A stretch of 64,000 bases of DNA from Candidatus Omnitrophota bacterium. GTDB taxonomy: Bacteria; Omnitrophota; Gorgyraeia; Gygaellales; Profunditerraquicolaceae. The stretch is from NCBI GenBank assembly GCA_041661605.1, contig JBAZUE010000001.1, positions 798,928 to 862,927 on the forward strand, in the 5' to 3' direction. This document shows positions 1-64,000 of this stretch, one piece after another (positions within the stretch are counted from its first letter, which is position 1; every line of letters begins with the position of its first letter). A program made the translations under genes and the position numbers. The notes under the pieces were generated by a model. The model was not told the DNA's origin and searched no databases. It was given only the letters and a program-made list of their open reading frames with translations.

Positions 1-27
1 AACCACTAATATTCGCATTTACTTTCC

Positions 28-1260
28 CTATTTATTAATCTGTATTAAACGGATCTCGTCAATAATAGCATCTTCGCCATCACAAGCAGGAGAACTGGAT
101 TGGCCAAGCTGAACATTGCCCGCGCCGTGATTCTCAAATCTGATGGTCACGACTTTGCCTTTATAATGCGACAAATCCACGGTCTCAAGGCTCCATTCTC
201 CGCTATAAATTTTATCATAAACCGTATCCGAAGCAGTCGGCCCCTGCACAATCACCTTTAATAAACCATCGCTCCATTGCTTATTCAGTTCGCTATATAA
301 GGCGCTGTGGCGTAAAAACTGCAGGCCTAAGTTTTCCTGGTCAGGCAGGGCTATTTTCTTTTCAATCCAGCTGAATTTATCTCCCGCCCAATTACAGGCG
401 GGAATAACCATCACGCCTTTTCTTCCAAAACTATCTGCCTGCCAAAAAGCTTCGGCATCCCAATTATCAGAACAACCTCCGGCCCATCCATCAATATCCT
501 TATCAAACGGCCATTCCACCCGTTTATCAGCAGTTTCTTTAGACTCATCCCTGGCAGGGGCCTTAAATTCCTTATCCTCTCTTGGGTTTGCTTCCAATGC
601 ATCAGGCGACTTGATGGTCACCGCGAATATTTCCGAATAAGGAAGGTCATCTATCCAGCTATCACTGATCAGGATATCCTTCACCGGCTCCGATACCCTG
701 GGGTTAATAAAACTGATGTGGTATATGCTGCAATCTTTGCGCACCGGATTTTTACCTAAAGTTTTAATCCGCGCTCCATCCTTGGACCAGGCGCCCGGAC
801 CCATGTGGAACCAATCCCAGAAAACAGGCACGGAAAGGCTCTTATAAACGCCGTCCTGATAAATAAAGATAGCCGTAAGTACCGCGTAAAAATATTTATC
901 TCCGTATAAACGCATCAGGCTATCGTGCTGATAGCTATTGCCGAAATTTCCTCCCGCCAAAAAATGTATTTCATCTACTTTTGTCCCCGGCCTTACCGGC
1001 AGGGAAAACAAATTATTGCCTTCAAGATTGAGCCTTCCGTAATCCTTCCAATCATCAGCTCCCCTTACCAGAAAGTCAATCCCGTCATATTTCAAATATT
1101 TACTGCTAAACTTATTGGCTCCGGCGCCCACTAAGCTAAAACTCTCCCTGGTATTTTTGGTAAGATAGTAGAAATTATCCTTCTTCTCCCAGCGCACCCC
1201 AGCCCATGAGACTATTGGGAACAAAACCAAAACTATAACACTCAAAATTTTCTTCTTCAT
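28..1260 (-). CDS. hypothetical secreted protein, no family recognised
   Basis: 410-aa ORF fills the interval. The N-terminus MKKKILSVIVLVLFPIVSWAG looks like a Sec signal peptide. No catalytic motif recognised. Confidence 0.5.
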   Translation of the reverse strand: MKKKILSVIVLVLFPIVSWAGVRWEKKDNFYYLTKNTRESFSLVGAGANKFSSKYLKYDGIDFLVRGADDWKDYGRLNLEGNNLFSLPVRPGTKVDEIHFLAGGNFGNSYQHDSLMRLYGDKYFYAVLTAIFIYQDGVYKSLSVPVFWDWFHMGPGAWSKDGARIKTLGKNPVRKDCSIYHISFINPRVSEPVKDILISDSWIDDLPYSEIFAVTIKSPDALEANPREDKEFKAPARDESKETADKRVEWPFDKDIDGWAGGCSDNWDAEAFWQADSFGRKGVMVIPACNWAGDKFSWIEKKIALPDQENLGLQFLRHSALYSELNKQWSDGLLKVIVQGPTASDTVYDKIYSGEWSLETVDLSHYKGKVVTIRFENHGAGNVQLGQSSSPACDGEDAIIDEIRLIQINK

Positions 1261-1265
1261 TTTAG

Positions 1266-1586
1266 TTACGCCTTAATCATTACTAAAAGCATCTTGAAAC
1301 GCTCTACCGCCTTTAGTGAATGTGGCTTATTTGCCGGCATGATAATTGTTTCGCCAGATTTTAACAAGTGTACTTTTCCCGCGATATAGATTTCCGCCCT
1401 GCCATCAAAGATGTAAACTAACGCGTCAAACGGCGCGGTATGTTCGCTTAATTCCTGCCCCCTATCAAAGGCAAAAAGCGTTACCGAGCCTTTTTCTTTC
1501 CTGATAATTTCCTTGCTAACAACAGCGCCATCCTGATAATCTACCAAACTAACCAGGATTCCTGCTTCCCCAATTATATTCATCAT
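1266..1586 (-). CDS. cupin-fold protein
   Basis: 106-aa ORF. ELSEHTAPFDALVYIFDGRAEI ... SGETIIMPANKPHSL fits the two-motif cupin beta-barrel pattern. Confidence 0.6.
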   Translation of the reverse strand: MMNIIGEAGILVSLVDYQDGAVVSKEIIRKEKGSVTLFAFDRGQELSEHTAPFDALVYIFDGRAEIYIAGKVHLLKSGETIIMPANKPHSLKAVERFKMLLVMIKA

Positions 1587-1619
1587 TTATTCATTACTTT
1601 AAACAAAATGAAATAGTAA

Positions 1620-2117
1620 TTATTTTTTGAGTGGCCGCTTATTGATATGATCTACTAAAGCCTTGGCCTCTTCTTTTGTAAGTTTGCTGTTTATTGTAGT
1701 TTTCCCTGTTGTAACAGGATCATAAATTTTAGGGGTATCCTGCAGTTTTCCATCAATAAATATGGCCATTCTTCTTCCGCCGTACTTAGAAGTAATTTCG
1801 TTAAATTTCTGTATTCCTTCCTTATTGAATTGCACATCAATAATTACCCCGGGCGTATTTGTGGCTTCTTGCACTCTAATTTTTGCGGACCCAATATCTT
1901 TTGTTGAAAGAAACGGACTGTTAGTCACATATAATTCTTCATAATTATCCAGCATTGCTGCTTTGTGACAATCTGTTTGGCCCACACCGGCACAAACCAT
2001 TCTGAATTCTATTGAGTTTTTATCTTCTGAATCCGGGTTATCCCCGTTAGCATAACTTAATGAAAAACCTAAAGAGCATAAAACAATTAATCCGGCATAA
2101 ACAAATTTATTCTTCAT
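1620..2117 (-). CDS. hypothetical secreted protein; C-terminal part resembles the SecD periplasmic P1-head segment
   Basis: 165-aa ORF with signal peptide MKNKFVYAGLIVLCSLGFSLSYA. The segment GGRRMAIFIDGKLQDTPKIYDPVTTGKTTINSKLTKEEAKAL resembles the SecD LAIVLDG..SAP.I...I.gG.a.I motif region. The function call is weak. Confidence 0.4.
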   Translation of the reverse strand: MKNKFVYAGLIVLCSLGFSLSYANGDNPDSEDKNSIEFRMVCAGVGQTDCHKAAMLDNYEELYVTNSPFLSTKDIGSAKIRVQEATNTPGVIIDVQFNKEGIQKFNEITSKYGGRRMAIFIDGKLQDTPKIYDPVTTGKTTINSKLTKEEAKALVDHINKRPLKK

Positions 2118-2140
2118 CTTCCCTCCTAAGCATTACCTTA

Positions 2141-2304
2141 CGCGGGGCCTGTCGAGGCTTGCCTCTCGCAGCACCGCTTGCTCGCCCCAGCGTGGCTCGC
2201 TACGCTTCGGCAAAATTTTCGCTCTGCCTACTTTGTACATAGCCGGGCAACCCTGCCCGCTCAAATTTTGAGATGCTGCTCGAGTTCAATCCTCGCCACC
2301 CTGC
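2141..2304. repeat. GC-rich structured intergenic repeat, copy A (diverged, reverse orientation relative to copies B and C)
   Basis: Aligns to the reverse complement of 3301-3470: gtcgaggc..tctcgc..gccccagcgtggc at the left and cctcgccaccc at the right. It is visibly GC-rich in AT-rich surroundings. Confidence 0.6.
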
Positions 2305-2347
2305 TAAGCCATCACGATCATCAATTCTATCCCAATGAAACTTATAA

Positions 2348-2719
2348 TTACCTGGTATTTACCAACCCTGAATTAATCTCACTATTTGAGTCATTCATCG
2401 TATATCTCTCAACTTTGCCATCTTTATTTATAAGAATAGTTAACATTTGCTGCCGTATATCCATTCCGCTTGAAAAAATATTAACAACTGGAATAAAATT
2501 AGATGTACGATTCTTAACCTTGGCATATTGATATAACATTATTATCTTGCCATCTGAAGATAAAGTTTTCATATAAGGACTACCTAGAATATCAACGACT
2601 TCTTGCTCCGTAGTTACACCTTCTTTTATTTGAGATATCTTATTCTGATCAATGGGCTTGCCCACAGTAGCACAACCCACTAAAAAAACCAATGTTGATA
2701 ATAAAATTAACTTTTTCAT
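2348..2719 (-). CDS. lipoprotein, BamE/SmpA-OmlA-like
   Basis: Lipobox LVGC after MKKLILLSTLVF. I moved the start to Met16 of the track ORF so that it no longer overlaps the upstream gene. IKEGVTTEQEVVDILGSPY resembles the BamE fold motif. Confidence 0.5.
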   Translation of the reverse strand: MKKLILLSTLVFLVGCATVGKPIDQNKISQIKEGVTTEQEVVDILGSPYMKTLSSDGKIIMLYQYAKVKNRTSNFIPVVNIFSSGMDIRQQMLTILINKDGKVERYTMNDSNSEINSGLVNTR

Positions 2720-2733
2720 TTTTATCTTTAAGA

Positions 2734-3150
2734 TTATCTTCTCAAAAACGGACTTAATCCCCAAAGTAAGAATGCTCCACCAATAAAAAACAAGGAAATG
2801 TAAATTATTATTGCGTATATTTTATAAATAATTGCTATTTGCTTAACTGCATCCATAAAATCATTAAAATCTTCCTTATCTTTTACTAAACACAACTTTC
2901 TTGAAAACTTTAAGTTATAAACTCCTAACAAACCTGTTATCATAGCTTGTATAATTGGCCCTATCCCTTCTATAGCAGATTTCTTAGCCACCAAAGATGT
3001 ATCTGCTTCCCTAACACCAAATAGAAACATTAATCCTACCGCTAAGGTAAAAACACTTGCCAAACATAAAAAGATGCCGAAAATCTTTGAATTAATAACT
3101 AGTAAATTAATCACCCTCCTCTGCGACTCCCTGTTAATGTTCTCAACCAT
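2734..3150 (-). CDS. hypothetical integral membrane protein
   Basis: 138-aa ORF with three to four hydrophobic helices (FGIFLCLASVFTLAVGLMFLFGV, IIQAMITGLLGVY, IIIYISLFFIGGAFLLWGL). Confidence 0.5.
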   Translation of the reverse strand: MVENINRESQRRVINLLVINSKIFGIFLCLASVFTLAVGLMFLFGVREADTSLVAKKSAIEGIGPIIQAMITGLLGVYNLKFSRKLCLVKDKEDFNDFMDAVKQIAIIYKIYAIIIYISLFFIGGAFLLWGLSPFLRR

Positions 3151-3300
3151 ATTGTAATCTCCCTTGTTAAATTAATTAATAATTTCTGGGGAAGTTTATA
3201 TTTTTCAAAAATCAGAATATTTAACACCAAAATAAGGCATAAAATATTTAAATCTCTTGGCTGCTCCAAAGGCAACTTGCCATTCTTGCCAATCCACATT

Positions 3301-3470
3301 GCGGGTGGCGAGGCGTGTTTAGAGCAGGGCGTTTGCAGGCAGAGCGGGCAAGGTCCCGCCACCACTATTGTTTTGCGGGGAGCGAGGCCGAAACTGAGCG
3401 AAGCGAACGAAGTTTGCCACGCTGGGGCAAACGAGCGTCCCGGCGAGAAACACGCCTCGACAAACCCACA
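3301..3470. repeat. GC-rich structured intergenic repeat, copy B (most complete)
   Basis: Closed by a perfect 12-bp inverted repeat, cgaggcgtgttt (3309-3320) and aaacacgcctcg (3448-3459). Internal hairpins are gcggg-caaggt-cccgc and gtttgcc-N7-ggcaaac. It shares identical blocks of 17, 29 and 23 nt with 46634-46775. Confidence 0.75.
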
Positions 3471-3510
3471 ATTCTAAGACATTAATGCTATATGAAGAGT
3501 CACCCTGTAA

Positions 3511-4380
3511 TTATTTCTTCTCTTCTTTGTTCTTTATGGGTAAAAAGCCGGCCATTTCGCCAATTACATTGACTAATTCAGTATTTGCCGGAACCACAAT
3601 CTTCGCGTTATTCTGCAATGACTTCTCAACCGCTTCCAGTTTACGCAATACCTGCGCATTACCGGTAAAATATCTCTCTGCTGCCTCATTAACTAATTTT
3701 ATCGCCTCTGCCTCTCCCTCTGCTTCAAGGATTCTGGCCTGTTTTATACCTTCAGCTTTCTTAATCTCTGCGCGCTTTTGTCCGTCAGCTACGGTTTCAG
3801 TGGCTGTAGCATAATCAACCGCGGAGATTTTCTCATTCTCTGCCTTAACAACTTTATTCATCGTCTCCTGGACATCTTTAGGAGGATCAATTTCTTTAAG
3901 CTCTGTCCTGACAATCTCTAAACCCCAGCTGGCAGTCTCTTCGCAGAGAGTTTTATGCAACTCAGCGTTAATCTTGCCTCTTTCGCTGTTAGCGGATTTT
4001 AAAGTTAAAGTACCGATTATATTTCTTAATGTGGTGCGGGCTAAGTTTACAATCTGCCACTGATAATTATTCACGCTATACTGACAGTTCTTCACATCAG
4101 CCTCATCAGCTTTTACTTTAAAATAAACCTGGGCATCTACTTTGGCATTCAAGTTATCATTAGTAATAATTTCCTGCGGCTCAGCATCCACCATTTGCTC
4201 AGTGATATTAATTTGATAAAGAACTTCAATTATGGGGAATACCCAGTTAAATCCCGGATTAGCAAAACGGTTATACTTACCAAACCTTTCAACTAAAGCC
4301 CTGTGCGTAGGCCGTACAATCCTGATACCCATAAGGAATATTACCACCGCAGCCGTAATTACCAAGACTAGAATATTCAT
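3511..4380 (-). CDS. SPFH/band-7 family membrane protein (stomatin/prohibitin-like)
   Basis: 289 aa. N-terminal TM helix, then VRPTHRALVERFGKY...NPGFNWVFP and a C-terminal Ala/Glu-rich coiled coil (AEIKKAEGIKQARILEAEGEAEAIK), typical of SPFH proteins. Confidence 0.8.
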   Translation of the reverse strand: MNILVLVITAAVVIFLMGIRIVRPTHRALVERFGKYNRFANPGFNWVFPIIEVLYQINITEQMVDAEPQEIITNDNLNAKVDAQVYFKVKADEADVKNCQYSVNNYQWQIVNLARTTLRNIIGTLTLKSANSERGKINAELHKTLCEETASWGLEIVRTELKEIDPPKDVQETMNKVVKAENEKISAVDYATATETVADGQKRAEIKKAEGIKQARILEAEGEAEAIKLVNEAAERYFTGNAQVLRKLEAVEKSLQNNAKIVVPANTELVNVIGEMAGFLPIKNKEEKK

Positions 4381-4844
4381 TCCCCACCTCCTGTTTTGCT
4401 TTTGCTTTCAATAATTGCTTTCTGCTCTTCATAAACCGCATCAGAGAATAGGCGGTTATTTTCTAATTCTGCCTCAAGCGCATTTACCTTCTCTAATTGC
4501 AGCACATACTCCGCGTAATCATCGCAAGAATATTGCGAATTCTTTAATTCCGCCTCTATATCATTTTCAATTGCCGAAAACTCGCTTTCAATGGACTCAT
4601 TCAAATGCCGCTCTATCTTTTCCGCTTTATCCCGATCATGTAATAAATTATCTTTGATATCTTCCGTGATATCATCCCTGCCCAGCATTTGCGATATAGA
4701 AAGATTTTCTTTTGCTTTATCCAACATCTCCTTTTTTGCTGCCAGAAACCTTAACTTGCCGTTTTGGCTGAAAATCAACATCTCCTCAAGCTTCTTACGT
4801 TCTTTGTAATAAGATTCTTTTAATAATTCCAGATAAGCATCCAT
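4377..4844 (-). CDS. hypothetical coiled-coil protein, translationally coupled to the SPFH gene
   Basis: 155-aa ORF rich in charged residues. Its stop overlaps the SPFH start by 4 nt. Confidence 0.45.
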   Translation of the reverse strand: MDAYLELLKESYYKERKKLEEMLIFSQNGKLRFLAAKKEMLDKAKENLSISQMLGRDDITEDIKDNLLHDRDKAEKIERHLNESIESEFSAIENDIEAELKNSQYSCDDYAEYVLQLEKVNALEAELENNRLFSDAVYEEQKAIIESKSKTGGGE

Positions 4845-4861
4845 CCTGAATCAGCCTCCTC

Positions 4862-5866
4862 TTATTCTATCTTAACCTCTTTATTCCCTTTTACAGCCTG
4901 GCCGATAACCCAGGATTTTAACTTCGACTCGGATAATTTCTTTATTATCGCCGAAGCTGACTGCGGTTGGACAATTAAAACCATGCCAATACCCATATTC
5001 AAAGTGTGGTAAATCTCCTTATCTTCAATATTGCCTTTATTCTGGATGAGCCGGAAGATTTCAGGCACGTTCCAGGAATTTTTATCAATACGCGCATTAA
5101 TATTCTTCGGCAATATGCGGCTGATCTTATCGTAAAAAGCTCCTCCGGTGATATGGGATATTCCATGGATGGCTTTGCCGTGCTGGCGCAATAACTCTAA
5201 GACGGGCTTGACATAAATACGCGTGGGCTTAAGCAGTTCTGCGCTCATCCTCTTTAATTCCGCAGGGCCTAAAACTTTTCTTACCAGTGAATAGCCATTA
5301 GAATGCAGGCCGCTTGAGGCAATGCCGATCAGCTTATCACCAGCTTCAATCTTTTCGCCGTTAATTATTTTATCTCTTTCCACTACCCCCACGCAAAAAC
5401 CGGCAATATCATATTCACCCTCTTTATACATCCCGGGCATCTGCGCGGTTTCTCCGCCGATAAGCGAACAGCCGCTTTCAATGCAGCCCTTATTTATCCC
5501 GCTGACTACATCCACCAGGACATCTTCCTTAACTTTGCTGAAAGCTACATAATCCAGGAAGAAAAGCGGCTGGGCGCCGGTGCAAAGTATGTCATTAACA
5601 TTCATTGCCACCGCGTCAATGCCGACTGTATCATGCTTATTGGCTAACTTTGCGATTACCAGTTTTGTCCCTACTCCATCGCTTGATGAAACCAGAACCG
5701 GATTCCTATACTGGTTCTTTTCTAATTTAAAAAAACTGCCAAACCCTCCGATATCCGTCAGCACCTCTTTCCGAAAGGACTTCCTGACTAAAGTTTTTAT
5801 CTTATTTTTAAAAACATTTGCCCCGGTAATATCTACCCCGGAATCTTTATAAGTTATCTTCTTCAT
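4862..5866 (-). CDS. purM: phosphoribosylformylglycinamidine cyclo-ligase (AIR synthetase)
   Basis: 334 aa. YKDSGVDI..., SSDGVGTKL, AMNVNDI and GGETAQMPG are conserved PurM blocks. Confidence 0.93.
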   Translation of the reverse strand: MKKITYKDSGVDITGANVFKNKIKTLVRKSFRKEVLTDIGGFGSFFKLEKNQYRNPVLVSSSDGVGTKLVIAKLANKHDTVGIDAVAMNVNDILCTGAQPLFFLDYVAFSKVKEDVLVDVVSGINKGCIESGCSLIGGETAQMPGMYKEGEYDIAGFCVGVVERDKIINGEKIEAGDKLIGIASSGLHSNGYSLVRKVLGPAELKRMSAELLKPTRIYVKPVLELLRQHGKAIHGISHITGGAFYDKISRILPKNINARIDKNSWNVPEIFRLIQNKGNIEDKEIYHTLNMGIGMVLIVQPQSASAIIKKLSESKLKSWVIGQAVKGNKEVKIE

Positions 5867-7311
5867 ATCTGCAATTCTCCTTGCCCACAGCAGCTTCTCT
5901 CCAAAGAAAATTTACTATGCCTTTTCTCTGCCCTTACCGCGTATTTTCCTGTCCAGCAGGCGGTGCAATAGTTATTCTTCGGATGGTTAAAACAATTCAA
6001 CATCCCGTCTAAGCTCAAATAACCCAGGCTATCAACTTCCAGGTATTTACTGATCTTCTCTAATGTTTCATATTTGTTGGCGATCAGCTCGCTTGCCCGG
6101 TGAAAATCAATCCCGTAAAAACACGGGAAGCGGTGCGCAGGGCATGAGATCCTTAAATGCACCTCTTTTACCCCGGCCTTGCGCAGGTTACGCACACGGA
6201 TCTTTGAAGTTGTGCCGCGCACAATAGAATCATCAACAATAATAATACGCTTACCTTTTAAGATATCCCTTAAAGTATTGAACTTAACCCGCACCCCCAT
6301 ATCCCGGGAATCCTGAGCCGGCTGGATAAATGTCCTGCCTACATAATGATTACGGATAATCCCCATCTCTAAAGGAACCCCCGATTCCTGCGAATAGCCG
6401 AGGGCAGCGGAAAATCCTGAATCCGGAACCGGTACTACAAAATCAGCCTCAACCGGATGCTCTTTGGCCAATTGCGCTCCCAGTTTGCGCCGAACGGTAT
6501 GGACGGTTTCACCAAATACTTTTGAATCCGGACGGGAAAAATAAACATGCTCAAAAGTGCAAAACGCGTAGTGGCCGGCAACCAATTCTTTTGGTTTAAT
6601 CGATTTTAAAACACCCTGGTTATTAATCAACACTATTTCACCGGGTTCAATTTCACGCACGAATTTGGCGCCGATCAAATCAAAAGCGCAGGTCTCTGAA
6701 GCAAAGCAGTATGAAGCCCCGAGTTTTCCTAAAACCAATGGCCGGTAACCATGCGGGTCCCTTACTCCAATCAAATAGTTGCTGTTCATCAAGACCAAGG
6801 AATAGGCGCCTTTAACCCTTTTTAAGGCATAAACCAGGCTATCCTCCAGGCTGCGCTTATTGCTGCGCGCCATAAGATGGATAACCAGCTCTGAATCGGT
6901 CGTAGTCTGAAAGATCGAACCGCTTTTTTCCAGTTTCTGGCGCAGCTCAAGTGAATTTACCAGGTTGCCGTTATGGGCGATACAGATCGAACCATTCGCG
7001 TAATCAAGTAAAAGCGGCTGGGAATTTTTTAATACACTTGAACCGGTAGTAGAATACCGCACGTGGCCCACCGCCATATTGCCTTTTAAGCGGCTGAGCA
7101 CCTGCTCGCTGAATACATCGCTGACTAAACCCATATCTTTATGGATAGACAGCACGCCCTGATTATTAGCCACAATACCGCAGGCCTCCTGGCCGCGGTG
7201 CTGCTGGGCAAAAAGCCCAAGATAAGTAAGCCATACCGCCTGCCTGTTATTTGTTATTCCGAATAACCCGCAATACTCTTTTGGCTGGTCACTTGAGATT
7301 TTCTTTAACAT
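5863..7311 (-). CDS. purF: amidophosphoribosyltransferase
   Basis: Ntn Cys in CGLFGI after a short propeptide. PRTase motif IIIVDDSIVRGTT. C-terminal Fe-S cysteines. I chose the start at ATG 7311 (GGAG 6 nt upstream); the track ORF extends to 7347 and overlaps purQ. Confidence 0.9.
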   Translation of the reverse strand: MLKKISSDQPKEYCGLFGITNNRQAVWLTYLGLFAQQHRGQEACGIVANNQGVLSIHKDMGLVSDVFSEQVLSRLKGNMAVGHVRYSTTGSSVLKNSQPLLLDYANGSICIAHNGNLVNSLELRQKLEKSGSIFQTTTDSELVIHLMARSNKRSLEDSLVYALKRVKGAYSLVLMNSNYLIGVRDPHGYRPLVLGKLGASYCFASETCAFDLIGAKFVREIEPGEIVLINNQGVLKSIKPKELVAGHYAFCTFEHVYFSRPDSKVFGETVHTVRRKLGAQLAKEHPVEADFVVPVPDSGFSAALGYSQESGVPLEMGIIRNHYVGRTFIQPAQDSRDMGVRVKFNTLRDILKGKRIIIVDDSIVRGTTSKIRVRNLRKAGVKEVHLRISCPAHRFPCFYGIDFHRASELIANKYETLEKISKYLEVDSLGYLSLDGMLNCFNHPKNNYCTACWTGKYAVRAEKRHSKFSLERSCCGQGELQI

Positions 7312-8092
7312 ATTCCACTCCATTTCTGAATATTTGTAATCCATCACCTTCGTGTTTGGATTTTAATTCCCAGTTACGCGGATGGGACGCCGCGTAGATA
7401 TGTCTTTCCGGATGCGGCATCAGGCCTAAAATCCTGCCTGTCTCGTCGGTGATTCCGGCAATATTCTCTATCGAGCCATTCGGGTTATCCGGATAACCGG
7501 AACACTTACCCTCGGCGTCGCAATATTCAAAAACAATCTGGCTGTTTTTCTTAAGCCGGTTTAATACCTGCTTGTCCTCTGTCACAAACTTACCTTCTCC
7601 GTGAGCTACCGGAAGATAGATTATTTTCTTCAAGCCTTTTGTCCAGGCGCATTTTCCTGTCGGCTTCAGGTACACCCAGCGGGCCTCAAATTTTCCTGAG
7701 TCATTGATGATCAAGCTGGTATCGCGCAGTGGCGCGCACCGGCCGCTCCGGTCAGGCCGGGTGCCTGGCAGGAGCCCGCTTTTAACCAGGATCTGAAAAC
7801 CATTGCAGATACCGATAATTAATTTTCCATCAGCGATGAATTGACGCAAAGAATCCGCAAGCTTAAACCTTAGCTCATTGGCAAAGATCTTCCCCGAGGC
7901 GATATCGTCGCCATAGCTGAAACCTCCGGGCAGGGCCAATATATGGAAATCATTGAGCATCCTTTGCCTGCCAACCAGGCTGTTTATATGCAAAAGTTCG
8001 CACTCCGCTCCGGCAAGCTTAAATGCCGCCGCAGTCTCTTTGTCGCAGTTGGTGCCGGCGCTTCTTAAAATGCAAACTTTAGGTTTTTTCAT
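7289..8092 (-). CDS. purQ: phosphoribosylformylglycinamidine synthase, glutaminase subunit
   Basis: 267 aa. GATase triad context GICNGFQIL ... MPHPER. Confidence 0.9.
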   Translation of the reverse strand: MKKPKVCILRSAGTNCDKETAAAFKLAGAECELLHINSLVGRQRMLNDFHILALPGGFSYGDDIASGKIFANELRFKLADSLRQFIADGKLIIGICNGFQILVKSGLLPGTRPDRSGRCAPLRDTSLIINDSGKFEARWVYLKPTGKCAWTKGLKKIIYLPVAHGEGKFVTEDKQVLNRLKKNSQIVFEYCDAEGKCSGYPDNPNGSIENIAGITDETGRILGLMPHPERHIYAASHPRNWELKSKHEGDGLQIFRNGVEYVKENLK

Positions 8093-8756
8093 AAAATCTT
8101 TTTATGGCCTGCACCACTTCTTTGGGTTCATCGGCCAAAACAAATAATTTCAGGTCTTCTTTGCTGATATTGCCATGGCTGTAGACCGTAGACTTCAACC
8201 ATTCCAATAGCGGCTTCCAATATTTACTGTCAAAAAGGATTACCGGGAATTTATCTATCCTGTTGGTCTGGATAAGGGTAATTGCCTCAAAGAATTCATC
8301 CAAAGTCCCGAATCCTCCGGGCAGGATTACAAAAGCCTTGGCGTATTTTACAAACATAACCTTGCGCACAAAAAAGTAACGGAACCTCAAAACAGTATCT
8401 ACGAATCTATTCGGCTTCTGCTCGCAGGGCAGCTGAATGTTCAAACCGATAGAATGCCCCTTCGCGGCCCGGGCGCCTTTGTTAGCCGCCTCCATAAGCC
8501 CTGGCCCGCTTCCGGTAATTATCGCGTATCCTGCCTTGGCAATCTGATACGCTATCTCTTCGGCCTGCTTATAATGCCTGCTTCCCGGCTTAGTGCGCGC
8601 CGAACCAAAGATAGAAACTGCCCTGCCTATTTTGGAAAGTATTTCAAAACCGTCCACGAACTCCGACATAATGCGGAATATCCGCCAGGTATCCCCCTGG
8701 AGAAAATCATCCTCTACAAGCATATCTTTTTTAGCACAAGGTTTTATTTTGGCCAT
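8079..8756 (-). CDS. LOG family (TIGR00730-type) nucleotide 5-prime-monophosphate nucleosidase-like protein
   Basis: 225 aa. Has TGSGPGLMEAANKGA and the hallmark PGGFGTLDE motif. Overlaps purQ by 14 nt. Confidence 0.8.
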   Translation of the reverse strand: MAKIKPCAKKDMLVEDDFLQGDTWRIFRIMSEFVDGFEILSKIGRAVSIFGSARTKPGSRHYKQAEEIAYQIAKAGYAIITGSGPGLMEAANKGARAAKGHSIGLNIQLPCEQKPNRFVDTVLRFRYFFVRKVMFVKYAKAFVILPGGFGTLDEFFEAITLIQTNRIDKFPVILFDSKYWKPLLEWLKSTVYSHGNISKEDLKLFVLADEPKEVVQAIKRFYEKT

Positions 8757-8763
8757 TTTACCC

Positions 8764-11682
8764 CTACCATTTTAAAGGCTCCTGCCAGCTTTCTTTTAAT
8801 TTGCGGCTATCCGCATCTACGCAAAGCTTGCCGTCAAGGCCGTATATTTTAAAGCTATTGCCGCTTGATAAACAACCTGCCAGGCAATAATCCAGGCCCT
8901 TTAATGTTTTCTCAAACTCCTCTTTATTTTTCTTATCCACCTCAACCACAAAACGGGAGTTAGACTCTGAAAAAAGCAGAGAATCATTTCGCGGATCTGA
9001 TGATTCATAAGGGGCCTCTGCTAAAAATATCTCCGCTCCCAGGCCTCCGCTGAAAACCAACTCTGCCAAGGCCACGCCCAGGCCTCCGTCAGAACAATCA
9101 TGCATTGCCTCAACCAGGCCCTTTTCCGCCGCTTTGCTTAAAGCAGAAAATATCTTCCTTGACTCCTGGTACTTAAGCTTGGGCACCTGGTTTCCCACGG
9201 CGTTATATAAATCATAGTAATGCGATCCGCCTAACTCATCGCGGGTCTTTCCCACGATATAAATTAAATTTCCCTCTTTTTTCGCGTACATGGATATGGA
9301 TTTATTTACATCCTCCATCACGCTGATCGCCGAGATAAGCAGTGTCCCGGGTATAGAGGTTGATTTTCCATGCACACTGAATTCATTATAAAGGCTGTCT
9401 TTACCGGAGATAAACGGGACTCCATATTCCTTGGCAGCATCATAACAACCATAAGCGGCGCGCACCAGGCTGCCTAAGCGGTCAGGCTTATCCGGGTTCC
9501 CCCAGCAAAAATTATCCAATATCGCCACTTCTTTTAATGAGCCTCCCACGCTAATAATCTGGCGCAAGGCTTCGTCAATGCAGGAAGCCGCCATCCAGTA
9601 AGGGTCAATAAAACCAAAACGGAAATTTATCCCATTGGAAATAATAATTCCTTTGACTGAATCAAACAAAGGCTTGGTCACACTGGCATCCGAAGGTCCG
9701 TCATTGACAAGACCGGCCAAAGGTTTGATAATCGAGCCGCCCTGCACTTCATGGTCATACTGCCGGATCACCCACTCCTTGGAGCAGATATCATAATGCG
9801 AAAGCAGTTTTAATAAATCAGCGGTGAGATTTTTCTTCAGGGGAATTTTGGGCTCTTTGTGCCTTGCCTGCTCGTATACTGCTTTCTTGGTAATCTGCGG
9901 TATGCCGTCATGCAAAAAACGCATATCTAAATCACAGACTTTGTTGTCTTCATAATAAAGTTCCAATCTTTTAGAGTCCGTAAATTCTCCAATTACCGTA
10001 GCCTCAACATCTTCATTCGCAAATACCTTAACTAATTTATCGATATTTTCAGGAGGAACAGAGAGCACCATTCTCTCCTGCGACTCAGAAATCCATATCT
10101 CCATATAAGAAAGGCCGGAGTATTTCAAGGGCACACGCTCCAGATAAACTTTGGCACCCAATTCTGCGGCCATCTCTCCTACCGCGCTGGATAAGCCTCC
10201 TGCTCCGCAATCCGTAATCGCGCTATAGAGGTTGGCGTCGCGCGCCTGTAAAATTGTATCCAGCATCTTCTTTTCCTGGATGGGATTGCCTATCTGCACC
10301 GCGCCGCTGGAGATAGTTTCGGACTCATGAGTCAGTTCACCGGAAGAAAAAGTCGCTCCATGTATACCGTCGCGGCCGGTCCTGCCTCCGAGCACAACCA
10401 CCAGGTCGCCCACATTGGTCTTCTTAAAAGATTTATTTTTGGGCATAATCCCTACTGTACCGCAATAGACCAGCGGGTTTCCCGCGAAATGTTCATGAAA
10501 AAGAATAGCCCCGTTTACCGTTGGGATCCCCATCTTGTTTCCATAGTCGCGCACACCGCTGACTACCCCCTTCATCACCCGTTTTGGATGCAAAGAGCCG
10601 GCAGGCACTTTGTTAAACGCCAGATCCGGCGGAGCGAAACAAAATATATCGCTGTTTAAAATCGGTTTGGCGCCCATGCCTGTTCCCATAGGGTCGCGGA
10701 TTACACCGCCGATGCCGGTATTTGCTCCGCCAAACGGCTCTAAGGCCGAAGGATGATTATGCGTTTCAACTTTAAAACAAATATTATTTTTTTCATCAAA
10801 CCTGATCACCCCGGCGTTATCTTTAAAAACAGAAACACACCAGCTCTTATTCAACTCTTTAGTCGCCTTCATGATTGTGGATTTAAGCAAGCCCTTAATA
10901 GACATATTCCCTAAAGCGGGAACAGCTTTTTTTTCTTTATAGGCAATGTTGCCGCGGAAGGTCTTATGATAACAGTGCTCGGACCAGGTCTGGGCGATTG
11001 TCTCCAATTCACAATCAACAGGATTGCGTTTTTGTTTACGGAAATAATCCCGGATCTGGCGCATCTCTTCTAAATTCAGGAAGAGCTGACCTTTTTTGCT
11101 GATCTCCAAAAGCCCGGCGTCTGTAGCGTTGAGCAAATCAACTGTAACTAAGTTAAAATAATACCCTGGCTGGTGCTTGATATCGCCCTGCGGAATATTC
11201 AAATCAACTACATGCTGGATAAGTTTGTTATAGAGAAGTTTTTCCGAGATGGTCTTTAATTGCCCTGACGAAAGCGAACCGTAAAAAATATATTTTTTGG
11301 CGGTCTTAACTGATTCAGCGCCTAAAATACCTAAGTCCCGGATACCTTTTAAGACAGATGCCTCAACAGGATCCATCACCCCCGGATTATAAGCGACTTC
11401 TATTATATGCACTCCCCGATTGTCATTGCGAGCAATCATGTTTTTAGATTGCTTCGCTTCGCTCGCAATGACGCTGTACTCTTGAGCGACTTTATCCACT
11501 AAAAGCTCCTGGCAGATTGTAATAACCTGATTTTCGGTAAGATTACCTTCGAGGATATAAGCCTGGATAAACTTAACTTCCTTGACGCTATTTATTCCCA
11601 GGTCAAGAATATCTTTCTTTACACCCTGGCCGATGGCATCAAAAATACCGGGTTTATCCACTACTTCTATTTTATACTGCAT
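8764..11682 (-). CDS. purL: phosphoribosylformylglycinamidine synthase II with an N-terminal tandem PurS-like extension (PurS-PurS-PurL fusion)
   Basis: 972 aa. The core contains HNHPS..EPFGGA.TG.GG and two AIR-synthase-like repeats. The first ~190 aa are two PurS-like modules (MQYKIEVVDKPGIFD..., VHIIEVAYNPGVMDPVEA...). Confidence 0.92.
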   Translation of the reverse strand: MQYKIEVVDKPGIFDAIGQGVKKDILDLGINSVKEVKFIQAYILEGNLTENQVITICQELLVDKVAQEYSVIASEAKQSKNMIARNDNRGVHIIEVAYNPGVMDPVEASVLKGIRDLGILGAESVKTAKKYIFYGSLSSGQLKTISEKLLYNKLIQHVVDLNIPQGDIKHQPGYYFNLVTVDLLNATDAGLLEISKKGQLFLNLEEMRQIRDYFRKQKRNPVDCELETIAQTWSEHCYHKTFRGNIAYKEKKAVPALGNMSIKGLLKSTIMKATKELNKSWCVSVFKDNAGVIRFDEKNNICFKVETHNHPSALEPFGGANTGIGGVIRDPMGTGMGAKPILNSDIFCFAPPDLAFNKVPAGSLHPKRVMKGVVSGVRDYGNKMGIPTVNGAILFHEHFAGNPLVYCGTVGIMPKNKSFKKTNVGDLVVVLGGRTGRDGIHGATFSSGELTHESETISSGAVQIGNPIQEKKMLDTILQARDANLYSAITDCGAGGLSSAVGEMAAELGAKVYLERVPLKYSGLSYMEIWISESQERMVLSVPPENIDKLVKVFANEDVEATVIGEFTDSKRLELYYEDNKVCDLDMRFLHDGIPQITKKAVYEQARHKEPKIPLKKNLTADLLKLLSHYDICSKEWVIRQYDHEVQGGSIIKPLAGLVNDGPSDASVTKPLFDSVKGIIISNGINFRFGFIDPYWMAASCIDEALRQIISVGGSLKEVAILDNFCWGNPDKPDRLGSLVRAAYGCYDAAKEYGVPFISGKDSLYNEFSVHGKSTSIPGTLLISAISVMEDVNKSISMYAKKEGNLIYIVGKTRDELGGSHYYDLYNAVGNQVPKLKYQESRKIFSALSKAAEKGLVEAMHDCSDGGLGVALAELVFSGGLGAEIFLAEAPYESSDPRNDSLLFSESNSRFVVEVDKKNKEEFEKTLKGLDYCLAGCLSSGNSFKIYGLDGKLCVDADSRKLKESWQEPLKW
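11422..11472. repeat. 51-nt imperfect palindromic element inserted in frame inside purL
   Basis: Arms gtcattgcgagc (11422-11433) and gctcgcaatgac (11461-11472). Read on the minus strand it encodes VIASEAKQSKNMIARND, between the two PurS-like modules. Confidence 0.7.
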
Positions 11683-11746
11683 ATCTATTAAAGAGGTTTT
11701 TAAAAGGCAGGATTACTGAGCCTACGATAAATAATAGCTCAGTATA

Positions 11747-13039
11747 CTATAAACCGACCTTCTTAAAAATTTTATTTACATTGCGCAGATAAAAATCCAG
11801 ATCAAATATCTTATCCAATTCTTTGGCGTTTAAATATTTCGCTGCTTCGGGAACGGACAAAAGATTATCTTTGAAGTTTTCAGTGCCGCTCCAGGTTTTC
11901 ATGGCCGCTTTCTGCACTAAATCATATGCCCTGGGCCGGGAAAGACCTTTGTTCATCAAAGCAATTAAAACCCGCTGCGAAAAGATCAATCCGCGCGTTT
12001 TGGCCAAATTAGACAGCATATTATCCGGATAAACCTTCATCCCAGAAACTACCTCAATGAATTTATTCAACATATAGTCTAAAGCTAAAGTAGAATCCGG
12101 AAAAATTATGCGCTCAACCGAAGAATGGCTGATATCCCGCTCATGCCAGAGACAAACATTCTCTAAAGCTACCTGGGCATTCGCGCGTAAAAGCCGCGCT
12201 AATCCGCAGATGCGCTCGCAGATTACCGGGTTACGTTTATGCGGCATAGCGCTTGAACCCTTCTGGCCCTTGCCAAAAGGCTCTTCTGCCTCTAAAACCT
12301 CGGTCTTTTGTAAATGTCTGATTTCGGTAGCGAATTTTTCTAAAGAAGCGCCGATTACCGCCAGGGTAGCTATATATTGTGCGTATACATCCCTTTGTAT
12401 AACCTGCGTGGCGATATTTACCGGTTTTAAGCCCAGCTTCTTGCAGACATAGTTCTCTACAAACGGCTCGATATTTGAATATGTGCCCACGGCTCCGGAA
12501 AGTTTTCCTACGCAAACTCCGTCTCTGGCTTGTTTTAAACGCGTCAGATTCCTGGAGGTTTCATCAAACCACAGCGCAAGCTTTAAGCCAAAAGTAGTCG
12601 GCTCGGCGTGCACCCCGTGCGTGCGGCCGATACAAGCCATATCTTTATAAGCCCTGGCTTTTTTCGCCAGGACCCGTAATAGTTTCTCTAAATCTTCAAT
12701 CAATATGTCGGAGGCGCCTTTTAACTGCACCCCCAAGGTAGTATCCAGGATATCAGAAGAGGTAAGCCCCATATGCAAATACTGGGCGTCTTTTCCTATA
12801 TATTGGGCTACATTAGAGACAAAGGCCACAACATCATGTTGTGTCTTTTCTTCAATCTTATTGATCTGCTGGATGTTAAAACGGGCTTTTTGCTTAATAC
12901 GTTTTACTGCTTGCTGCGGGACGATCTTTTTCTGAGAGTAGGCCTCAAGAGCCAATATCTCAATGGAGAGCATAGTCTTAAACTTAAACTCCTCCTGCCA
13001 GATTCCCTTCATTTGCGGCAGGCTGTAACGTTCAATCAT
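11747..13039 (-). CDS. purB: adenylosuccinate lyase
   Basis: 430 aa. Has the fumarate-lyase signature GSSAMPHKRNP and HMGLTSSD. Confidence 0.93.
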   Translation of the reverse strand: MIERYSLPQMKGIWQEEFKFKTMLSIEILALEAYSQKKIVPQQAVKRIKQKARFNIQQINKIEEKTQHDVVAFVSNVAQYIGKDAQYLHMGLTSSDILDTTLGVQLKGASDILIEDLEKLLRVLAKKARAYKDMACIGRTHGVHAEPTTFGLKLALWFDETSRNLTRLKQARDGVCVGKLSGAVGTYSNIEPFVENYVCKKLGLKPVNIATQVIQRDVYAQYIATLAVIGASLEKFATEIRHLQKTEVLEAEEPFGKGQKGSSAMPHKRNPVICERICGLARLLRANAQVALENVCLWHERDISHSSVERIIFPDSTLALDYMLNKFIEVVSGMKVYPDNMLSNLAKTRGLIFSQRVLIALMNKGLSRPRAYDLVQKAAMKTWSGTENFKDNLLSVPEAAKYLNAKELDKIFDLDFYLRNVNKIFKKVGL

Positions 13040-13179
13040 CTTTTCTCCTTCTTAATCTTTAGGAAATATATTATAACAGAAAAACTGTTTTTGGCAAACA
13101 AAAATGGTATAGCCTAAAGACGTTTTATATAAATATTTGAACATCTTAAAGTTACGAAACAATTCTTTTTCTGAGTTTA

Positions 13180-13231
13180 AATAATTGTTTTACAACTCGA
13201 AGTGAATAGGTAAGTTATGTAAAACGTCTTT
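13180..13231. repeat. 52-nt direct repeat, left copy (partner at 14127-14178)
   Basis: aataattgttttacaactcgaag...ttatgtaaaacgtcttt matches 14127-14178 at 42 of 52 positions. Both copies abut the stop codon of a minus-strand ORF. Confidence 0.7.
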
Positions 13232-13421
13232 TGCTTTTTAAGATCTCTTTTAGAAATTTTATATCATTCTGGATTATTTCAATATTCGCCATTTTGAGAT
13301 TTGGCATTAGCGTGGGATTTTGTTCATAATGAAGTTTTGCGCCCTCTAGCAATCGGATGCGATGCCTCAACAAATCAATTAAACCTTGTTCTGTATTCTT
13401 CCTACCTGTCTTTTTCCTCAT
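13215..13421 (-). CDS. hypothetical small protein
   Basis: 68-aa basic ORF. Its last codons lie inside the 52-nt repeat. No family recognised. Confidence 0.35.
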   Translation of the reverse strand: MRKKTGRKNTEQGLIDLLRHRIRLLEGAKLHYEQNPTLMPNLKMANIEIIQNDIKFLKEILKSKRRFT

Positions 13422-13432
13422 AGCTCTGGCCT

Positions 13433-13678
13433 TTATGCTTCGGCGACACGATGCAGGATTTCGGAAATAAAACTCTGGTATTTGAGCCCTGATTTTCTCG
13501 CTTTTTGCTTAATGGTTTTCAAATCGTAGCTATTTAAGCGTATATTTAACACAGCGTCTTTCTTCCTACGCTCAAGAGCCTCAACAATTTCATTATACTC
13601 TACCTTGCCTACTGGAACAAATTCCTCCAAGTGGTCCTCAATCCAGCGTTCCTGTTTAGTTAATTTTATTTTTCTCAT
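13433..13678 (-). CDS. BrnA/CopG-type antitoxin
   Basis: 81 aa. The C-terminal LNIRLNSYDLKTIKQKARKSGLKYQSFISEILHRVAE matches the pattern of BrnA-type antitoxins (IslRl...l..lK..A...GlpYQslI). Overlaps the upstream toxin ORF by 23 nt. Confidence 0.6.
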   Translation of the reverse strand: MRKIKLTKQERWIEDHLEEFVPVGKVEYNEIVEALERRKKDAVLNIRLNSYDLKTIKQKARKSGLKYQSFISEILHRVAEA

Positions 13679-13934
13679 CGCGCCTCCTATCTTTATAAAT
13701 CTTTTTAAGTTTGCGGCTCGGATATATTGTTTTTAAAAATATCCCTTCGGACTCAAAGACAAACGGCACCGCCCATACATATCCCTTATATTCGTATGCT
13801 AGAACCATTTGATTATCTCGACTGGGGTTCCTATGAATACCAAGAAATTTAGCTTGAATTATCTCTTCAAACGAGATTCCCCGCGTGCGCTTCAGACGCC
13901 TGCTCTTTAAAAGGCTCCATCTGACCTGCTTCAT
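13656..13934 (-). CDS. BrnT-like (DUF497) toxin
   Basis: 92 aa. The W..LKSRRLKRTRGISFEEI start and the IFLKTIYPSRKLKK end resemble BrnT (W...K...n..KHGvsFEEA ... iRIISARkAtkkE). The toxin-first gene order is as in brnTA. Confidence 0.55.
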   Translation of the reverse strand: MKQVRWSLLKSRRLKRTRGISFEEIIQAKFLGIHRNPSRDNQMVLAYEYKGYVWAVPFVFESEGIFLKTIYPSRKLKKIYKDRRRDEKNKIN

Positions 13935-13965
13935 AACTCTCTTTGCGCAACTTAATGTATATACA

Positions 13966-13993
13966 ATTGTATTACTTTATTTTATTTAGTCAA
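13966..13993 (-). promoter_or_regulatory. sigma70-like promoter of the TA pair, with a palindromic operator
   Basis: On the minus strand TTGACT-N16-TACAAT. The perfect 12-bp palindrome ATACAATTGTAT (13961-13972) overlaps the -10 element. Confidence 0.55.
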
Positions 13994-14126
13994 GTTCTTT
14001 TTATCCGTTGCGCGCCTCCCTTCTGCTACAATTGACGCAAGAGGAGGAAAAATCTAACTAGAATATGGAAATATGCAAGCAGGGGGAATATTGACTACGG
14101 CGAATTAAAGCGGGAAAGGATTACGA

Positions 14127-14178
14127 AATAATTGTTTTGTAACTCAAGGAATATAGGTGGGTTATATAAAACGTCTTT
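14127..14178. repeat. 52-nt direct repeat, right copy
   Basis: See 13180-13231. Its last 17 nt are the right-hand TIR. Confidence 0.7.
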
Positions 14179-14184
14179 ACTTCT

Positions 14185-15327
14185 TTACTTATTCTTTTCT
14201 AATCCCAAAAGTGTTTTCTCTATTTGCGCTATTTCTCTTTTTAAGCTTACTATCTCTTTATCTTTTTCCGTCTTAAGCTCCCTAATCGCCTGAATTATCA
14301 CAGAAGATAAACGCTCATAACTGACTGTTTTATAGCCATCGGGATTTTCTTTAACTAAATCGGGCAACACCTTCTCTACTTCCTGCGCAATTACACCGAT
14401 ATCTCTCTTACCGCCGTTCTTCGACTTATCCTTCCAGTAAAAATAAACTCCCCGCACATCAAGTACTTTCTGTAGAGCATTATCTATCGGGACAATATCT
14501 TTCTTGAGACGAATATCAGAAGGATAAGTACTTTCCGTAAGGACTTTAGACCCCCCTGAATACATATCTCCCGTTGCAGATATGCTCCCCTGTGTCTCTA
14601 TAGACCCAAGTATTTTTATCTTTTTATTAAATTGCGCAGAATAACATCCCACTGCGGTACAAGTAAATGTGCCTCCATAGTTTTCTCCAATTGCCGTAAT
14701 ACCTGCGCCGCTTATAGACGTACCATCTACAGTTACTTCTCCATCAATGCCTAGAGTAGCTATATTATTAGGTTGTACTCCATATATAGGATCAACATGA
14801 TTCCTCGTACCTGTAAATATTCCCCCATACCTATTGCCCTGACCGGCAACACCAGAGCAACTTGTACATCCTCCAACACCAAACACTCCAAAAGCAGCAT
14901 TTATTCCCGGTCTATCATCTCTGAAAGCCAGATAACCGGTAGTAGCATTCACTGCATCATGTCCACTGACTGCCTGGGTAAACTGGCTCTCTACCTGATC
15001 ACCTCCGTCATCTGATAAATAGACGTGTAATCTTGCTCGCGGCCAAAGTGGAAAAACCTCCCCTCCAGTACGAACAGGACGACCGATACGCACGCTCCCT
15101 TCGGTAATCAAATCATATTTATCATCAACCTGCCTGGTGCATGAACCTTCCCAGCAAAACGATGTATTATCTATAAGGCTGTCTCCGACCGCCATGCGCT
15201 GACTTCTTAATTCCCGATAACTTCCATAGGGAGAAGGATAATAAGTTGTAATGGTAATGGATTCTTCGGCAAAGGATAAGTTAAAAACCCCAAAAATAAA
15301 GATAAATAAGAATTTCATCTTTTTCAT
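14185..15327 (-). CDS. secreted tail-fibre-like protein with a C-terminal peptidase-S74 intramolecular-chaperone domain
   Basis: 380 aa. Signal peptide MKKMKFLFIFIFGVFNLSFA. Gly/Cys-rich central region. The last 111 aa start at SDIRLKKDI and continue ...GVYFYWKD...GVIAQEVEKVLPDLV...VSYERL... followed by a coiled coil. This is the auto-cleaving chaperone domain of endosialidase and tail-fibre proteins. Confidence 0.75.
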   Translation of the reverse strand: MKKMKFLFIFIFGVFNLSFAEESITITTYYPSPYGSYRELRSQRMAVGDSLIDNTSFCWEGSCTRQVDDKYDLITEGSVRIGRPVRTGGEVFPLWPRARLHVYLSDDGGDQVESQFTQAVSGHDAVNATTGYLAFRDDRPGINAAFGVFGVGGCTSCSGVAGQGNRYGGIFTGTRNHVDPIYGVQPNNIATLGIDGEVTVDGTSISGAGITAIGENYGGTFTCTAVGCYSAQFNKKIKILGSIETQGSISATGDMYSGGSKVLTESTYPSDIRLKKDIVPIDNALQKVLDVRGVYFYWKDKSKNGGKRDIGVIAQEVEKVLPDLVKENPDGYKTVSYERLSSVIIQAIRELKTEKDKEIVSLKREIAQIEKTLLGLEKNK

Positions 15328-15353
15328 AAGTTAGCCCTCCTTCTACTATCTGC

Positions 15354-15381
15354 TTGCACTTTTTAGCCCTTCAAATATAAT
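15354..15381 (+). promoter_or_regulatory. sigma70-like promoter of the XRE gene
   Basis: TTGCAC (15354-15359), a 16-nt spacer, then TATAAT (15376-15381). Confidence 0.55.
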
Positions 15382-15401
15382 ATTCCATTTTGGAATATTA
15401 T
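15377..15401. promoter_or_regulatory. perfect 11-bp inverted repeat operator (ATAATATTCCA-ttt-TGGAATATTAT)
   Basis: Arms at 15377-15387 and 15391-15401. It overlaps the XRE -10 element and lies between the two predicted transcription starts. Confidence 0.6.
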
Positions 15402-15408
15402 TGATTTA

Positions 15409-15437
15409 AGTGTAACATACCATCCTTGAGGTGTCAA
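15409..15437 (-). promoter_or_regulatory. sigma70-like promoter of the tail-fibre-like gene
   Basis: On the minus strand TTGACA (15437-15432), a 17-nt spacer, then TACACT (15414-15409). It overlaps the XRE start codon. Confidence 0.45.
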
Positions 15438-15655
15438 TGGATAAAACTATTTTTACGAAAAGCCACAAGGACCTGGTCAGCCGCTTAATCAAGGCCCGTA
15501 AAGCTTCAAAGCTTCGGCAAATAGACGCGGCTAAGAAATTGGGCAGGACGCAATCCTATATTTCGAAAATAGAGGCAGGCCAACGCCGCATCGATACTGT
15601 GCAATTAAGAGAATTCGCGGCAATCTACAAGAAAAAACTGCAAGACTTCATTTAA
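15431..15655 (+). CDS. XRE-family helix-turn-helix transcriptional regulator
   Basis: 74 aa. The HTH_3 pattern is LRQIDAAKKLGRTQSYISKIEAGQRRIDTVQL. The start is either GTG 15431 or ATG 15437. Confidence 0.8.
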   Translation: MSMDKTIFTKSHKDLVSRLIKARKASKLRQIDAAKKLGRTQSYISKIEAGQRRIDTVQLREFAAIYKKKLQDFI

Positions 15656-16328
15656 TAATCCCCTCATCGCAAAAACTGAAGTAATTCCCGTTACCGATAA
15701 TTATATGGTCAAGACATTTTATAAGCAGCGCCTCCCCTGCCGTAACTAACTTCTTAGTAAACTCCCTGTCCTGCGGGCTTGGCTTGGGGCTGCCGGAAGG
15801 ATGATTATGCACGCAAATTATAAAAGATGAATAATTCTCCAGCGCCTTTTGAAAAATTTCCCTTATTATGGGATTTGCCTGATCTACCGAGCCCTCCCCT
15901 ATTTCTACTATATCTATAATCCTGTTTTGCGAATTCAAAAGTAAAACCTTAAATACCTCTTTCTTCAAATCCTGCATACGCGGCATAAGGATTTTTACGA
16001 TATCCGCCGAAGATTTTATTTTTGGACGCCTTTCTTTTATCCTCTCTTCGCTAAACCTTCTGGCTATTTCAATAGCTGCCTTTATCTGGCTGATCTTAGC
16101 CTCCCCCAAGCCCCTTAATTGTTTCCAACAGCCTAAATCCTGCTGCCCCATATTGCGAAAACTCTTGAATCTCTGCAAAATCTTTCTTGCCAGATCCATG
16201 GCGCTTTCTCCTTTTACCCCTGTCCTTAAAATAATCGCCAGCAATTCGGAATCGCTTAAAGTATGCTCTCCGTTTTTCAACAATTTCTCCCTGGGCCTGT
16301 CCTGCTTTGGCCAATTATTTATAGGCAT
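15648..16328 (-). CDS. radC: RadC-family JAB/MPN-domain protein
   Basis: 226 aa. N-terminal PRE(K)LL..G...LSD.ELLAIILRTG and the C-terminal JAMM motif HNHPSGSPKPSPQD. Confidence 0.88.
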   Translation of the reverse strand: MPINNWPKQDRPREKLLKNGEHTLSDSELLAIILRTGVKGESAMDLARKILQRFKSFRNMGQQDLGCWKQLRGLGEAKISQIKAAIEIARRFSEERIKERRPKIKSSADIVKILMPRMQDLKKEVFKVLLLNSQNRIIDIVEIGEGSVDQANPIIREIFQKALENYSSFIICVHNHPSGSPKPSPQDREFTKKLVTAGEALLIKCLDHIIIGNGNYFSFCDEGIIK

Positions 16329-16379
16329 AGCGCTCTCCCTTTTTTAATAATTGACGGTACAATGAGGAGAATCTAACAC

Positions 16380-16410
16380 AAAAAAACTCCGCCGGGTTTA
16401 ACCAGCGGAG
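16380..16410 (-). terminator. intrinsic terminator after pyrG
   Basis: On the minus strand ctccgc-tggttaaacccg-gcggag followed by TTTTTTT. Confidence 0.7.
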
Positions 16411-16442
16411 CATTTGAGACAAAATATCTTTTTTAGATTTCT

Positions 16443-18071
<1,629 letters not shown>

Positions 18072-18085
18072 TTATTCTACAGCAA

Positions 18086-18121
18086 ATAAAAAGCCCCTAC
18101 AAGTGTTTTATTTGTAAGGGC
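18086..18121 (-). terminator. intrinsic terminator after gltD
   Basis: On the minus strand gcccttacaa-ataaaacac-ttgtaggggc followed by TTTTTAT. Confidence 0.65.
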
Positions 18122-18132
18122 TTCATAAAACA

Positions 18133-19578
18133 TTATATAACCGGCAGGTTACTTTGCCCCATCAAATACTTATCCATAAAATAGGCGCATCTCCTGCCTT
18201 CTGCGATAGCCCAAACTACCAGCGATTGCCCGCGCCTCATATCCCCGGCGGAGAATACCTTATTAACAGAAGTCATGTAATTATCACCAGCCATGACATT
18301 CCCCCGTGCGTCAAACTTAACATTAAGTTCACTGAGCAGGCCGCTTTGTTCGGGATGCAGGAAACCCACGGCGAGGATGACCATATCCGCCTTGATATCA
18401 AATTCGCTTTGCGGGATCTCCCGCATGACGGGGCATGTCTTAGCTTCTGCCGGCAGGAATTCAACTTTTACACAAGAGAGCTTCTTAACCTGGTTATTTT
18501 GCCCTATGAAACGCTTGGTTAATACCTGCCAATGCCGTTCTCCGCCCTCTTCATGGCTTGATGACACCTTTAAAATCAGGGGATAGCTTGGCCAGGGTTG
18601 CTGTGCAGGCCTGCATTCAGCCGGCCGCGGCATAACTTCAATCTGGACTATACAGGAAGCCCCCTGGCGATGGGCTGTGCCTACGCAATCAGCTCCGCTG
18701 TCTCCTCCGCCGATAACTACCACATTTTTGCCCCTGGCGTCAATTAAATCATTTTCCGGAATTTTTTCTCCGGATACCCGCCTGTTAGACTGCATAAGAT
18801 AATCCATGGCAAAATATATGCCGCTTAATTCCCTTCCTTCAATTTTAAGGTCCCTTGGAACGCGGCTGCCGCCTGCAAGGCAGACTGCGTCAAAATCAGC
18901 CAGAAGCTTATCCGCAGGATAATCTATCCCCACATTCACGCCCGTATTAAGAACAACCCCTTCTTTTCTCCATATATCAATACGCCTGTCCAGAATATGC
19001 TTTTCCAGTTTAAAATCAGGGATGCCGTAACGTAATATGCCGCCCGGTTTGCTGTCCCGTTCAAAAACAGTTACATTATGGCCTGCCCGGTTAAGCTGCG
19101 CGGCACAAGATAAGCCTGCTGGTCCGGAGCCGATAACTGCGACATTTTTATGCGTCCTGTTTTCTATACGATGCGGTTTGATTAAGCCGTTCTTAAAAGC
19201 TGTTTCTACGGCCGCAAGCTCATTCTCCCGTATAGTAACCGGTTCGTCGTTTAACCCAAGGACGCAGGAGTATTCACATAGCGCCGGACAGACCCTTCCT
19301 GTTATCTCAGGCAGATTATTGGTGGCATCCAATAACATAAACGCCTGCTTCCAGTTGCCGCGGAAAATATAATCATTCCATTCAGGTATATAGTTACCTA
19401 TCGGGCAGGCCCAGTGGCAAAACGGGGTTGAGCAATCCATGCAACGGGAGGCCTGCTCCTTTGATTGATTCTCCGGAGGCGCTTTATAGACATCCTTAAA
19501 ATCTTTAACCCGTTCGCAAACTTGCCTGTAAGGGCTTGATTGCCTGCCTAATTTAAGAAAACCTCTATCCTCACCCAT
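18133..19578 (-). CDS. gltD: glutamate synthase small subunit (NAD(P)H-dependent)
   Basis: 481 aa. N-terminal Cys clusters (C..C..C...C), the dinucleotide motif VAVIGSGPAGL, and a second motif VVVIGGGDSG. Confidence 0.92.
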   Translation of the reverse strand: MGEDRGFLKLGRQSSPYRQVCERVKDFKDVYKAPPENQSKEQASRCMDCSTPFCHWACPIGNYIPEWNDYIFRGNWKQAFMLLDATNNLPEITGRVCPALCEYSCVLGLNDEPVTIRENELAAVETAFKNGLIKPHRIENRTHKNVAVIGSGPAGLSCAAQLNRAGHNVTVFERDSKPGGILRYGIPDFKLEKHILDRRIDIWRKEGVVLNTGVNVGIDYPADKLLADFDAVCLAGGSRVPRDLKIEGRELSGIYFAMDYLMQSNRRVSGEKIPENDLIDARGKNVVVIGGGDSGADCVGTAHRQGASCIVQIEVMPRPAECRPAQQPWPSYPLILKVSSSHEEGGERHWQVLTKRFIGQNNQVKKLSCVKVEFLPAEAKTCPVMREIPQSEFDIKADMVILAVGFLHPEQSGLLSELNVKFDARGNVMAGDNYMTSVNKVFSAGDMRRGQSLVVWAIAEGRRCAYFMDKYLMGQSNLPVI

Positions 19579-22500
19579 CTAATTCCTCCGCAACATCAAG
19601 CTTCTTTTCAACCTTAGCCCCTTCTAAAATACGCTTATACTCTAACGGCATAACTTTAACAAATTTTTTAAGCTGATCTTGAATATTATCCAGGATTTTC
19701 CTGGCCTTGCCGCTTTTTGTGTATTTAAAATGGTTACTAAGTAAATTGCATATAGTATCTTTATCGGAATCCTTGACTTTTTCTAATTCGACCATATCCA
19801 GGTTGCATCTTTCTTTAAATGTAGCGTCTTCATCATATACATAGGCTATACCGCCTGACATGCCGGCGGCAAAATTATTCCCTGTCCTGCCCAGGACAAT
19901 TACCCTGCCGCCCGTCATATATTCACATCCATGATCGCCAACCCCCTCAACAACGGCATATAACCCGGAGCTTCTCACGCAGAACCTTTCTCCTGCCAGG
20001 CCGTTTATATATGCCTCTCCCGATATTGCCCCGTAAAAAGAAGTATTGCCTATAATTATATTCTCATCAGGCTTATAACTGGCGGAGCTGTCAGGATAGA
20101 CGATGAGCCTTCCTCCGGAAATACCTTTACCGACGTAATCATTAGCCATCCCCTCCAATTCAAAGGTAATCCCTTTTTCCAGAAAAGCGCCAAAGCTCTG
20201 CCCGGCAATACCCTTGAATTTACAAAGAATGGTATCTTCTAATAATGCTCCGTCACCGTATTTCTTGCAAACCTCACCGCTTAACATTGCCCCTGTCGCT
20301 CTATCGGTATTATTGATCCCGGTAGAAAATCTTACCGGCTCATTCTTCTTAATACAATTTTCCCACATCTTAATAAGTTTCCTATCGAGAACCGAATCCA
20401 GTCCGCTATCCCGTTTAACCTTACAGTAACGTTCAATATTCTCAGGAAGATCCGGCTTATAAAGAATCCTTGAATAATCTATCCCCTTTGCCTTAGCAGG
20501 GACAATCTCCTGATTTAGCTCCAAAAGATCAGTCCTGCCGATCATTTCATTTATCGTTCTTAAGCCTAAACTCGCCATAATTTCGCGCAGTTCATCAACT
20601 ATAAAATGAAAATAATTAACAATATGTTCCGCCTTGCCTTTAAACCTTTTTTGCAGGATATCATCCTGCGTAGCCACGCCGACTGAACAGTTGTTAAGAT
20701 TACAATGCCTTAGCATAACGCAGCCGATTACAATCAAAACAGCCGAACAAAAACCATATTCTTCCGCGCCCAATAAAGCCGCAATCGCCACGTCCCGGCC
20801 GGTGCGCATCTGGCCATCTGCCTGCAAACGCACCCTTGAACGTAAATTGTTCAGCAGGAGGGTCTGGTGCGTCTCGGAAATCCCCAACTCCCAGGGAAGC
20901 CCGGCATATCTTATCGAACTCCTTGGAGAAGCTCCTGTGCCGCCGTCGCCTCCCGAAATAAGGATCATATCCGCATGCCCCTTTGCCACGCCGGCTGCGA
21001 CAGTCCCCACCCCTGCTTCCGATACAAGCTTTACGCTTACGCGCGCGTTAGGATTTGTATTCTTTAAATCGAATATAAGCTGGGCAAGGTCTTCAATAGA
21101 ATATATATCGTGATGCGGAGGCGGGGATATCAAGGTAACCCCGGGAGTCGTATATCTGGTCTTAGCGATTATCGCGCTTACCTTATGTCCCGGCAGCTGC
21201 CCGCCTTCTCCGGGCTTGGCGCCCTGGGCAATCTTTATTTGTATCTCATCGGCATTAACAAGATAGTTTATAGTTACTCCAAACCTGCCGGAAGCAACCT
21301 GTTTTATGGCGCTCCTCTTTGAATCTCCGTTAGGCAGAGGTATAAATCTACTGGGATCTTCTCCGCCCTCTCCGGTATTTGATTTACCGCCGATCCTGTT
21401 CATGGCTATGGCGATTGTCTCATGCGCACCAGCGCTTATCGAACCAAAACTCATGGCTCCCGTAACAAAACGCTTTAAAATATTCTCCGCCGGCTCTACC
21501 TCGTCAATAGAGACCGGGCTTGCCTTTCTGAATTTAAGCAGGCTCCTCAAAGTCGTAGGATTGCCTGATTGATTATTAATCAGCTCTGCAAACTCCTTGT
21601 ATCTTTTATAATCAGCGTTGGTCGTAGCGTCCTGTAAAGCGGCTATACTTTCGGGATTCCAGAGATGGAACTCTCCGTCTTTTTTCCACTGATAAATCCC
21701 GCCGCTGGAAAGGTTTACTTCACCCGCTCTTCTTTCGGCATAAGCATCCCGGTGCCTTTCTATAGTTTCATCTATTATGCCTTCAAGGCCGACCCCGCCG
21801 ATTCGCGAGACAGTCCCGGTGAAATATTTTTTGACAAACTCGGCGCTTAAGCCCAAGGCTTCAAATATCTGCGCACCGCGGTAACTCCTAAGCGTAGATA
21901 TCCCCATCTTGGAAATAATTTTTAATATCCCGTCGCTCAAGGCCTTATTGTAATTCTTCAGCGCGGCCTTGCTCTCGGTATTTATCTCTTTTTCCCGGCT
22001 GAGATATTCCACTGCCTCATAAGCAAGATACGGATTTACGCAGTCAGCGCCATAACCGAAAAGTAAAGCGAAATGATGCACCTCTTTTGGCTCGGCGCTT
22101 TCCACAATTAAAGCTGTCTGCGAACGCATAGCCTTTATTAACAGGTGCTGATGCACCGCGCTTGTTGCCAGAAGTGCCGGCAGGCTTATATTATCCTTAT
22201 CCGCGCCCCGGTCACTTATTATGATGAAAGAATATCCCTGTTCAATTGCGCGCTCTGTCTCAAGACAAGTCCTCTCCAGTGAGCTGATAAAACCTTTCTT
22301 GCCTTCTGCCGCTTTAAAAAGGATAGAGACGGTTTTTGCCTTAAAATTATTTACGCTGATATTGCGTATCTTCTCGAATTCCGTATTTGCAAGAATAGGG
22401 TTTTTTACCATAAGTTTATGGCTATGGCCGGGAGTTTCTTCCAGGATATTGCGCTCCGGGCCGATAAAACTCTCTAAACTCATTACCAGTTTCTCTCTTA

Positions 22501-24088
22501 TGGAATCTATAGGAGGATTAGTTACCTGAGCGAAAAGTTGTTTAAAATAACTATAAAGCATCTGCGGCTTCTTAGACAAAAAAGGATGCGGTATATCACA
22601 GCCCATAGAGCCCACAGGCTCCTTGCCTTCTTCGGCCATGGGCTTTATAACCATTTTTAAATCTTCCCTTGAATAACCAAAACTCTTAAGCCGCGTTATT
22701 AAATCTTTAGACTGACTGCCGCCGGCGCCGCTTTCAGGCAGCTTATCCAAATCGAGCATATTTTCCGAGTTCCATTTTCCATACGCGGAGCGTCCGGATA
22801 CAGCTTCTTTAATCTCGGAATCCTTGATTATGCGGCCGGATTTAGTATCAATGAAAAACATCTTACCAGGCTCAAGCCTGCCGGAAACTTTGATATCCTC
22901 AGGGGCTATATCCAAAACCCCTACTTCCGATGCCATTACCACAAAATCTTTTTTTGTCACAATATAGCGGGCAGGACGTAAACCATTCCTGTCCAGGATC
23001 GCGCCGATGTTTTTGCCGTCTGTAAAAGCAACCGCCGCCGGGCCGTCCCAAGGCTCCATAAAACAGGCGTGATATTTATAAAAATCAGCCAGGTTACGGC
23101 TCATAAGCTTATCATGCTCCCAGGCAGCAGGAATCAGCATCATCATGGCGTGCTCAAGAGACCTGCCGGATAGAGCCAAAAGCTCAAACAAGTTATCCAG
23201 CGCTGCGGAGTCGCTCCCTCCTTCAACTATGATCGGCTTTAACTTTTCTATATCCTTGCCGAATAGCTCGCTTGCAAGCAAACGTTCCCTGGCCCTGACT
23301 CCATTGATGTTACCGCGCAAGGTATTAATTTCGCCGTTATGCGCCAGGAAACGGAAAGGCTGCGCCAGATTCCAGGTAGGAAAAGTATTGGTGGAATAAC
23401 GTGAATGCACCAGGCACAAAACGCTTTTTATATCTTCGTTTTTTAAATCAAGAAAGAAATTGTCAATCTGCCTGGGCATAAGCAAGCCCTTATAAGATAA
23501 AGTACGGCAGGAGATATTGGTTATATAAAATGAATTCTTCTGTTTTAAACCGGACTCAAGTATTATATTTTCAACCCGCCTCCTGATAACATAAAGCTTT
23601 CTTTCAAAGCTCATTTCATCATCAATATCTTTATTTCTCCCGATAAAAATATGTTCGAAAACAGGCTGGGTATTTTTAGCTCCTTCCCCGATATCTGAAT
23701 CATCTATCGGGACACTTCGCCAGCCTAAAAGTGCCTGGCCCTCCTCTTTGATTATCTTCTTAAATGCCTCCTTACAAAAACTACGCTCACCGGGATCCTG
23801 GGGTAAAAAGATTAACCCCACGCCATAAGCGCCCAAATCCGGTAAATTAATATTCATACCCTGGCCTGCCGCTTTTTTGAAGAAATCATGCGGGATCTGG
23901 ATCAATATCCCCGCCCCGTCTCCTGTCTTAGGGTCTGAGCCGACTGCCCCGCGGTGTGACAGGCGATGCAAAACCTCAATCCCCTGCTTTACTATAGCAT
24001 TTGATTTCTGGCCTTTTATGTTGCAGACAAATCCTACCCCGCAGGAATCGTGCTCAAATGCAGGCTCATATAAACCTTGGGCTTTCAT
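19571..24088 (-). CDS. gltB: glutamate synthase large subunit
   Basis: 1505 aa. Ntn amidotransferase start with CGVGF, an FMN/Fe-S domain (SNTGEGGEDP, ISPPPHHDIYSIEDL) and a C-terminal GXGXG beta-helix. Confidence 0.95.
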   Translation of the reverse strand: MKAQGLYEPAFEHDSCGVGFVCNIKGQKSNAIVKQGIEVLHRLSHRGAVGSDPKTGDGAGILIQIPHDFFKKAAGQGMNINLPDLGAYGVGLIFLPQDPGERSFCKEAFKKIIKEEGQALLGWRSVPIDDSDIGEGAKNTQPVFEHIFIGRNKDIDDEMSFERKLYVIRRRVENIILESGLKQKNSFYITNISCRTLSYKGLLMPRQIDNFFLDLKNEDIKSVLCLVHSRYSTNTFPTWNLAQPFRFLAHNGEINTLRGNINGVRARERLLASELFGKDIEKLKPIIVEGGSDSAALDNLFELLALSGRSLEHAMMMLIPAAWEHDKLMSRNLADFYKYHACFMEPWDGPAAVAFTDGKNIGAILDRNGLRPARYIVTKKDFVVMASEVGVLDIAPEDIKVSGRLEPGKMFFIDTKSGRIIKDSEIKEAVSGRSAYGKWNSENMLDLDKLPESGAGGSQSKDLITRLKSFGYSREDLKMVIKPMAEEGKEPVGSMGCDIPHPFLSKKPQMLYSYFKQLFAQVTNPPIDSIREKLVMSLESFIGPERNILEETPGHSHKLMVKNPILANTEFEKIRNISVNNFKAKTVSILFKAAEGKKGFISSLERTCLETERAIEQGYSFIIISDRGADKDNISLPALLATSAVHQHLLIKAMRSQTALIVESAEPKEVHHFALLFGYGADCVNPYLAYEAVEYLSREKEINTESKAALKNYNKALSDGILKIISKMGISTLRSYRGAQIFEALGLSAEFVKKYFTGTVSRIGGVGLEGIIDETIERHRDAYAERRAGEVNLSSGGIYQWKKDGEFHLWNPESIAALQDATTNADYKRYKEFAELINNQSGNPTTLRSLLKFRKASPVSIDEVEPAENILKRFVTGAMSFGSISAGAHETIAIAMNRIGGKSNTGEGGEDPSRFIPLPNGDSKRSAIKQVASGRFGVTINYLVNADEIQIKIAQGAKPGEGGQLPGHKVSAIIAKTRYTTPGVTLISPPPHHDIYSIEDLAQLIFDLKNTNPNARVSVKLVSEAGVGTVAAGVAKGHADMILISGGDGGTGASPRSSIRYAGLPWELGISETHQTLLLNNLRSRVRLQADGQMRTGRDVAIAALLGAEEYGFCSAVLIVIGCVMLRHCNLNNCSVGVATQDDILQKRFKGKAEHIVNYFHFIVDELREIMASLGLRTINEMIGRTDLLELNQEIVPAKAKGIDYSRILYKPDLPENIERYCKVKRDSGLDSVLDRKLIKMWENCIKKNEPVRFSTGINNTDRATGAMLSGEVCKKYGDGALLEDTILCKFKGIAGQSFGAFLEKGITFELEGMANDYVGKGISGGRLIVYPDSSASYKPDENIIIGNTSFYGAISGEAYINGLAGERFCVRSSGLYAVVEGVGDHGCEYMTGGRVIVLGRTGNNFAAGMSGGIAYVYDEDATFKERCNLDMVELEKVKDSDKDTICNLLSNHFKYTKSGKARKILDNIQDQLKKFVKVMPLEYKRILEGAKVEKKLDVAEELDG

Positions 24089-24333
24089 GTCTTAACCTCT
24101 CTTAAAGAAATCCCCAGCTTTTTGATTTTAGCGCGCAAGGTATTTCTGTTTATACCCAGCAACCTGGCAGCCTTTATCTGATTGCCAAAAGTTATAATTA
24201 AGGTATTCGTAATCAATGATTTATCCAATGCATCCAACATTATATGATAGATCTTTCCTTCTTTGCCCTTTAGAAAGATCCGGTCTAACTCCAAAAGCGC
24301 TTTTTCTATTTCTCTTGCCTCTTCATCCATCAT
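24085..24333 (-). CDS. Fis-family small DNA-binding protein
   Basis: 82 aa. IYHIMLDALDKSLITNTLIITFGNQIKAARLLGINRNTLRAKIKKLGI parallels the E. coli Fis C-terminal half (LYELVLAEVEQPLL...[25 protein letters not shown]). Its TGA overlaps the gltB ATG as ATGA. Confidence 0.75.
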   Translation of the reverse strand: MMDEEAREIEKALLELDRIFLKGKEGKIYHIMLDALDKSLITNTLIITFGNQIKAARLLGINRNTLRAKIKKLGISLREVKT

Positions 24334-24360
24334 CTTTTGTATAAATATTAAGCAGCTTTA

Positions 24361-24394
24361 TTTATAAAAGCGCGCCTCGACAAGAGGCGCGCTT
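24361..24394 (-). terminator. intrinsic terminator after glnN
   Basis: 11-bp GC-rich stem aagcgcgcctc / gaggcgcgctt with a 5-nt loop, followed on the minus strand by TTTTAT. Confidence 0.75.
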
Positions 24395-24402
24395 ATTCTT
24401 TA

Positions 24403-26598
24403 TTAACTTATAAACAACATCTCCCTGTACTTGGGCAGGTCCCAGGAGTCATCAGGGACTACACACTCAAGCTGGTCAACATGCCTGCGGATATGTTCCA
24501 TTAAGGGCTTAAGCTGGCTGAAGTAAAGCTTGGCTTTTTCTTCATTACCCAGATTGGCGGACTTATCAAGCAGCTTGACTAATTCAGCGGTATTCCTGCG
24601 CACATAGTAGATCTTAGCGACTATCTCGGCTAAATGCTCTTTCTTATCCTTTAGCGCGGCAAGGTCAACATGCAGGCCGGCATCCTTCTTAAGCTTCATC
24701 AATGAGCCGAGGTTAGATGCTAAGAGCTGCTCATATTTATAGCCTGCAGGGACTATTGAGGCATTCACCATTTCATTTAAGGTATTGGCCTCAATCTCTA
24801 AGGTCAGGTTATACATGTGTATCCAGATGTGGTGGCGGGCGATGAGCTCTTCTTTGGAGAAGACCTTGTATTTCTCAAAAAGGGCGATGTTCTCCTTCTT
24901 CTTTAAGGCATCTAAAGATTCATAGGTAGAGGCGACGTTAGGCAGAGAGCGCTTTTTGGCTTCTTTGATCCAGGCTTCTGAATAATTGTTGCCTTCAAAA
25001 CGGATATTTTTGGTTTCCTTGACGATCTTGGAGATCACCTGCAGAACGCTGGCGTTAAACTCCTTGCCGGTGGAGGAGACACGCTTAATTTCGGCCGCTA
25101 CATAGTCTAAGCTTTCGGCAATGATAGTGTTGACTACCGCAATCGGGGTTGAGATATTCTGTGAAGAGCCGACAGCGCGGAATTCGAACTTTTCTCCGGT
25201 AAAGGCAAAAGGCGAGGTGCGGTTACGGTCAGTTGAGTCTTTGTTGAATTTGGGCAGGCGGCCTATGCCTAAATCAATGATATCGCTTTTGGAGACCTTG
25301 GACTTTACCCCTTTTTCAATCATATCCAGGATATTGGTTAATTGCGCGCCTAAGAAGACGCTGATAATCGCAGGAGGAGCTTCATTGGCTCCCAGACGGT
25401 GCTCATTGCCGGCTAAAGCTACGGAGGCCCGCAGGAGATCAGCGTGCAGATAAACCGCGCGTAACACAGCAGCTAAGACTGCCAAAAACTGCAGGTTGTC
25501 TTCCGGGGTCTGGCCCGGATTAAGCAGGTTGTTGCCTTTGTTATCGGCTAATGACCAATTTAAGTGTTTGCCGCTTCCGTTAATGCCGGCAAAAGGTTTT
25601 TCATGCAGGAGACAGACCAGGTTATGACGCAAGGCTGTCTTCTTCATCAACTCCATGAGCAGCTGGTTGTGGTCTGCGGCGATATTTGATTCTTCAAAGA
25701 TCGGAGCGAATTCATACTGGTGGGGAGCGACCTCATTGTGGCGGGTCATTACCGGTATGCCCAGCTTATAGGCTTCCTGGGCCACTTCAAACATGAAGTT
25801 TACCACCCTCTCCTTGATCGTGCCGAAGTACTGGTCTTCCAGCTGCTGGCCCTTGGGGCTGGCTGCGCCTACCAGGGTGCGGCCGGTCATGATCAGATCT
25901 TGTCTTAGATTATAATAGTTCTTGTCGATTAAAAAATACTCCTGCTCCGGGCCGCAGGTTGAGAATACTTTTTTGACCTCTTTGTGGCCGAAGAGTTTAA
26001 GCAGGGCTACCGCGGAATTGTTTAAGGCTTCATCCGAACGCAGGAGCGGGAGTTTCTTGTCAAGGGCCTCTCCGTGGTAAGAGATAAATATCGTAGGGAT
26101 GCATAATGTCTTGCCGAGAGAACTTTCGATGATGAATGCCGGGCTGGAAGGGTCCCAGGCAGTATATCCCCTGGCTTCAAATGTGGCGCGTATTCCTCCC
26201 GAGGGGAAGCTTGAGGCATCAGGCTCACCCTGGATGAGTTTGTTGCCGGAGAACTTCTCGATTACCTTGCCGGGAGAGGTTATGGAGATGAAGCTATCGT
26301 GTTTTTCGGCGGTTAACCCGGTCATCGGCTGGAACCAGTGGGTGTAGTAGGTGGCACCCTTGGCGATAGCCCAGTCCTTCATTGCCCCGGCGATCTCATT
26401 TGCCTGGGTGAGGGTTATGGTCTTGCCTTCAGAGATCCAGGCCTTGAATGCCTCAAAGGTCTCCTGGGAGATATGCTTCTGCATGGCCTCCATGCTGAAG
26501 GTGTTCTCACCGAAATAGGTGGATACCTTCCTGGGAGAATCCAGCTTATCTAAATCTATGCTCTTGATCTTAAAGAGAACCTTCTGCCTGATGCTCAT
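24403..26598 (-). CDS. glnN: glutamine synthetase type III
   Basis: 731 aa, which is the GSIII length class. The N-terminal YFGENTFS region and central blocks HNEVAPHQYE and NGSGKHLNWS fit the GS catalytic core. Confidence 0.9.
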   Translation of the reverse strand: MSIRQKVLFKIKSIDLDKLDSPRKVSTYFGENTFSMEAMQKHISQETFEAFKAWISEGKTITLTQANEIAGAMKDWAIAKGATYYTHWFQPMTGLTAEKHDSFISITSPGKVIEKFSGNKLIQGEPDASSFPSGGIRATFEARGYTAWDPSSPAFIIESSLGKTLCIPTIFISYHGEALDKKLPLLRSDEALNNSAVALLKLFGHKEVKKVFSTCGPEQEYFLIDKNYYNLRQDLIMTGRTLVGAASPKGQQLEDQYFGTIKERVVNFMFEVAQEAYKLGIPVMTRHNEVAPHQYEFAPIFEESNIAADHNQLLMELMKKTALRHNLVCLLHEKPFAGINGSGKHLNWSLADNKGNNLLNPGQTPEDNLQFLAVLAAVLRAVYLHADLLRASVALAGNEHRLGANEAPPAIISVFLGAQLTNILDMIEKGVKSKVSKSDIIDLGIGRLPKFNKDSTDRNRTSPFAFTGEKFEFRAVGSSQNISTPIAVVNTIIAESLDYVAAEIKRVSSTGKEFNASVLQVISKIVKETKNIRFEGNNYSEAWIKEAKKRSLPNVASTYESLDALKKKENIALFEKYKVFSKEELIARHHIWIHMYNLTLEIEANTLNEMVNASIVPAGYKYEQLLASNLGSLMKLKKDAGLHVDLAALKDKKEHLAEIVAKIYYVRRNTAELVKLLDKSANLGNEEKAKLYFSQLKPLMEHIRRHVDQLECVVPDDSWDLPKYREMLFIS

Positions 26599-26641
26599 GT
26601 TATTCCTCCTGACATATTAAAAGTTAGATTATAACTCAATT

Positions 26642-26695
26642 ATTCAAAAACAAACAGAGGCATTCTCATTAGTTATCGAGGAGAACGCCTCTGTT
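26642..26695 (-). terminator. intrinsic-terminator hairpin in the glnK1-glnN intergenic leader
   Basis: 15-bp stem with one mismatch (26653-26667 / 26681-26695), followed on the minus strand by TTTGTTTTT. It is ~100 nt after the glnK1 stop and ~45 nt before the glnN ATG. Confidence 0.65.
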
Positions 26696-26752
26696 CTCTT
26701 ACTTACATTGCTTAAAATTAAGCCATAAGATGCCTATAAATTAACTCACTAA

Positions 26753-26786
26753 TAATACAAGTAAGAAATAACCGGGTTTGGTAACC
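26753..26786 (-). promoter_or_regulatory. conserved 34-nt bipartite box, copy 1 (upstream of glnN)
   Basis: Plus strand TAATACAAGTAAG-N13-TGGTAACC. Minus strand GGTTACCA-N13-CTTACTTGTATTA. It lies 155 nt from the glnN ATG. Confidence 0.6.
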
Positions 26787-26790
26787 AATT

Positions 26791-27132
26791 TTAACCGATA
26801 GCTACCGGGCCGCGCTCCTCTGTCCTGATACGCACGCATTCATTTAAATCTAATACGAAAATCTTTCCGTCACCTGCCTCGCCGGTTTTAGCGCCTTTTA
26901 CAATAGCCTTAATCGCAGGCTCAACAAAATTCTCATTTACTGCAATTTCAAGACGGATCTTCCGCAGTAAATTCCCTGTTTCTTTGTGCCCGCGGTAAAC
27001 TTCTGTAACTCCCATCTGGCGGCCGTGGCCGAGGACCTCGCTTACGGTAATCAGGTTGATTTCTGATTTATAGAGCTCTTCTTTTACCTCTTCCAATTTG
27101 TAAGGCTGAATTATCGCGATAATTAATTTCAT
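26791..27132 (-). CDS. glnK: P-II nitrogen regulatory protein
   Basis: 113 aa from MKLIIAIIQPYKLEEV. I rejected the track ORF's 28-aa N-terminal extension because it overlaps amt. T-loop is GRQMGVTEVYRGHKE and the C-terminal block is GDGKIFV. Confidence 0.9.
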   Translation of the reverse strand: MKLIIAIIQPYKLEEVKEELYKSEINLITVSEVLGHGRQMGVTEVYRGHKETGNLLRKIRLEIAVNENFVEPAIKAIVKGAKTGEAGDGKIFVLDLNECVRIRTEERGPVAIG

Positions 27133-27145
27133 TTTTCCCTCTCTT

Positions 27146-28372
27146 TCATTCCAAAACTGTATACGCCCGTTCATGATGCTGGGTAAGGTCAAGCCCCATG
27201 CTTTCGTCTTTTTCACTTACACGCATCCTGAAAAACACATCAACAAGTTTATATATGATAAACGTAACTACAAATGTGTAAATTACCACAACTATGACCG
27301 CAAATGACTGAATGAAGAACTGTTTATAGTTGCCGTAAAATAAACCGTTAGCCCCTGAGTTATTGATTGCTTTTGAAGCGAATAACCCAGTCAACAATGT
27401 TCCCAATATTCCACCTACCCCATGCACGCCAAATGCGTCTAAAGAATCATCATATTTAAACTTAGGTTTAGTAATGCTGACAGCTATAAAACAAAGCACG
27501 CTTGCTGATACACCTATAATAATTGCCGACATAACGCTTACAAACCCCGAAGCAGGAGTAACAGTGGCAAGCCCGGCGATAGAACCGGTTACCATGCCAA
27601 AAACCGTAGGCTTACCGTTACGTATCCATTCTAAGAGCGCCCAGCTTAAACCCGCCGCAGCCGCAGCCGCGTTAGTCGCCACAAAAGCGTTAACAGCCAG
27701 GCCGTTTGCCGCCAAAGCGCTGCCGGCATTAAATCCAAACCAGCCAAACCAAAGTAAAGCGGTTCCCAAAACCACAAAAGGCAGATTATGCGGAGATGGG
27801 GTATGCTCCAGGTTCTTTCTCTTCCCCATAAAAATCGTAGTAACTAAAGCGGCGATACCCGCGCTGGTATGCACAACTATGCCTCCTGCGAAATCAAGGA
27901 CGCCTAAATTTTTAAGCCACCCTCCTTGTCCCCAAACCCAGTGGCAAATAGGATCATATACAAAAGTTGCCCAGAGCAGGATAAAAGCCAAAAACGCCGA
28001 GAACCTCATCCTTTCGGCAAAGGCGCCGATAATCAAAGCCGGGGTAATAACGGCAAACATCATCTGGAAAATCATAAAAGCCTGATGAGGTATAGTTGCA
28101 GAATACGCGGCATAAGGTTCTAATCCTACTCCGGCCAAACCCGCCCATTTAAAACCTCCCCAAAATATATTTCCCGGAGCAAAAGAAAGGCTATAACCAA
28201 AAAACATCCAATGCAAAGATAATAAACATAACGCGATAAAACATTGCATCAAAACACTCAAGACATTTTTGCGCCTGACCATGCCGCCGTAGAAAAAAGC
28301 AAGTCCGGGAGTCATTAGCATAACTAAAGCTGTAGAAAATAAAATGAAGACCGTATCTGCCCCATTAATCAT
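27146..28372 (-). CDS. amt: ammonium transporter (Amt family)
   Basis: 408 aa with 11 TM helices. Conserved DFAGGIVVH, the GWFGFNAGS signature and LDAFGVHGVGG (twin-His). Confidence 0.93.
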   Translation of the reverse strand: MINGADTVFILFSTALVMLMTPGLAFFYGGMVRRKNVLSVLMQCFIALCLLSLHWMFFGYSLSFAPGNIFWGGFKWAGLAGVGLEPYAAYSATIPHQAFMIFQMMFAVITPALIIGAFAERMRFSAFLAFILLWATFVYDPICHWVWGQGGWLKNLGVLDFAGGIVVHTSAGIAALVTTIFMGKRKNLEHTPSPHNLPFVVLGTALLWFGWFGFNAGSALAANGLAVNAFVATNAAAAAAGLSWALLEWIRNGKPTVFGMVTGSIAGLATVTPASGFVSVMSAIIIGVSASVLCFIAVSITKPKFKYDDSLDAFGVHGVGGILGTLLTGLFASKAINNSGANGLFYGNYKQFFIQSFAVIVVVIYTFVVTFIIYKLVDVFFRMRVSEKDESMGLDLTQHHERAYTVLE

Positions 28373-28388
28373 AAATCCTCCTGAATTT

Positions 28389-28420
28389 ATTTACACAACT
28401 GGTTAACCAATTGTGTAAAT
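28389..28420. promoter_or_regulatory. 32-bp near-perfect palindrome immediately upstream of the amt (27146-28372) RBS
   Basis: atttacacaaCtggttaaccaAttgtgtaaat, with 15 of 16 symmetric pairs. The right half, ttaaccaattgtgtaaa, recurs at 30205-30221 upstream of the second amt. Confidence 0.55.
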
Positions 28421-28424
28421 ACCG

Positions 28425-28474
28425 GATAAAAGAAAAGGCGCTCATAACAGCCTTTTAAGCTGCTATGAGCGCCT
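28425..28474 (-). terminator. intrinsic-terminator hairpin in the glnK2-amt1 intergenic leader
   Basis: Perfect 11-bp stem aggcgctcata / tatgagcgcct (28436-28446 / 28464-28474), followed on the minus strand by TTTTCTTTT. Confidence 0.65.
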
Positions 28475-28520
28475 ACAGTGCGCTATATAACTATAAACAC
28501 TACCTTGTGCCTAAGCTTAC

Positions 28521-28554
28521 TAATACAAGTAAGAGAGAAGCTAACCTGGTAACC
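28521..28554 (-). promoter_or_regulatory. conserved 34-nt bipartite box, copy 2 (upstream of amt-glnK)
   Basis: Plus strand TAATACAAGTAAG-N13-TGGTAACC, 149 nt from the amt ATG. Confidence 0.6.
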
Positions 28555-28564
28555 ATTAATTTAA

Positions 28565-28906
28565 TTACCCGATAGCTACCTGGCCGCGCTCTTCGGTCCT
28601 GATACGCACGCATTCTTCCAATTCAAGGACAAAAATCTTGCCATCTCCCGTCTCACCGGTTTTAGCGCCCTTGACAATCGCTTTGATAGCCGATTCAAGA
28701 TAATTGTCATTTACGGCAATCTCCAGGCGCATTTTACGCAAAAGATTACCTGTCTCCTTAGCCCCGCGGTAAACTTCTGTAACCCCCATCTGGCGGCCGT
28801 GGCCGAGGACCTCGCTTACGGTAATCAGGTTGATTTCTGATTTATAGAGCTCTTCTTTTACCTCTTCCAATTTGTAAGGCTGAATTATCGCAATGACTAA
28901 TTTCAT
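28565..28906 (-). CDS. glnK: P-II nitrogen regulatory protein
   Basis: 113 aa, a near-duplicate of the 26791-27132 product. Confidence 0.92.
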   Translation of the reverse strand: MKLVIAIIQPYKLEEVKEELYKSEINLITVSEVLGHGRQMGVTEVYRGAKETGNLLRKMRLEIAVNDNYLESAIKAIVKGAKTGETGDGKIFVLELEECVRIRTEERGQVAIG

Positions 28907-28938
28907 AAAACCCTCCCCTTAGTTTTGGATACCGGTTC

Positions 28939-30168
28939 TCATTCTAAAACAGTATACGCCCGTTCATGGTGCTGGGTAAGGTCAAGCCCCATAGCTTCAG
29001 ATTTCTCATCTACCCTTACGCCAATAAATAGATCAACTAACTTATAAATAATAAGCGTCACCACTGCCGTATAAACAATTGTTACCCCCACTGCTGCCAG
29101 TTGAACTAAGAATTGTTTAGGATTTCCGAAAAACAGGCCGTCAGCTCCCGCAGAGTTAACCAGCTTAGAAGCAAACAGTCCAGTAGCCAAAGCTCCCCAG
29201 ATCCCACCCACGCAATGCACTCCAAAAGCATCCAGGGAATCGTCATAACCAAATAACGGCTTAATCACAGTCACGGCAATAAAACACAATACGCTTACCA
29301 ATATGCCAATGATGATCGCCGGAATCACGCTGACAAAACCTGCCGCAGGAGTAATGGCGACTAAACCCGCCACAGCCCCGGAACATACGCCAAAGATCGT
29401 TGGCTTGCCGTTACGCAACCATTCAATCAAGGCCCAGCTCAAACCCGCCGCAGCCGCAGCTGTATTAGTTACCACAAAAGCATTCACAGCCAGGCCGTTT
29501 GCGGCCAAAGCGCTGCCGGCATTAAATCCAAACCAGCCAAACCATAATAACCCCGTGCCCAAAACCACAAAAGGCATATTATGCGGAGTAGGGACATTTT
29601 TATCAAGATTAGAGCGTTTACCCAAAACTATAGCCGTAACCAAAGCTGCTATCCCGGCGTTAATATGCACAACCGTGCCTCCGGCAAAATCAAGCGCGCC
29701 TATATTCCTTAACCAGCCGCCCATACCCCAAACCCAGTGGCATAACGGATCATATACAAATGTCGCCCAAAGTAAAGTAAAAACCAAAAACGCGGAGAAC
29801 TTCATTCTTTCGGCAAAAGCTCCAATGATCAAGGCAGGCGTGATAATTGCAAACATCATCTGGAAAACCATAAACGCCTGATGCGGGATTGTTCCGGCAT
29901 AGTCGGCGTATGGCTCTAAGCCTACGCCATTTAACCCCAACCATTGTAAACCGCCCCAGAATCCTTTAGATGGAGCAAATGACAGGCTATAGCCGATTAA
30001 CACCCACTGGATGCTTAAAACACATACAATAATGAAACATTGCATCAAAACACTTAAGACATTTTTCCGCCTGACCATGCCTCCGTAAAAGAAAGCCAAG
30101 GCCGGAGTCATCAGCAATACGAGTGCCGATGACATTAAAACCCACGCTGTATCTCCCGCATTAATCAT
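28939..30168 (-). CDS. amt: ammonium transporter (Amt family)
   Basis: 409 aa, a close paralogue of 27146-28372 with the same signature blocks. Confidence 0.93.
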   Translation of the reverse strand: MINAGDTAWVLMSSALVLLMTPALAFFYGGMVRRKNVLSVLMQCFIIVCVLSIQWVLIGYSLSFAPSKGFWGGLQWLGLNGVGLEPYADYAGTIPHQAFMVFQMMFAIITPALIIGAFAERMKFSAFLVFTLLWATFVYDPLCHWVWGMGGWLRNIGALDFAGGTVVHINAGIAALVTAIVLGKRSNLDKNVPTPHNMPFVVLGTGLLWFGWFGFNAGSALAANGLAVNAFVVTNTAAAAAGLSWALIEWLRNGKPTIFGVCSGAVAGLVAITPAAGFVSVIPAIIIGILVSVLCFIAVTVIKPLFGYDDSLDAFGVHCVGGIWGALATGLFASKLVNSAGADGLFFGNPKQFLVQLAAVGVTIVYTAVVTLIIYKLVDLFIGVRVDEKSEAMGLDLTQHHERAYTVLE

Positions 30169-30259
30169 TACCTTCCTCCTTTTTTTGTTAAAAGATACTC
30201 TTGATTAACCAATTGTGTAAAATCAAACTAAAAAAAGCCTGTCTTTCTCCTTCAAGCCC

Positions 30260-30439
30260 TTAATCTATGTTCAATTTTTCTTTAACCAACCGCGCGTAAA
30301 CCTTGTTTATCCGTCTTGTCTGCAGCCATCTCTCTATGGTAGTAATTTGAATATCTAGTTTCTTAGACAAATCATACAGGGTATAACCATTTTCCTCTTT
30401 TAACCGCAGTATTTTCCGGATTAATTCATTATCTATCAT
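30260..30439 (-). CDS. small helix-turn-helix protein (59 aa), not in the supplied ORF track
   Basis: My minus-strand translation is MIDNELIRKILRLKEENGYTLYDLSKKLDIQITTIERWLQTRRINKVYARLVKEKLNID*. GYTLYDLSKKLDIQITTIERWL is HTH-like. The ATG lies 6 nt after the glnK3 stop. No obvious SD. Confidence 0.5.
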   Translation of the reverse strand: MIDNELIRKILRLKEENGYTLYDLSKKLDIQITTIERWLQTRRINKVYARLVKEKLNID

Positions 30440-30445
30440 ATAATC

Positions 30446-30784
30446 TTATACAGCTATATCACCCTGTTCTCCTGTACGTATGCGTACAACGCCTTCTATA
30501 TCAGAGATAAAAATCTTACCGTCCCCTATTTCTCCTGTATAAGCAGCCTCTCTTATTGCCTTAACTGTTTTTTCAAGATCCTGGTCCTTCACTACAACTT
30601 CAATTTTTGTCTTCGGAAGCAATGCTAGCTTATATTCTTTTCCACGCCACTGCTGTTTCAAACCCTTCTGCTTACCATGCCCTTCAATTTCGGTAATCAT
30701 CATTCCAGGATAACCTACTTTTTCAAATGCGCTACATACCGCATCAAGCTTTGTCGGCCGGATTATCGCTTCTATCTTTTTCAT
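30446..30784 (-). CDS. glnK: P-II nitrogen regulatory protein (retains Tyr51)
   Basis: 112 aa. MKKIEAIIRPTKLDAV ... GHGKQKGLKQQWRGKEYKL ... GDGKIFI. Confidence 0.92.
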   Translation of the reverse strand: MKKIEAIIRPTKLDAVCSAFEKVGYPGMMITEIEGHGKQKGLKQQWRGKEYKLALLPKTKIEVVVKDQDLEKTVKAIREAAYTGEIGDGKIFISDIEGVVRIRTGEQGDIAV

Positions 30785-30807
30785 TTTAAATTCCTTTCTT
30801 TTTAATC

Positions 30808-30837
30808 GGCGCCTCCGGGTTGCCTGCCGGAGACGCC
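30808..30837 (-). other. GC-rich intercistronic hairpin between amt3 and glnK3
   Basis: ggcgcctccgg-gttgcctg-ccggagacgcc, 11 bp with one mismatch. No U-tract follows on the minus strand. Confidence 0.5.
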
Positions 30838-30847
30838 AGTTAATTAG

Positions 30848-32419
30848 TTATTTAGAAATAGGGGTCTCAGAATTCCTGTCAAGTTTTACCCCCGCATAGC
30901 CCACAACTCCCATCTCAGGAACATCCAGCCCGTATATTTCTGCTTCAGGATCTGGCCTACTGCCGCAAACTACATCAATTAATTTGAAAATTATAAACGA
31001 GATTATCCCTACATAAATAATATTGGAGAACACACCTATGCATTGAGCAAAGAATTGCGAGGCATCGCCGTAGAACAAACCTTTTACAGTGCCGGCAACA
31101 CCATTCCACCCATCACCATAGGAGCCATCCGCAAATAACCCTAAGGCTAAACATCCGAAAGCGCCATTAACTCCATGTACGGATATAGCGCCTACCGGAT
31201 CATCCAGTTTAAGTTTTCCTTCGACAAAATATACAGATTCAACTACTAATACTCCGGAGATCAAACCGATAATGCAGGCGCTGATAGAATTAACAAATGC
31301 ACAAGGCGCGGTAATCGCTACAAGGCCCGCTAGCATGCCATTACACATCATACTTGGATCGGGTTTCTTGGTACGCACCAACCACATCCATAAGGTAGCT
31401 GCCATTGCTCCCGTAGCAGAAGCCAGCATTGTATTAACCGCAACTATTCCGATACGCAAATCAGTACCGGCTAAGGTTGAACCGGCATTAAAACCAAACC
31501 ACCCGAAAGCCAGGATAAATGTACCAACAACTGCCATGGGAATATTATGCCCAGGTATAGGATTAGCGCTGCCGTCCTTATTAAATTTGCCTATACGTGG
31601 CCCTACAATCCAGGCACCGATCAAAGCGATCACGCCTCCCGTGAGATGGACTACAGAGGAACCGGCAAAATCCACATGACCATGCCCCAACTGAAAATTC
31701 TGCCCTAACATTGCCAACCATCCGCCGCCCCATACCCAGTTACCGAATATCGGATAAATTATCGTCCCTACAAAAACTCCGTAAATGCAGAAAGAAAGGA
31801 ATTTCCATCTTTCAGCTAACGCACCGGTAGGAATTGTCGCTGTCGTATCCATAAATACCATTTGAAATAGAAAAAGCACATACACAGCAACATCGTAGGA
31901 AGAACCTTGAAGAAAAAACCCATTTAACCCGAATAAACCAAAAGGCTTTCCGAATAAATTAATTGTAAATTCATGATTCAAACCCCCATAGCCCCCCAAA
32001 GTACCCAGGGCGCCTATGCCACCAAACATTAAAGCAAAACCACAGACATAGAAACCAAGCATACCTAAAGGATAAATCAAGAAATTCATACCCATAGTAT
32101 GGGCGACATTCTTGGCGCGGGTCAGGCCTGTTTCTACCATAGCAAATCCCGGTTGCATAAACATTACCAAAAATCCCGCAACAAGTGTCCAAACAAAGTT
32201 AATTGCCACCTTATTATGCCCAACAGTATTAGCTAATTCATCCAAAGTAGGCTTACCTGCTACAGCCGCAGACACATCACTGGCTGTTCCGGTAGCTGCT
32301 CCGCTGGCATCAGGGCCACCGGCAAAAAGGGATACTACCGATAAGGCAAAAAATACAAACATCATGCATAAAATTATCAAACTATTCTTTTTTAAAAACT
32401 GTCTCATCGTTATTTTCAT
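30848..32419 (-). CDS. amt: ammonium transporter (Amt family) with signal peptide and a long N-terminal extension
   Basis: 523 aa. Has DFAGSSVVH, GWFGFNAGS and ISVHGVNGAFG. It is divergent from the other two copies. Confidence 0.9.
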   Translation of the reverse strand: MKITMRQFLKKNSLIILCMMFVFFALSVVSLFAGGPDASGAATGTASDVSAAVAGKPTLDELANTVGHNKVAINFVWTLVAGFLVMFMQPGFAMVETGLTRAKNVAHTMGMNFLIYPLGMLGFYVCGFALMFGGIGALGTLGGYGGLNHEFTINLFGKPFGLFGLNGFFLQGSSYDVAVYVLFLFQMVFMDTTATIPTGALAERWKFLSFCIYGVFVGTIIYPIFGNWVWGGGWLAMLGQNFQLGHGHVDFAGSSVVHLTGGVIALIGAWIVGPRIGKFNKDGSANPIPGHNIPMAVVGTFILAFGWFGFNAGSTLAGTDLRIGIVAVNTMLASATGAMAATLWMWLVRTKKPDPSMMCNGMLAGLVAITAPCAFVNSISACIIGLISGVLVVESVYFVEGKLKLDDPVGAISVHGVNGAFGCLALGLFADGSYGDGWNGVAGTVKGLFYGDASQFFAQCIGVFSNIIYVGIISFIIFKLIDVVCGSRPDPEAEIYGLDVPEMGVVGYAGVKLDRNSETPISK

Positions 32420-32442
32420 TAAGAGCTCCTTTGATTACCCTG

Positions 32443-33246
32443 TCAAAAGTTAATATCCAGTTGGAAGGTAATCGTATCAGTAAGATTGCGATTATTATAA
32501 ATATCATAAGCAAGTATTGCCGAAATATCCTTGGTAAAACTCCAGGCAAAACCTGCATTCAAAGCGCCATAGGAAGACTGCGTACCCTGATAATCAACGC
32601 ACAGCCACAATTTATCGCTAATCTCTGTCATTGTGCGCTCCCAGGCTACCATTGGACCAGCATTATCCCGCAAACCTTGCTTATCTCTAAGCAACCTTCC
32701 GTTACCCACAAAATAACCGCCCGAAACTCTTCCCAGATTAACCTTACCTACATTAACTGTTTTGGCAATCCTGCCATACCAAACATTATTATTGGTTCTA
32801 TTGGCCCTTGTGCCCATATCGTATGAGCCAACTGCAATAGCGGGCATATCTTTAAAATAAGCGCCCTCAGGTACTCCTAACTTAAAATGAAAATACCAGG
32901 GAGTCGAATCATAAAATGATCCTAAGCCTTTTTTATAATCAAATCCTGTTTCAGCCATAATCTTGCCTAATGGATACCATAATTTACCAAGCAGATTCTC
33001 CTCCTGTTTATCAGATAAAAGACTAAAAGTCGGGCCCCAAACCTGCAAAACATAGTTATGCTGATCATAATTATCAGCATTGGTACCTTTGCTGGTTGTA
33101 GGAGCATAAATATCGTATCCTATATGGATCTTCTTATAGGGCTGGATATCGGTAGACGGAGCCCAAATAAGCGTTGAAGGGGTGGCATATACATTAGATA
33201 AAACAAAAGTAAAGAAAACCGCTAAAATCAATCTAATTCGCTTCAC
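32443..33246 (-). CDS. putative outer-membrane beta-barrel (porin-like) protein
   Basis: I chose the GTG start at 33246 (AAGGAGAG upstream), which gives the signal peptide (M)KRIRLILAVFFTFVLSNVYA. The sequence has alternating beta-strand character and ends in the C-terminal F of LDINF. Its stop is 23 nt upstream of the amt3 start. Confidence 0.45.
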   Translation of the reverse strand: MKRIRLILAVFFTFVLSNVYATPSTLIWAPSTDIQPYKKIHIGYDIYAPTTSKGTNADNYDQHNYVLQVWGPTFSLLSDKQEENLLGKLWYPLGKIMAETGFDYKKGLGSFYDSTPWYFHFKLGVPEGAYFKDMPAIAVGSYDMGTRANRTNNNVWYGRIAKTVNVGKVNLGRVSGGYFVGNGRLLRDKQGLRDNAGPMVAWERTMTEISDKLWLCVDYQGTQSSYGALNAGFAWSFTKDISAILAYDIYNNRNLTDTITFQLDINF

Positions 33247-33260
33247 TGTCTCTCTCCTTC

Positions 33261-33318
33261 CCAATAAAAAAGCGTCTTTTAGAATCCATCTTGGATTAAG
33301 AAAGACGCCTGCGTCTTT
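33261..33318 (-). promoter_or_regulatory. candidate terminator/antiterminator element in the OMP-amt3 leader
   Basis: On the minus strand AAAGACGC (33318-33311), GCGTCTTT (33308-33301) and AAAGACGC (33279-33272), followed by TTTTTT. The middle segment can pair with either flank. Confidence 0.45.
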
Positions 33319-33320
33319 TG

Positions 33321-33354
33321 AAAACAAAAAAAGCGTTCTATTCTTATAGAACGC
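33321..33354 (-). terminator. intrinsic-terminator hairpin downstream of the sigma gene, in the OMP-amt3 leader
   Basis: 9-bp stem gcgttctat / atagaacgc (33333-33341 / 33346-33354), followed on the minus strand by TTTTTTTGTTTT. Confidence 0.65.
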
Positions 33355-33390
33355 CTATGTTTAATTCTTACACTTCAATGTGCCCTACAT

Positions 33391-33424
33391 TAATACAAGT
33401 AAAGAATGCTTGAAACTGGTAACT
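33391..33424 (-). promoter_or_regulatory. conserved 34-nt bipartite box, copy 3 (upstream of OMP-amt-glnK)
   Basis: Plus strand TAATACAAGTAAA-N13-TGGTAACT. It overlaps the sigma-gene stop codon and lies 145 nt from the GTG at 33246. Confidence 0.55.
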
Positions 33425-33947
33425 AAATCTTATCCAGGTGCTTTTGAGACTTGGCCCTGATCTTGCGCATCATCTTTACTACGCTGACATGGGATACACT
33501 CATACGCCTGCCTATATCCCTGGTAGTCAACCCCTGGCTGAAATAAGTAAGCAGCCTTTTTTCTCTTGGATTAAAACCATTATCCCTGATGCTTTGAGCT
33601 AAAAGTTTATTATGCAAATCCTGCCGGCAATCCGGGCAAGCCCAATATTCACCAAGGACATCCTCCATAGTTGCCTCATCATCAGTATTCAAGGCAGCAT
33701 CCATACTGATAATATTTGAACGCTCATTAATTTTGCGTATATAGTTCTTCAGGTGGAAATAACATCCTTGCAAAATATAGCTGTCTGTTTTATCGCCAAG
33801 CTTACCCTCCAAGAAACTGCTCCAAAGATGGATTGTCGCCTCTTGATATAGATCATCATGATTAAACGACCGGTAATGCCCGTTTAGCCGGTAAGCAATC
33901 CTTTTTATGGTTGGCGATAACTTTTGGTACAACTCTTCAAAACACAT
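33423..33947 (-). CDS. sigma-70 family RNA polymerase sigma factor (small, ECF-like, regions 2 and 4 only)
   Basis: 174 aa. The region-2-like segment is DDLYQEATIHLW...YILQGCYFHLKNYIRK. The region-4 HTH is REKRLLTYFSQGLTTRDIGRRMSVSHVSVVKMMRKIRAK. Confidence 0.7.
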   Translation of the reverse strand: MCFEELYQKLSPTIKRIAYRLNGHYRSFNHDDLYQEATIHLWSSFLEGKLGDKTDSYILQGCYFHLKNYIRKINERSNIISMDAALNTDDEATMEDVLGEYWACPDCRQDLHNKLLAQSIRDNGFNPREKRLLTYFSQGLTTRDIGRRMSVSHVSVVKMMRKIRAKSQKHLDKI

Positions 33948-34009
33948 GTTCTAACCCTCATGTTACCCCACGCTAATAGGTATTGCGTGGGTATCCGCCA
34001 AGTGGGCGG

Positions 34010-34054
34010 AAAAAGAAAAACGTCCCTGCCCTGTTTTTCAAGGGCTAAGGACGT
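34010..34054 (-). terminator. terminator-like hairpin 2 in the sigma-gene leader
   Basis: acgtcc..gccct / agggc..ggacgt, followed on the minus strand by TTTTTCTTTTT. Confidence 0.5.
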
Positions 34055-34070
34055 CTTAGTCCGGTAAAAC

Positions 34071-34105
34071 AAAAAAAATCTTCTAACGAAAATTCCGCCA
34101 GAAGA
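34071..34105 (-). terminator. terminator-like hairpin 1 in the sigma-gene leader
   Basis: On the minus strand tcttct-N15-agaaga followed by eight T. The stem is weak and the U-tract strong. Confidence 0.4.
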
Positions 34106-34142
34106 CTTCAATGTCTTATGTTACAGCGCTGTATACATTTAA

Positions 34143-34170
34143 AATATACCATATCCCCTGAAATTGTCAA
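34143..34170 (-). promoter_or_regulatory. sigma70-like promoter of the sigma-factor gene
   Basis: On the minus strand TTGACA-N16-TATATT. The perfect 12-bp palindrome TACAGCGCTGTA (34122-34133) lies just downstream of the predicted start. Confidence 0.55.
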
Positions 34171-34208
34171 TATTATTTTTCGCTTTTGCTCCGGCAAAAT
34201 AATGATTA

Positions 34209-34236
34209 TTGCAATTCGCGATATTTAGCTTATAAT
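34209..34236 (+). promoter_or_regulatory. sigma70-like promoter of the ppiD-like gene
   Basis: TTGCAA-N16-TATAAT, with AGGAGG 7 nt before the ATG at 34259. Confidence 0.6.
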
Positions 34237-34258
34237 TAATGCTTAATAGGAGGAATAA

Positions 34259-35647
34259 ATGTTAAAAATTTTACGCAACAAAAAAACCGCAAAGAAAGTT
34301 TGGATAGGCCTGGCCATAATCATCATCCCTGCCTTTACCCTCTGGGGTTTTGGCAGTTCAAGCCGCAGCAAGGAAGAGAGTGCTTCTGCCGGCAAGATAT
34401 TCGGTAAAAACGTATCCAATCTGGAATTTAAAAAAGCCATAGCTGCCACAAGAACATCCGCTATCATGCAGTTCGGGGATGACTTTCCAAAAATTGAGAA
34501 ATACCTGAATTTAGAGGGACAGGCCTGGGAAAGGTTGATACTCTTGCAGGAGGCAAAAAAGCGCAAGATAAACATAAGCGACCAGGAGGTTATTAATACA
34601 ATCCAGAAAATGCCTTATTTCCAAAAGAAATCCTCCTTTGACAATAAGACCTACGTAGAAATCCTGCGGTATGTCTTTCGCCTGCAGCCGCGTACCTTTG
34701 AGGAACAACTGCGTCAAAACCTTATCCTGGCTAAACTTTACAGCCAGGTTACCGATGGAGTAAAGATAGAAGACAGCCAAATACGCCAGGAATGGCTGAA
34801 AAGCAATGAAGAACTGAGCATTTACTACATTGCCGCCTTATTTGCTGAATTTGCCAAGAAAATTAAGCCGGAGGATAAAGAAATCTCTGCCTATTATGAC
34901 AAAAACAAAGATATCTTTAAAGAACCTCCCAGCCTGAACCTGGAGTATATTCTTACCGAATCAGATACAGAATCAAAAAAGATTACGGATTTAATAAACA
35001 AAAAATACGACTTAGAGAAAATATCCAAAGAACTTAATCTGGCTAAGAAGGAAACCGGGTTATTTAAACAATACGCTCCTCCCCCTGTCTTGAAAATACC
35101 GCAGGAAACTTTAAACTTAGTCTTAAGCCTTAAAGAAGGGCTGCCAGCCCCTGTGGTCAAGGTAGATAAAACATACTATGTTTATGCCCTTAAAGAAAAT
35201 AAACCGGCAGAAATCCCTGGATTAGCGGAGGTAAAAGACAAGATCAAGGAAATTATAATAGATGAAGAATCAAAAAAGATCGCCCAGGCCAAAATAAAAG
35301 AATGCGCTGATAAGCTAAAGAATGAACCGTTTAACCGGGTAGCCAGTGCCAGCGCATATGGCTTTAAGACCGGTCAGACTAAATTCTTCAAGTCCGGCGA
35401 CCAGTTGGATATCCTTGGCCAGGGTAAGATCTTTTGGGAAAATGCCAAGAAATTAAAGGAAACCCAGCTAAGTGACATATTTTCCAATTCCAATGGATAC
35501 TATATTATCAAACTCAAAGCTAATAAACCTGTGGATGAGGAAAAATTCGCCAAGGAAAAGAAGGAATTTGGCGATAATATGTTATCTGGAGAGAAAAATA
35601 AGGTTTTTGGCAAATTTACTGATGAGATGAAGAAAAAAGCGCAATAA
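34259..35647 (+). CDS. periplasmic chaperone / peptidyl-prolyl isomerase, PpiD/SurA-like
   Basis: 462 aa. The N-terminal anchor MLKILRNKKTAKKVWIGLAIIIIPAFTLWG is typical of PpiD, followed by a SurA-N-like region. Confidence 0.6.
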   Translation: MLKILRNKKTAKKVWIGLAIIIIPAFTLWGFGSSSRSKEESASAGKIFGKNVSNLEFKKAIAATRTSAIMQFGDDFPKIEKYLNLEGQAWERLILLQEAKKRKINISDQEVINTIQKMPYFQKKSSFDNKTYVEILRYVFRLQPRTFEEQLRQNLILAKLYSQVTDGVKIEDSQIRQEWLKSNEELSIYYIAALFAEFAKKIKPEDKEISAYYDKNKDIFKEPPSLNLEYILTESDTESKKITDLINKKYDLEKISKELNLAKKETGLFKQYAPPPVLKIPQETLNLVLSLKEGLPAPVVKVDKTYYVYALKENKPAEIPGLAEVKDKIKEIIIDEESKKIAQAKIKECADKLKNEPFNRVASASAYGFKTGQTKFFKSGDQLDILGQGKIFWENAKKLKETQLSDIFSNSNGYYIIKLKANKPVDEEKFAKEKKEFGDNMLSGEKNKVFGKFTDEMKKKAQ

Positions 35648-35690
35648 GAAAAAAGGACGCATCTATTATTCTTAGATGCGTCCTTTTTTA
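35648..35690. terminator. bidirectional intrinsic terminator between the convergent ppiD-like and ferredoxin genes
   Basis: aaaaaaggacgcatcta-ttattct-tagatgcgtcctttttt: a 12-bp stem flanked by an A-run and a T-run. Confidence 0.8.
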
Positions 35691-35697
35691 ATGCTTA

Positions 35698-35883
35698 TTA
35701 AGCGCTTATCTTTATTGAATTTACCGGACAAGAATCCGCTATTTCCTGCAGATTACAAGTTGCACATACTTGCGCCTTTACATGGGCAACACCATCACCC
35801 TGGACCTCAAAAACTTCCGGGCAAGACTGTTCGCACAACCCGCAACCTACGCATGTAGAAGCATCAACCGTAACTTTTGACAT
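35698..35883 (-). CDS. small 4Fe-4S (or 3Fe-4S) ferredoxin
   Basis: 61 aa. CVGCGLCEQSCP plus a distal C..C......CP. Confidence 0.8.
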   Translation of the reverse strand: MSKVTVDASTCVGCGLCEQSCPEVFEVQGDGVAHVKAQVCATCNLQEIADSCPVNSIKISA

Positions 35884-35895
35884 ATTTTTCTCCTA

Positions 35896-36375
35896 TTATC
35901 TTTCCAAAAGATTTTCAAACATCTCTTCGTGACTTACTTCTTCCGACAATATATGTGAAACTAATTGATATGTAACATTATCCTTGCCAAACGTCTTCTT
36001 GGCAATTTTATTATATACCTCAATTGCTCCTGCCTCTGCCTCAGCAACAATACGGATAATCCGGTTAATATCAGCGGTGTTCCTCGGAGGCATAAGATAA
36101 GCGGCATTAGCCCCTTTTTCCAAATCCATAGGGTTAGCTACCGGAACGTCTCCCAATTTAGTAATCAAATCCGCTAATTCACCCGCATGTTCTAACTCAT
36201 CTTTGGCTATTTTCTCGAGCATCTCTTTCATATCTTCATAGGCCCTGCCGGAAACTGTCTGTGCCATATACCAATAAAGATAAAACGCCAGCCATTCATC
36301 ACAGTAAGCCTTATTCAAATCTTTCACTAAATCCTTCAAGCTTAAATCTACAATCGCCCTTGCTTGCTTTCCCAT
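35896..36375 (-). CDS. ferritin-like / bacterioferritin-Dps-like di-iron protein
   Basis: 159 aa four-helix-bundle pattern with E..H pairs (DELEHAGEL, SEEVSHEEM). Confidence 0.6.
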   Translation of the reverse strand: MGKQARAIVDLSLKDLVKDLNKAYCDEWLAFYLYWYMAQTVSGRAYEDMKEMLEKIAKDELEHAGELADLITKLGDVPVANPMDLEKGANAAYLMPPRNTADINRIIRIVAEAEAGAIEVYNKIAKKTFGKDNVTYQLVSHILSEEVSHEEMFENLLER

Positions 36376-36434
36376 AGTGACCCTCCTTGTCTACCTAGAC
36401 AACACTCGCGCAAATCCAATTAGCGCGGGGTGCC

Positions 36435-37319
36435 TCACCCTTGCGCCTCTAACTTCAAACCATACTTCTTTATATTATTATCCGCAATATCCTGGACCTT
36501 CCTGATTTCACCGGGATTATTAAGGAGATGTTTAAACCTTCCCTGCATCTTTAAATATTCCTCTACAGGCTTAGGAACAATTTGTTTGCGTCCTGACAAT
36601 ACCCCGAACTCATATTCAAACAAAGGGTAAAGCCCGGTCTCTACTGCCATTTTTGCTACGGGCAGCATCTGATTTGACTCATGACGCCAGCCTAAAGGAC
36701 AAGGCACATGCACCTGGATATATTTAGGCCCCTTGATAGAGATAGCTTTCTTTACTTTACGTGTCAAATCCTGAGGAAATCCTGTTGAAGCTGTAGCCAC
36801 ATAAGGAATTCCATGCGCCGCGCAAATCTCCGGCACAGGTTTTTTTGGCCGCAAATTACCTGAAGAAAGTCCGCCGGCAGGGCTGGTAGTAGTATTTGTA
36901 TCAAACGGAGTAAGACCGCTTCTCTGCACGCCGGTATTCATATAAGCTTCATTATCATAACAAACATACAAAATATCATGGCCGCGCTCAAGCATACCGC
37001 TTATAGCCTGCAAACCAATGTCCCCGGTTGAACCATCCCCGCCCTGCGCGATAACATTAATATTATCTTTCTTGCCTAAATATATCAATGCCGCCTCAAT
37101 ACCTGAAGCAACGGCAGCGGAATTCTCAAATAAAGAGTGGATCCAGGGAACACCCCAGGCGGTTTCCGGGTATTTAGTGGTAAAAACTTCCAAGCAACCG
37201 GTACTGTTGGCGATAATCGTATTGGCTCCGGATGCCTCAATGACTAAGCGGGCGGCAACTGCCTGGCCGCAGCCAGCGCAAGCGGTATGTCCGGGTTTAA
37301 ATAAAGGGCTATTCTCCAT
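36435..37319 (-). CDS. porB: pyruvate:ferredoxin oxidoreductase beta subunit (TPP-binding)
   Basis: 294 aa. N-terminal CAGCG and the TPP motif GGDGSTGDIG...NEAYMNTG. Confidence 0.9.
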   Translation of the reverse strand: MENSPLFKPGHTACAGCGQAVAARLVIEASGANTIIANSTGCLEVFTTKYPETAWGVPWIHSLFENSAAVASGIEAALIYLGKKDNINVIAQGGDGSTGDIGLQAISGMLERGHDILYVCYDNEAYMNTGVQRSGLTPFDTNTTTSPAGGLSSGNLRPKKPVPEICAAHGIPYVATASTGFPQDLTRKVKKAISIKGPKYIQVHVPCPLGWRHESNQMLPVAKMAVETGLYPLFEYEFGVLSGRKQIVPKPVEEYLKMQGRFKHLLNNPGEIRKVQDIADNNIKKYGLKLEAQG

Positions 37320-38496
37320 ATTCTTCCTTAAGTAACTCTGGCTTTAAATCTACAAAATCAAAATTAACTTCCTTGGCGCTCAACCTTCTGAATACTTCAT
37401 GTATAGTTTCCATGGTAATATCTCTTCCGCCCAGGCCGCCGACAAAACTGCTGATTACCTTCGGGCCTTTCTTTTTACCGAAAAATGCCGACTTAATCTC
37501 AACCGCAACCGGCGCATAAGCGCCCAAAGAAACCGCTTTATCCAAGACCGCTACTTTAGGCACCTCTTTTAAGGCTTCATAAATACGCGCATACGGAAAC
37601 GGCCGGTAAGAGATAATCCGCAAGAGGCCCACTTTCTTGCCTTTTGCGCGCTGCTCATCCACTACCTCTTTGATCGTGCCGCAAACCGAACCCATCGCCA
37701 CGATTACCTTCTCGGCGTCTTTAACCTGATACTCTTCAACTAACAAATCTTTATAATCCCGGCCAAAGACATTATTGAACTCCTTGCTTATCTCTGATAA
37801 ATAGCTTATCGATTCCCTCATCGTTTCCTGAATAGCAAAACGAGTCTCCATATAGTAATCCGGATCAGCCAGGAGCCCTAAGCTTATAGGATCAGCCGGG
37901 TCTAATTTATATAAAGGCTTATAAACGGGTAAGAATTTATTAACTTTATCCTGCTCCGGGATATCTACTGTTTCCATACCATGGGTTAAAATAAAACCGT
38001 CCATACAAACCATTACCGGAAGCATTACGCGTTTATCTTCGCTCAAACGGTAAGCGATAAGATGGAAATCCACTGCCTCCTGATTGTCCTCCGCGTAAAT
38101 CTGAAACCACCCGGAATCACGCAAAGATATGGAGTCCTGCTGATCATTCCAGATATTTATGGGAGCGCTTATCGCGCGGTTGGCGCAGGTCATAACAATA
38201 GGCAGGCGCATGCCGGCAATATTAAAAACTACCTCCTGCATATAAAACAGCCCCTGGGAACTGGTAGCGGTGTAAACACGTACCCCGGTTGCAGAAGCGC
38301 CTAAAACTACGGAGGCTGCGGAATGCTCGCTTTCCACATTGACAAACTGCGATTTAAGCTCGCCGCTTGATACCATCTGGGCCAAATCTTCAACTATATG
38401 CGTCTGGGGTGTTATAGGATAAGCGGAAATTACCCCTGGCTGGCAGGATTTGATAATTTCGGCTATCGCATGCGATCCTTCTACGAATTCCTTCAT
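37309..38496 (-). CDS. porA: pyruvate:ferredoxin oxidoreductase alpha subunit
   Basis: 395 aa. AYPITPQT..., then SEHSAAS..GAS.TG.R..TATSSQG. Confidence 0.9.
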   Translation of the reverse strand: MKEFVEGSHAIAEIIKSCQPGVISAYPITPQTHIVEDLAQMVSSGELKSQFVNVESEHSAASVVLGASATGVRVYTATSSQGLFYMQEVVFNIAGMRLPIVMTCANRAISAPINIWNDQQDSISLRDSGWFQIYAEDNQEAVDFHLIAYRLSEDKRVMLPVMVCMDGFILTHGMETVDIPEQDKVNKFLPVYKPLYKLDPADPISLGLLADPDYYMETRFAIQETMRESISYLSEISKEFNNVFGRDYKDLLVEEYQVKDAEKVIVAMGSVCGTIKEVVDEQRAKGKKVGLLRIISYRPFPYARIYEALKEVPKVAVLDKAVSLGAYAPVAVEIKSAFFGKKKGPKVISSFVGGLGGRDITMETIHEVFRRLSAKEVNFDFVDLKPELLKEEYGE

Positions 38497-38765
38497 CTGG
38501 CCTCTTCCTCTAATACCTCAGGAACCATGGTAATATCTTTTTTCGGACAGATATCCGCGCACAACCCGCAGCCTTTACAAAAAGTGTAATCTACCAAGAA
38601 AGCATTCTTCTCTTTTCCGCTTACGCAGCCTTCAGGACAGATCATCAGGCACATCTTGCAGGCAATACAATTTTTATGTAAATAATGCGGCCGGAGCAAT
38701 GTCCTCCAGCTGCCGGTTTTATCGCCTTTGCTATTTTTTGGTTTTACGGTTAACGGCCCGAACAT
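38493..38765 (-). CDS. porD: pyruvate:ferredoxin oxidoreductase delta subunit (2x[4Fe-4S])
   Basis: 90 aa. CIACKMCLMICP and CKGCGLCADICP. Confidence 0.88.
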   Translation of the reverse strand: MFGPLTVKPKNSKGDKTGSWRTLLRPHYLHKNCIACKMCLMICPEGCVSGKEKNAFLVDYTFCKGCGLCADICPKKDITMVPEVLEEEAR

Positions 38766-38768
38766 ATA

Positions 38769-39317
38769 TTATTTTATCCCCTTCTTAACGTACTCAAAAC
38801 CTTCTTTAACTGCCTTTATATTGCCTTCCTGTGCCTTGCCGCTAAAACGCTTTTTAATTACCTCAATAAGATTATCCAGTTTCAGTTCTCCGGTAGCCGC
38901 CGCAAATGCCCCGATTAAAGCGGTATTTCCCAGCGGACGGCCGATGTTTCTTAAAGCAATTTCATTAGCCGGAACCACAAAAACACTCTGCTTGGCCTTT
39001 AGTTTAGGTAATTCCAGGTCTTCTTTACCATTAATAATAGCGACTCCATCCTCCTTTAACCCGGAAAAACAGTTATACCCGCGTAAAAGCGTAGGATCAA
39101 CGATAATTACATAATCAGGTTCGTAAATTTGGCTGCGCAGGCGTACCGGATCGCTGTCTACGCGCACAAAGGCGTTCATAGGCGCCCCCATCCTGGCTGC
39201 CCCGAAATTAGGGAAAGCATAGGGGTATTTACCTTCATTAAAGTAGCTAAACCCTAATAAAGATGCGGTGGTAATTGCGCCCTGGCCTGCGCGGGCATGG
39301 ATCCTGATTTCTTTCAT
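38769..39317 (-). CDS. porG: pyruvate:ferredoxin oxidoreductase gamma subunit
   Basis: 182 aa. IRIHARAGQGAITTASLL..., with the gene order porGDAB. Confidence 0.88.
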   Translation of the reverse strand: MKEIRIHARAGQGAITTASLLGFSYFNEGKYPYAFPNFGAARMGAPMNAFVRVDSDPVRLRSQIYEPDYVIIVDPTLLRGYNCFSGLKEDGVAIINGKEDLELPKLKAKQSVFVVPANEIALRNIGRPLGNTALIGAFAAATGELKLDNLIEVIKKRFSGKAQEGNIKAVKEGFEYVKKGIK

Positions 39318-39371
39318 CTTACTCCTGGAAAAATAACCAACAAAACTCTTTTATGGAAAACGACTTTAATG

Positions 39372-39399
39372 ATTATATAGCTTAAACTGAATTTGTCAA
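39372..39399 (-). promoter_or_regulatory. consensus sigma70 promoter of the por operon
   Basis: On the minus strand TTGACA (39399-39394), a 16-nt spacer, then TATAAT (39377-39372). Confidence 0.7.
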
Positions 39400-39409
39400 A
39401 TAAATTCTT

Positions 39410-40444
39410 TTAGAGGGCTTTCCGGATAAACGCGGAGGTTTTATCAAGCAAACCAAGAATTCCTTCCGCCTGCCGCGCATCCAGGGTACCTAAACCGCAA
39501 GCAGGACTAATCATAAGCCTATCTAGGAGGAGTTCCCGGTCAATACCCTTCTTAACCAAGGTATCCAATCCGGATTTTATTCTTTGCGATAACCCTTCCG
39601 GAGTTTGACTGGAATCATATCCCTGAGTAGGAACAATCCCCCAGCAAATCACTCCCCCCCTCTTTAAGAAATTGTTCAGGTTATCCGCGTAAAGTACAAA
39701 CCTTTCCTGAAAGTCAAAAGCGTCAAAATTGATTAAACCGATACCCGCAGCCTCCATAAGCATACTCCAATCGGTATTGCCGCAGCAATGTATGCCAACC
39801 AGGCAATCCCGGCCCTTTAGGCTATCGGTCAGTTCAGAAAATACATTAATTACATCATTGCGGTCAACCGGCGTATAGGCAGAGCCCACAGAAGCCAGAT
39901 AAGGCTCATCAAAGAACATTATTACTTTCTTCCCGAATGGCTTAAAATACTCCAGCTGCCAAAGCGCTTTCATGCTTAAACCCTTAACCATTGCCTGCAT
40001 CAATACCTTATCATGTAGAATAGATTTTCCGTTTAAATCATTTATCCCGGAACAAAAAGTAAAAGGACCGGTAACCTGACATTTAATAAACTCAATCTTG
40101 GACAGATCCGCACCTTTAAGGCGCTGGTAAAAAGCATACAAGCCTCTGGCAAAATCCGGGCTTACCTTAAAATAAGGCAGATCTTCAGCGATAAACCTCT
40201 CGTAAAAAACCTCCAGCTCTTTTTCTTTATCAACAGGGGCAAAACGCAGCCCGGAAGCATCAATCTTAAGACCGGGTAAATTCTCGCTGAACTGCGCAAT
40301 CATCCCTTCGCGCATATCGCGTTTGGGAAGCTGCGGCCAAAAAGGCGCACAAGGAACATACCTCAAGATCAAATCTATCGCCTTTTGCGCCTCAAGAAAA
40401 GGAAGACTGCCAACACCCGTTGCCAGACCTTTCATATTCATCAT
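39410..40444 (-). CDS. short MetE-like (cobalamin-independent methionine synthase catalytic-domain / UROD-fold) zinc methyltransferase
   Basis: 344 aa, the length of a single MetE C-terminal domain. The putative Zn ligands are in GIHCCGN and ISPACGLG. Confidence 0.5.
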   Translation of the reverse strand: MMNMKGLATGVGSLPFLEAQKAIDLILRYVPCAPFWPQLPKRDMREGMIAQFSENLPGLKIDASGLRFAPVDKEKELEVFYERFIAEDLPYFKVSPDFARGLYAFYQRLKGADLSKIEFIKCQVTGPFTFCSGINDLNGKSILHDKVLMQAMVKGLSMKALWQLEYFKPFGKKVIMFFDEPYLASVGSAYTPVDRNDVINVFSELTDSLKGRDCLVGIHCCGNTDWSMLMEAAGIGLINFDAFDFQERFVLYADNLNNFLKRGGVICWGIVPTQGYDSSQTPEGLSQRIKSGLDTLVKKGIDRELLLDRLMISPACGLGTLDARQAEGILGLLDKTSAFIRKAL

Positions 40445-40905
40445 ACCTTTTCCCTCTTAAGGGTACCGCTGGGCCGCATCTCAACCACCTCTTCCATCTT
40501 CACTTTAAAAATCACAAATTGATCAGGTATAGCTACCTCAAAAGACTTATGCGCCTTACCCTTAGTCACTCCCTCAATAACCCTGGCAATAGATAAATTA
40601 ATCTGCTTATGCTGCAATTCTTTTATTATTTCTTTATACTCCGGGCCTGCGTCAATAATCTCCACCCTGCCGTTAATCTGGTAACCTATTAAAGTATTGC
40701 TGTCAATAAAGGAAAGCGAGGCCCGCGGGTTTACTTGAAGGTTAGTAAAAGTCCGGCCGATAATATAATCCACTAAATAAAGATAATTCCCCTCCACCTT
40801 TAATAAGAATTTAGGCGCGGCATTTGGCCTAAACTCTAAATCACAGGAGGCCATACTGATAAACTCCCTGGACTCGATAAGCTCCTTCAGGCATTTGTTG
40901 ATCAT
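40441..40905 (-). CDS. pyridoxamine-5-prime-phosphate-oxidase-like FMN-binding split-barrel protein
   Basis: 154 aa. The assignment rests on general PNPOx-family character (ISMASCDLEFRPNAAPKFLL...RASLSFID). Coupled by ATGA overlaps to both neighbouring genes. Confidence 0.45.
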   Translation of the reverse strand: MINKCLKELIESREFISMASCDLEFRPNAAPKFLLKVEGNYLYLVDYIIGRTFTNLQVNPRASLSFIDSNTLIGYQINGRVEIIDAGPEYKEIIKELQHKQINLSIARVIEGVTKGKAHKSFEVAIPDQFVIFKVKMEEVVEMRPSGTLKREKV

Positions 40906-41291
40906 GGCTTATTAGGAATGTTAAAATCCACGGTATCCGCCAAGACATTGGCAAATGCCGCGTTGAATTCATAAACCAAATTAAAATCATCCAGATAGTC
41001 TTCGTCGCTTTTGGACAAAAGTTTTTTTTCGATCATATTATAGACAATTTCTCCAAAATCCCGGGTCTGGCTTATTCCCCAATGCGATAATACTCTCTGC
41101 GAAAGAGCTCCATATTGCTCAATCGCATAATCCCGCAGGCCAAAAGCAAGCTCTTTCCCGCTGACATGTGTCTGTTTTTTAAGTTTGCCTTGCGTAAAGC
41201 TCAACCCCTGCAGCACAAACTCATAAGCATCCGACTTATACCTCTTGTCGCGCCTGCAGATCTCCTCGACCAAATCAAAGAATTTACTCAT
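40902..41291 (-). CDS. conserved hypothetical protein
   Basis: 129-aa ORF. I have a vague recollection of a small PVC-group family (Minf_1886-like) but cannot verify it. Confidence 0.4.
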   Translation of the reverse strand: MSKFFDLVEEICRRDKRYKSDAYEFVLQGLSFTQGKLKKQTHVSGKELAFGLRDYAIEQYGALSQRVLSHWGISQTRDFGEIVYNMIEKKLLSKSDEDYLDDFNLVYEFNAAFANVLADTVDFNIPNKP

Positions 41292-41590
41292 TATGGTTTA
41301 GGCAGATTCAACCCTGATATGTCTTTAAGTTTACTGGCTGCTATTTCCTGGGCGTGCTTTAAAGCCCGCTCATAAGCATCACAGATAGATTTTTCAAGAA
41401 CGGCTTTATCAAGCTCGGCAAGGTTACCGTTGATATTTACATTATTGATCTTCTGCGCGGCGTTCATGTTGATTTTTACTATCCCGTTGCTGCTTGAAAC
41501 ATCAAAATTAACCTCCTCAAGCCTGCGTTTCAACTCCTGCATCGACTTCTGCATTTCAAATACCTGCTTCATCTTATCAAACATATTCAA
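41291..41590 (-). CDS. ybaB: YbaB/EbfC nucleoid-associated protein
   Basis: 99 aa. MFDKMKQVFEMQKSMQELKRRLEE...G.VK..MN pattern. Confidence 0.8.
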   Translation of the reverse strand: MNMFDKMKQVFEMQKSMQELKRRLEEVNFDVSSSNGIVKINMNAAQKINNVNINGNLAELDKAVLEKSICDAYERALKHAQEIAASKLKDISGLNLPKP

Positions 41591-41609
41591 GTCTCCTGAT
41601 TATTTTATA

Positions 41610-42236
41610 CTAAAACCCTAAATTTTCGCCGACGATAACAACTTTTACCCTTTCAGGCTTAATCTCAGATTCAATAATTAAAACCTGACAGCACATCCTT
41701 TTATATTCCGGCTCAAGGCATATATCTTTATGACAAATGCCGCCTTCCAGACAGGCCGACTTCCAATCCAGGCGCTTACAGTTAAGCGTAGCCGCATGCT
41801 CCCTGCTGCGTTTAAGTGCCTGCTCTAAATTTGGGACGATTTTGTTTAAACCACAGACCACAATTACGTTCTCGGCATTGGCAATACCGCTGGTACGCTG
41901 GCCGTTAGCGCTAAAAAAAACCAATTCCCCTTCTTCAGAAACAGCATTACAACTGGTCAGGAAATAATCCGCGCGGCAGCCAAGATTACGCATCTGCAAA
42001 CTTTGCTCCCGGCTTATTCCCGGCTTATATTGGTTAAACACTTCATAGTCGGAAGCCTCAAGAAGCGCCACAACACCTAATTCATCCAGGGTTTTGGAAC
42101 CTGAAATACCTATTGTTGATCTTTTTAAAATAAGCTGCTTGATCCTTTTCCCGGCTTCATCTTTAGAAACTGCGTAAATACCTTCGATATTTCGGCGTTT
42201 TAAATTCGCGATTAAGCTGGCTATTCCTTTTTCCAT
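41610..42236 (-). CDS. LUD-domain (DUF162, LutB/LutC-like) protein
   Basis: 208 aa. Has GISGSKTLDELG, NAVSEEGELVF and VIVVCGLNKIVP, with a Cys-rich tail. Confidence 0.55.
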   Translation of the reverse strand: MEKGIASLIANLKRRNIEGIYAVSKDEAGKRIKQLILKRSTIGISGSKTLDELGVVALLEASDYEVFNQYKPGISREQSLQMRNLGCRADYFLTSCNAVSEEGELVFFSANGQRTSGIANAENVIVVCGLNKIVPNLEQALKRSREHAATLNCKRLDWKSACLEGGICHKDICLEPEYKRMCCQVLIIESEIKPERVKVVIVGENLGF

Positions 42237-42700
42237 TAGTTATTTAATAACAAATTCTTGTAATCCGCCGGCAGCCTGTGTTCCAGCGAAATTACCTTGC
42301 CGGATTTATTCATAAATATGTAAGTGGGGACCCCGTTAATTTCATAATTTTCCGCTGCCCGGGTATCCCTGTCTAAAAGCACCCTTATGTTAAGCGGGTG
42401 ATCTTTCAAAAACCTTACCACCTTATAACTTTCTTCTCCGACATTGACGGCAAAAACAGCTATCCCCTCTTTTTCCATTTGAGGATACATCTTATTTAAT
42501 TCTTTTAATTCTGTGCGACAATAAGGGCACCAGGTAGTCCAGAAAAATAGTATAGCCGGCTTTCCTGTAAGGCTGGAAAGATTAACCGGCTTGGACTCTA
42601 AATCATTTAATATAATGTCCCCGCAGAAAGCTGTATTAGCAGAACTTAAAACAAAAACTAACGCTAAAAAAAGCACCAAACTTTTTCCCCGAATACGCAT
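42236..42700 (-). CDS. TlpA-like thioredoxin-fold thiol:disulfide oxidoreductase
   Basis: I chose the start at MRIRGKSLVLFL, which gives a signal peptide. Active site is WCPYC. TAATG overlap with the ccdA stop. Confidence 0.75.
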   Translation of the reverse strand: MRIRGKSLVLFLALVFVLSSANTAFCGDIILNDLESKPVNLSSLTGKPAILFFWTTWCPYCRTELKELNKMYPQMEKEGIAVFAVNVGEESYKVVRFLKDHPLNIRVLLDRDTRAAENYEINGVPTYIFMNKSGKVISLEHRLPADYKNLLLNN

Positions 42701-43371
42701 TAGAATCTCCTTATCGCTGTATAAATAAAATATGCACCGGCCAAGATAATAATTGAAGCACAAATTCTCTTAATGACGAGCAACCACTTTCCGCTTTTAG
42801 GCAACCCGCTTATGCCGGAGCCAAAAGTTCCGATTAAAATAAAAATTAGCCCCATGCCATAAGAAAAACTAAGCAACAAGAATCCTCCATAGAATATATT
42901 TTTTGTAGTAGATAAATACGTCAAAATTGCGCCCAGAATTGGCGTAAGACAGGGTGAAATCATTAACCCGGAGATTAAACCTAATAATAAAGCCAAAAAA
43001 TAGCTTCTTTTTCTGTGAGTGGGAGGCTTTAAATTCAAAGTAAAATTAAAATTAAATAAATCAAACATAGAAAGCCCGAAAATTAGTATAATAACTCCGG
43101 ATATAAGATTAACTAAAGGGTTTATGCTGAATTCCCCAAACATTCTGCCGGTTAATACTGCCAGAATCCCCAGGGAAGAATAAGTAATGGCGATACCGGT
43201 AACATAAAATAAGCTTAATAGAAAACTTTTAATTTTAGAATTTTGCGCATTGCCGACTATGTATCCGGCGCTAATCGGAATAAGCGGATAGACGCAAGGT
43301 GTAAAGCTGGACAGTAACCCCCCTAAAAAAGCATAAATAAAATCGAATGGGCTACCGGAGAGCAGCATCAA
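42700..43371 (-). CDS. ccdA: cytochrome c biogenesis / thiol-disulfide transporter CcdA (DsbD family)
   Basis: 223 aa with six TM helices. Conserved FTPCVYPLIP and SPCLTPIL. Confidence 0.85.
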   Translation of the reverse strand: MMLLSGSPFDFIYAFLGGLLSSFTPCVYPLIPISAGYIVGNAQNSKIKSFLLSLFYVTGIAITYSSLGILAVLTGRMFGEFSINPLVNLISGVIILIFGLSMFDLFNFNFTLNLKPPTHRKRSYFLALLLGLISGLMISPCLTPILGAILTYLSTTKNIFYGGFLLLSFSYGMGLIFILIGTFGSGISGLPKSGKWLLVIKRICASIIILAGAYFIYTAIRRF

Positions 43372-43672
43372 TCCACCTCAAGTATGATTTATCCCCTGCA
43401 ATTACCGGAAGAGCGATAATCTCCGGGACTTTATAGCTGTGTAAAACCTTAACCAACTTAATAATCTTGGGAATTTTCTCTTTTTTCGATTTGATAATTA
43501 AAAGGGATTCTTTGGCCTTCTGAACCTTGCCTTCCCAGAAAAACAAAGAATCAATTTTGTCTATGATATTCACGCAGGCAGCCAGTTTCTGTTCAATTAA
43601 CCCCATAGAGATCTTTTGCGCCTCTTTTTTATTGCTTGCAGTGACAAAAATAATAGTATGCATATAAACCAA
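43352..43672 (-). CDS. cutA: divalent-cation tolerance protein CutA
   Basis: 106 aa. LAACVNI....S.F.WEGKV....E..LIIK pattern. Confidence 0.8.
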   Translation of the reverse strand: MVYMHTIIFVTASNKKEAQKISMGLIEQKLAACVNIIDKIDSLFFWEGKVQKAKESLLIIKSKKEKIPKIIKLVKVLHSYKVPEIIALPVIAGDKSYLRWIDAALR

Positions 43673-43725
43673 AATCCCTTTTTTTAAATAATCATACCAT
43701 TAATAATCAAGGCAAACAACTAAAC

Positions 43726-43950
43726 TTAAGTCACCTTCACTGACCTGATCCTTCCCAACTGGCTGCAGAGATCAAAAACCAGGGTTGGATCCTCTGTGGT
43801 CATGCTAACTTTATAATTACACTTCTCGTCTTGCTCCTGACACTGACTAACTGCCAGATCGTTGCCAAACTCAGCCAGAGAACTCTTAATCATTTTTGGC
43901 GAGCTGTTTTGGGTATGTAAGATAAACTCTAAAGTATATTTTGAAATCAT
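43726..43950 (-). CDS. hypothetical small protein
   Basis: 74-aa ORF whose start overlaps the pgeF stop by 4 nt. No family recognised. Confidence 0.4.
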   Translation of the reverse strand: MISKYTLEFILHTQNSSPKMIKSSLAEFGNDLAVSQCQEQDEKCNYKVSMTTEDPTLVFDLCSQLGRIRSVKVT

Positions 43951-44678
43951 ATTAGCATTATTACCGAAATCATACGTCCGGCAGCATCAGCCTCTTTGCG
44001 AAAAGAAAAGAAATCTTCATTTTGCGAAAAAGTACACAATCCGGGATCAAAAATATTATCCTGTTTAACGCCGCAATCTACTAATTGTTTTGTGTTTATT
44101 AAGGCAATATCCATATACACGCTGCCGTCCCGGTTAATTAAGCCGAAGGGAAAATTGCTCTTAAAATCATTATCCATCTTACAGCAACAGGAGCGGATAG
44201 ACGGGCCAAAACCAACCAAAAGCTCATCCGGTTTACTGCCAAATTTATCCTGCATGAGCCTTATGCCTTGGCCGCAAATATTCTTTTCAGTGCTGCGCCA
44301 ACCAGCATGCAAAATACCAACTGCCGGCCTTGCGGGGTCATAAACAAAAACCGAAAGGCAGTCCGCTGTCAGTATGGCTATGGGAAGATTTTTCTTGTCG
44401 GTTAAAAAGCCATCCGTGTCGCTGATGGAGTTGTCGTAATCCAAAGCCCCTCTGCCTTTATTGGTTTGCGTAACATAGGCAACATTTTTACCGTGCACCT
44501 GCTTGGCACAGATTAAATCACGGTAATCAATGTCTACGGCAGAAAGAAATTTTTTGCGGTTCTCAAGAGACTCCCGGGTATCTCCGTAAGATAAAGACAT
44601 ATTCCCGTCTTGGCGCGTGCTAAAGGCCGAAACTATGTCCTTTAAACCGAATTTTCCTAGGGGGTTATTAATCCGCAT
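43947..44678 (-). CDS. pgeF: peptidoglycan editing factor PgeF (YfiH/laccase-domain family)
   Basis: 243 aa. QVHGKNV, TADCLSV..YD and HAGWRS motifs. Confidence 0.85.
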   Translation of the reverse strand: MRINNPLGKFGLKDIVSAFSTRQDGNMSLSYGDTRESLENRKKFLSAVDIDYRDLICAKQVHGKNVAYVTQTNKGRGALDYDNSISDTDGFLTDKKNLPIAILTADCLSVFVYDPARPAVGILHAGWRSTEKNICGQGIRLMQDKFGSKPDELLVGFGPSIRSCCCKMDNDFKSNFPFGLINRDGSVYMDIALINTKQLVDCGVKQDNIFDPGLCTFSQNEDFFSFRKEADAAGRMISVIMLI

Positions 44679-44889
44679 CTATCTCTACCAGTTTGTCGCG
44701 CGATTTCTCACCGGACTTAATCCTTATCTGATACTTTTTTATTTTTAGATGGCTGCTTAACAAATCAATAAGCTGTTTATTAGCCGCGCCTTCGCAGGCA
44801 GGTTTAGTAAGATACACTTTTACTTTATTGCCTTGCCGTTCAACATGGTTACGGCTGGCACGAGGACTCACTCGGACATCAAGGATCAT
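44668..44889 (-). CDS. DUF167 (YggU) family protein
   Basis: 73 aa. V.VSPRASRN.V.........V.L..P...G.AN..L...L pattern. Confidence 0.75.
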   Translation of the reverse strand: MILDVRVSPRASRNHVERQGNKVKVYLTKPACEGAANKQLIDLLSSHLKIKKYQIRIKSGEKSRDKLVEIDAD

Positions 44890-44896
44890 CTGTTAA

Positions 44897-45829
44897 TTAT
44901 TTGTTTGTTATCTGCTTGGTATCCCGTATATCCGTCAGGCGCTGGTTAACTTTATCAAAACGTTTTTCGGCATCGGCATACTTGGTATTGGCATTAAGCA
45001 GATGGCTGCCCAGGATATCAAAATCTTCCTTAAATTTATCTGTTTCTATAGAAAGAGCGCCTAAGCTTTTTAAAATCACCTTTGCGTTCTCTTCGACTTT
45101 TAATCCGCGCAGGCCCATGCAGATTACCTGCAGATAGGCGTAAAAAGTATTCGGGGAAACCGGGATCACTTTCTTCAGCATGCTGTAAGAAAAGATATCC
45201 TCTTTGATAAATACCTCATAATAAACATTCTCCGCCGGTATATACATCAGGGCAAAATCATAAGTATTTTCCGCCGGCAAAATGTATTTTGCGGCGATCT
45301 CATTGATACGGTTTTTTACATCCTGGATGAATTTCTTGCGCAAGACTTCTTTTGTTTGCTCATCCGCGGCATCCTGCATCCTTTGAAAATTCTCCAAACT
45401 AAATTTCGCGTCCACCGGGACCAGCCGTTCCCCCAGGCAGATTACCGCATCCACGGCGTCCGTACTTTTAAAACGGTATTGTGTATGATAATGTTCCTTA
45501 GGCAAAACCTGGGAAAGTAAATTTTCCAGCAAAGTTTCTCCCATTGCCCCGCGGAATTTAGGAGCGCGCAGAAGCTCCTGAAGACTGGAGATATCCTTAC
45601 TTATGGCGATTATCTGCTTATTGGTCTCCTCTAATTTTCCCAACTGCTCCTTTACGCTGCCAAAAGCAGAAGTGGCGCTGCCTAAATTCTGCCCGATGAT
45701 TTTATTGGCCTCCTGGATAGACTGATTCATCTGGTTCAAGCGCTCATTGACTTGAGAGGAGATCTTCAAAACCACAGAGACGATAAATGCGGCTAATATT
45801 AAAAATAAAATCGCGATTAAAATAATCAT
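44897..45829 (-). CDS. rmuC: DNA recombination protein RmuC
   Basis: 310 aa. N-terminal TM helix, a coiled coil, then the RmuC nuclease-like region (VDAVI.....VPVDAKF ... ALMYIPAE). Confidence 0.7.
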   Translation of the reverse strand: MIILIAILFLILAAFIVSVVLKISSQVNERLNQMNQSIQEANKIIGQNLGSATSAFGSVKEQLGKLEETNKQIIAISKDISSLQELLRAPKFRGAMGETLLENLLSQVLPKEHYHTQYRFKSTDAVDAVICLGERLVPVDAKFSLENFQRMQDAADEQTKEVLRKKFIQDVKNRINEIAAKYILPAENTYDFALMYIPAENVYYEVFIKEDIFSYSMLKKVIPVSPNTFYAYLQVICMGLRGLKVEENAKVILKSLGALSIETDKFKEDFDILGSHLLNANTKYADAEKRFDKVNQRLTDIRDTKQITNK

Positions 45830-45859
45830 AGAATTATTATACCATTGGCAGCTTCACGA

Positions 45860-46579
45860 TTAAAGCAAATAATCTTTTTTTATCCTTTTTACGGAACGGA
45901 AAATATTCTTTTTGACATCCGGACAGGCCTTCTCCATCTCCCGGATAATCCGACCTACCCTGCTGCGGTTAGAGGTAATGGAGTGCGGGCAGGCGCAGGT
46001 GTCATGGCCTAACTTTGTTTCTTTGGCAAAACGTTCTATCAGGTGCTCCTCCACATAAGCCAGCGGCCGGATAAGCGTAATCTTGCCTTTAAATAACTCC
46101 TGCTTCGGCACCATGCTTGAGATCTCTCCCTGAAAAAACAAATTTAGCAGTACGGTTTCAATAATATCATCCATATGATGGCCTAAGGCAATCTTGGTAC
46201 AACCAAGCTTGTTTGCCGCGATAAACAATTCCTTCCTTCTGTTCCAGGAACACCAAAAACAATTAATCTTGCTCTTCTCTGTTTTCTTAAGTATGTCGGA
46301 TTTTATAATTCCATATTCAACTTTAATTTTCTTAAAATATTTCTCAAGTTTCTTAGAAATTGACTTAGGGTACCCCATATCTATATGCAAAGCAACAATA
46401 TTATAATTTATGGGCACGAACGCCTTACGGTCAAGCAGCAGGCGCAATAAAGTCAAGCTGTCCTTGCCGCCGGAAACGGCAACCGCAATCTTATCCCCGT
46501 CAGCAAGCATTTTATAATCCATGATCGCCTTGCCCATGCGCTTGGAGATATAATATTCTGTCCCCTGTAATATTCCCAT
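45860..46579 (-). CDS. ttcA: tRNA 2-thiocytidine biosynthesis protein TtcA-like PP-loop ATPase
   Basis: 239 aa. PP-loop VAVSGGKDS with the Cys motifs CFWCS and CACPH. Confidence 0.75.
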   Translation of the reverse strand: MGILQGTEYYISKRMGKAIMDYKMLADGDKIAVAVSGGKDSLTLLRLLLDRKAFVPINYNIVALHIDMGYPKSISKKLEKYFKKIKVEYGIIKSDILKKTEKSKINCFWCSWNRRKELFIAANKLGCTKIALGHHMDDIIETVLLNLFFQGEISSMVPKQELFKGKITLIRPLAYVEEHLIERFAKETKLGHDTCACPHSITSNRSRVGRIIREMEKACPDVKKNIFRSVKRIKKDYLL

Positions 46580-46633
46580 TAAATTCTTATCCTTATACTA
46601 GAGTTACAAGCCATTTAGCGGATGGATTGGATT

Positions 46634-46775
46634 GTTTCTAAGCAGGGCGTTTGCAGGCCGAGCGGGCAAGGTCCCGCCACCACTATTGCTTTGCGGGGAG
46701 CGAGGCCGAAACCCGAGCGCAGTTTGCCACGCCGGGGCAAACAAGCGTCCCTGCGTGAAACAAGACAAGCCAGAC
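46634..46775. repeat. GC-rich structured intergenic repeat, copy C
   Basis: Same orientation as copy B and shares the 17-, 29- and 23-nt identical blocks. The outer stem is decayed. An 8-nt indel relative to B lies at 46704-46723. Confidence 0.75.
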
Positions 46776-46783
46776 GCGTTAAT

Positions 46784-48616
46784 TTATATTCTGCCGGAAT
46801 CCACGATCATCTTGCGTATTTGCTTATTTACCGGATGCCGGGATAGCTGCTCAAGGCTGATCGGCAGCCGCAGCGACCAATTTTTTGGGCTGATCGTTCC
46901 GGGCGTATTAGTCCTGTATTGATAAGAGTCCTTCTCAAAGATACCGGCCGGATACAACCAGTCAACAATGGTATTTATACAAAATATCGCGCTTGCATCC
47001 AGGCTTATTTTTAATGCCACCCGAACGATCTCCGCGTCAGCCTTCTGCCTCATCGGACCCTTGATCCCCAAATGCTTCCAAAGTTTTTCTTTTTCCCGGT
47101 AACTATTTTCATATAAATCTACAAAATCCAGCAGGTGCTCTTTAGGACGAACCCCTCCCGAAAGCACCCCTTCATTTAAAATGGAAACCAGCTTATCAAC
47201 CGAATCCACACTTTCCCGCCAGCCTAACCTGCCGTGCTTAGAGAGCGCAGGGTCAAAAAGTTTATCCTTAATCCTGCTAAAATCAATTCCGCGCTGACCG
47301 CCGCATTTCCTGATAAATAACCCCTCATCCACTGTCCCTGCCTCATTTTCCCACCAGGCAGGCCAGTTAGTGGTATCATGCGTAGAGAGCATGGCTACGG
47401 AAAGCTTGCGATATTGCTCAGGAGCAAGAAAATCATGCCTGGTATTCCAATCCTTTACCCAGCGCTGCACGTCATTTCCGGGAATACCGAATTCACGCAG
47501 GGTGTCGGTGCAACATTTGGGAATTACCCCAAGATCTTCGGCACAAAGCAGCATTTTTGTGTTTTTTACCAGAATACTTAATATATTGCGGCCATGCTCT
47601 CCCCAAAGATTTTCATCCTTCGGGTCAAAGAAACCATTTAATCCCTGATTCTCTCCTGGGTCATTATAGGGAATGCTCCAGATACGGAAAAGCCCGACAA
47701 CATGGTCAATGCGTAAAATATTATAAAATTTCTCTGCATATTTTAGTTTCTCTTTTATATAAAGATAACCGTCTTTAGCGATGTTGTCCCAGTTATACGT
47801 CGGCATCCCCCAGCGCTGGCCTTTTGCGCAATACATATCCGGAGGAGCTCCGGCTGCAAAATCCAGTTTAAAGAACCCCGGATGCGCCCAGACATCCGCG
47901 CTGTCCCGGGAGACCAAAACCGGCAGATCGCCTTTCAAAAAAACATCCTTTTGCCGCGCATAATCCTGCGCAGCCTTAAACTGTTTAGAAAGAACCCATT
48001 GCAGCCACATGTGGAAAGTTACCTGCTCAATATTATCCTGCCAGAACTCCTGCAAAGCCTGCCTGTTACGCTGCTTGAATTTATCCTCCCACTCATACCA
48101 GGGCTTGCCCTGATTAAACTCCTTCAACACCTTAAAAAGCGCAAAATCCAGCAACCAATACGCGTTTTCCTTCTGAAAATCTTCAAAAGCAAACTCTTCG
48201 CTTAAATCCTGAAGCAGATATACATCCCAAAGCAGGCGCAGCTTTTCCTTCTTTACCGCATAATTAACATAAGGCTCATCCCTATAAACAGGATGAAATC
48301 GTTTTTCTTTAAGGGAAGAGAAATCCTTCAAGCAAATATAAGCCGGTTCAAGCGCAAAAGAACTTAAGGCATCATACGGACAGAACAAAGGACCGACTTC
48401 ATTCATAGGCAAAAGCTGAATTATGGAGTTTGCGGTCAGCTTTGCCCAGTCAACAATGAGTTTTAAATCGCCCAGGTCGCCGATACCAAAACTATTACCG
48501 GAATAAACAGTAAACAGGGGGATTAATACGCCTGCGCGCTTTTTAAACCCAATATTCATCCAGCTATCACTAGATATGGTATTAGAAAGCGGCGACTCGA
48601 GACTTGTTTCCAGCAT
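46784..48616 (-). CDS. malQ: 4-alpha-glucanotransferase (amylomaltase, GH77) with a C-terminal extension
   Basis: 610 aa. GIGDLGDL, LRIDHVVGL, CAEDLGVIP and STHDT blocks. Confidence 0.88.
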   Translation of the reverse strand: MLETSLESPLSNTISSDSWMNIGFKKRAGVLIPLFTVYSGNSFGIGDLGDLKLIVDWAKLTANSIIQLLPMNEVGPLFCPYDALSSFALEPAYICLKDFSSLKEKRFHPVYRDEPYVNYAVKKEKLRLLWDVYLLQDLSEEFAFEDFQKENAYWLLDFALFKVLKEFNQGKPWYEWEDKFKQRNRQALQEFWQDNIEQVTFHMWLQWVLSKQFKAAQDYARQKDVFLKGDLPVLVSRDSADVWAHPGFFKLDFAAGAPPDMYCAKGQRWGMPTYNWDNIAKDGYLYIKEKLKYAEKFYNILRIDHVVGLFRIWSIPYNDPGENQGLNGFFDPKDENLWGEHGRNILSILVKNTKMLLCAEDLGVIPKCCTDTLREFGIPGNDVQRWVKDWNTRHDFLAPEQYRKLSVAMLSTHDTTNWPAWWENEAGTVDEGLFIRKCGGQRGIDFSRIKDKLFDPALSKHGRLGWRESVDSVDKLVSILNEGVLSGGVRPKEHLLDFVDLYENSYREKEKLWKHLGIKGPMRQKADAEIVRVALKISLDASAIFCINTIVDWLYPAGIFEKDSYQYRTNTPGTISPKNWSLRLPISLEQLSRHPVNKQIRKMIVDSGRI

Positions 48617-48624
48617 ATGATGGG

Positions 48625-49437
48625 TTATTTAACAGGCAGAATTAACTGGATTATCTTATCTGACCAGAATAAAGATGCCAACGCTGCGCATGAAAGAAAC
48701 GGGCCATATGGTATGGTATGATCTTTTTTTCTAATCAGGATTATAATGCTGACGAATATACCTAAGAAAGGAGCCAGGAAAAACGTAAGCAGGGCCTTTT
48801 GCCAACCTACAAAGGCGCCAATCATTGCCAAAAGCTTTATATCCCCGCCGCCCATAGATTCAGTTTCCCCGCTGATGGCCGGTTTTTTAAGCCATTTAAA
48901 ATAAACCAGGTCAAAAATCACCCCGGTCAAATAAATAAATCCTCCTCCGACAATTATTCCCAATATAGACCGCAGCATAGGATGAAAAGTATACCCAAGA
49001 GGATTAAACGTAAAACCTTTAATTGAAACCATAATAAAACCTATGATCATACCTCCTACCGATACCTCATCGGGAATAATACGATGCGAAATATCCACAA
49101 AGGTAGCGATAATCAGACCCCATAACATAACCATATATAAAAAGAAATTGTAACTTAAACCAAAACGGTTAAAAAGCATGACCATAAGCAGCGCGGTCAA
49201 TAACTCAACCAAAGGATAGCGTAAAGATATTTTTTCTTTGCAAGAACGACATCTGCCTTTAAGCAGGACATAACTTATAAAGGGAATGTTATCATAACCC
49301 GATATCCTCTTTTTGCATTTCGGGCAATGAGAACGCGGCCAGACTATAGATTCACCCTTGGGCATGCGCTGGATGCAAACATTCAGGAAGCTACCTACCA
49401 TCGAGCCAAAAATAAAAACGATTATTTTTGTTAGCAT
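48625..49437 (-). CDS. pilD: prepilin peptidase (A24 family)
   Basis: 270 aa. N-terminal Zn-finger cysteines CPKC...CRSC and the active-site context GGGDIKLLA. Confidence 0.88.
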   Translation of the reverse strand: MLTKIIVFIFGSMVGSFLNVCIQRMPKGESIVWPRSHCPKCKKRISGYDNIPFISYVLLKGRCRSCKEKISLRYPLVELLTALLMVMLFNRFGLSYNFFLYMVMLWGLIIATFVDISHRIIPDEVSVGGMIIGFIMVSIKGFTFNPLGYTFHPMLRSILGIIVGGGFIYLTGVIFDLVYFKWLKKPAISGETESMGGGDIKLLAMIGAFVGWQKALLTFFLAPFLGIFVSIIILIRKKDHTIPYGPFLSCAALASLFWSDKIIQLILPVK

Positions 49438-49449
49438 AGTTTCTCCTTT

Positions 49450-50313
49450 TTAGAGTAACACTTTTTTAGCTGAAAGTTCGAGATTTAATGCCTCCTCCAT
49501 TGCCTGCCGGGGCGCATCCTGGCCGGTCCAGATCCGGAAAGAAAGCATGCCTTGGTATAAAAGCATTCCCAGGCCGTTGGAAGTGCGGGCACCTGCCTGC
49601 TTAGCCAAAACCAATAATTTTGTCTGCGCGGGATTATAGACAAGGTCATAAACAAAAAGATTGCTATGCAGCTGCCCATTTTCCAAAAGACAGGAGTCCT
49701 CTTCCTTCAGCCCGACGGGAGTGGCATTAATAAGCAGATCCTTATCTTTAATCTCCAACCCTTTAATATTATCCACCGGATATATTGGAAAACCGGGGAA
49801 TATCTCCTTGATCATAGCGGATATATTCCTGGATTTCTGGTGGTCAATATCGAATACAGATATTGTCTTTGCTTTCAGGCTGGCCAAAACATAGGCAACC
49901 GCTTTAGCTGCCCCTCCGGCGCCCAATATTGCCGCTCTTTTTCCGGCAGGATCGAACTGCTCCTTTAAATGCCGGCTGAAACCCGGGATATCCGTATTAA
50001 AACCTGTCCACAACCCATCCTTCTTGACTATTGTATTTACTGCCTGTACCTGCCTTAAAAAAGAAGATCCCGGGTCCAATTTTACAAACTTTAATACTTT
50101 TTCCTTATAAGGCACTGTTACATTTAACCCGCTTATATTATTTTCATCAAGGCGCACCATGAAATCATCAACTTCTTGCGGCCTGATTTCAAATAACTTA
50201 TATTCAGCGTTTATTTTAAGGGTTTTGAATGCGGCATTATGCATTGAGGCGGAAAAACTGTGCTTAAGAGGCAAACCGATAAGACCGTAAATTCTCTTTT
50301 TTAAGACTGTCAT
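49450..50313 (-). CDS. aroE: shikimate dehydrogenase
   Basis: 287 aa. HSFSASMHNAAF, NVTVPYK and GAGGAAKAV. Confidence 0.9.
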   Translation of the reverse strand: MTVLKKRIYGLIGLPLKHSFSASMHNAAFKTLKINAEYKLFEIRPQEVDDFMVRLDENNISGLNVTVPYKEKVLKFVKLDPGSSFLRQVQAVNTIVKKDGLWTGFNTDIPGFSRHLKEQFDPAGKRAAILGAGGAAKAVAYVLASLKAKTISVFDIDHQKSRNISAMIKEIFPGFPIYPVDNIKGLEIKDKDLLINATPVGLKEEDSCLLENGQLHSNLFVYDLVYNPAQTKLLVLAKQAGARTSNGLGMLLYQGMLSFRIWTGQDAPRQAMEEALNLELSAKKVLL

Positions 50314-50759
50314 TTCTTAAAAATTATCCTAAAGAACGTATCCCAGTGGTTTTCCTGAAAATAATCAAACGGCTGGGGATACTTGTCTCTTAATTCAGAA
50401 ACAATCTCATCTTCAGTCAACTGCCTTCTCTTGCCCACTAAACCCGGTTCTTCCGGATCCGTCTTCGGAAAGATACCGTAAATTATGTTCCAGAAATCTG
50501 CCCATTCACCCCTGCTAAAACCCCTGAACGGCTCTCCTATATAAAGCTTTAGCTCGGTTTCTTCTTTAACCAGAGAAAGCGGCCTGTGCCTTTCAAGCTC
50601 AAGATTTAAGTCATGAGAAGCGTAATCAACGTATGTTCCAGCCCTATCGCAATTCAGCTTCAGGAAATCTTTTATTTGATTTTGGTATATGACAACGAGG
50701 AAAAGGGAGAAAAAACCGCAAACCAGCAGGAGTTTTGGCAAAAACCTTTTAGATGACAT
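50310..50759 (-). CDS. hypothetical membrane-anchored protein
   Basis: 149-aa ORF with one N-terminal TM helix. Overlaps both neighbouring genes. Confidence 0.4.
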   Translation of the reverse strand: MSSKRFLPKLLLVCGFFSLFLVVIYQNQIKDFLKLNCDRAGTYVDYASHDLNLELERHRPLSLVKEETELKLYIGEPFRGFSRGEWADFWNIIYGIFPKTDPEEPGLVGKRRQLTEDEIVSELRDKYPQPFDYFQENHWDTFFRIIFKK

Positions 50760-52254
50760 ATTTATTTACGGCATTAAGATACGCCAATAATGAAGCCTCG
50801 ATAATATCGGTGCTTGATCCGCGGCCGGAGATTATCTTATTTTTTATCTTGATCTTCAGGTTAACCTCCCCGACAGCATCTTTTCCGCGGGTTACTGCCT
50901 CAAGGCGGTAATCCTGGAGTTCACTCTTTATACCGATTAATTTATCCGCTGCTTTAAAACAGGCATCCACAGGCCCGTCACCGGTAGAACAAAATTCGGA
51001 AATATCATTTTTGTATTTTATCCTGACCGTTGCCTCAGGTACAATATCCGTTCCTGTATTAACCCGCGCGGAAACCAATTCATAGATCTTACGTTTCTTA
51101 CGGGTCTCCTCTTCTACCAGCATAACCAGATCATCGTCAAAAACCTCTTTTTTCTTATCGGCAAGCTTCTTAAAATCCTGAAAAACTTTATTCACCTGGG
51201 AATCATTGAGTTTAAAACCGATATCCTTGAGCCTGCTTGAAAGGGCATGCCTTCCGGAATGCTTTCCCAGGACAATCTGTTGGCTTCCCGTAACCCCTAT
51301 ATCGACCGGGTCCATAATTTCATATGTATCTTTTTTCTTTAGCACGGCATCCTGATGGATCCCTGATTCATGGCGAAAGGCATTCTTGCCGACTATTGCT
51401 TTATTCGGCGGGACAAGAAAACCGGTAAAGCTGCTTACCATGCGCGAGGTATTATAAATATTCTTTGTATTCACTCCCGTATAAAGGCCGCAAAAAACAT
51501 CTTTACGCACCTTAATCGCCATAACGATCTCTTCCAAAGAAGCATTCCCCGCCCGTTCCCCAATACCATTGATCGTGCAGTGCGCCTGCCGGGCCCCTGC
51601 CAGGATAGCCGAAAGCGAATTTGCGCTTGCCAGGCCCAGGTCATTATGGCAATGGGTGGAGATAACCGCCTTATTGATATTAGGAACATTGTTTTTTATG
51701 TCGCTGATAAGAGAATATATCTCCTGAGGATAGCTATAACCCACAGTATCAGGTATATTAATAGTTGAAGCCCCTTCATTGATTGCTGTCTCTATGACCT
51801 TAAAAAGAAAAGACCTCTCCGTGCGCGTGGAATCTTCAGGAGAAAATTCTATATCATCGCAGAGCTTCCTGGCCTCCCGCGTTGATTTCTTCGCCAGGGA
51901 AAATATCTCATCTTCGGCCTTGCGGAATTTGTATTGCATATGGATCTTGGATGTGGCCAGAAAAAGGTGGATACGTCCATGCTTTGCTTTTTTCAGGGAA
52001 TTGTGCGCTGCCTCTATATCAGAGCTGATACAACGCGCCAGGCCGCAAACGATGCTCTTCTTGATGTTCTTCGAGACATCACTTACCGCCTTAAAATCAT
52101 CCGGGCTGGCTATTGGGAACCCGGCCTCAATAACATCCACCCCAAGCTTCTCAAGCTGCAGAGCAATCTCCAGCTTCTGCTCGCTTGTCAATGAAGCTCC
52201 CGGGGCCTGCTCCCCATCCCTTAATGTCGTATCAAATATAATTATTTTTTCCAT
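50749..52254 (-). CDS. leuA: 2-isopropylmalate synthase
   Basis: MEKIIIFDTTLRDGEQ... and HCHNDLGLA. I prefer the ATG at 52254; the track ORF begins at a TTG at 52281 that overlaps ilvC. Confidence 0.9.
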   Translation of the reverse strand: MEKIIIFDTTLRDGEQAPGASLTSEQKLEIALQLEKLGVDVIEAGFPIASPDDFKAVSDVSKNIKKSIVCGLARCISSDIEAAHNSLKKAKHGRIHLFLATSKIHMQYKFRKAEDEIFSLAKKSTREARKLCDDIEFSPEDSTRTERSFLFKVIETAINEGASTINIPDTVGYSYPQEIYSLISDIKNNVPNINKAVISTHCHNDLGLASANSLSAILAGARQAHCTINGIGERAGNASLEEIVMAIKVRKDVFCGLYTGVNTKNIYNTSRMVSSFTGFLVPPNKAIVGKNAFRHESGIHQDAVLKKKDTYEIMDPVDIGVTGSQQIVLGKHSGRHALSSRLKDIGFKLNDSQVNKVFQDFKKLADKKKEVFDDDLVMLVEEETRKKRKIYELVSARVNTGTDIVPEATVRIKYKNDISEFCSTGDGPVDACFKAADKLIGIKSELQDYRLEAVTRGKDAVGEVNLKIKIKNKIISGRGSSTDIIEASLLAYLNAVNKYVI

Positions 52255-52265
52255 TTTAATTTCAC

Positions 52266-53258
52266 TTACTTTTTCATCCAAGGCATCATTTCCCGCAGTT
52301 CTTTTCCGACCTTTTCAATCAGATGCCCGTCGCCGGATTTAATCAAGCTGTCAAAATTCTTACGGCCGGTCTCATTTTCCTTAATCCACTCCCGGGCGAA
52401 CTTTCCGGATTTAATCTCTTTAAGCATTTTCTTCATTTCCTTGCGTGTCTTCTGTGTAATTATTCTTGGACCGCGGGTAAGATCGCCATAGCAGGCGGTA
52501 TTGGAAACACGACGGCGCATCCCGCTTATGCCATACTCCTGGATCAAATCCGTAATGAGCTTTAATTCATGTAAAACCTCAAAATAAGCGATCTCCGGCT
52601 GATAACCAGCCTCGATCAATGTGTCGAATCCCGCCTTAATCAACTCACTTACCCCGCCGCAAAGCACTGCCTGTTCTCCAAAAAGATCGGTTTCCGTCTC
52701 CTCTTCGAAGGTTGTCTCAATTACTCCGGCAGTAGTAGCTTTCAAGGCCTTGGCATAAGCCAAGGCAGTTTTGAGTGCGCTGCCGCTGGCATCCTGGTAA
52801 ACGGCAACCAGAGAAGGCACACCTTTGCCCTCTTCGTACATTTTTCTTACTAATGCACCGGGACCTTTCGGAGCAACCATAAAAACATCTACGTTTTTAG
52901 GAGGCTTAATCTGCTTAAAACGAATATTGAATCCATGAGAAAAACAAAGCGCTTTGCCTTTTTTCAGGTTCGGCTTGATCGACTCTTTATAAACCTTGGC
53001 CTGTAGATGATCTTGAGTAAGTATCTGAATAATATCCGCCGCTTTTGCCGCCTCAGCCGCGCTTACAGGAGTAAAGCCGTCCTTTTTTGCCTGTTCATAG
53101 TTGGGGGTTCCCTCCATCTCCGAGACAATTACCCGGCACCCCGAATCCTTAAGGCATAGTGACTGCCCGCGCCCCTGTATGCCGTATCCGATGATTGCGA
53201 TTGCCTTATCTTTCAAAATATTTAAATCTGCGTCCTGATCATAGTAAATCTTTGCCAT
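52266..53258 (-). CDS. ilvC: ketol-acid reductoisomerase
   Basis: 330 aa. [12 protein letters not shown]..., GYGIQG and the C-terminal knotted domain. Confidence 0.93.
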
Positions 53259-53274
53259 CTCTAATGCTCCTCTC

Positions 53275-53748
53275 TTAATTACTGATTGCTAATTTTCCTG
53301 TCCTGACTAATTCCTTTATCCCGAATTTGTTCAATTCTTCAAGCAGCAGTTTGATCTGCTGGGCATCCCCTACCGCCTCAATGATTGCGGTACCCTCTTC
53401 GTGATGAATGATCTTACCGACGAATTTATTAAAGATGCCCTCCAGTCTATCCTTATCTTTTGAAGCATAACTTATCTTTGCCAGGATCAGCTCACGGTCA
53501 ACATGCTCTCTCTTGGTAAAATCGGTTACAGTAATAACATCTATAAGCTTGTTGAGCTGCTTTTTTATCTGCTCCAGGACATCCTCATCCTTTACTTCTA
53601 CCACCATGGTCATATAAGAGATAGAGGGATCCATTGTCTCGCTGACCGCTAAAGAGGCAATATTATAGCCGCGGGCGCTGAATAGACCGGCAATACGCGC
53701 CAGGACACCGAATTTATTTTCTACCAATACTGAAATAGTATGTCTCAT
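53275..53748 (-). CDS. ilvN: acetolactate synthase small (regulatory) subunit
   Basis: 157 aa. ACT-domain start [30 protein letters not shown]. Confidence 0.9.
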
Positions 53749-53749
53749 A

Positions 53750-55417
53750 TTATGCCAACCCGTCGATCATCTTGTTTATGGCCTGGCCTGCCGGAACCAT
53801 CGGCCAGACGTTTTCTTCCGGTTCTATCCGGAAATCAACAAACACCGTATTGTCCGTTTTAATTGTTTTCTCAAGGGCTTTACGCACCTCGGACTTCTTG
53901 GTTACCCGTATCCCGATGGCCCCGTAACTGGCAGCTAATTTCACATAATCCGGGCTGGTGATCGGAGTATAGGAATAGCGTTTTTTATAAAATAACTCCT
54001 GCCACTGCCTGACCATTCCCAGAAAACCATTGTTAAAAATCAATACCTTCACGTTTATTTTATTCGCTACACAAGTAGCCAACTCCTGGATATTCATCTG
54101 TATAGAGCCATCTCCGGCTATATTGAAAACCTCTTTGTCAGGCCGGCCGATCTTTGCCCCAATTGCCGCCGGGAACCCAAATCCCATTGTCCCCAGGCCT
54201 CCTGATGAAATGAATGTACGGGGAGTAAGATACTTATACCACTGACAGGCCCACATCTGGCTCTGTCCCACTTCGGTACAGATCACCGCATCCCCCTTGG
54301 TTAAATCCCAAAGCTGCTCAAGGATATACTGGGGTTTGATCAACTTACCGGTATGCTTATAAGCCAAAGGATGTTTCTTCTTCCAAGCCTCCACAGTCTT
54401 AAGCCAGCTTTGAGTATCAGGAGCCTTTTTGATCTGCTTAATCAACGGGCCAAGAATGTTTTTAGCATCCCCTACTATTGGAACATCCACCTTGACATTC
54501 TTACTGATTGATGAAGGGTCAATATCGATATGGATCACCTTGGCGTATGGAGCAAACGTATCAAGCCTGCCGGTTACGCGGTCATCGAAACGGGCCCCTA
54601 TAGCAATGATTAAATCTGACTCCATGATAGCGTGATTGGCGTAAGCAGTGCCGTGCATGCCAAGCATGCCAAGTGATAGTTTATGCGTGCCGGCAAAAGC
54701 GCCCAAGCCCATAAAAGTAGTGGTTACCGGAGCCTGTATTTTCTCGGCCAGTTCCCTTAACAAAATATGGGCCCCTGAACTGATTATCCCGCCGCCGGCG
54801 TAAATAATAGGTTTTTTGGCGGCAGAAATTAATTTAGCAGCTTTCTTGATTTGTCCTGGATGGCCTGAATAAGTAGGCTGGTAGCTGCGTATCTTTATTT
54901 TTCCGGGCCAGATAAATTCAGTTTCAGCGCGCTGCACATCCACGGGAATATCAACTAGCACAGGTCCGGGCCTGCCGCTGGAAGCGATATAAAAAGCCTC
55001 AGCAATAGTCCGGCTCAAGTCTTTTACATCTTTGACCAGAAAATTATGTTTGGTTATGGGCCGGGTGATACCGGTAACATCGGCCTCCTGAAAAGCGTCA
55101 TTACCGATTAAATGCGTACCCACCTGGCCGGTTATCGCCACCATAGGAATGGAATCCATGTAAGCATTGGCAATTCCGGTTACCAGATTCGTCGCTCCAG
55201 GTCCACTGGTTGCCAGACATACCCCCACCTTTCCGGTGGCTCGGGAAAATCCGTCAGCAGCGTGCGCCGCACCCTGTTCATGGCGGGTCAAAATAAATTT
55301 TATATCAAAGTCATAAAGCTGGTCAAATATAGGCAAAACCTGGCCTCCGGGATAACCAAAGATCACCTCTGTCCCCGCCCGCTTCAAAGACTCCAATAAT
55401 ATTTGTGCTCCAGTCAT
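53750..55417 (-). CDS. ilvB: acetolactate synthase large subunit
   Basis: 555 aa. GYPGG....., and the TPP motif GDGSIQMNIQELAT...NNG.LGMVRQWQ. Confidence 0.93.
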   Translation of the reverse strand: MTGAQILLESLKRAGTEVIFGYPGGQVLPIFDQLYDFDIKFILTRHEQGAAHAADGFSRATGKVGVCLATSGPGATNLVTGIANAYMDSIPMVAITGQVGTHLIGNDAFQEADVTGITRPITKHNFLVKDVKDLSRTIAEAFYIASSGRPGPVLVDIPVDVQRAETEFIWPGKIKIRSYQPTYSGHPGQIKKAAKLISAAKKPIIYAGGGIISSGAHILLRELAEKIQAPVTTTFMGLGAFAGTHKLSLGMLGMHGTAYANHAIMESDLIIAIGARFDDRVTGRLDTFAPYAKVIHIDIDPSSISKNVKVDVPIVGDAKNILGPLIKQIKKAPDTQSWLKTVEAWKKKHPLAYKHTGKLIKPQYILEQLWDLTKGDAVICTEVGQSQMWACQWYKYLTPRTFISSGGLGTMGFGFPAAIGAKIGRPDKEVFNIAGDGSIQMNIQELATCVANKINVKVLIFNNGFLGMVRQWQELFYKKRYSYTPITSPDYVKLAASYGAIGIRVTKKSEVRKALEKTIKTDNTVFVDFRIEPEENVWPMVPAGQAINKMIDGLA

Positions 55418-55472
55418 TTTATTTTAACTTACTATGGAAAATATTATCAATTCTTAGGAAATTCCGCATTTT

Positions 55473-57125
55473 CTAAAGTAGAATCGCTCCCTTATCCGCG
55501 GAGCTGACTAATCTGGAATAACGGGAAAGATACCCCGTCTTGATCTTAGGCGCAACCGGTTTCCAGCCTTTAAACCTCTTTTCTATTTCCGCCTTGCTCA
55601 AATCTAATTCAATCTTACGATTCGGTATATCGATAGTTATTGTATCACCATCCCTGATAATTGCAATCGGCCCGCCTGCGGAAGCCTCGGGTGAAATATG
55701 GCCGATACATGGGCCCTTAGTTCCTCCGGAGAAACGCCCGTCTGTAATCAGGGCAACCGAATCCGCCAGCCCTAAGCCGACGATCGCTGCGGTAGGAGCA
55801 AGCATCTCGCGCATCCCCGGACCTCCGGATGGCCCCTCATAACGGATAACGATACAATCCCCTTTTTTAATTTTATTCTCCATAATCGCTTGCATCGCCT
55901 CTTCTTCGCGATTAAATACCCGGGCTCGTCCGGAAAATTTCATCATCTTTTCACTTACCCCGGACTGTTTAACTACTGCTCCGCCTGGAGCGATATTACC
56001 ATGGAGAATCGCAATCCCACCCTGTTTATGATATGCCCTATCTAAAGGGCGGATCACATCATCATCAAAAATAACCGCTTTATCGGCAATTTCAAATGTT
56101 TTCTCACCACTTACATTTAAAACATTATTCAATTTAGACTTCAGTCTTTTTAAGACTGCGGGAATCCCGCCCGCATATTCTATGTCTTCCATAAAATGCT
56201 CGCCTGCTGGTTCAATATTGGAAATATGCGGGACCCCTTTACTAATTTTATCAAAAGTCTTAAGATCCAAATCTATCCCTGCTTCATGAGCAATCGCCAT
56301 AAGATGCAAAACCGTGTTGCTTGATCCGCCTAAAGCCATATCCACAACAATGGCATTCTCCAGTGACTTTTGAGTAATGATGTCACGCGGTTTAATATCT
56401 TTCTTAACTAACTCTACAATCCGCTCACCGGTTGCCTGGGCAAGACGGCGTTTCTTAGCTGAGCCGGCCAAAGCTGTGCCGCAACCGGGAATAGACATGC
56501 CCATTGTTTCTGTAAGGCAGGCCATAGTGTTTGCAGTGTATAAGCCCTGGCATGAGCCTTGCCCGGGGCAGGCCTCCATCTCTAAACAAGTTAACTCTTC
56601 CTGGGAAATATCCCCTTTTTTAGCCCTGCCCATACCTTCATAAGTATCATGCACAAAAGCTAACTTACGTTTATTAAAACGCCCTGAGACCATTGGCCCG
56701 GCAGTAATAATTATTGCCGGTATGTTTAATCGCGCTACGCCCATAAGCATACCCGGAGTGATTTTATCGCAGTTGGTAAGGCAAACTATCCCATCCAATT
56801 GGTGCGCATTACAGACTGTCTCAATAATATCAGCTACAAGCTCTCTTAAGGCCAAAGGATAGCACATTCCCAAATGGCCCATGGCTATGCCGTCGCAGAT
56901 ACCGGGCACACCGAATAAAAATGGCACTCCGCCGCCATAGCAAACCCCGCGCTCAATAAACCTTTCCAGGTCGCGCATGCCGACATGTCCGGGAATAAGA
57001 TCCGTAAAAGATGTGGCTACTCCGATAAAGGGACGCTTTAAATCATTACGCGACAGCCCGGTAGCATGTAAAAGTGCCCGATGCGGAACTCGCTCCAAAC
57101 CTTTTTTTATTTGATCTGAACGCAT
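55473..57125 (-). CDS. ilvD: dihydroxy-acid dehydratase
   Basis: I chose the start at MRSDQIKKG, which is typical for IlvD and does not overlap fba. Has CDKITPGM and GGSTN blocks. Confidence 0.92.
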
Positions 57126-57141
57126 AAGATCTCCTTTGTAA

Positions 57142-58467
57142 CTAGTCGGCGCCTTCTCCGTCATGCACTACACCTGCTGCATCCTGGCGCTTACGCACAA
57201 TCACCCTTTTTAAAGCAACATATTTATCAACTTGACTTGCGTTATTTACAGCATTTAATTGCTTAAAGAGAAAGTCAAATTTGTTTTCAATCTCCCGGGC
57301 AATCGCGTCTCGGACATCCTGGGGCAGAGACATAATCTCTTTTTTAAAAACGCCTAATGCTTTTTTCCTGGTTTTATAGAAAAACTGCTCCTCAGTCTCA
57401 CCTGCTTTAGCCTCATTGGCAGCATTAACTTTAAGCCAATCGTAAATCTTTTTCTTTAGATCCGCGGGAAAATGTTTGGAGTCATAAATCATGTTTTGAA
57501 ACTGCGTAGCAAGATGCACTTCACAAGTCTGGCATTCCGGGAACTTATGGAATGCCTCCTCGGGCAAGGTTGATGCGCCATGCTGCACAGCGCCGCCCAA
57601 ACCAAACTCTTTGCGTGCCAATGCCGAAAGATTCTTTAGCGTCTCAAAATCCAGTTTTACCTGGGCAATAGAACCATCGGGCAAAACCACTCCGCCGTGG
57701 CTTGTCCCGGTCTGAATAGAAATCTTGCTGATGCCGGTAAGCCCCTTACGCAGACGCTGTTTAAAGCCTTCCATAAACGCGCGCAGATCCTCCGGGGTTG
57801 AATTCTGATGCCCTACCTCACCGATCTCGCCGCCGACAGAAACAGTTATTCCTTTTGGCTCAATGCGGCGGATAAATTGGGTAAGTTTAGCGCATACTTC
57901 ATAGTTAGAGAATTGTTGATCTTTTACTTTTGGCTTGCTCAAATCAACCAGAGTTGAAGAATCAATATCAATGTTGTAAAAACCCGCCCCCACCGCCTCA
58001 GTAATTAAAGCCTGGAGCGCTTCAATCTCTTTATCCGGGTTATCCTGGTATTTCTTTAAGTTCGCCTGGAAATGATCTCCCTGTATAAATACCGGTCCAC
58101 TATAATCTTCTTTGATTGCCGCAGCTAAAATTACCGCAGAATATTCAACCGGGGGTTGAGCAGTATAACCCATCTCGGATTTAGCAATCTCAAATATAAA
58201 CGCCTTGGCATTATTCTTCTTGCCCACCCGAAAAATAGCCCTGGATAAATCATAAGTTAAACTACGCAGGTTTATCGCAGGCACTGTAGAGCCGCTAAAC
58301 TCTTCCCTGCCGCGAGCCATATAGTAATCATGGATACTGGAAGGATAAATATTCTTTTTATAGGCAATATCCCAAATTTTCTTGGCTAATTTCTTTTTCT
58401 CCGAAACATCATCCGTCAAGACCAAATCCGTCACCAGCTTGTCAATACTTAAAGATTTCCTTCCCAT
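57142..58467 (-). CDS. fba: class II fructose/ketose-bisphosphate aldolase (long form)
   Basis: 441 aa. PAINLRS..., [16 protein letters not shown] and LHGAS-type blocks (VQHGASTLP). Confidence 0.75.
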
Positions 58468-58499
58468 AACAATTAACTTCTCCTTTCATTACACCTTCC

Positions 58500-59465
58500 C
58501 TAAGTCAGGGCTTTAATCAGGTTGCAAAAATTAGCTATCTTTAATTCTTTTTTCTTTATGGCTGTTTCAAAATCTACCTCTACGATCCTGCCTCCGGTCA
58601 GCCCTAAGGCAATATCAGTCTTGCCGGCAATTAAACAATCAACCGCAACTTTACCCAGATTCAAAGCTATGTCCCGGCTGACAGCAGTCGGGCGTCCCCC
58701 CCTCTGTACATGGCCTAAAACCACTGCCCGGGTTTCTAAGCCCGTCATATCGGTTATCTTTCCGGCAATATCTTCAGCTTTACCTGCTCCCTCGGCAACC
58801 ACGATAATCCAGCTCATTTTCCCTATCAGGTTGCCATGCACTATTTCGTGACAGATAGCTTCTATATTTATCTCTTTTTCCGGGATAAGCACATCTTCGC
58901 AGCCGCCGGCAAGGGCGACAGTCAAAGCAATAAACCCGGACTCTCTGCCCATTACCTCAACCACAAAAATACGCTCCATACTGGTTGCGGTATCGCGTAT
59001 CTTATCAATGGCATCTAACGCTGTATTTATCGCGGTATCAGTACCGATAGTATAATCAATACCATTGACATCATTATCAATGGAAGCCGATACTCCCACA
59101 CAGGGCACCTTATATTTCCCGTAGAAACTGTGTGCCGCGGCAAAAGACCCATTACCACCGATAACAATCAAACCGTCTATGTTATATTTCTTGATAGTCT
59201 CATATGCCCGGTTTTGGCCCTCTTCAGTTTTGAATTCCGGGCAACGCGCAGTCTTTAAAATAGTTCCGCCCTGGTTAATAATCCCCGAGACAGAACGCTG
59301 GTCTAAAGCTTTCAACTCCTCATTGATCAGGCCCCACCAGCCGCGGAAAACCCCCATTACCTCTAATTTCTGATTAATCCCGTAGCGCACAACAGAGCGG
59401 ATTGCCGGATTCATACCCGGGGCATCCCCTCCGGTGGTTAAAACTGCAATTTTATTAATCGCCAT
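58500..59465 (-). CDS. pfkA: ATP-dependent 6-phosphofructokinase
   Basis: 321 aa. GVLTSGGDAPGMN-like start (AVLTTGGDAPGMN), IGGNGS, MGR.SG and LGHVQRGG. Confidence 0.92.
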   Translation of the reverse strand: MAINKIAVLTTGGDAPGMNPAIRSVVRYGINQKLEVMGVFRGWWGLINEELKALDQRSVSGIINQGGTILKTARCPEFKTEEGQNRAYETIKKYNIDGLIVIGGNGSFAAAHSFYGKYKVPCVGVSASIDNDVNGIDYTIGTDTAINTALDAIDKIRDTATSMERIFVVEVMGRESGFIALTVALAGGCEDVLIPEKEINIEAICHEIVHGNLIGKMSWIIVVAEGAGKAEDIAGKITDMTGLETRAVVLGHVQRGGRPTAVSRDIALNLGKVAVDCLIAGKTDIALGLTGGRIVEVDFETAIKKKELKIANFCNLIKALT

Positions 59466-59513
59466 ACCAACCTCTCCCTACATTCCTGCCGGCAGGCAGG
59501 CTGAATACTGATT

Positions 59514-60770
59514 TCAAGTACCCATTTCCCAGCTAGCTAAATATTTCTTCTGCTCCGGGGTAAGCACGTCTATTTTAATCCCCATAGATTTAAGCTTAAG
59601 TCCGGCAATATTTTTATCAATGTCTTCCGGAACTGTATAAACCTGCTTCTTCAATTTGCGATAATTCTTGGCCATATATTCCGCAGAGAATGCCTGGTTA
59701 GCAAAAGACATATCCATAACGCTTGCCGGGTGTCCTTCAGCTGCCGCCAGATTAATCAGGCGGCCTTCCCCTAAAATATAAATCTTGCGGTTGTCTTTTA
59801 AGGTATATTCATCGACAAAATCACGGGTTGCCCTTTTAGACTTAGCTATTTCTGTCAAACCGGGAATATCGATTTCAACATTAAAATGACCTGAGTTAGC
59901 CACAATGGCGCCGTCTTTCATCAAACCAAAATGTTCTTTACGGATTACGTTAATATCGCCTGTGACCGTTACGAAAATATCACCTATTTTGGCTGCCTCT
60001 TTAATCGGCATAACCCTAAAACCATCCATAGTCGCCTCAAGAGCCCGCAAAGGGTCAACTTCGATAACGATTACCTTCGCGCCCATCCCCTTAGCGCGCA
60101 TGGCTGCGCCTTTACCGCACCAGCCATAACCGCAAACTACGAAATTGGCTCCGGCAATAAGTTTATTAGTCGAGCGGATAATCCCGTCAAGAGTCGACTG
60201 GCCCGTGCCATAACGGTTATCAAAAAGATGCTTAGTTAAAGCATCATTAACCGCGATTATTGGATAACGCAGTTTACCTTCTTTAGCCAGGGCACGCAGG
60301 CGGATCACTCCGGTAGTAGTCTCCTCTGTACCGCCAATAATATTGGCATGTTCATCAACGGGACGCTGATGAATTGTGCTTACCAGGTCTGCTCCGTCAT
60401 CCATGGTAATATCCGGCTTAACTGATAAAGCGGATTTTATGTGGCTATAATAAGTCTTGGTATCCTCGCCTTTAATCGCAAAAACAGCAACCTTCAGATC
60501 TTTTACCAAAGCAGCAGCTACATCATCCTGGGTAGAAAGCGGATTTGATGCGCAAATATATAAATCTGCGCCGCCTGATTTTAAAACATCCGTTAACACG
60601 GCGGTCTCCGTAGTAACATGCAGACAGCAGGCAATCTTTAAGCCTGCTAAAGGCTTCTCCCTGGAGAACCTCTGCTTAATCAAACTAAGCACAGGCATAT
60701 TTTTGCCTGCCCATTCAATTCTTAAGGCGCCTTTCTTAGCTAAATTTATATCTTTAATATCATATTTCAT
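59514..60770 (-). CDS. ahcY: adenosylhomocysteinase
   Basis: 418 aa. [12 protein letters not shown]..., DDGADL, the NAD motif CGYGWCGKG, and GHFNVEID. Confidence 0.93.
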
Positions 60771-60805
60771 AACTATGCCCTCTCTTTAAGTTGCTGCCTC
60801 TTATT

Positions 60806-61975
60806 TTATAAACAGCTGGCTTGTTTTTTTAATGCTGCCGCTTTATCCGTCTTCTCCCAGGTAAAAGTCGGCTCCGTCCTGCCAAAATGCCCATAACTGG
60901 CAGTCTTTCTATATATGGGCCGGCGTAAATTCAACGACTCAATAATGCCTTTAGGAGTAAGCTGAAAATTCTGCCGTATTAATTTTACTAAAGACTCTTC
61001 CGGGATAACCGAAGTCCCCTCTGTTTTTACCATAACCGATAGGGGTTCAGCATGTCCAATAACATAAGCCAGCTGGATAAGGCATTTCTCCGCCAGGCCC
61101 GCTGCCACAATATTCTTGGCAATATAACGGCACATATATGCCGCTGAACGGTCAACTTTAGTAGGATCCTTGCCGGAAAACGCCCCGCCGCCATGGGCAA
61201 CCGCGCCGCCGTAAGTATCCACGATTATCTTCCTGCCGGTCATGCCGGTATCAGACTGCGGTCCGCCAACTACAAATTTTCCCGTCTGGTTAACAAAATA
61301 TTTGGTATCTTTATCCACCCAGCCTTTAAGAATCGGACCGGCCACTTCCCTGATAATTTCAAGCCGGGCTTTTTCAGTGATGCGTTTTCCGCTTTTATCC
61401 AGGATATCCTCGGTATGCTGAGAAGCCAATACCACGGAATCCACGCGCACCGGTTTATCGTTATCGTATTCCACAGTCACCTGGGTCTTGCCATCCGGGC
61501 CAAGGTATTTTAAAATCTTGTTTTTACGCACCTCTGTCAGGCGCATAGCAAGTTTCTGCGCCAGCATCAAAGCCAGCGGCATCAATTCTTTGGTCTCTTT
61601 GCAGGCATAACCAAACATAATCCCCTGGTCTCCTGCTCCGCCGGCATCGACCCCTTGGGAGATATCCGGAGACTGGGAATGGATAGCGTTAAGTATGGCG
61701 CAGGTATGGAAATCAAACCCGTATTTAGGATGATTATACCCTATCTCTTCAATAATATTCCTGCAGATTTCATGTACATGTATAAAACCACGGGTGGTTA
61801 TCTCCCCGCCTACGATCAAAAGCCCCATCGTCACATAAGTTTCACAGGCCACGCGCGCGTAAATATCATTTTTTAAACAAGCATCCAATACCCCATCTGA
61901 AATCTGATCGCATAGTTTATCCGGATGACCTTCAGTTACTGACTCAGAAGAAAAATAAACTTTCCGCACTGACAT
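60806..61975 (-). CDS. metK: S-adenosylmethionine synthase
   Basis: 389 aa. [17 protein letters not shown] and GGGAFSGKD. Confidence 0.95.
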
Positions 61976-62003
61976 AACCCCTCCATAATTTTTATCCAGA
62001 AAA

Positions 62004-62030
62004 GTCCTGACGAGCGAAGCGAGTCAGGAC
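62004..62030 (-). terminator. hairpin with U-tract between the nucleotidyltransferase gene and metK
   Basis: On the minus strand gtcctgac-tcgcttcgctc-gtcaggac followed by TTTTCTGG. It starts 10 nt after the upstream stop and ends 28 nt before the metK ATG. Confidence 0.55.
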
Positions 62031-62039
62031 GCTCCTTGG

Positions 62040-62777
62040 TTAGGCAAATTTTTCTTTTGCCGCGTTTAGGTACTTATAATCACCGATATCAAACCAAAAA
62101 CCGCTGAATACATATCCGTAAACAGGCGCCCTATCTTTAAGCCAGGCAATATATCCTCCGGTGGCATCAATTTTATTTTTCCTGCCATGGATATATTCTT
62201 TAATCAAACCCAGCCCATCTTTAGGGATAAAGTAGAGACACATCGCTACCAGCCGACTTTGCGGATGCAGGGGTTTTTCTTCAAAACTAATCACTTTCTT
62301 ATGACTATCTAACTTGGCCACCCCATAACGGCTGGCGTCTCTTTTCTGTTTTAATCTATACAGACCAATATTTACAGCCCGGGAATTTCTCTTGATTGAA
62401 TTCAGGAAAACATTCAAGGAACCGCTGAACAGATTATCTCCTCCAATTACCAAAAGATCATCACAGATATTTTTCTTGGCTATCACAAAGTTCATATCCC
62501 CGATAGAACCCAGCCTGTCATGGTTGCTCTTAGTCAAATCATCGACCAGAATTATCTTTTTGGAAGATTTAACTGTCTTAGCCCACTTGCGAAAAACCTG
62601 GATAAATTTGCTGTTAGTAACAATATAAATCTCATCAATAGCACTGACAGAATCTAATTTATCAACTATGTAATTTATAATCGGCCTGCCCTTAATTTCC
62701 AGCAGCGGTTTAGGATACTGCCTGGTTAATGGGTAAAGCCGAGTCGCATAGCCCGCGGCTAAAATTAACGCCTTCAT
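62040..62777 (-). CDS. sugar-phosphate nucleotidyltransferase (NTP-transferase family)
   Basis: 245 aa. N-terminal MKALILAAGYATRLYPLT (G-x-G-T-R-L motif). Substrate unknown. Confidence 0.75.
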   Translation of the reverse strand: MKALILAAGYATRLYPLTRQYPKPLLEIKGRPIINYIVDKLDSVSAIDEIYIVTNSKFIQVFRKWAKTVKSSKKIILVDDLTKSNHDRLGSIGDMNFVIAKKNICDDLLVIGGDNLFSGSLNVFLNSIKRNSRAVNIGLYRLKQKRDASRYGVAKLDSHKKVISFEEKPLHPQSRLVAMCLYFIPKDGLGLIKEYIHGRKNKIDATGGYIAWLKDRAPVYGYVFSGFWFDIGDYKYLNAAKEKFA

Positions 62778-62778
62778 C

Positions 62779-64000
62779 CTATCTTAAAATCTCCGCTAAT
62801 TTCTTTCTGGCAAACTCTTCTACCTCGGTGCCGGTTGAAAGCTTCATTGCTTCACGTGCAATCTCCTGCACATTTTTAAACCCTATGGCGCGAATTATGA
62901 ATTTTAGCTCCGGGATTACCTGCGGCGGAACGCTAAATTCATCCAACCCCAGGCCCAAAAGAATAATTGCCAGCGAAGGTTCGCCGGCCATCTCACCGCA
63001 CATTGCCACTTTAATCTCTGCCTCATGCGCTGCGTCGATAACCTGTTTTACCATCCTCAAGACTGCCGGGTGCGCCGGCTCATACAGATAAGCTACTTTT
63101 TCATTACCGCGGTCAACCGCTAAGCAATATTGAATCAAGTCATTTGTCCCGATACTGAAAAAATCCGCCTCTTTCGCTAAAATATCAGCGGTCATTGCCG
63201 CCGAAGGGACCTCAATCATCACACCGACCAGGATCTTATCATCAAACTCAAGGCCCTTTTGCCTTAGCTCATCTTTTGCTTCCTGGAGCAGGCCATTGGC
63301 CTGACGCAATTCCTCAATCCCGGAAACCATAGGATACATAAGCTTCAGGTTGCCATAAACCGAGGCCCTCAAGATAGCGCGCAGCTGCAATTTAAATATA
63401 TCCGGACGCGCCAGGCAAAATCTGATCGCCCTCCAACCCAAAAACGGCTGCATTTCATGGGGGATCTGGAACTGCGAAAGGAATTTATCCCCCCCTAAAT
63501 CCAAGGTGCGGATAACTACCGGATGCGGATTCATCTGCTCGGCAACATACTTATAAGCTTGATAATGCTCTTCTTCGCTGGGGGAATCCTTACGGTTCAT
63601 ATAAAAAAACTCTGTGCGGTAAAGACCGATACCCTGGCTGCCATGCAGCTTGACAGATGAAACCTCATCGGGAAATTCAATATTAGCATTAATTAAAATC
63701 GACCGGCCGTCAGTGGTAACCGCAGGAAGCTCTTTAACCGACAAAAACCTTTCGGCTATATTCTTTAATTTTACCAGCTCCTGCTGATAATTCTTAAGCG
63801 TCTCATCATCGGGGTTGATAATTACCGTACCGGTGTTGCCGTCAACAATAAGAATGTCCCCTATATTAACTTTGGAGGTAATCCCTTCCAAACCTACTAC
63901 TGCGGGTATCTCCAGGGATTTAGCCATAATCGCGGTATGCGAAGTCTTGCCGCCCATGTCAGTAACAAAAGCAGCGACATTTTTGGTATGCATTGCCGCG
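62779..64000 (-). CDS. ptsI: phosphoenolpyruvate-protein phosphotransferase (PTS enzyme I family), with the N-terminus cut off by the window edge
   Basis: GGKTSHTAIMAKSLEIPAVVG (phospho-His loop), GIGLYRTEF, IRTLDLGGDK, GTNDLIQY and CGEMAG. The frame stays open to position 64000. Confidence 0.85.
   Translation of the reverse strand, partial: AAMHTKNVAAFVTDMGGKTSHTAIMAKSLEIPAVVGLEGITSKVNIGDILIVDGNTGTVIINPDDETLKNYQQELVKLKNIAERFLSVKELPAVTTDGRSILINANIEFPDEVSSVKLHGSQGIGLYRTEFFYMNRKDSPSEEEHYQAYKYVAEQMNPHPVVIRTLDLGGDKFLSQFQIPHEMQPFLGWRAIRFCLARPDIFKLQLRAILRASVYGNLKLMYPMVSGIEELRQANGLLQEAKDELRQKGLEFDDKILVGVMIEVPSAAMTADILAKEADFFSIGTNDLIQYCLAVDRGNEKVAYLYEPAHPAVLRMVKQVIDAAHEAEIKVAMCGEMAGEPSLAIILLGLGLDEFSVPPQVIPELKFIIRAIGFKNVQEIAREAMKLSTGTEVEEFARKKLAEILR

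Follow-up and report, generated by a model that had tools for sequence, protein, structure and literature searches.

A candidate two-tier nitrogen regulon in Omnitrophota combining ANTAR-type leaders, a small sigma factor and a promoter-like box

A small sigma-factor gene heads a block of nitrogen genes in the 64-kb stretch of Omnitrophota DNA analysed here (the window). Comparison with related loci makes it fairly probable that the two belong to an Omnitrophota-wide, two-tier nitrogen regulon, with an ANTAR-gated sigma factor in the first tier and boxes read by this sigma factor in the second. In the first tier, the sigma gene would be transcribed from a housekeeping promoter into a leader of ~190 nt with tandem terminators, where ANTAR-target hexaloop hairpins (P1 and P2, then a single hairpin) would compete with terminators 1 and 2. 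On nitrogen limitation, sensed through its GAF domain, a GAF-ANTAR protein would bind these hairpins while the RNA is being made, and the bound protein would block the terminators and allow transcription of the sigma gene. In the second tier, the sigma factor would direct RNA polymerase to GTTACC-N16-TACTTGTA at the porin/amtB, amtB-glnK, glnA and gltB operons, and in one relative such a promoter would also serve nifH. Because the transcripts starting at the boxes carry ANTAR attenuators as well, full expression would need both the sigma factor and an active antiterminator, and the overall logic would be that of a coherent feed-forward AND gate. The elements, their conservation and covariation, and their genomic linkage were observed directly, and from them we infer the binding partners, the GAF signal and the direction of the response. 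The positions of all features are collected in Table 1.

Table 1. Features of the sigma gene and the nitrogen block (window positions; hairpin loops in square brackets)
Feature	Position	Strand	Remarks
Housekeeping-type promoter of the sigma gene, TTGACA-N16-TGgTATATT	34143..34170	minus	TG extension; 11/12 consensus positions
P1 hairpin, UAC[AGCGCU]GUA	34122..34133	minus	12-bp palindrome TACAGCGCTGTA; putative first half of ANTAR-type dual-hexaloop antiterminator
P2 hairpin, AAGAC[AUUGAA]GUCUU	34102..34117	minus	3' arm doubles as 5' arm of terminator 1
Intrinsic terminator 1	34071..34109	minus	16 pairs and U-tract
Single hexaloop hairpin, GGAC[UAAGAC]GUCC	34049..34062	minus	overlaps terminator 2
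Intrinsic terminator 2	34010..34055	minus	hairpin and U-tract
Inserted dispersed palindromic repeat	33965..34009	minus	two hairpins (ccgcc/ggcgg, cccacgc/gcgtggg)
Sigma gene	33423..33947	minus	174-aa divergent sigma-70-family factor, sigma2 and sigma4 only; Omnitrophota-specific family
Box 1	33394..33423	minus	overlaps the TAG stop codon of the sigma gene (33425)
Porin-like/amtB operon leader	33266..33383	minus	ANTAR-type
Porin leader P1, GCAC[AUUGAA]GUGU	33383..33370	minus	
Porin leader P2, AAC[AUAGGC]GUU	33361..33350	minus	
Porin leader, first terminator	33356..33326	minus	
Porin leader hairpin, AAGAC[GCAGGC]GUCUU	33317..33302	minus	
Porin leader, second terminator	33308..33266	minus	
Box 2	28524..28553 (28555..28518)	minus	ahead of amtB-glnK
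amtB leader	28428..28510	minus	ANTAR-type; P1 GCAC[AAGGUA]GUGU, P2 GCGC[ACUGUAG]GCGC, terminator
Box 3	26756..26785 (26787..26750)	minus	ahead of glnA (type III glutamine synthetase)
glnA attenuator	26646..26698	minus	GAGAAC[AGAGGC]GUUCUC overlapping terminator

The sigma factor and its genomic setting

The original prediction described a protein with region-2-like and region-4-like segments only, and the profile searches agreed. Pfam matched Sigma70_r2 (25.6 bits; cutoff of 24) and a region-4/GerE-type HTH (26.6 bits; cutoff of 23.5), corresponding to sigma2 and sigma4, and sigma1.1 and sigma3 were absent. The NCBIfam model TIGR02937 (sigma70-ECF) spanned the protein end to end (46.2 bits; cutoff of 42.9; model positions 2-165 of 165), and none of the NCBIfam subfamily or equivalog models came close to its cutoff. 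Among the 116 members of the family, Pfam found Sigma70_r2 in 97 and r4 or r4_2 in 57 and 33, respectively, and GerE was the commonest match (109/116). An AlphaFold2 model built on the 116 sequences reached a pLDDT of 80, compared with 57 for a shallow alignment, and showed two helical domains (residues 1-76 and 108-170) with a low-confidence linker between them. The top Foldseek matches of this model were sigma factors without exception, and SigL, SigH, SigE, AlgU, SigB and FliA could be aligned over the full length. A PDB profile search returned only weak matches to sigma factors, the best being region 2 of FliA (E = 2e-4). The region-2 motifs DDLYQEA..LW and the YILQGCYFHLKNYIRK block were the most conserved part of the family. 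Sigmas at only 28-33% identity kept ESY[IV][IV]x[GA]CxFH..N..RK in regions 2.3-2.4 and SHVM[IV] in region 4.2. By domain make-up and the curated model, the predicted protein is a member of the sigma-70 family of the ECF-like type (group 4). A zinc or redox site at its CxDC motif (C103/C107) was considered and abandoned because the motif is not conserved in distant members. C62 is invariant.

The placement of a small sigma gene at the head of a nitrogen block was found again throughout Omnitrophota. In ~80 genomes (46-95% identity), the sigma gene lay directly upstream of porin/amtB/glnK/glnA/gltB genes; the genes upstream of it varied. In one relative (locus L009), it lay upstream of nifH. In loci where the sigma gene shares an operon with nadE, it is nadE that has the promoter and leader in front of it. 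As first noted, no anti-sigma gene adjoins the sigma gene, whose neighbours are a divergent gene for a SurA-like PPIase upstream and a porin-like gene downstream, and no recurrent anti-sigma candidate was found around it across 80 loci. The nitrogen block also encodes a Fis-type HTH protein and a 59-aa HTH protein; these small HTH genes were present in 31/80 and 22/80 loci.

ANTAR-type hairpins and terminators in the leaders

The near-consensus sigma70 promoter proposed for the sigma gene proved to be conserved, with TTGAC[AT]-N16-18-TAnnnT at the equivalent place in 47 of 48 homologous leaders. None of the loci examined had a box directly upstream of the sigma gene, that is, the arrangement expected for autoregulation was not found.

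The 192-nt sigma leader folded at -73.4 kcal/mol (z = -7.3 compared with shuffles). The two hairpins with U-tracts remarked on in the original prediction are kept in homologous loci, which points to a conserved regulatory element. Across 40 leaders, 95.5% of the cells of terminator 1 were paired and 24 cells had changed on both sides, and these pairing values were reached by 0 of 500 shuffles. For terminator 2, RNAalifold with 37 leaders gave 11 consensus pairs and compensatory changes in 5. Rfam had no match to the leader, and an E-value scan of positions 19000-36000 gave only chance miRNA-like matches on a bidirectional terminator.

In the published definition (PMC3369931), each stem in the target of an ANTAR protein has 3 bp or more, each loop is a hexaloop carrying A1 and G4, P2 overlaps the terminator, and the linker of a dual hairpin is 5-12 nt long. 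The sigma leader follows this pattern. The P1 loop had A1 in 36 and G4 in 39 of 40 leaders, and the stem was retained through variants such as GUUAC[AGAGAU]GUAAC. In the P2 loop, the corresponding numbers were 31 and 35 of 40. The P2 stem was invariant, and its pairing is thus supported by conservation, not by covariation. Together, P1 and P2 showed 93% of cells paired, with a linker of 4-5 nt. P2 and terminator 1 have an arm in common and are mutually exclusive by their coordinates. ANTAR-type hairpins numbered 1.9 per leader, as opposed to 0.54 per random window. The hairpin before terminator 2, with the consensus GGAC[UAAGGC]GUCC in relatives, has G at loop position 4 and U or C, not A, at position 1, which counts against the ANTAR reading of this hairpin. 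Since the hairpins fit the published definition and the terminators covary, the sigma leader is predicted to consist of two tandem ANTAR-type attenuators, a known class of RNA element.

Two parts of the leader were reinterpreted. The perfect 12-bp palindrome is present as described; a DNA operator is not its best reading, and it is assigned to the P1 RNA hairpin. The two last stem-loops are also real; however, they belong to a dispersed repeat and not to the leader structure. This repeat was missing from a relative with 95% identity (L002), and copies occurred in both orientations in many loci, with a second one at positions 36385-36440 of the window. The two stem-loops are best read as a recent insertion outside the conserved leader.

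The same grammar of hairpins and terminators was found after every box. Pairing of P1 and P2 in these leaders reached 95%, 7 sequences showed A-U to G-C compensation, the linker measured ~8 nt, and the terminators covaried here as well.

A gene for a GAF-ANTAR protein (Pfam ANTAR, 1.5e-15) was found within 7 kb upstream of the sigma gene in 36 relatives and adjacent to it in 22. No ANTAR gene was found in the window, either among the ORFs of at least 110 aa or by tblastn with the GAF-ANTAR protein of the relatives, so the antiterminator of this genome is assumed; it is presumably encoded elsewhere in the genome. The 2-kb gap upstream of the sigma gene in locus L005 likewise had no ANTAR gene and holds RadC and other genes.

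The box as a candidate promoter

The box has the consensus GTTACC-N16-TACTTGTA, which can also be written GTTACCA-N15-TACTTGTA, and its spacing is invariant. It has no dyad symmetry, and its two invariant blocks resemble a -35/-10 pair. The three copies in the window were confirmed and no others were found there, the first beginning at the stop codon of the sigma gene and the others at two more nitrogen operons, all on the minus strand. In the sigma-anchored loci (918 kb), 129 copies were counted, every one of them on the gene strand; the box came directly after the sigma gene in 71 loci, and the first genes downstream of the boxes were all nitrogen-related. The distance from the box to the first leader hairpin was 4-12 nt, matching the position of the TTGACA/TATAxT promoter in the leader of the sigma gene itself. 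The box was unchanged where the sigma factor was only 28-33% identical, and with an invariant box a true sigma-promoter covariation cannot appear. In a box-anchored metagenome scan with a 15-base pattern (120 stretches), 65 stretches lay, correctly oriented, in the neighbourhood of sigma or nitrogen genes, and about half of the pattern matches looked like chance, with neither a leader nor nitrogen genes nearby.

We compared the box with established promoter and operator sequences. It did not match the sigma-70 consensus. Sigma-54 promoters carry GG (-24) and GC (-12) with ten bases between them; the box has no GG-N10-GC, and its blocks are 16 nt apart. Judged by eye, neither the box nor the palindrome fits the NtcA (GTA-N8-TAC) or TnrA/GlnR (TGTNA-N7-TNACA) sites. 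As the original prediction remarked, the box also differs from AAC/CGT-type ECF promoters, missing both the -35 AAC and the -10 CGT, which counts against a pairing with an ECF sigma factor. The box is situated at the expected promoter position, on one strand and ahead of nitrogen genes only, and the dedicated sigma/promoter pair put forward at the outset is therefore well supported by comparison, though not proven. Read-through from the sigma transcript alone could also express the downstream genes.

The box could instead be read by another sigma factor, or by the housekeeping sigma assisted by an activator, for which the Fis-type HTH protein and the 59-aa one would be candidates, in which case the adjoining sigma would run another regulon. 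The tie between sigma and box rests on sequence, the block has two conserved small HTH proteins, and most ECF sigma genes are preceded by their own target promoter, as opposed to the present sigma gene, which has no box of its own; the last point counts against the pairing. However, the box lacks a dyad and is built as a -35/-10 pair at fixed spacing, the small HTH genes are found in just the minority of loci given above, and sigma and box co-occur family-wide down to ~30% identity and even overlap. We thus consider a different reader unlikely. It is even less probable that the protein is no sigma factor but a LuxR/GerE-type activator that would bring the housekeeping holoenzyme to the box by binding there. 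GerE scored above its cutoff and is the commonest match in the family, but such a match is expected given that the HTH folds of GerE and sigma region 4 are related, and the end-to-end TIGR02937 match, the frequency of Sigma70_r2, the whole-length Foldseek alignment to ECF, SigB and FliA sigmas and the conservation of the region-2 motifs all argue for a sigma factor.

For the leader, a metabolite riboswitch (responding to glutamine, for example) or a constitutive pair of terminators would do without a protein antiterminator. The absence of an ANTAR gene from the window and of an Rfam match is consistent with this, but no larger conserved aptamer was present; what is conserved are two A1/G4 hexaloop hairpins of 3-5 bp that overlap the terminators, and 22 relatives have a GAF-ANTAR gene next to the sigma gene. 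We regard this explanation as very improbable. That a dimeric repressor binds an operator at +3 to +15 hardly comes into consideration: the palindrome is perfect in its own genome and overlaps the transcription start, but most relatives have an imperfect version (TACAGCGTTGTA) in which A1, G4 and a 3-5-bp stem with stem-preserving changes are kept and loop positions 2-3 vary, and the same pattern is found in P1 of the box-following leaders.

Relation to known regulatory systems

The sigma factor resembles ECF group 4 in its sigma2 and sigma4 domains, its length in the range of ~170-190 aa, a bipartite promoter with a spacing of ~16 nt and an activity apparently set by expression. It differs from this group in having no anti-sigma factor, no autoregulation and a TTACC/ACTTGTA promoter instead of AAC/CGT, and in sequence it has very little similarity to ECF sigmas of solved structure. 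Some ECF sigmas have no anti-sigma factor and are controlled through their own synthesis, such as HrpL. Attenuation of the sigma gene, to our knowledge, is not a described ECF mechanism. Our literature searches returned nothing relevant on an ECF sigma factor tied to amtB or glnA, or on Omnitrophota together with ANTAR proteins or sigma factors.

Omnitrophota are widespread bacteria, often of ultra-small size and nearly all uncultured, and we know of no work on their gene regulation. We lean slightly towards the broader view that in Omnitrophota control in the style of sigma-54/NtrC (or NtcA/GlnR/TnrA) has been replaced by a private nitrogen sigma factor gated by GAF-ANTAR, with an attenuator after each box promoter. 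This would amount to an RNA-protein-sigma feed-forward loop over ammonium uptake, GS/GOGAT and, in the relative with nifH, nitrogenase. The wiring, from RNA-binding antiterminator to sigma factor to its own promoter, appears not to have been described before. If true, it would be a fourth solution to nitrogen control beside sigma-54/NtrC, NtcA and GlnR/TnrA, and, as far as we know, the first ECF-like sigma factor whose level is set by ANTAR attenuation and not by an anti-sigma factor. The locus supplies a complete testable circuit of sensor protein, RNA target, sigma factor and promoter motif. Furthermore, the invariant and highly specific box could be used for annotating nitrogen regulons in metagenomes, and the sigma/box combination might provide an orthogonal sigma/promoter pair for synthetic biology.

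A close parallel is nasF of Klebsiella oxytoca, which combines an NtrC/sigma-54 promoter with the ANTAR antiterminator NasR acting on two hexaloop hairpins that overlap the leader terminator (PMC12591593, PMC3369931). That nitrogen operon needs a specialised-sigma promoter and an ANTAR protein, as the operons here would. However, where Klebsiella has sigma-54 and an enhancer-binding protein, the present system would use a 174-aa sigma-70-family factor, whose own gene lies behind ANTAR attenuators, and the sensor domain is GAF, as opposed to NIT in NasR. The RNA grammar is also like that of the EutV/EutW regulon of Enterococcus faecalis, where several leaders each carry a dual hairpin (PMC3369931); that regulon, in contrast, serves ethanolamine utilisation, relies on a two-component sensor and has no sigma tier. 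In the GnfL/GnfM-GnfK/GnfR cascade of Geobacter sulfurreducens, leader terminators on nitrogen genes are relieved by an ANTAR regulator (PMC2995071). The order is reversed: there, a sigma-54 activator acts ahead of the ANTAR regulator, whereas here the ANTAR protein apparently acts ahead of the sigma factor. GnfR is a phosphorylated response regulator, as opposed to the one-component GAF-ANTAR protein. The GnfR site CAGGCAANGGCGCC has an AnnGGC hexaloop, which is common to P2 here (PMC2995071).

The small sigma protein and its family

The small sigma open reading frame (ORF), its promoter, the palindrome, the hairpins, the stem-loops and the box of the original prediction were all found on the minus strand (see the table). 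The protein matched Sigma70_r2 (25.6 bits, cutoff 24) and a region-4/GerE-type HTH (26.6 bits, cutoff 23.5) in Pfam, and TIGR02937 (sigma70-ECF) in NCBIfam from end to end (46.2, cutoff 42.9). Sequence comparison with solved sigma factors gave weak matches, the best being region 2 of FliA (E = 2e-4). An AlphaFold2 model from 116 sequences (pLDDT 80) exhibited two helical domains (residues 1-76 and 108-170), and its top Foldseek matches in the PDB were all sigma factors with full-length alignment (S. aureus SigB, M. tuberculosis SigL and SigH, E. coli sigmaE, AlgU, FliA and WhiG). Together, the profile matches and the structural comparison indicate a sigma-70-family protein with an ECF-like two-domain architecture.

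Close homologues numbered in the hundreds, and every named source was Candidatus Omnitrophota. A profile search of 1.84 billion cluster representatives returned 122 clusters at E <= 1e-30 and 269 at E <= 1e-10, small counts that argue for a small, discrete family rather than a generic ECF group. DKTDSYILQGCYFHLKNYIR and SHVxVVK were invariant in the closer family, and distant relatives (28-33% identity) retained an ESY[IV][IV]x[GA]CxFH..N..RK block and an SHVM[IV] motif. By position, we assign the block to regions 2.3-2.4 and the SHV motif to the region 4.2 recognition helix, the readers of the -10 and -35 elements. C62, within the invariant SYILQGCYFH, was kept in all family members, even those of 30% identity; a CxDC motif near it was not conserved.

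Features of the sigma locus and the neighbouring nitrogen genes
Feature	Position	Strand	Description
Sigma ORF	33947..33423	minus	174 aa
Sigma promoter	34170..34143	minus	TTGACA-N16-TATATT + TG extension; 11/12 consensus positions
Palindrome	34133..34122	minus	TACAGCGCTGTA
Terminator-like hairpins	34109..34071; 34055..34010	minus	
Two further stem-loops	34009..33965	minus	
Sigma C62 codon	33762-33764	minus	
Box copies	33425..33388; 28555..28518; 26787..26750	minus	repeat in the window
Porin leader	33356..33326 (terminator)		GCAC[AUUGAA]GUGU, then AAC[AUAGGC]GUU overlapping the terminator
Porin leader, later part			AAGAC[GCAGGC]GUCUU overlapping second terminator
amtB leader			GCAC[AAGGUA]GUGU + second hairpin
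glnA leader			GAGAAC[AGAGGC]GUUCUC
Second copy of two-hairpin repeat	36440..36385	minus	just 5' of ferritin-like gene RBS
Duplicated amtB-glnK unit	26791-30168	minus	tandem
Inverted repeat	28390-28419; 30200-30221	minus	TTTACACAATTG-N6-8-CAGTTGTGTAAA
-10 element, housekeeping type	~26610-26645	minus	GTTATAAT
HTH-like ORF	30260-30439	minus	59 aa
Terminator after HTH-like ORF	30259..30230		
Fis-type HTH_8 protein	24088-24333	minus	82 aa
Long perfect hairpin	35634-35710		flanked by A and T runs
Small convergent ORFs	35676..35858; 35698..35883	plus; minus	

The box behind the sigma gene

As originally noted, the box starts at the sigma stop codon (TAG) and recurs twice more. The 64 kb contain exactly these three copies, each on the minus strand. 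A weight matrix seeded with these copies was refined on 80 genome loci with sigma relatives (46-95% identity). The result, GTTACCA-N15-TACTTGTA (i.e. GTTACC-N16-TACTTGTA), has two invariant blocks at unvarying spacing and a T-rich stretch before the second; in the few variants, the one change was at the first base of one or the other block (GATTACC, CACTTGTA or GACTTGTA). The box was not called sigma-70-like, did not contain the GG-N10-GC of the sigma-54 pattern and showed no dyad symmetry. Its exact core occurred 129 times on the gene strand and 0 times on the opposite strand in 918 kb. Seventy-one copies began at or just past the sigma stop codon, and the remaining ones lay 5' of glnA, amtB, porin-like genes, glnB and the small Fis-type gene ahead of gltB. 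The first gene past the box was nitrogen-related in every case. The box ended 4-12 nt short of the downstream leader's first hairpin, the position that the TTGACA/TATAxT promoter has in sigma's own leader.

To offset the bias of sigma-anchored sampling, we also scanned metagenome contigs for the box pattern itself. Sixty-five of 120 stretches were in a sigma or nitrogen-gene context in the correct orientation, several further ones showed a canonical leader before a porin or permease, and the others look like chance matches. Sigma relatives of only 28-33% identity still adjoined an unchanged box, which lay within the final sigma codons in two loci with relatives of ~30% identity (L085:495-524 and L110:14012-14041). 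The combination of an invariant box and invariant promoter-reading motifs is what a dedicated pair predicts and falls short of proof.

ANTAR-type leaders

The sigma promoter was indeed near-consensus sigma70, and a housekeeping promoter was found in 47 of 48 canonical sigma leaders. The 192-nt leader had a folding energy of -73.4 kcal/mol (z = -7.3 vs shuffles), and the regions upstream of sigma were strikingly conserved over the 80 loci. In the consensus, the promoter is followed by (U)UAC[AGCGUU]GUA(G), a short linker and AAGAC[AyWGAA]GUCUU, whose 3' arm is also the 5' arm of terminator 1. GGAC[UAAGGC]GUCC comes next, and its 3' arm starts terminator 2. The structure that had been proposed for the leader was borne out by covariation for both terminators. 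The terminator 1 helix was 95.5% paired in 40 leaders, and both sides had changed in 24 cells (0 of 500 shuffles as high), and terminator 2 was recovered by RNAalifold with 5 compensatory pairs. The two small hairpins were 93% paired and almost invariant in sequence in the same number of leaders. Position 1 of the hexaloop was A in 36/40 and 31/40 leaders (first and second hairpin) and position 4 was G in 39/40 and 35/40, with positions 2-3 variable.

ANTAR targets have been defined as a pair of hairpins, each of 3 bp or more, with A1/G4 hexaloops (A at position 1, G at position 4) and 5-12 nt of linker between them; the second one overlaps a terminator, and the targets are located mostly before nitrogen genes (PMC3369931). 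The sigma leader fits this definition, and the palindrome is its hairpin P1.

The last two stem-loops, by contrast, do not belong to the conserved structure, as this segment is absent from L002, a 95% identical relative. They match a two-hairpin repeat unit, [GCCnC..GnGGC] + [CCnCGC-AAUWCCWAUUA-GCGnGG], which is palindromic and ~45-55 nt long (e.g. CCGCC-cactt-GGCGG + CCCACGC-AAUACCUAUUA-GCGUGGG). The unit was present in many Omnitrophota loci in either orientation and variable copy number (several in a row in L015), usually between terminator and ribosome-binding site (RBS). The segment is a recently inserted dispersed repeat outside the regulatory leader; the unit may be REP-like, MITE-like or a structured RNA.

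The same hairpin and attenuator grammar recurred after every box. P1 and P2 were 95% paired in 37 leaders following sigma, 7 sequences showing a compensatory change from A-U to G-C, and the terminator was 96% paired, both sides having changed in 27 cells. A1/G4 hexaloop hairpins numbered 1.9 per 120-nt leader vs 0.54 in random windows. In one relative (L009:1039-2042), nifH and a pair of P-II-like genes come after the sigma gene, box and ANTAR leader; the regulon therefore seems to reach nitrogenase in at least one Omnitrophota lineage.

At the glnK-linked amtB genes, the inverted repeat between attenuator and RBS was conserved, also in many relatives, and may act as an operator, form an RNA hairpin or serve as a second promoter. 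The housekeeping-type -10 element that follows the glnA attenuator, here and in L006, L013, L018, L025 and further loci, suggests a second, constitutive glnA promoter, like glnAp1/glnAp2 in E. coli; its extended form was TGTGGTAAAAT in about half of the relatives.

When every ORF in the loci was clustered, a 240-aa GAF-ANTAR protein (Pfam GAF_2, 2.7e-23; ANTAR, 1.5e-15) was seen to be encoded upstream of sigma on the same strand in 36 loci, its gene being the last of an Lrp/AsnC - aminotransferase - GAF-ANTAR operon and ending 140-310 nt before the sigma start codon in 22 of them. In more distant lineages, sigma was translationally coupled to nadE, and the housekeeping promoter and ANTAR leader preceded nadE instead, suggesting that ANTAR control of sigma synthesis is maintained despite the changed gene order. 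A broken box after sigma, then a remnant of the GAF-ANTAR C-terminus and then nadE mark a rearrangement scar in L011:8522-8660 and L015:8522-8692. No ANTAR gene was found within the 64-kb window; since the A1/G4 hairpins are intact, we argue that a putative one is encoded elsewhere in this genome.

Proposed circuit and gene neighbourhood

The elements of the circuit were observed together with their conservation, covariation and linkage; from these we infer binding partners, sensed signal and response polarity. The GAF-ANTAR protein would sense nitrogen status, bind the nascent hairpins and suppress terminators 1 and 2, allowing sigma to be made. Sigma would then start transcription at the boxes, and ANTAR would be required once more for the resulting transcripts to get past the attenuators they carry. 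Since box 1 and the sigma stop codon overlap, the sigma transcript would likewise stop at the terminators after box 1 when ANTAR is inactive. The overall design would be a coherent feed-forward AND gate.

Several other readings were weighed. It is unlikely that another factor reads the box, whose copies follow the sigma gene even in remote relatives. The GerE-type match brings to mind a LuxR-type activator in place of a sigma factor, a reading that the structural matches leave quite improbable. A protein-independent riboswitch we consider very improbable given the A1/G4 loops. The least probable is a DNA operator at the palindrome, as the TACAGCGCTGTA site is a perfect DNA palindrome in the window's genome only.

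The proposed sigma/ANTAR circuit resembles Klebsiella nasF, where a specialised promoter (sigma-54/NtrC) is combined with an ANTAR protein (NasR), and the Geobacter GnfLM-GnfKR cascade, where the GnfR site has an AnnGGC loop, as here. In the proposed circuit, a private sigma-70-family factor replaces sigma-54, and the order of the Geobacter cascade is reversed. ANTAR attenuators on nitrogen genes and ECF-like sigmas with private promoters are already known. The sigma family, its promoter motif, the ANTAR-attenuated sigma gene and the phylum-wide use of both sigma and ANTAR at each target are new, and our literature search found no description of any of them.

Mapping the window proteins onto the 80 loci showed sigma directly upstream of nitrogen genes (porin-like, amtB, glnB/K, glnA, gltB), on the same strand, in essentially all of them. 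In the window, sigma is followed by a porin-like gene, three amtB, three P-II genes, a type III glutamine synthetase and gltB, and its upstream neighbour is a divergent SurA-like PPIase. The genes 5' of sigma differed among loci, the SurA/por layout being found in the closest relatives only.

The duplicated amtB-glnK units showed 69-84% DNA identity over the reported repeat copies, each with its own upstream region. The conserved HTH-like ORF, whose Cro/HTH-like signature was weak and whose Pfam matches fell below cutoff, occurred in 31 of the 80 loci, almost always immediately 5' of a glnK-linked amtB; it could be an additional regulator of the nitrogen block. Between glnA and gltB lies the stand-alone Fis-type HTH_8 protein (8.6e-11), which is similar to the DNA-binding end of an NtrC-type activator but has no ATPase domain. 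A 125-aa version occupied this position in 22 loci, preceded by a box about 520 nt upstream of gltB. The long hairpin just past the SurA-like gene (which ends at 35647) overlaps both small convergent ORFs and is a bidirectional terminator; miRNA-like Rfam matches arising from it were rejected as spurious.
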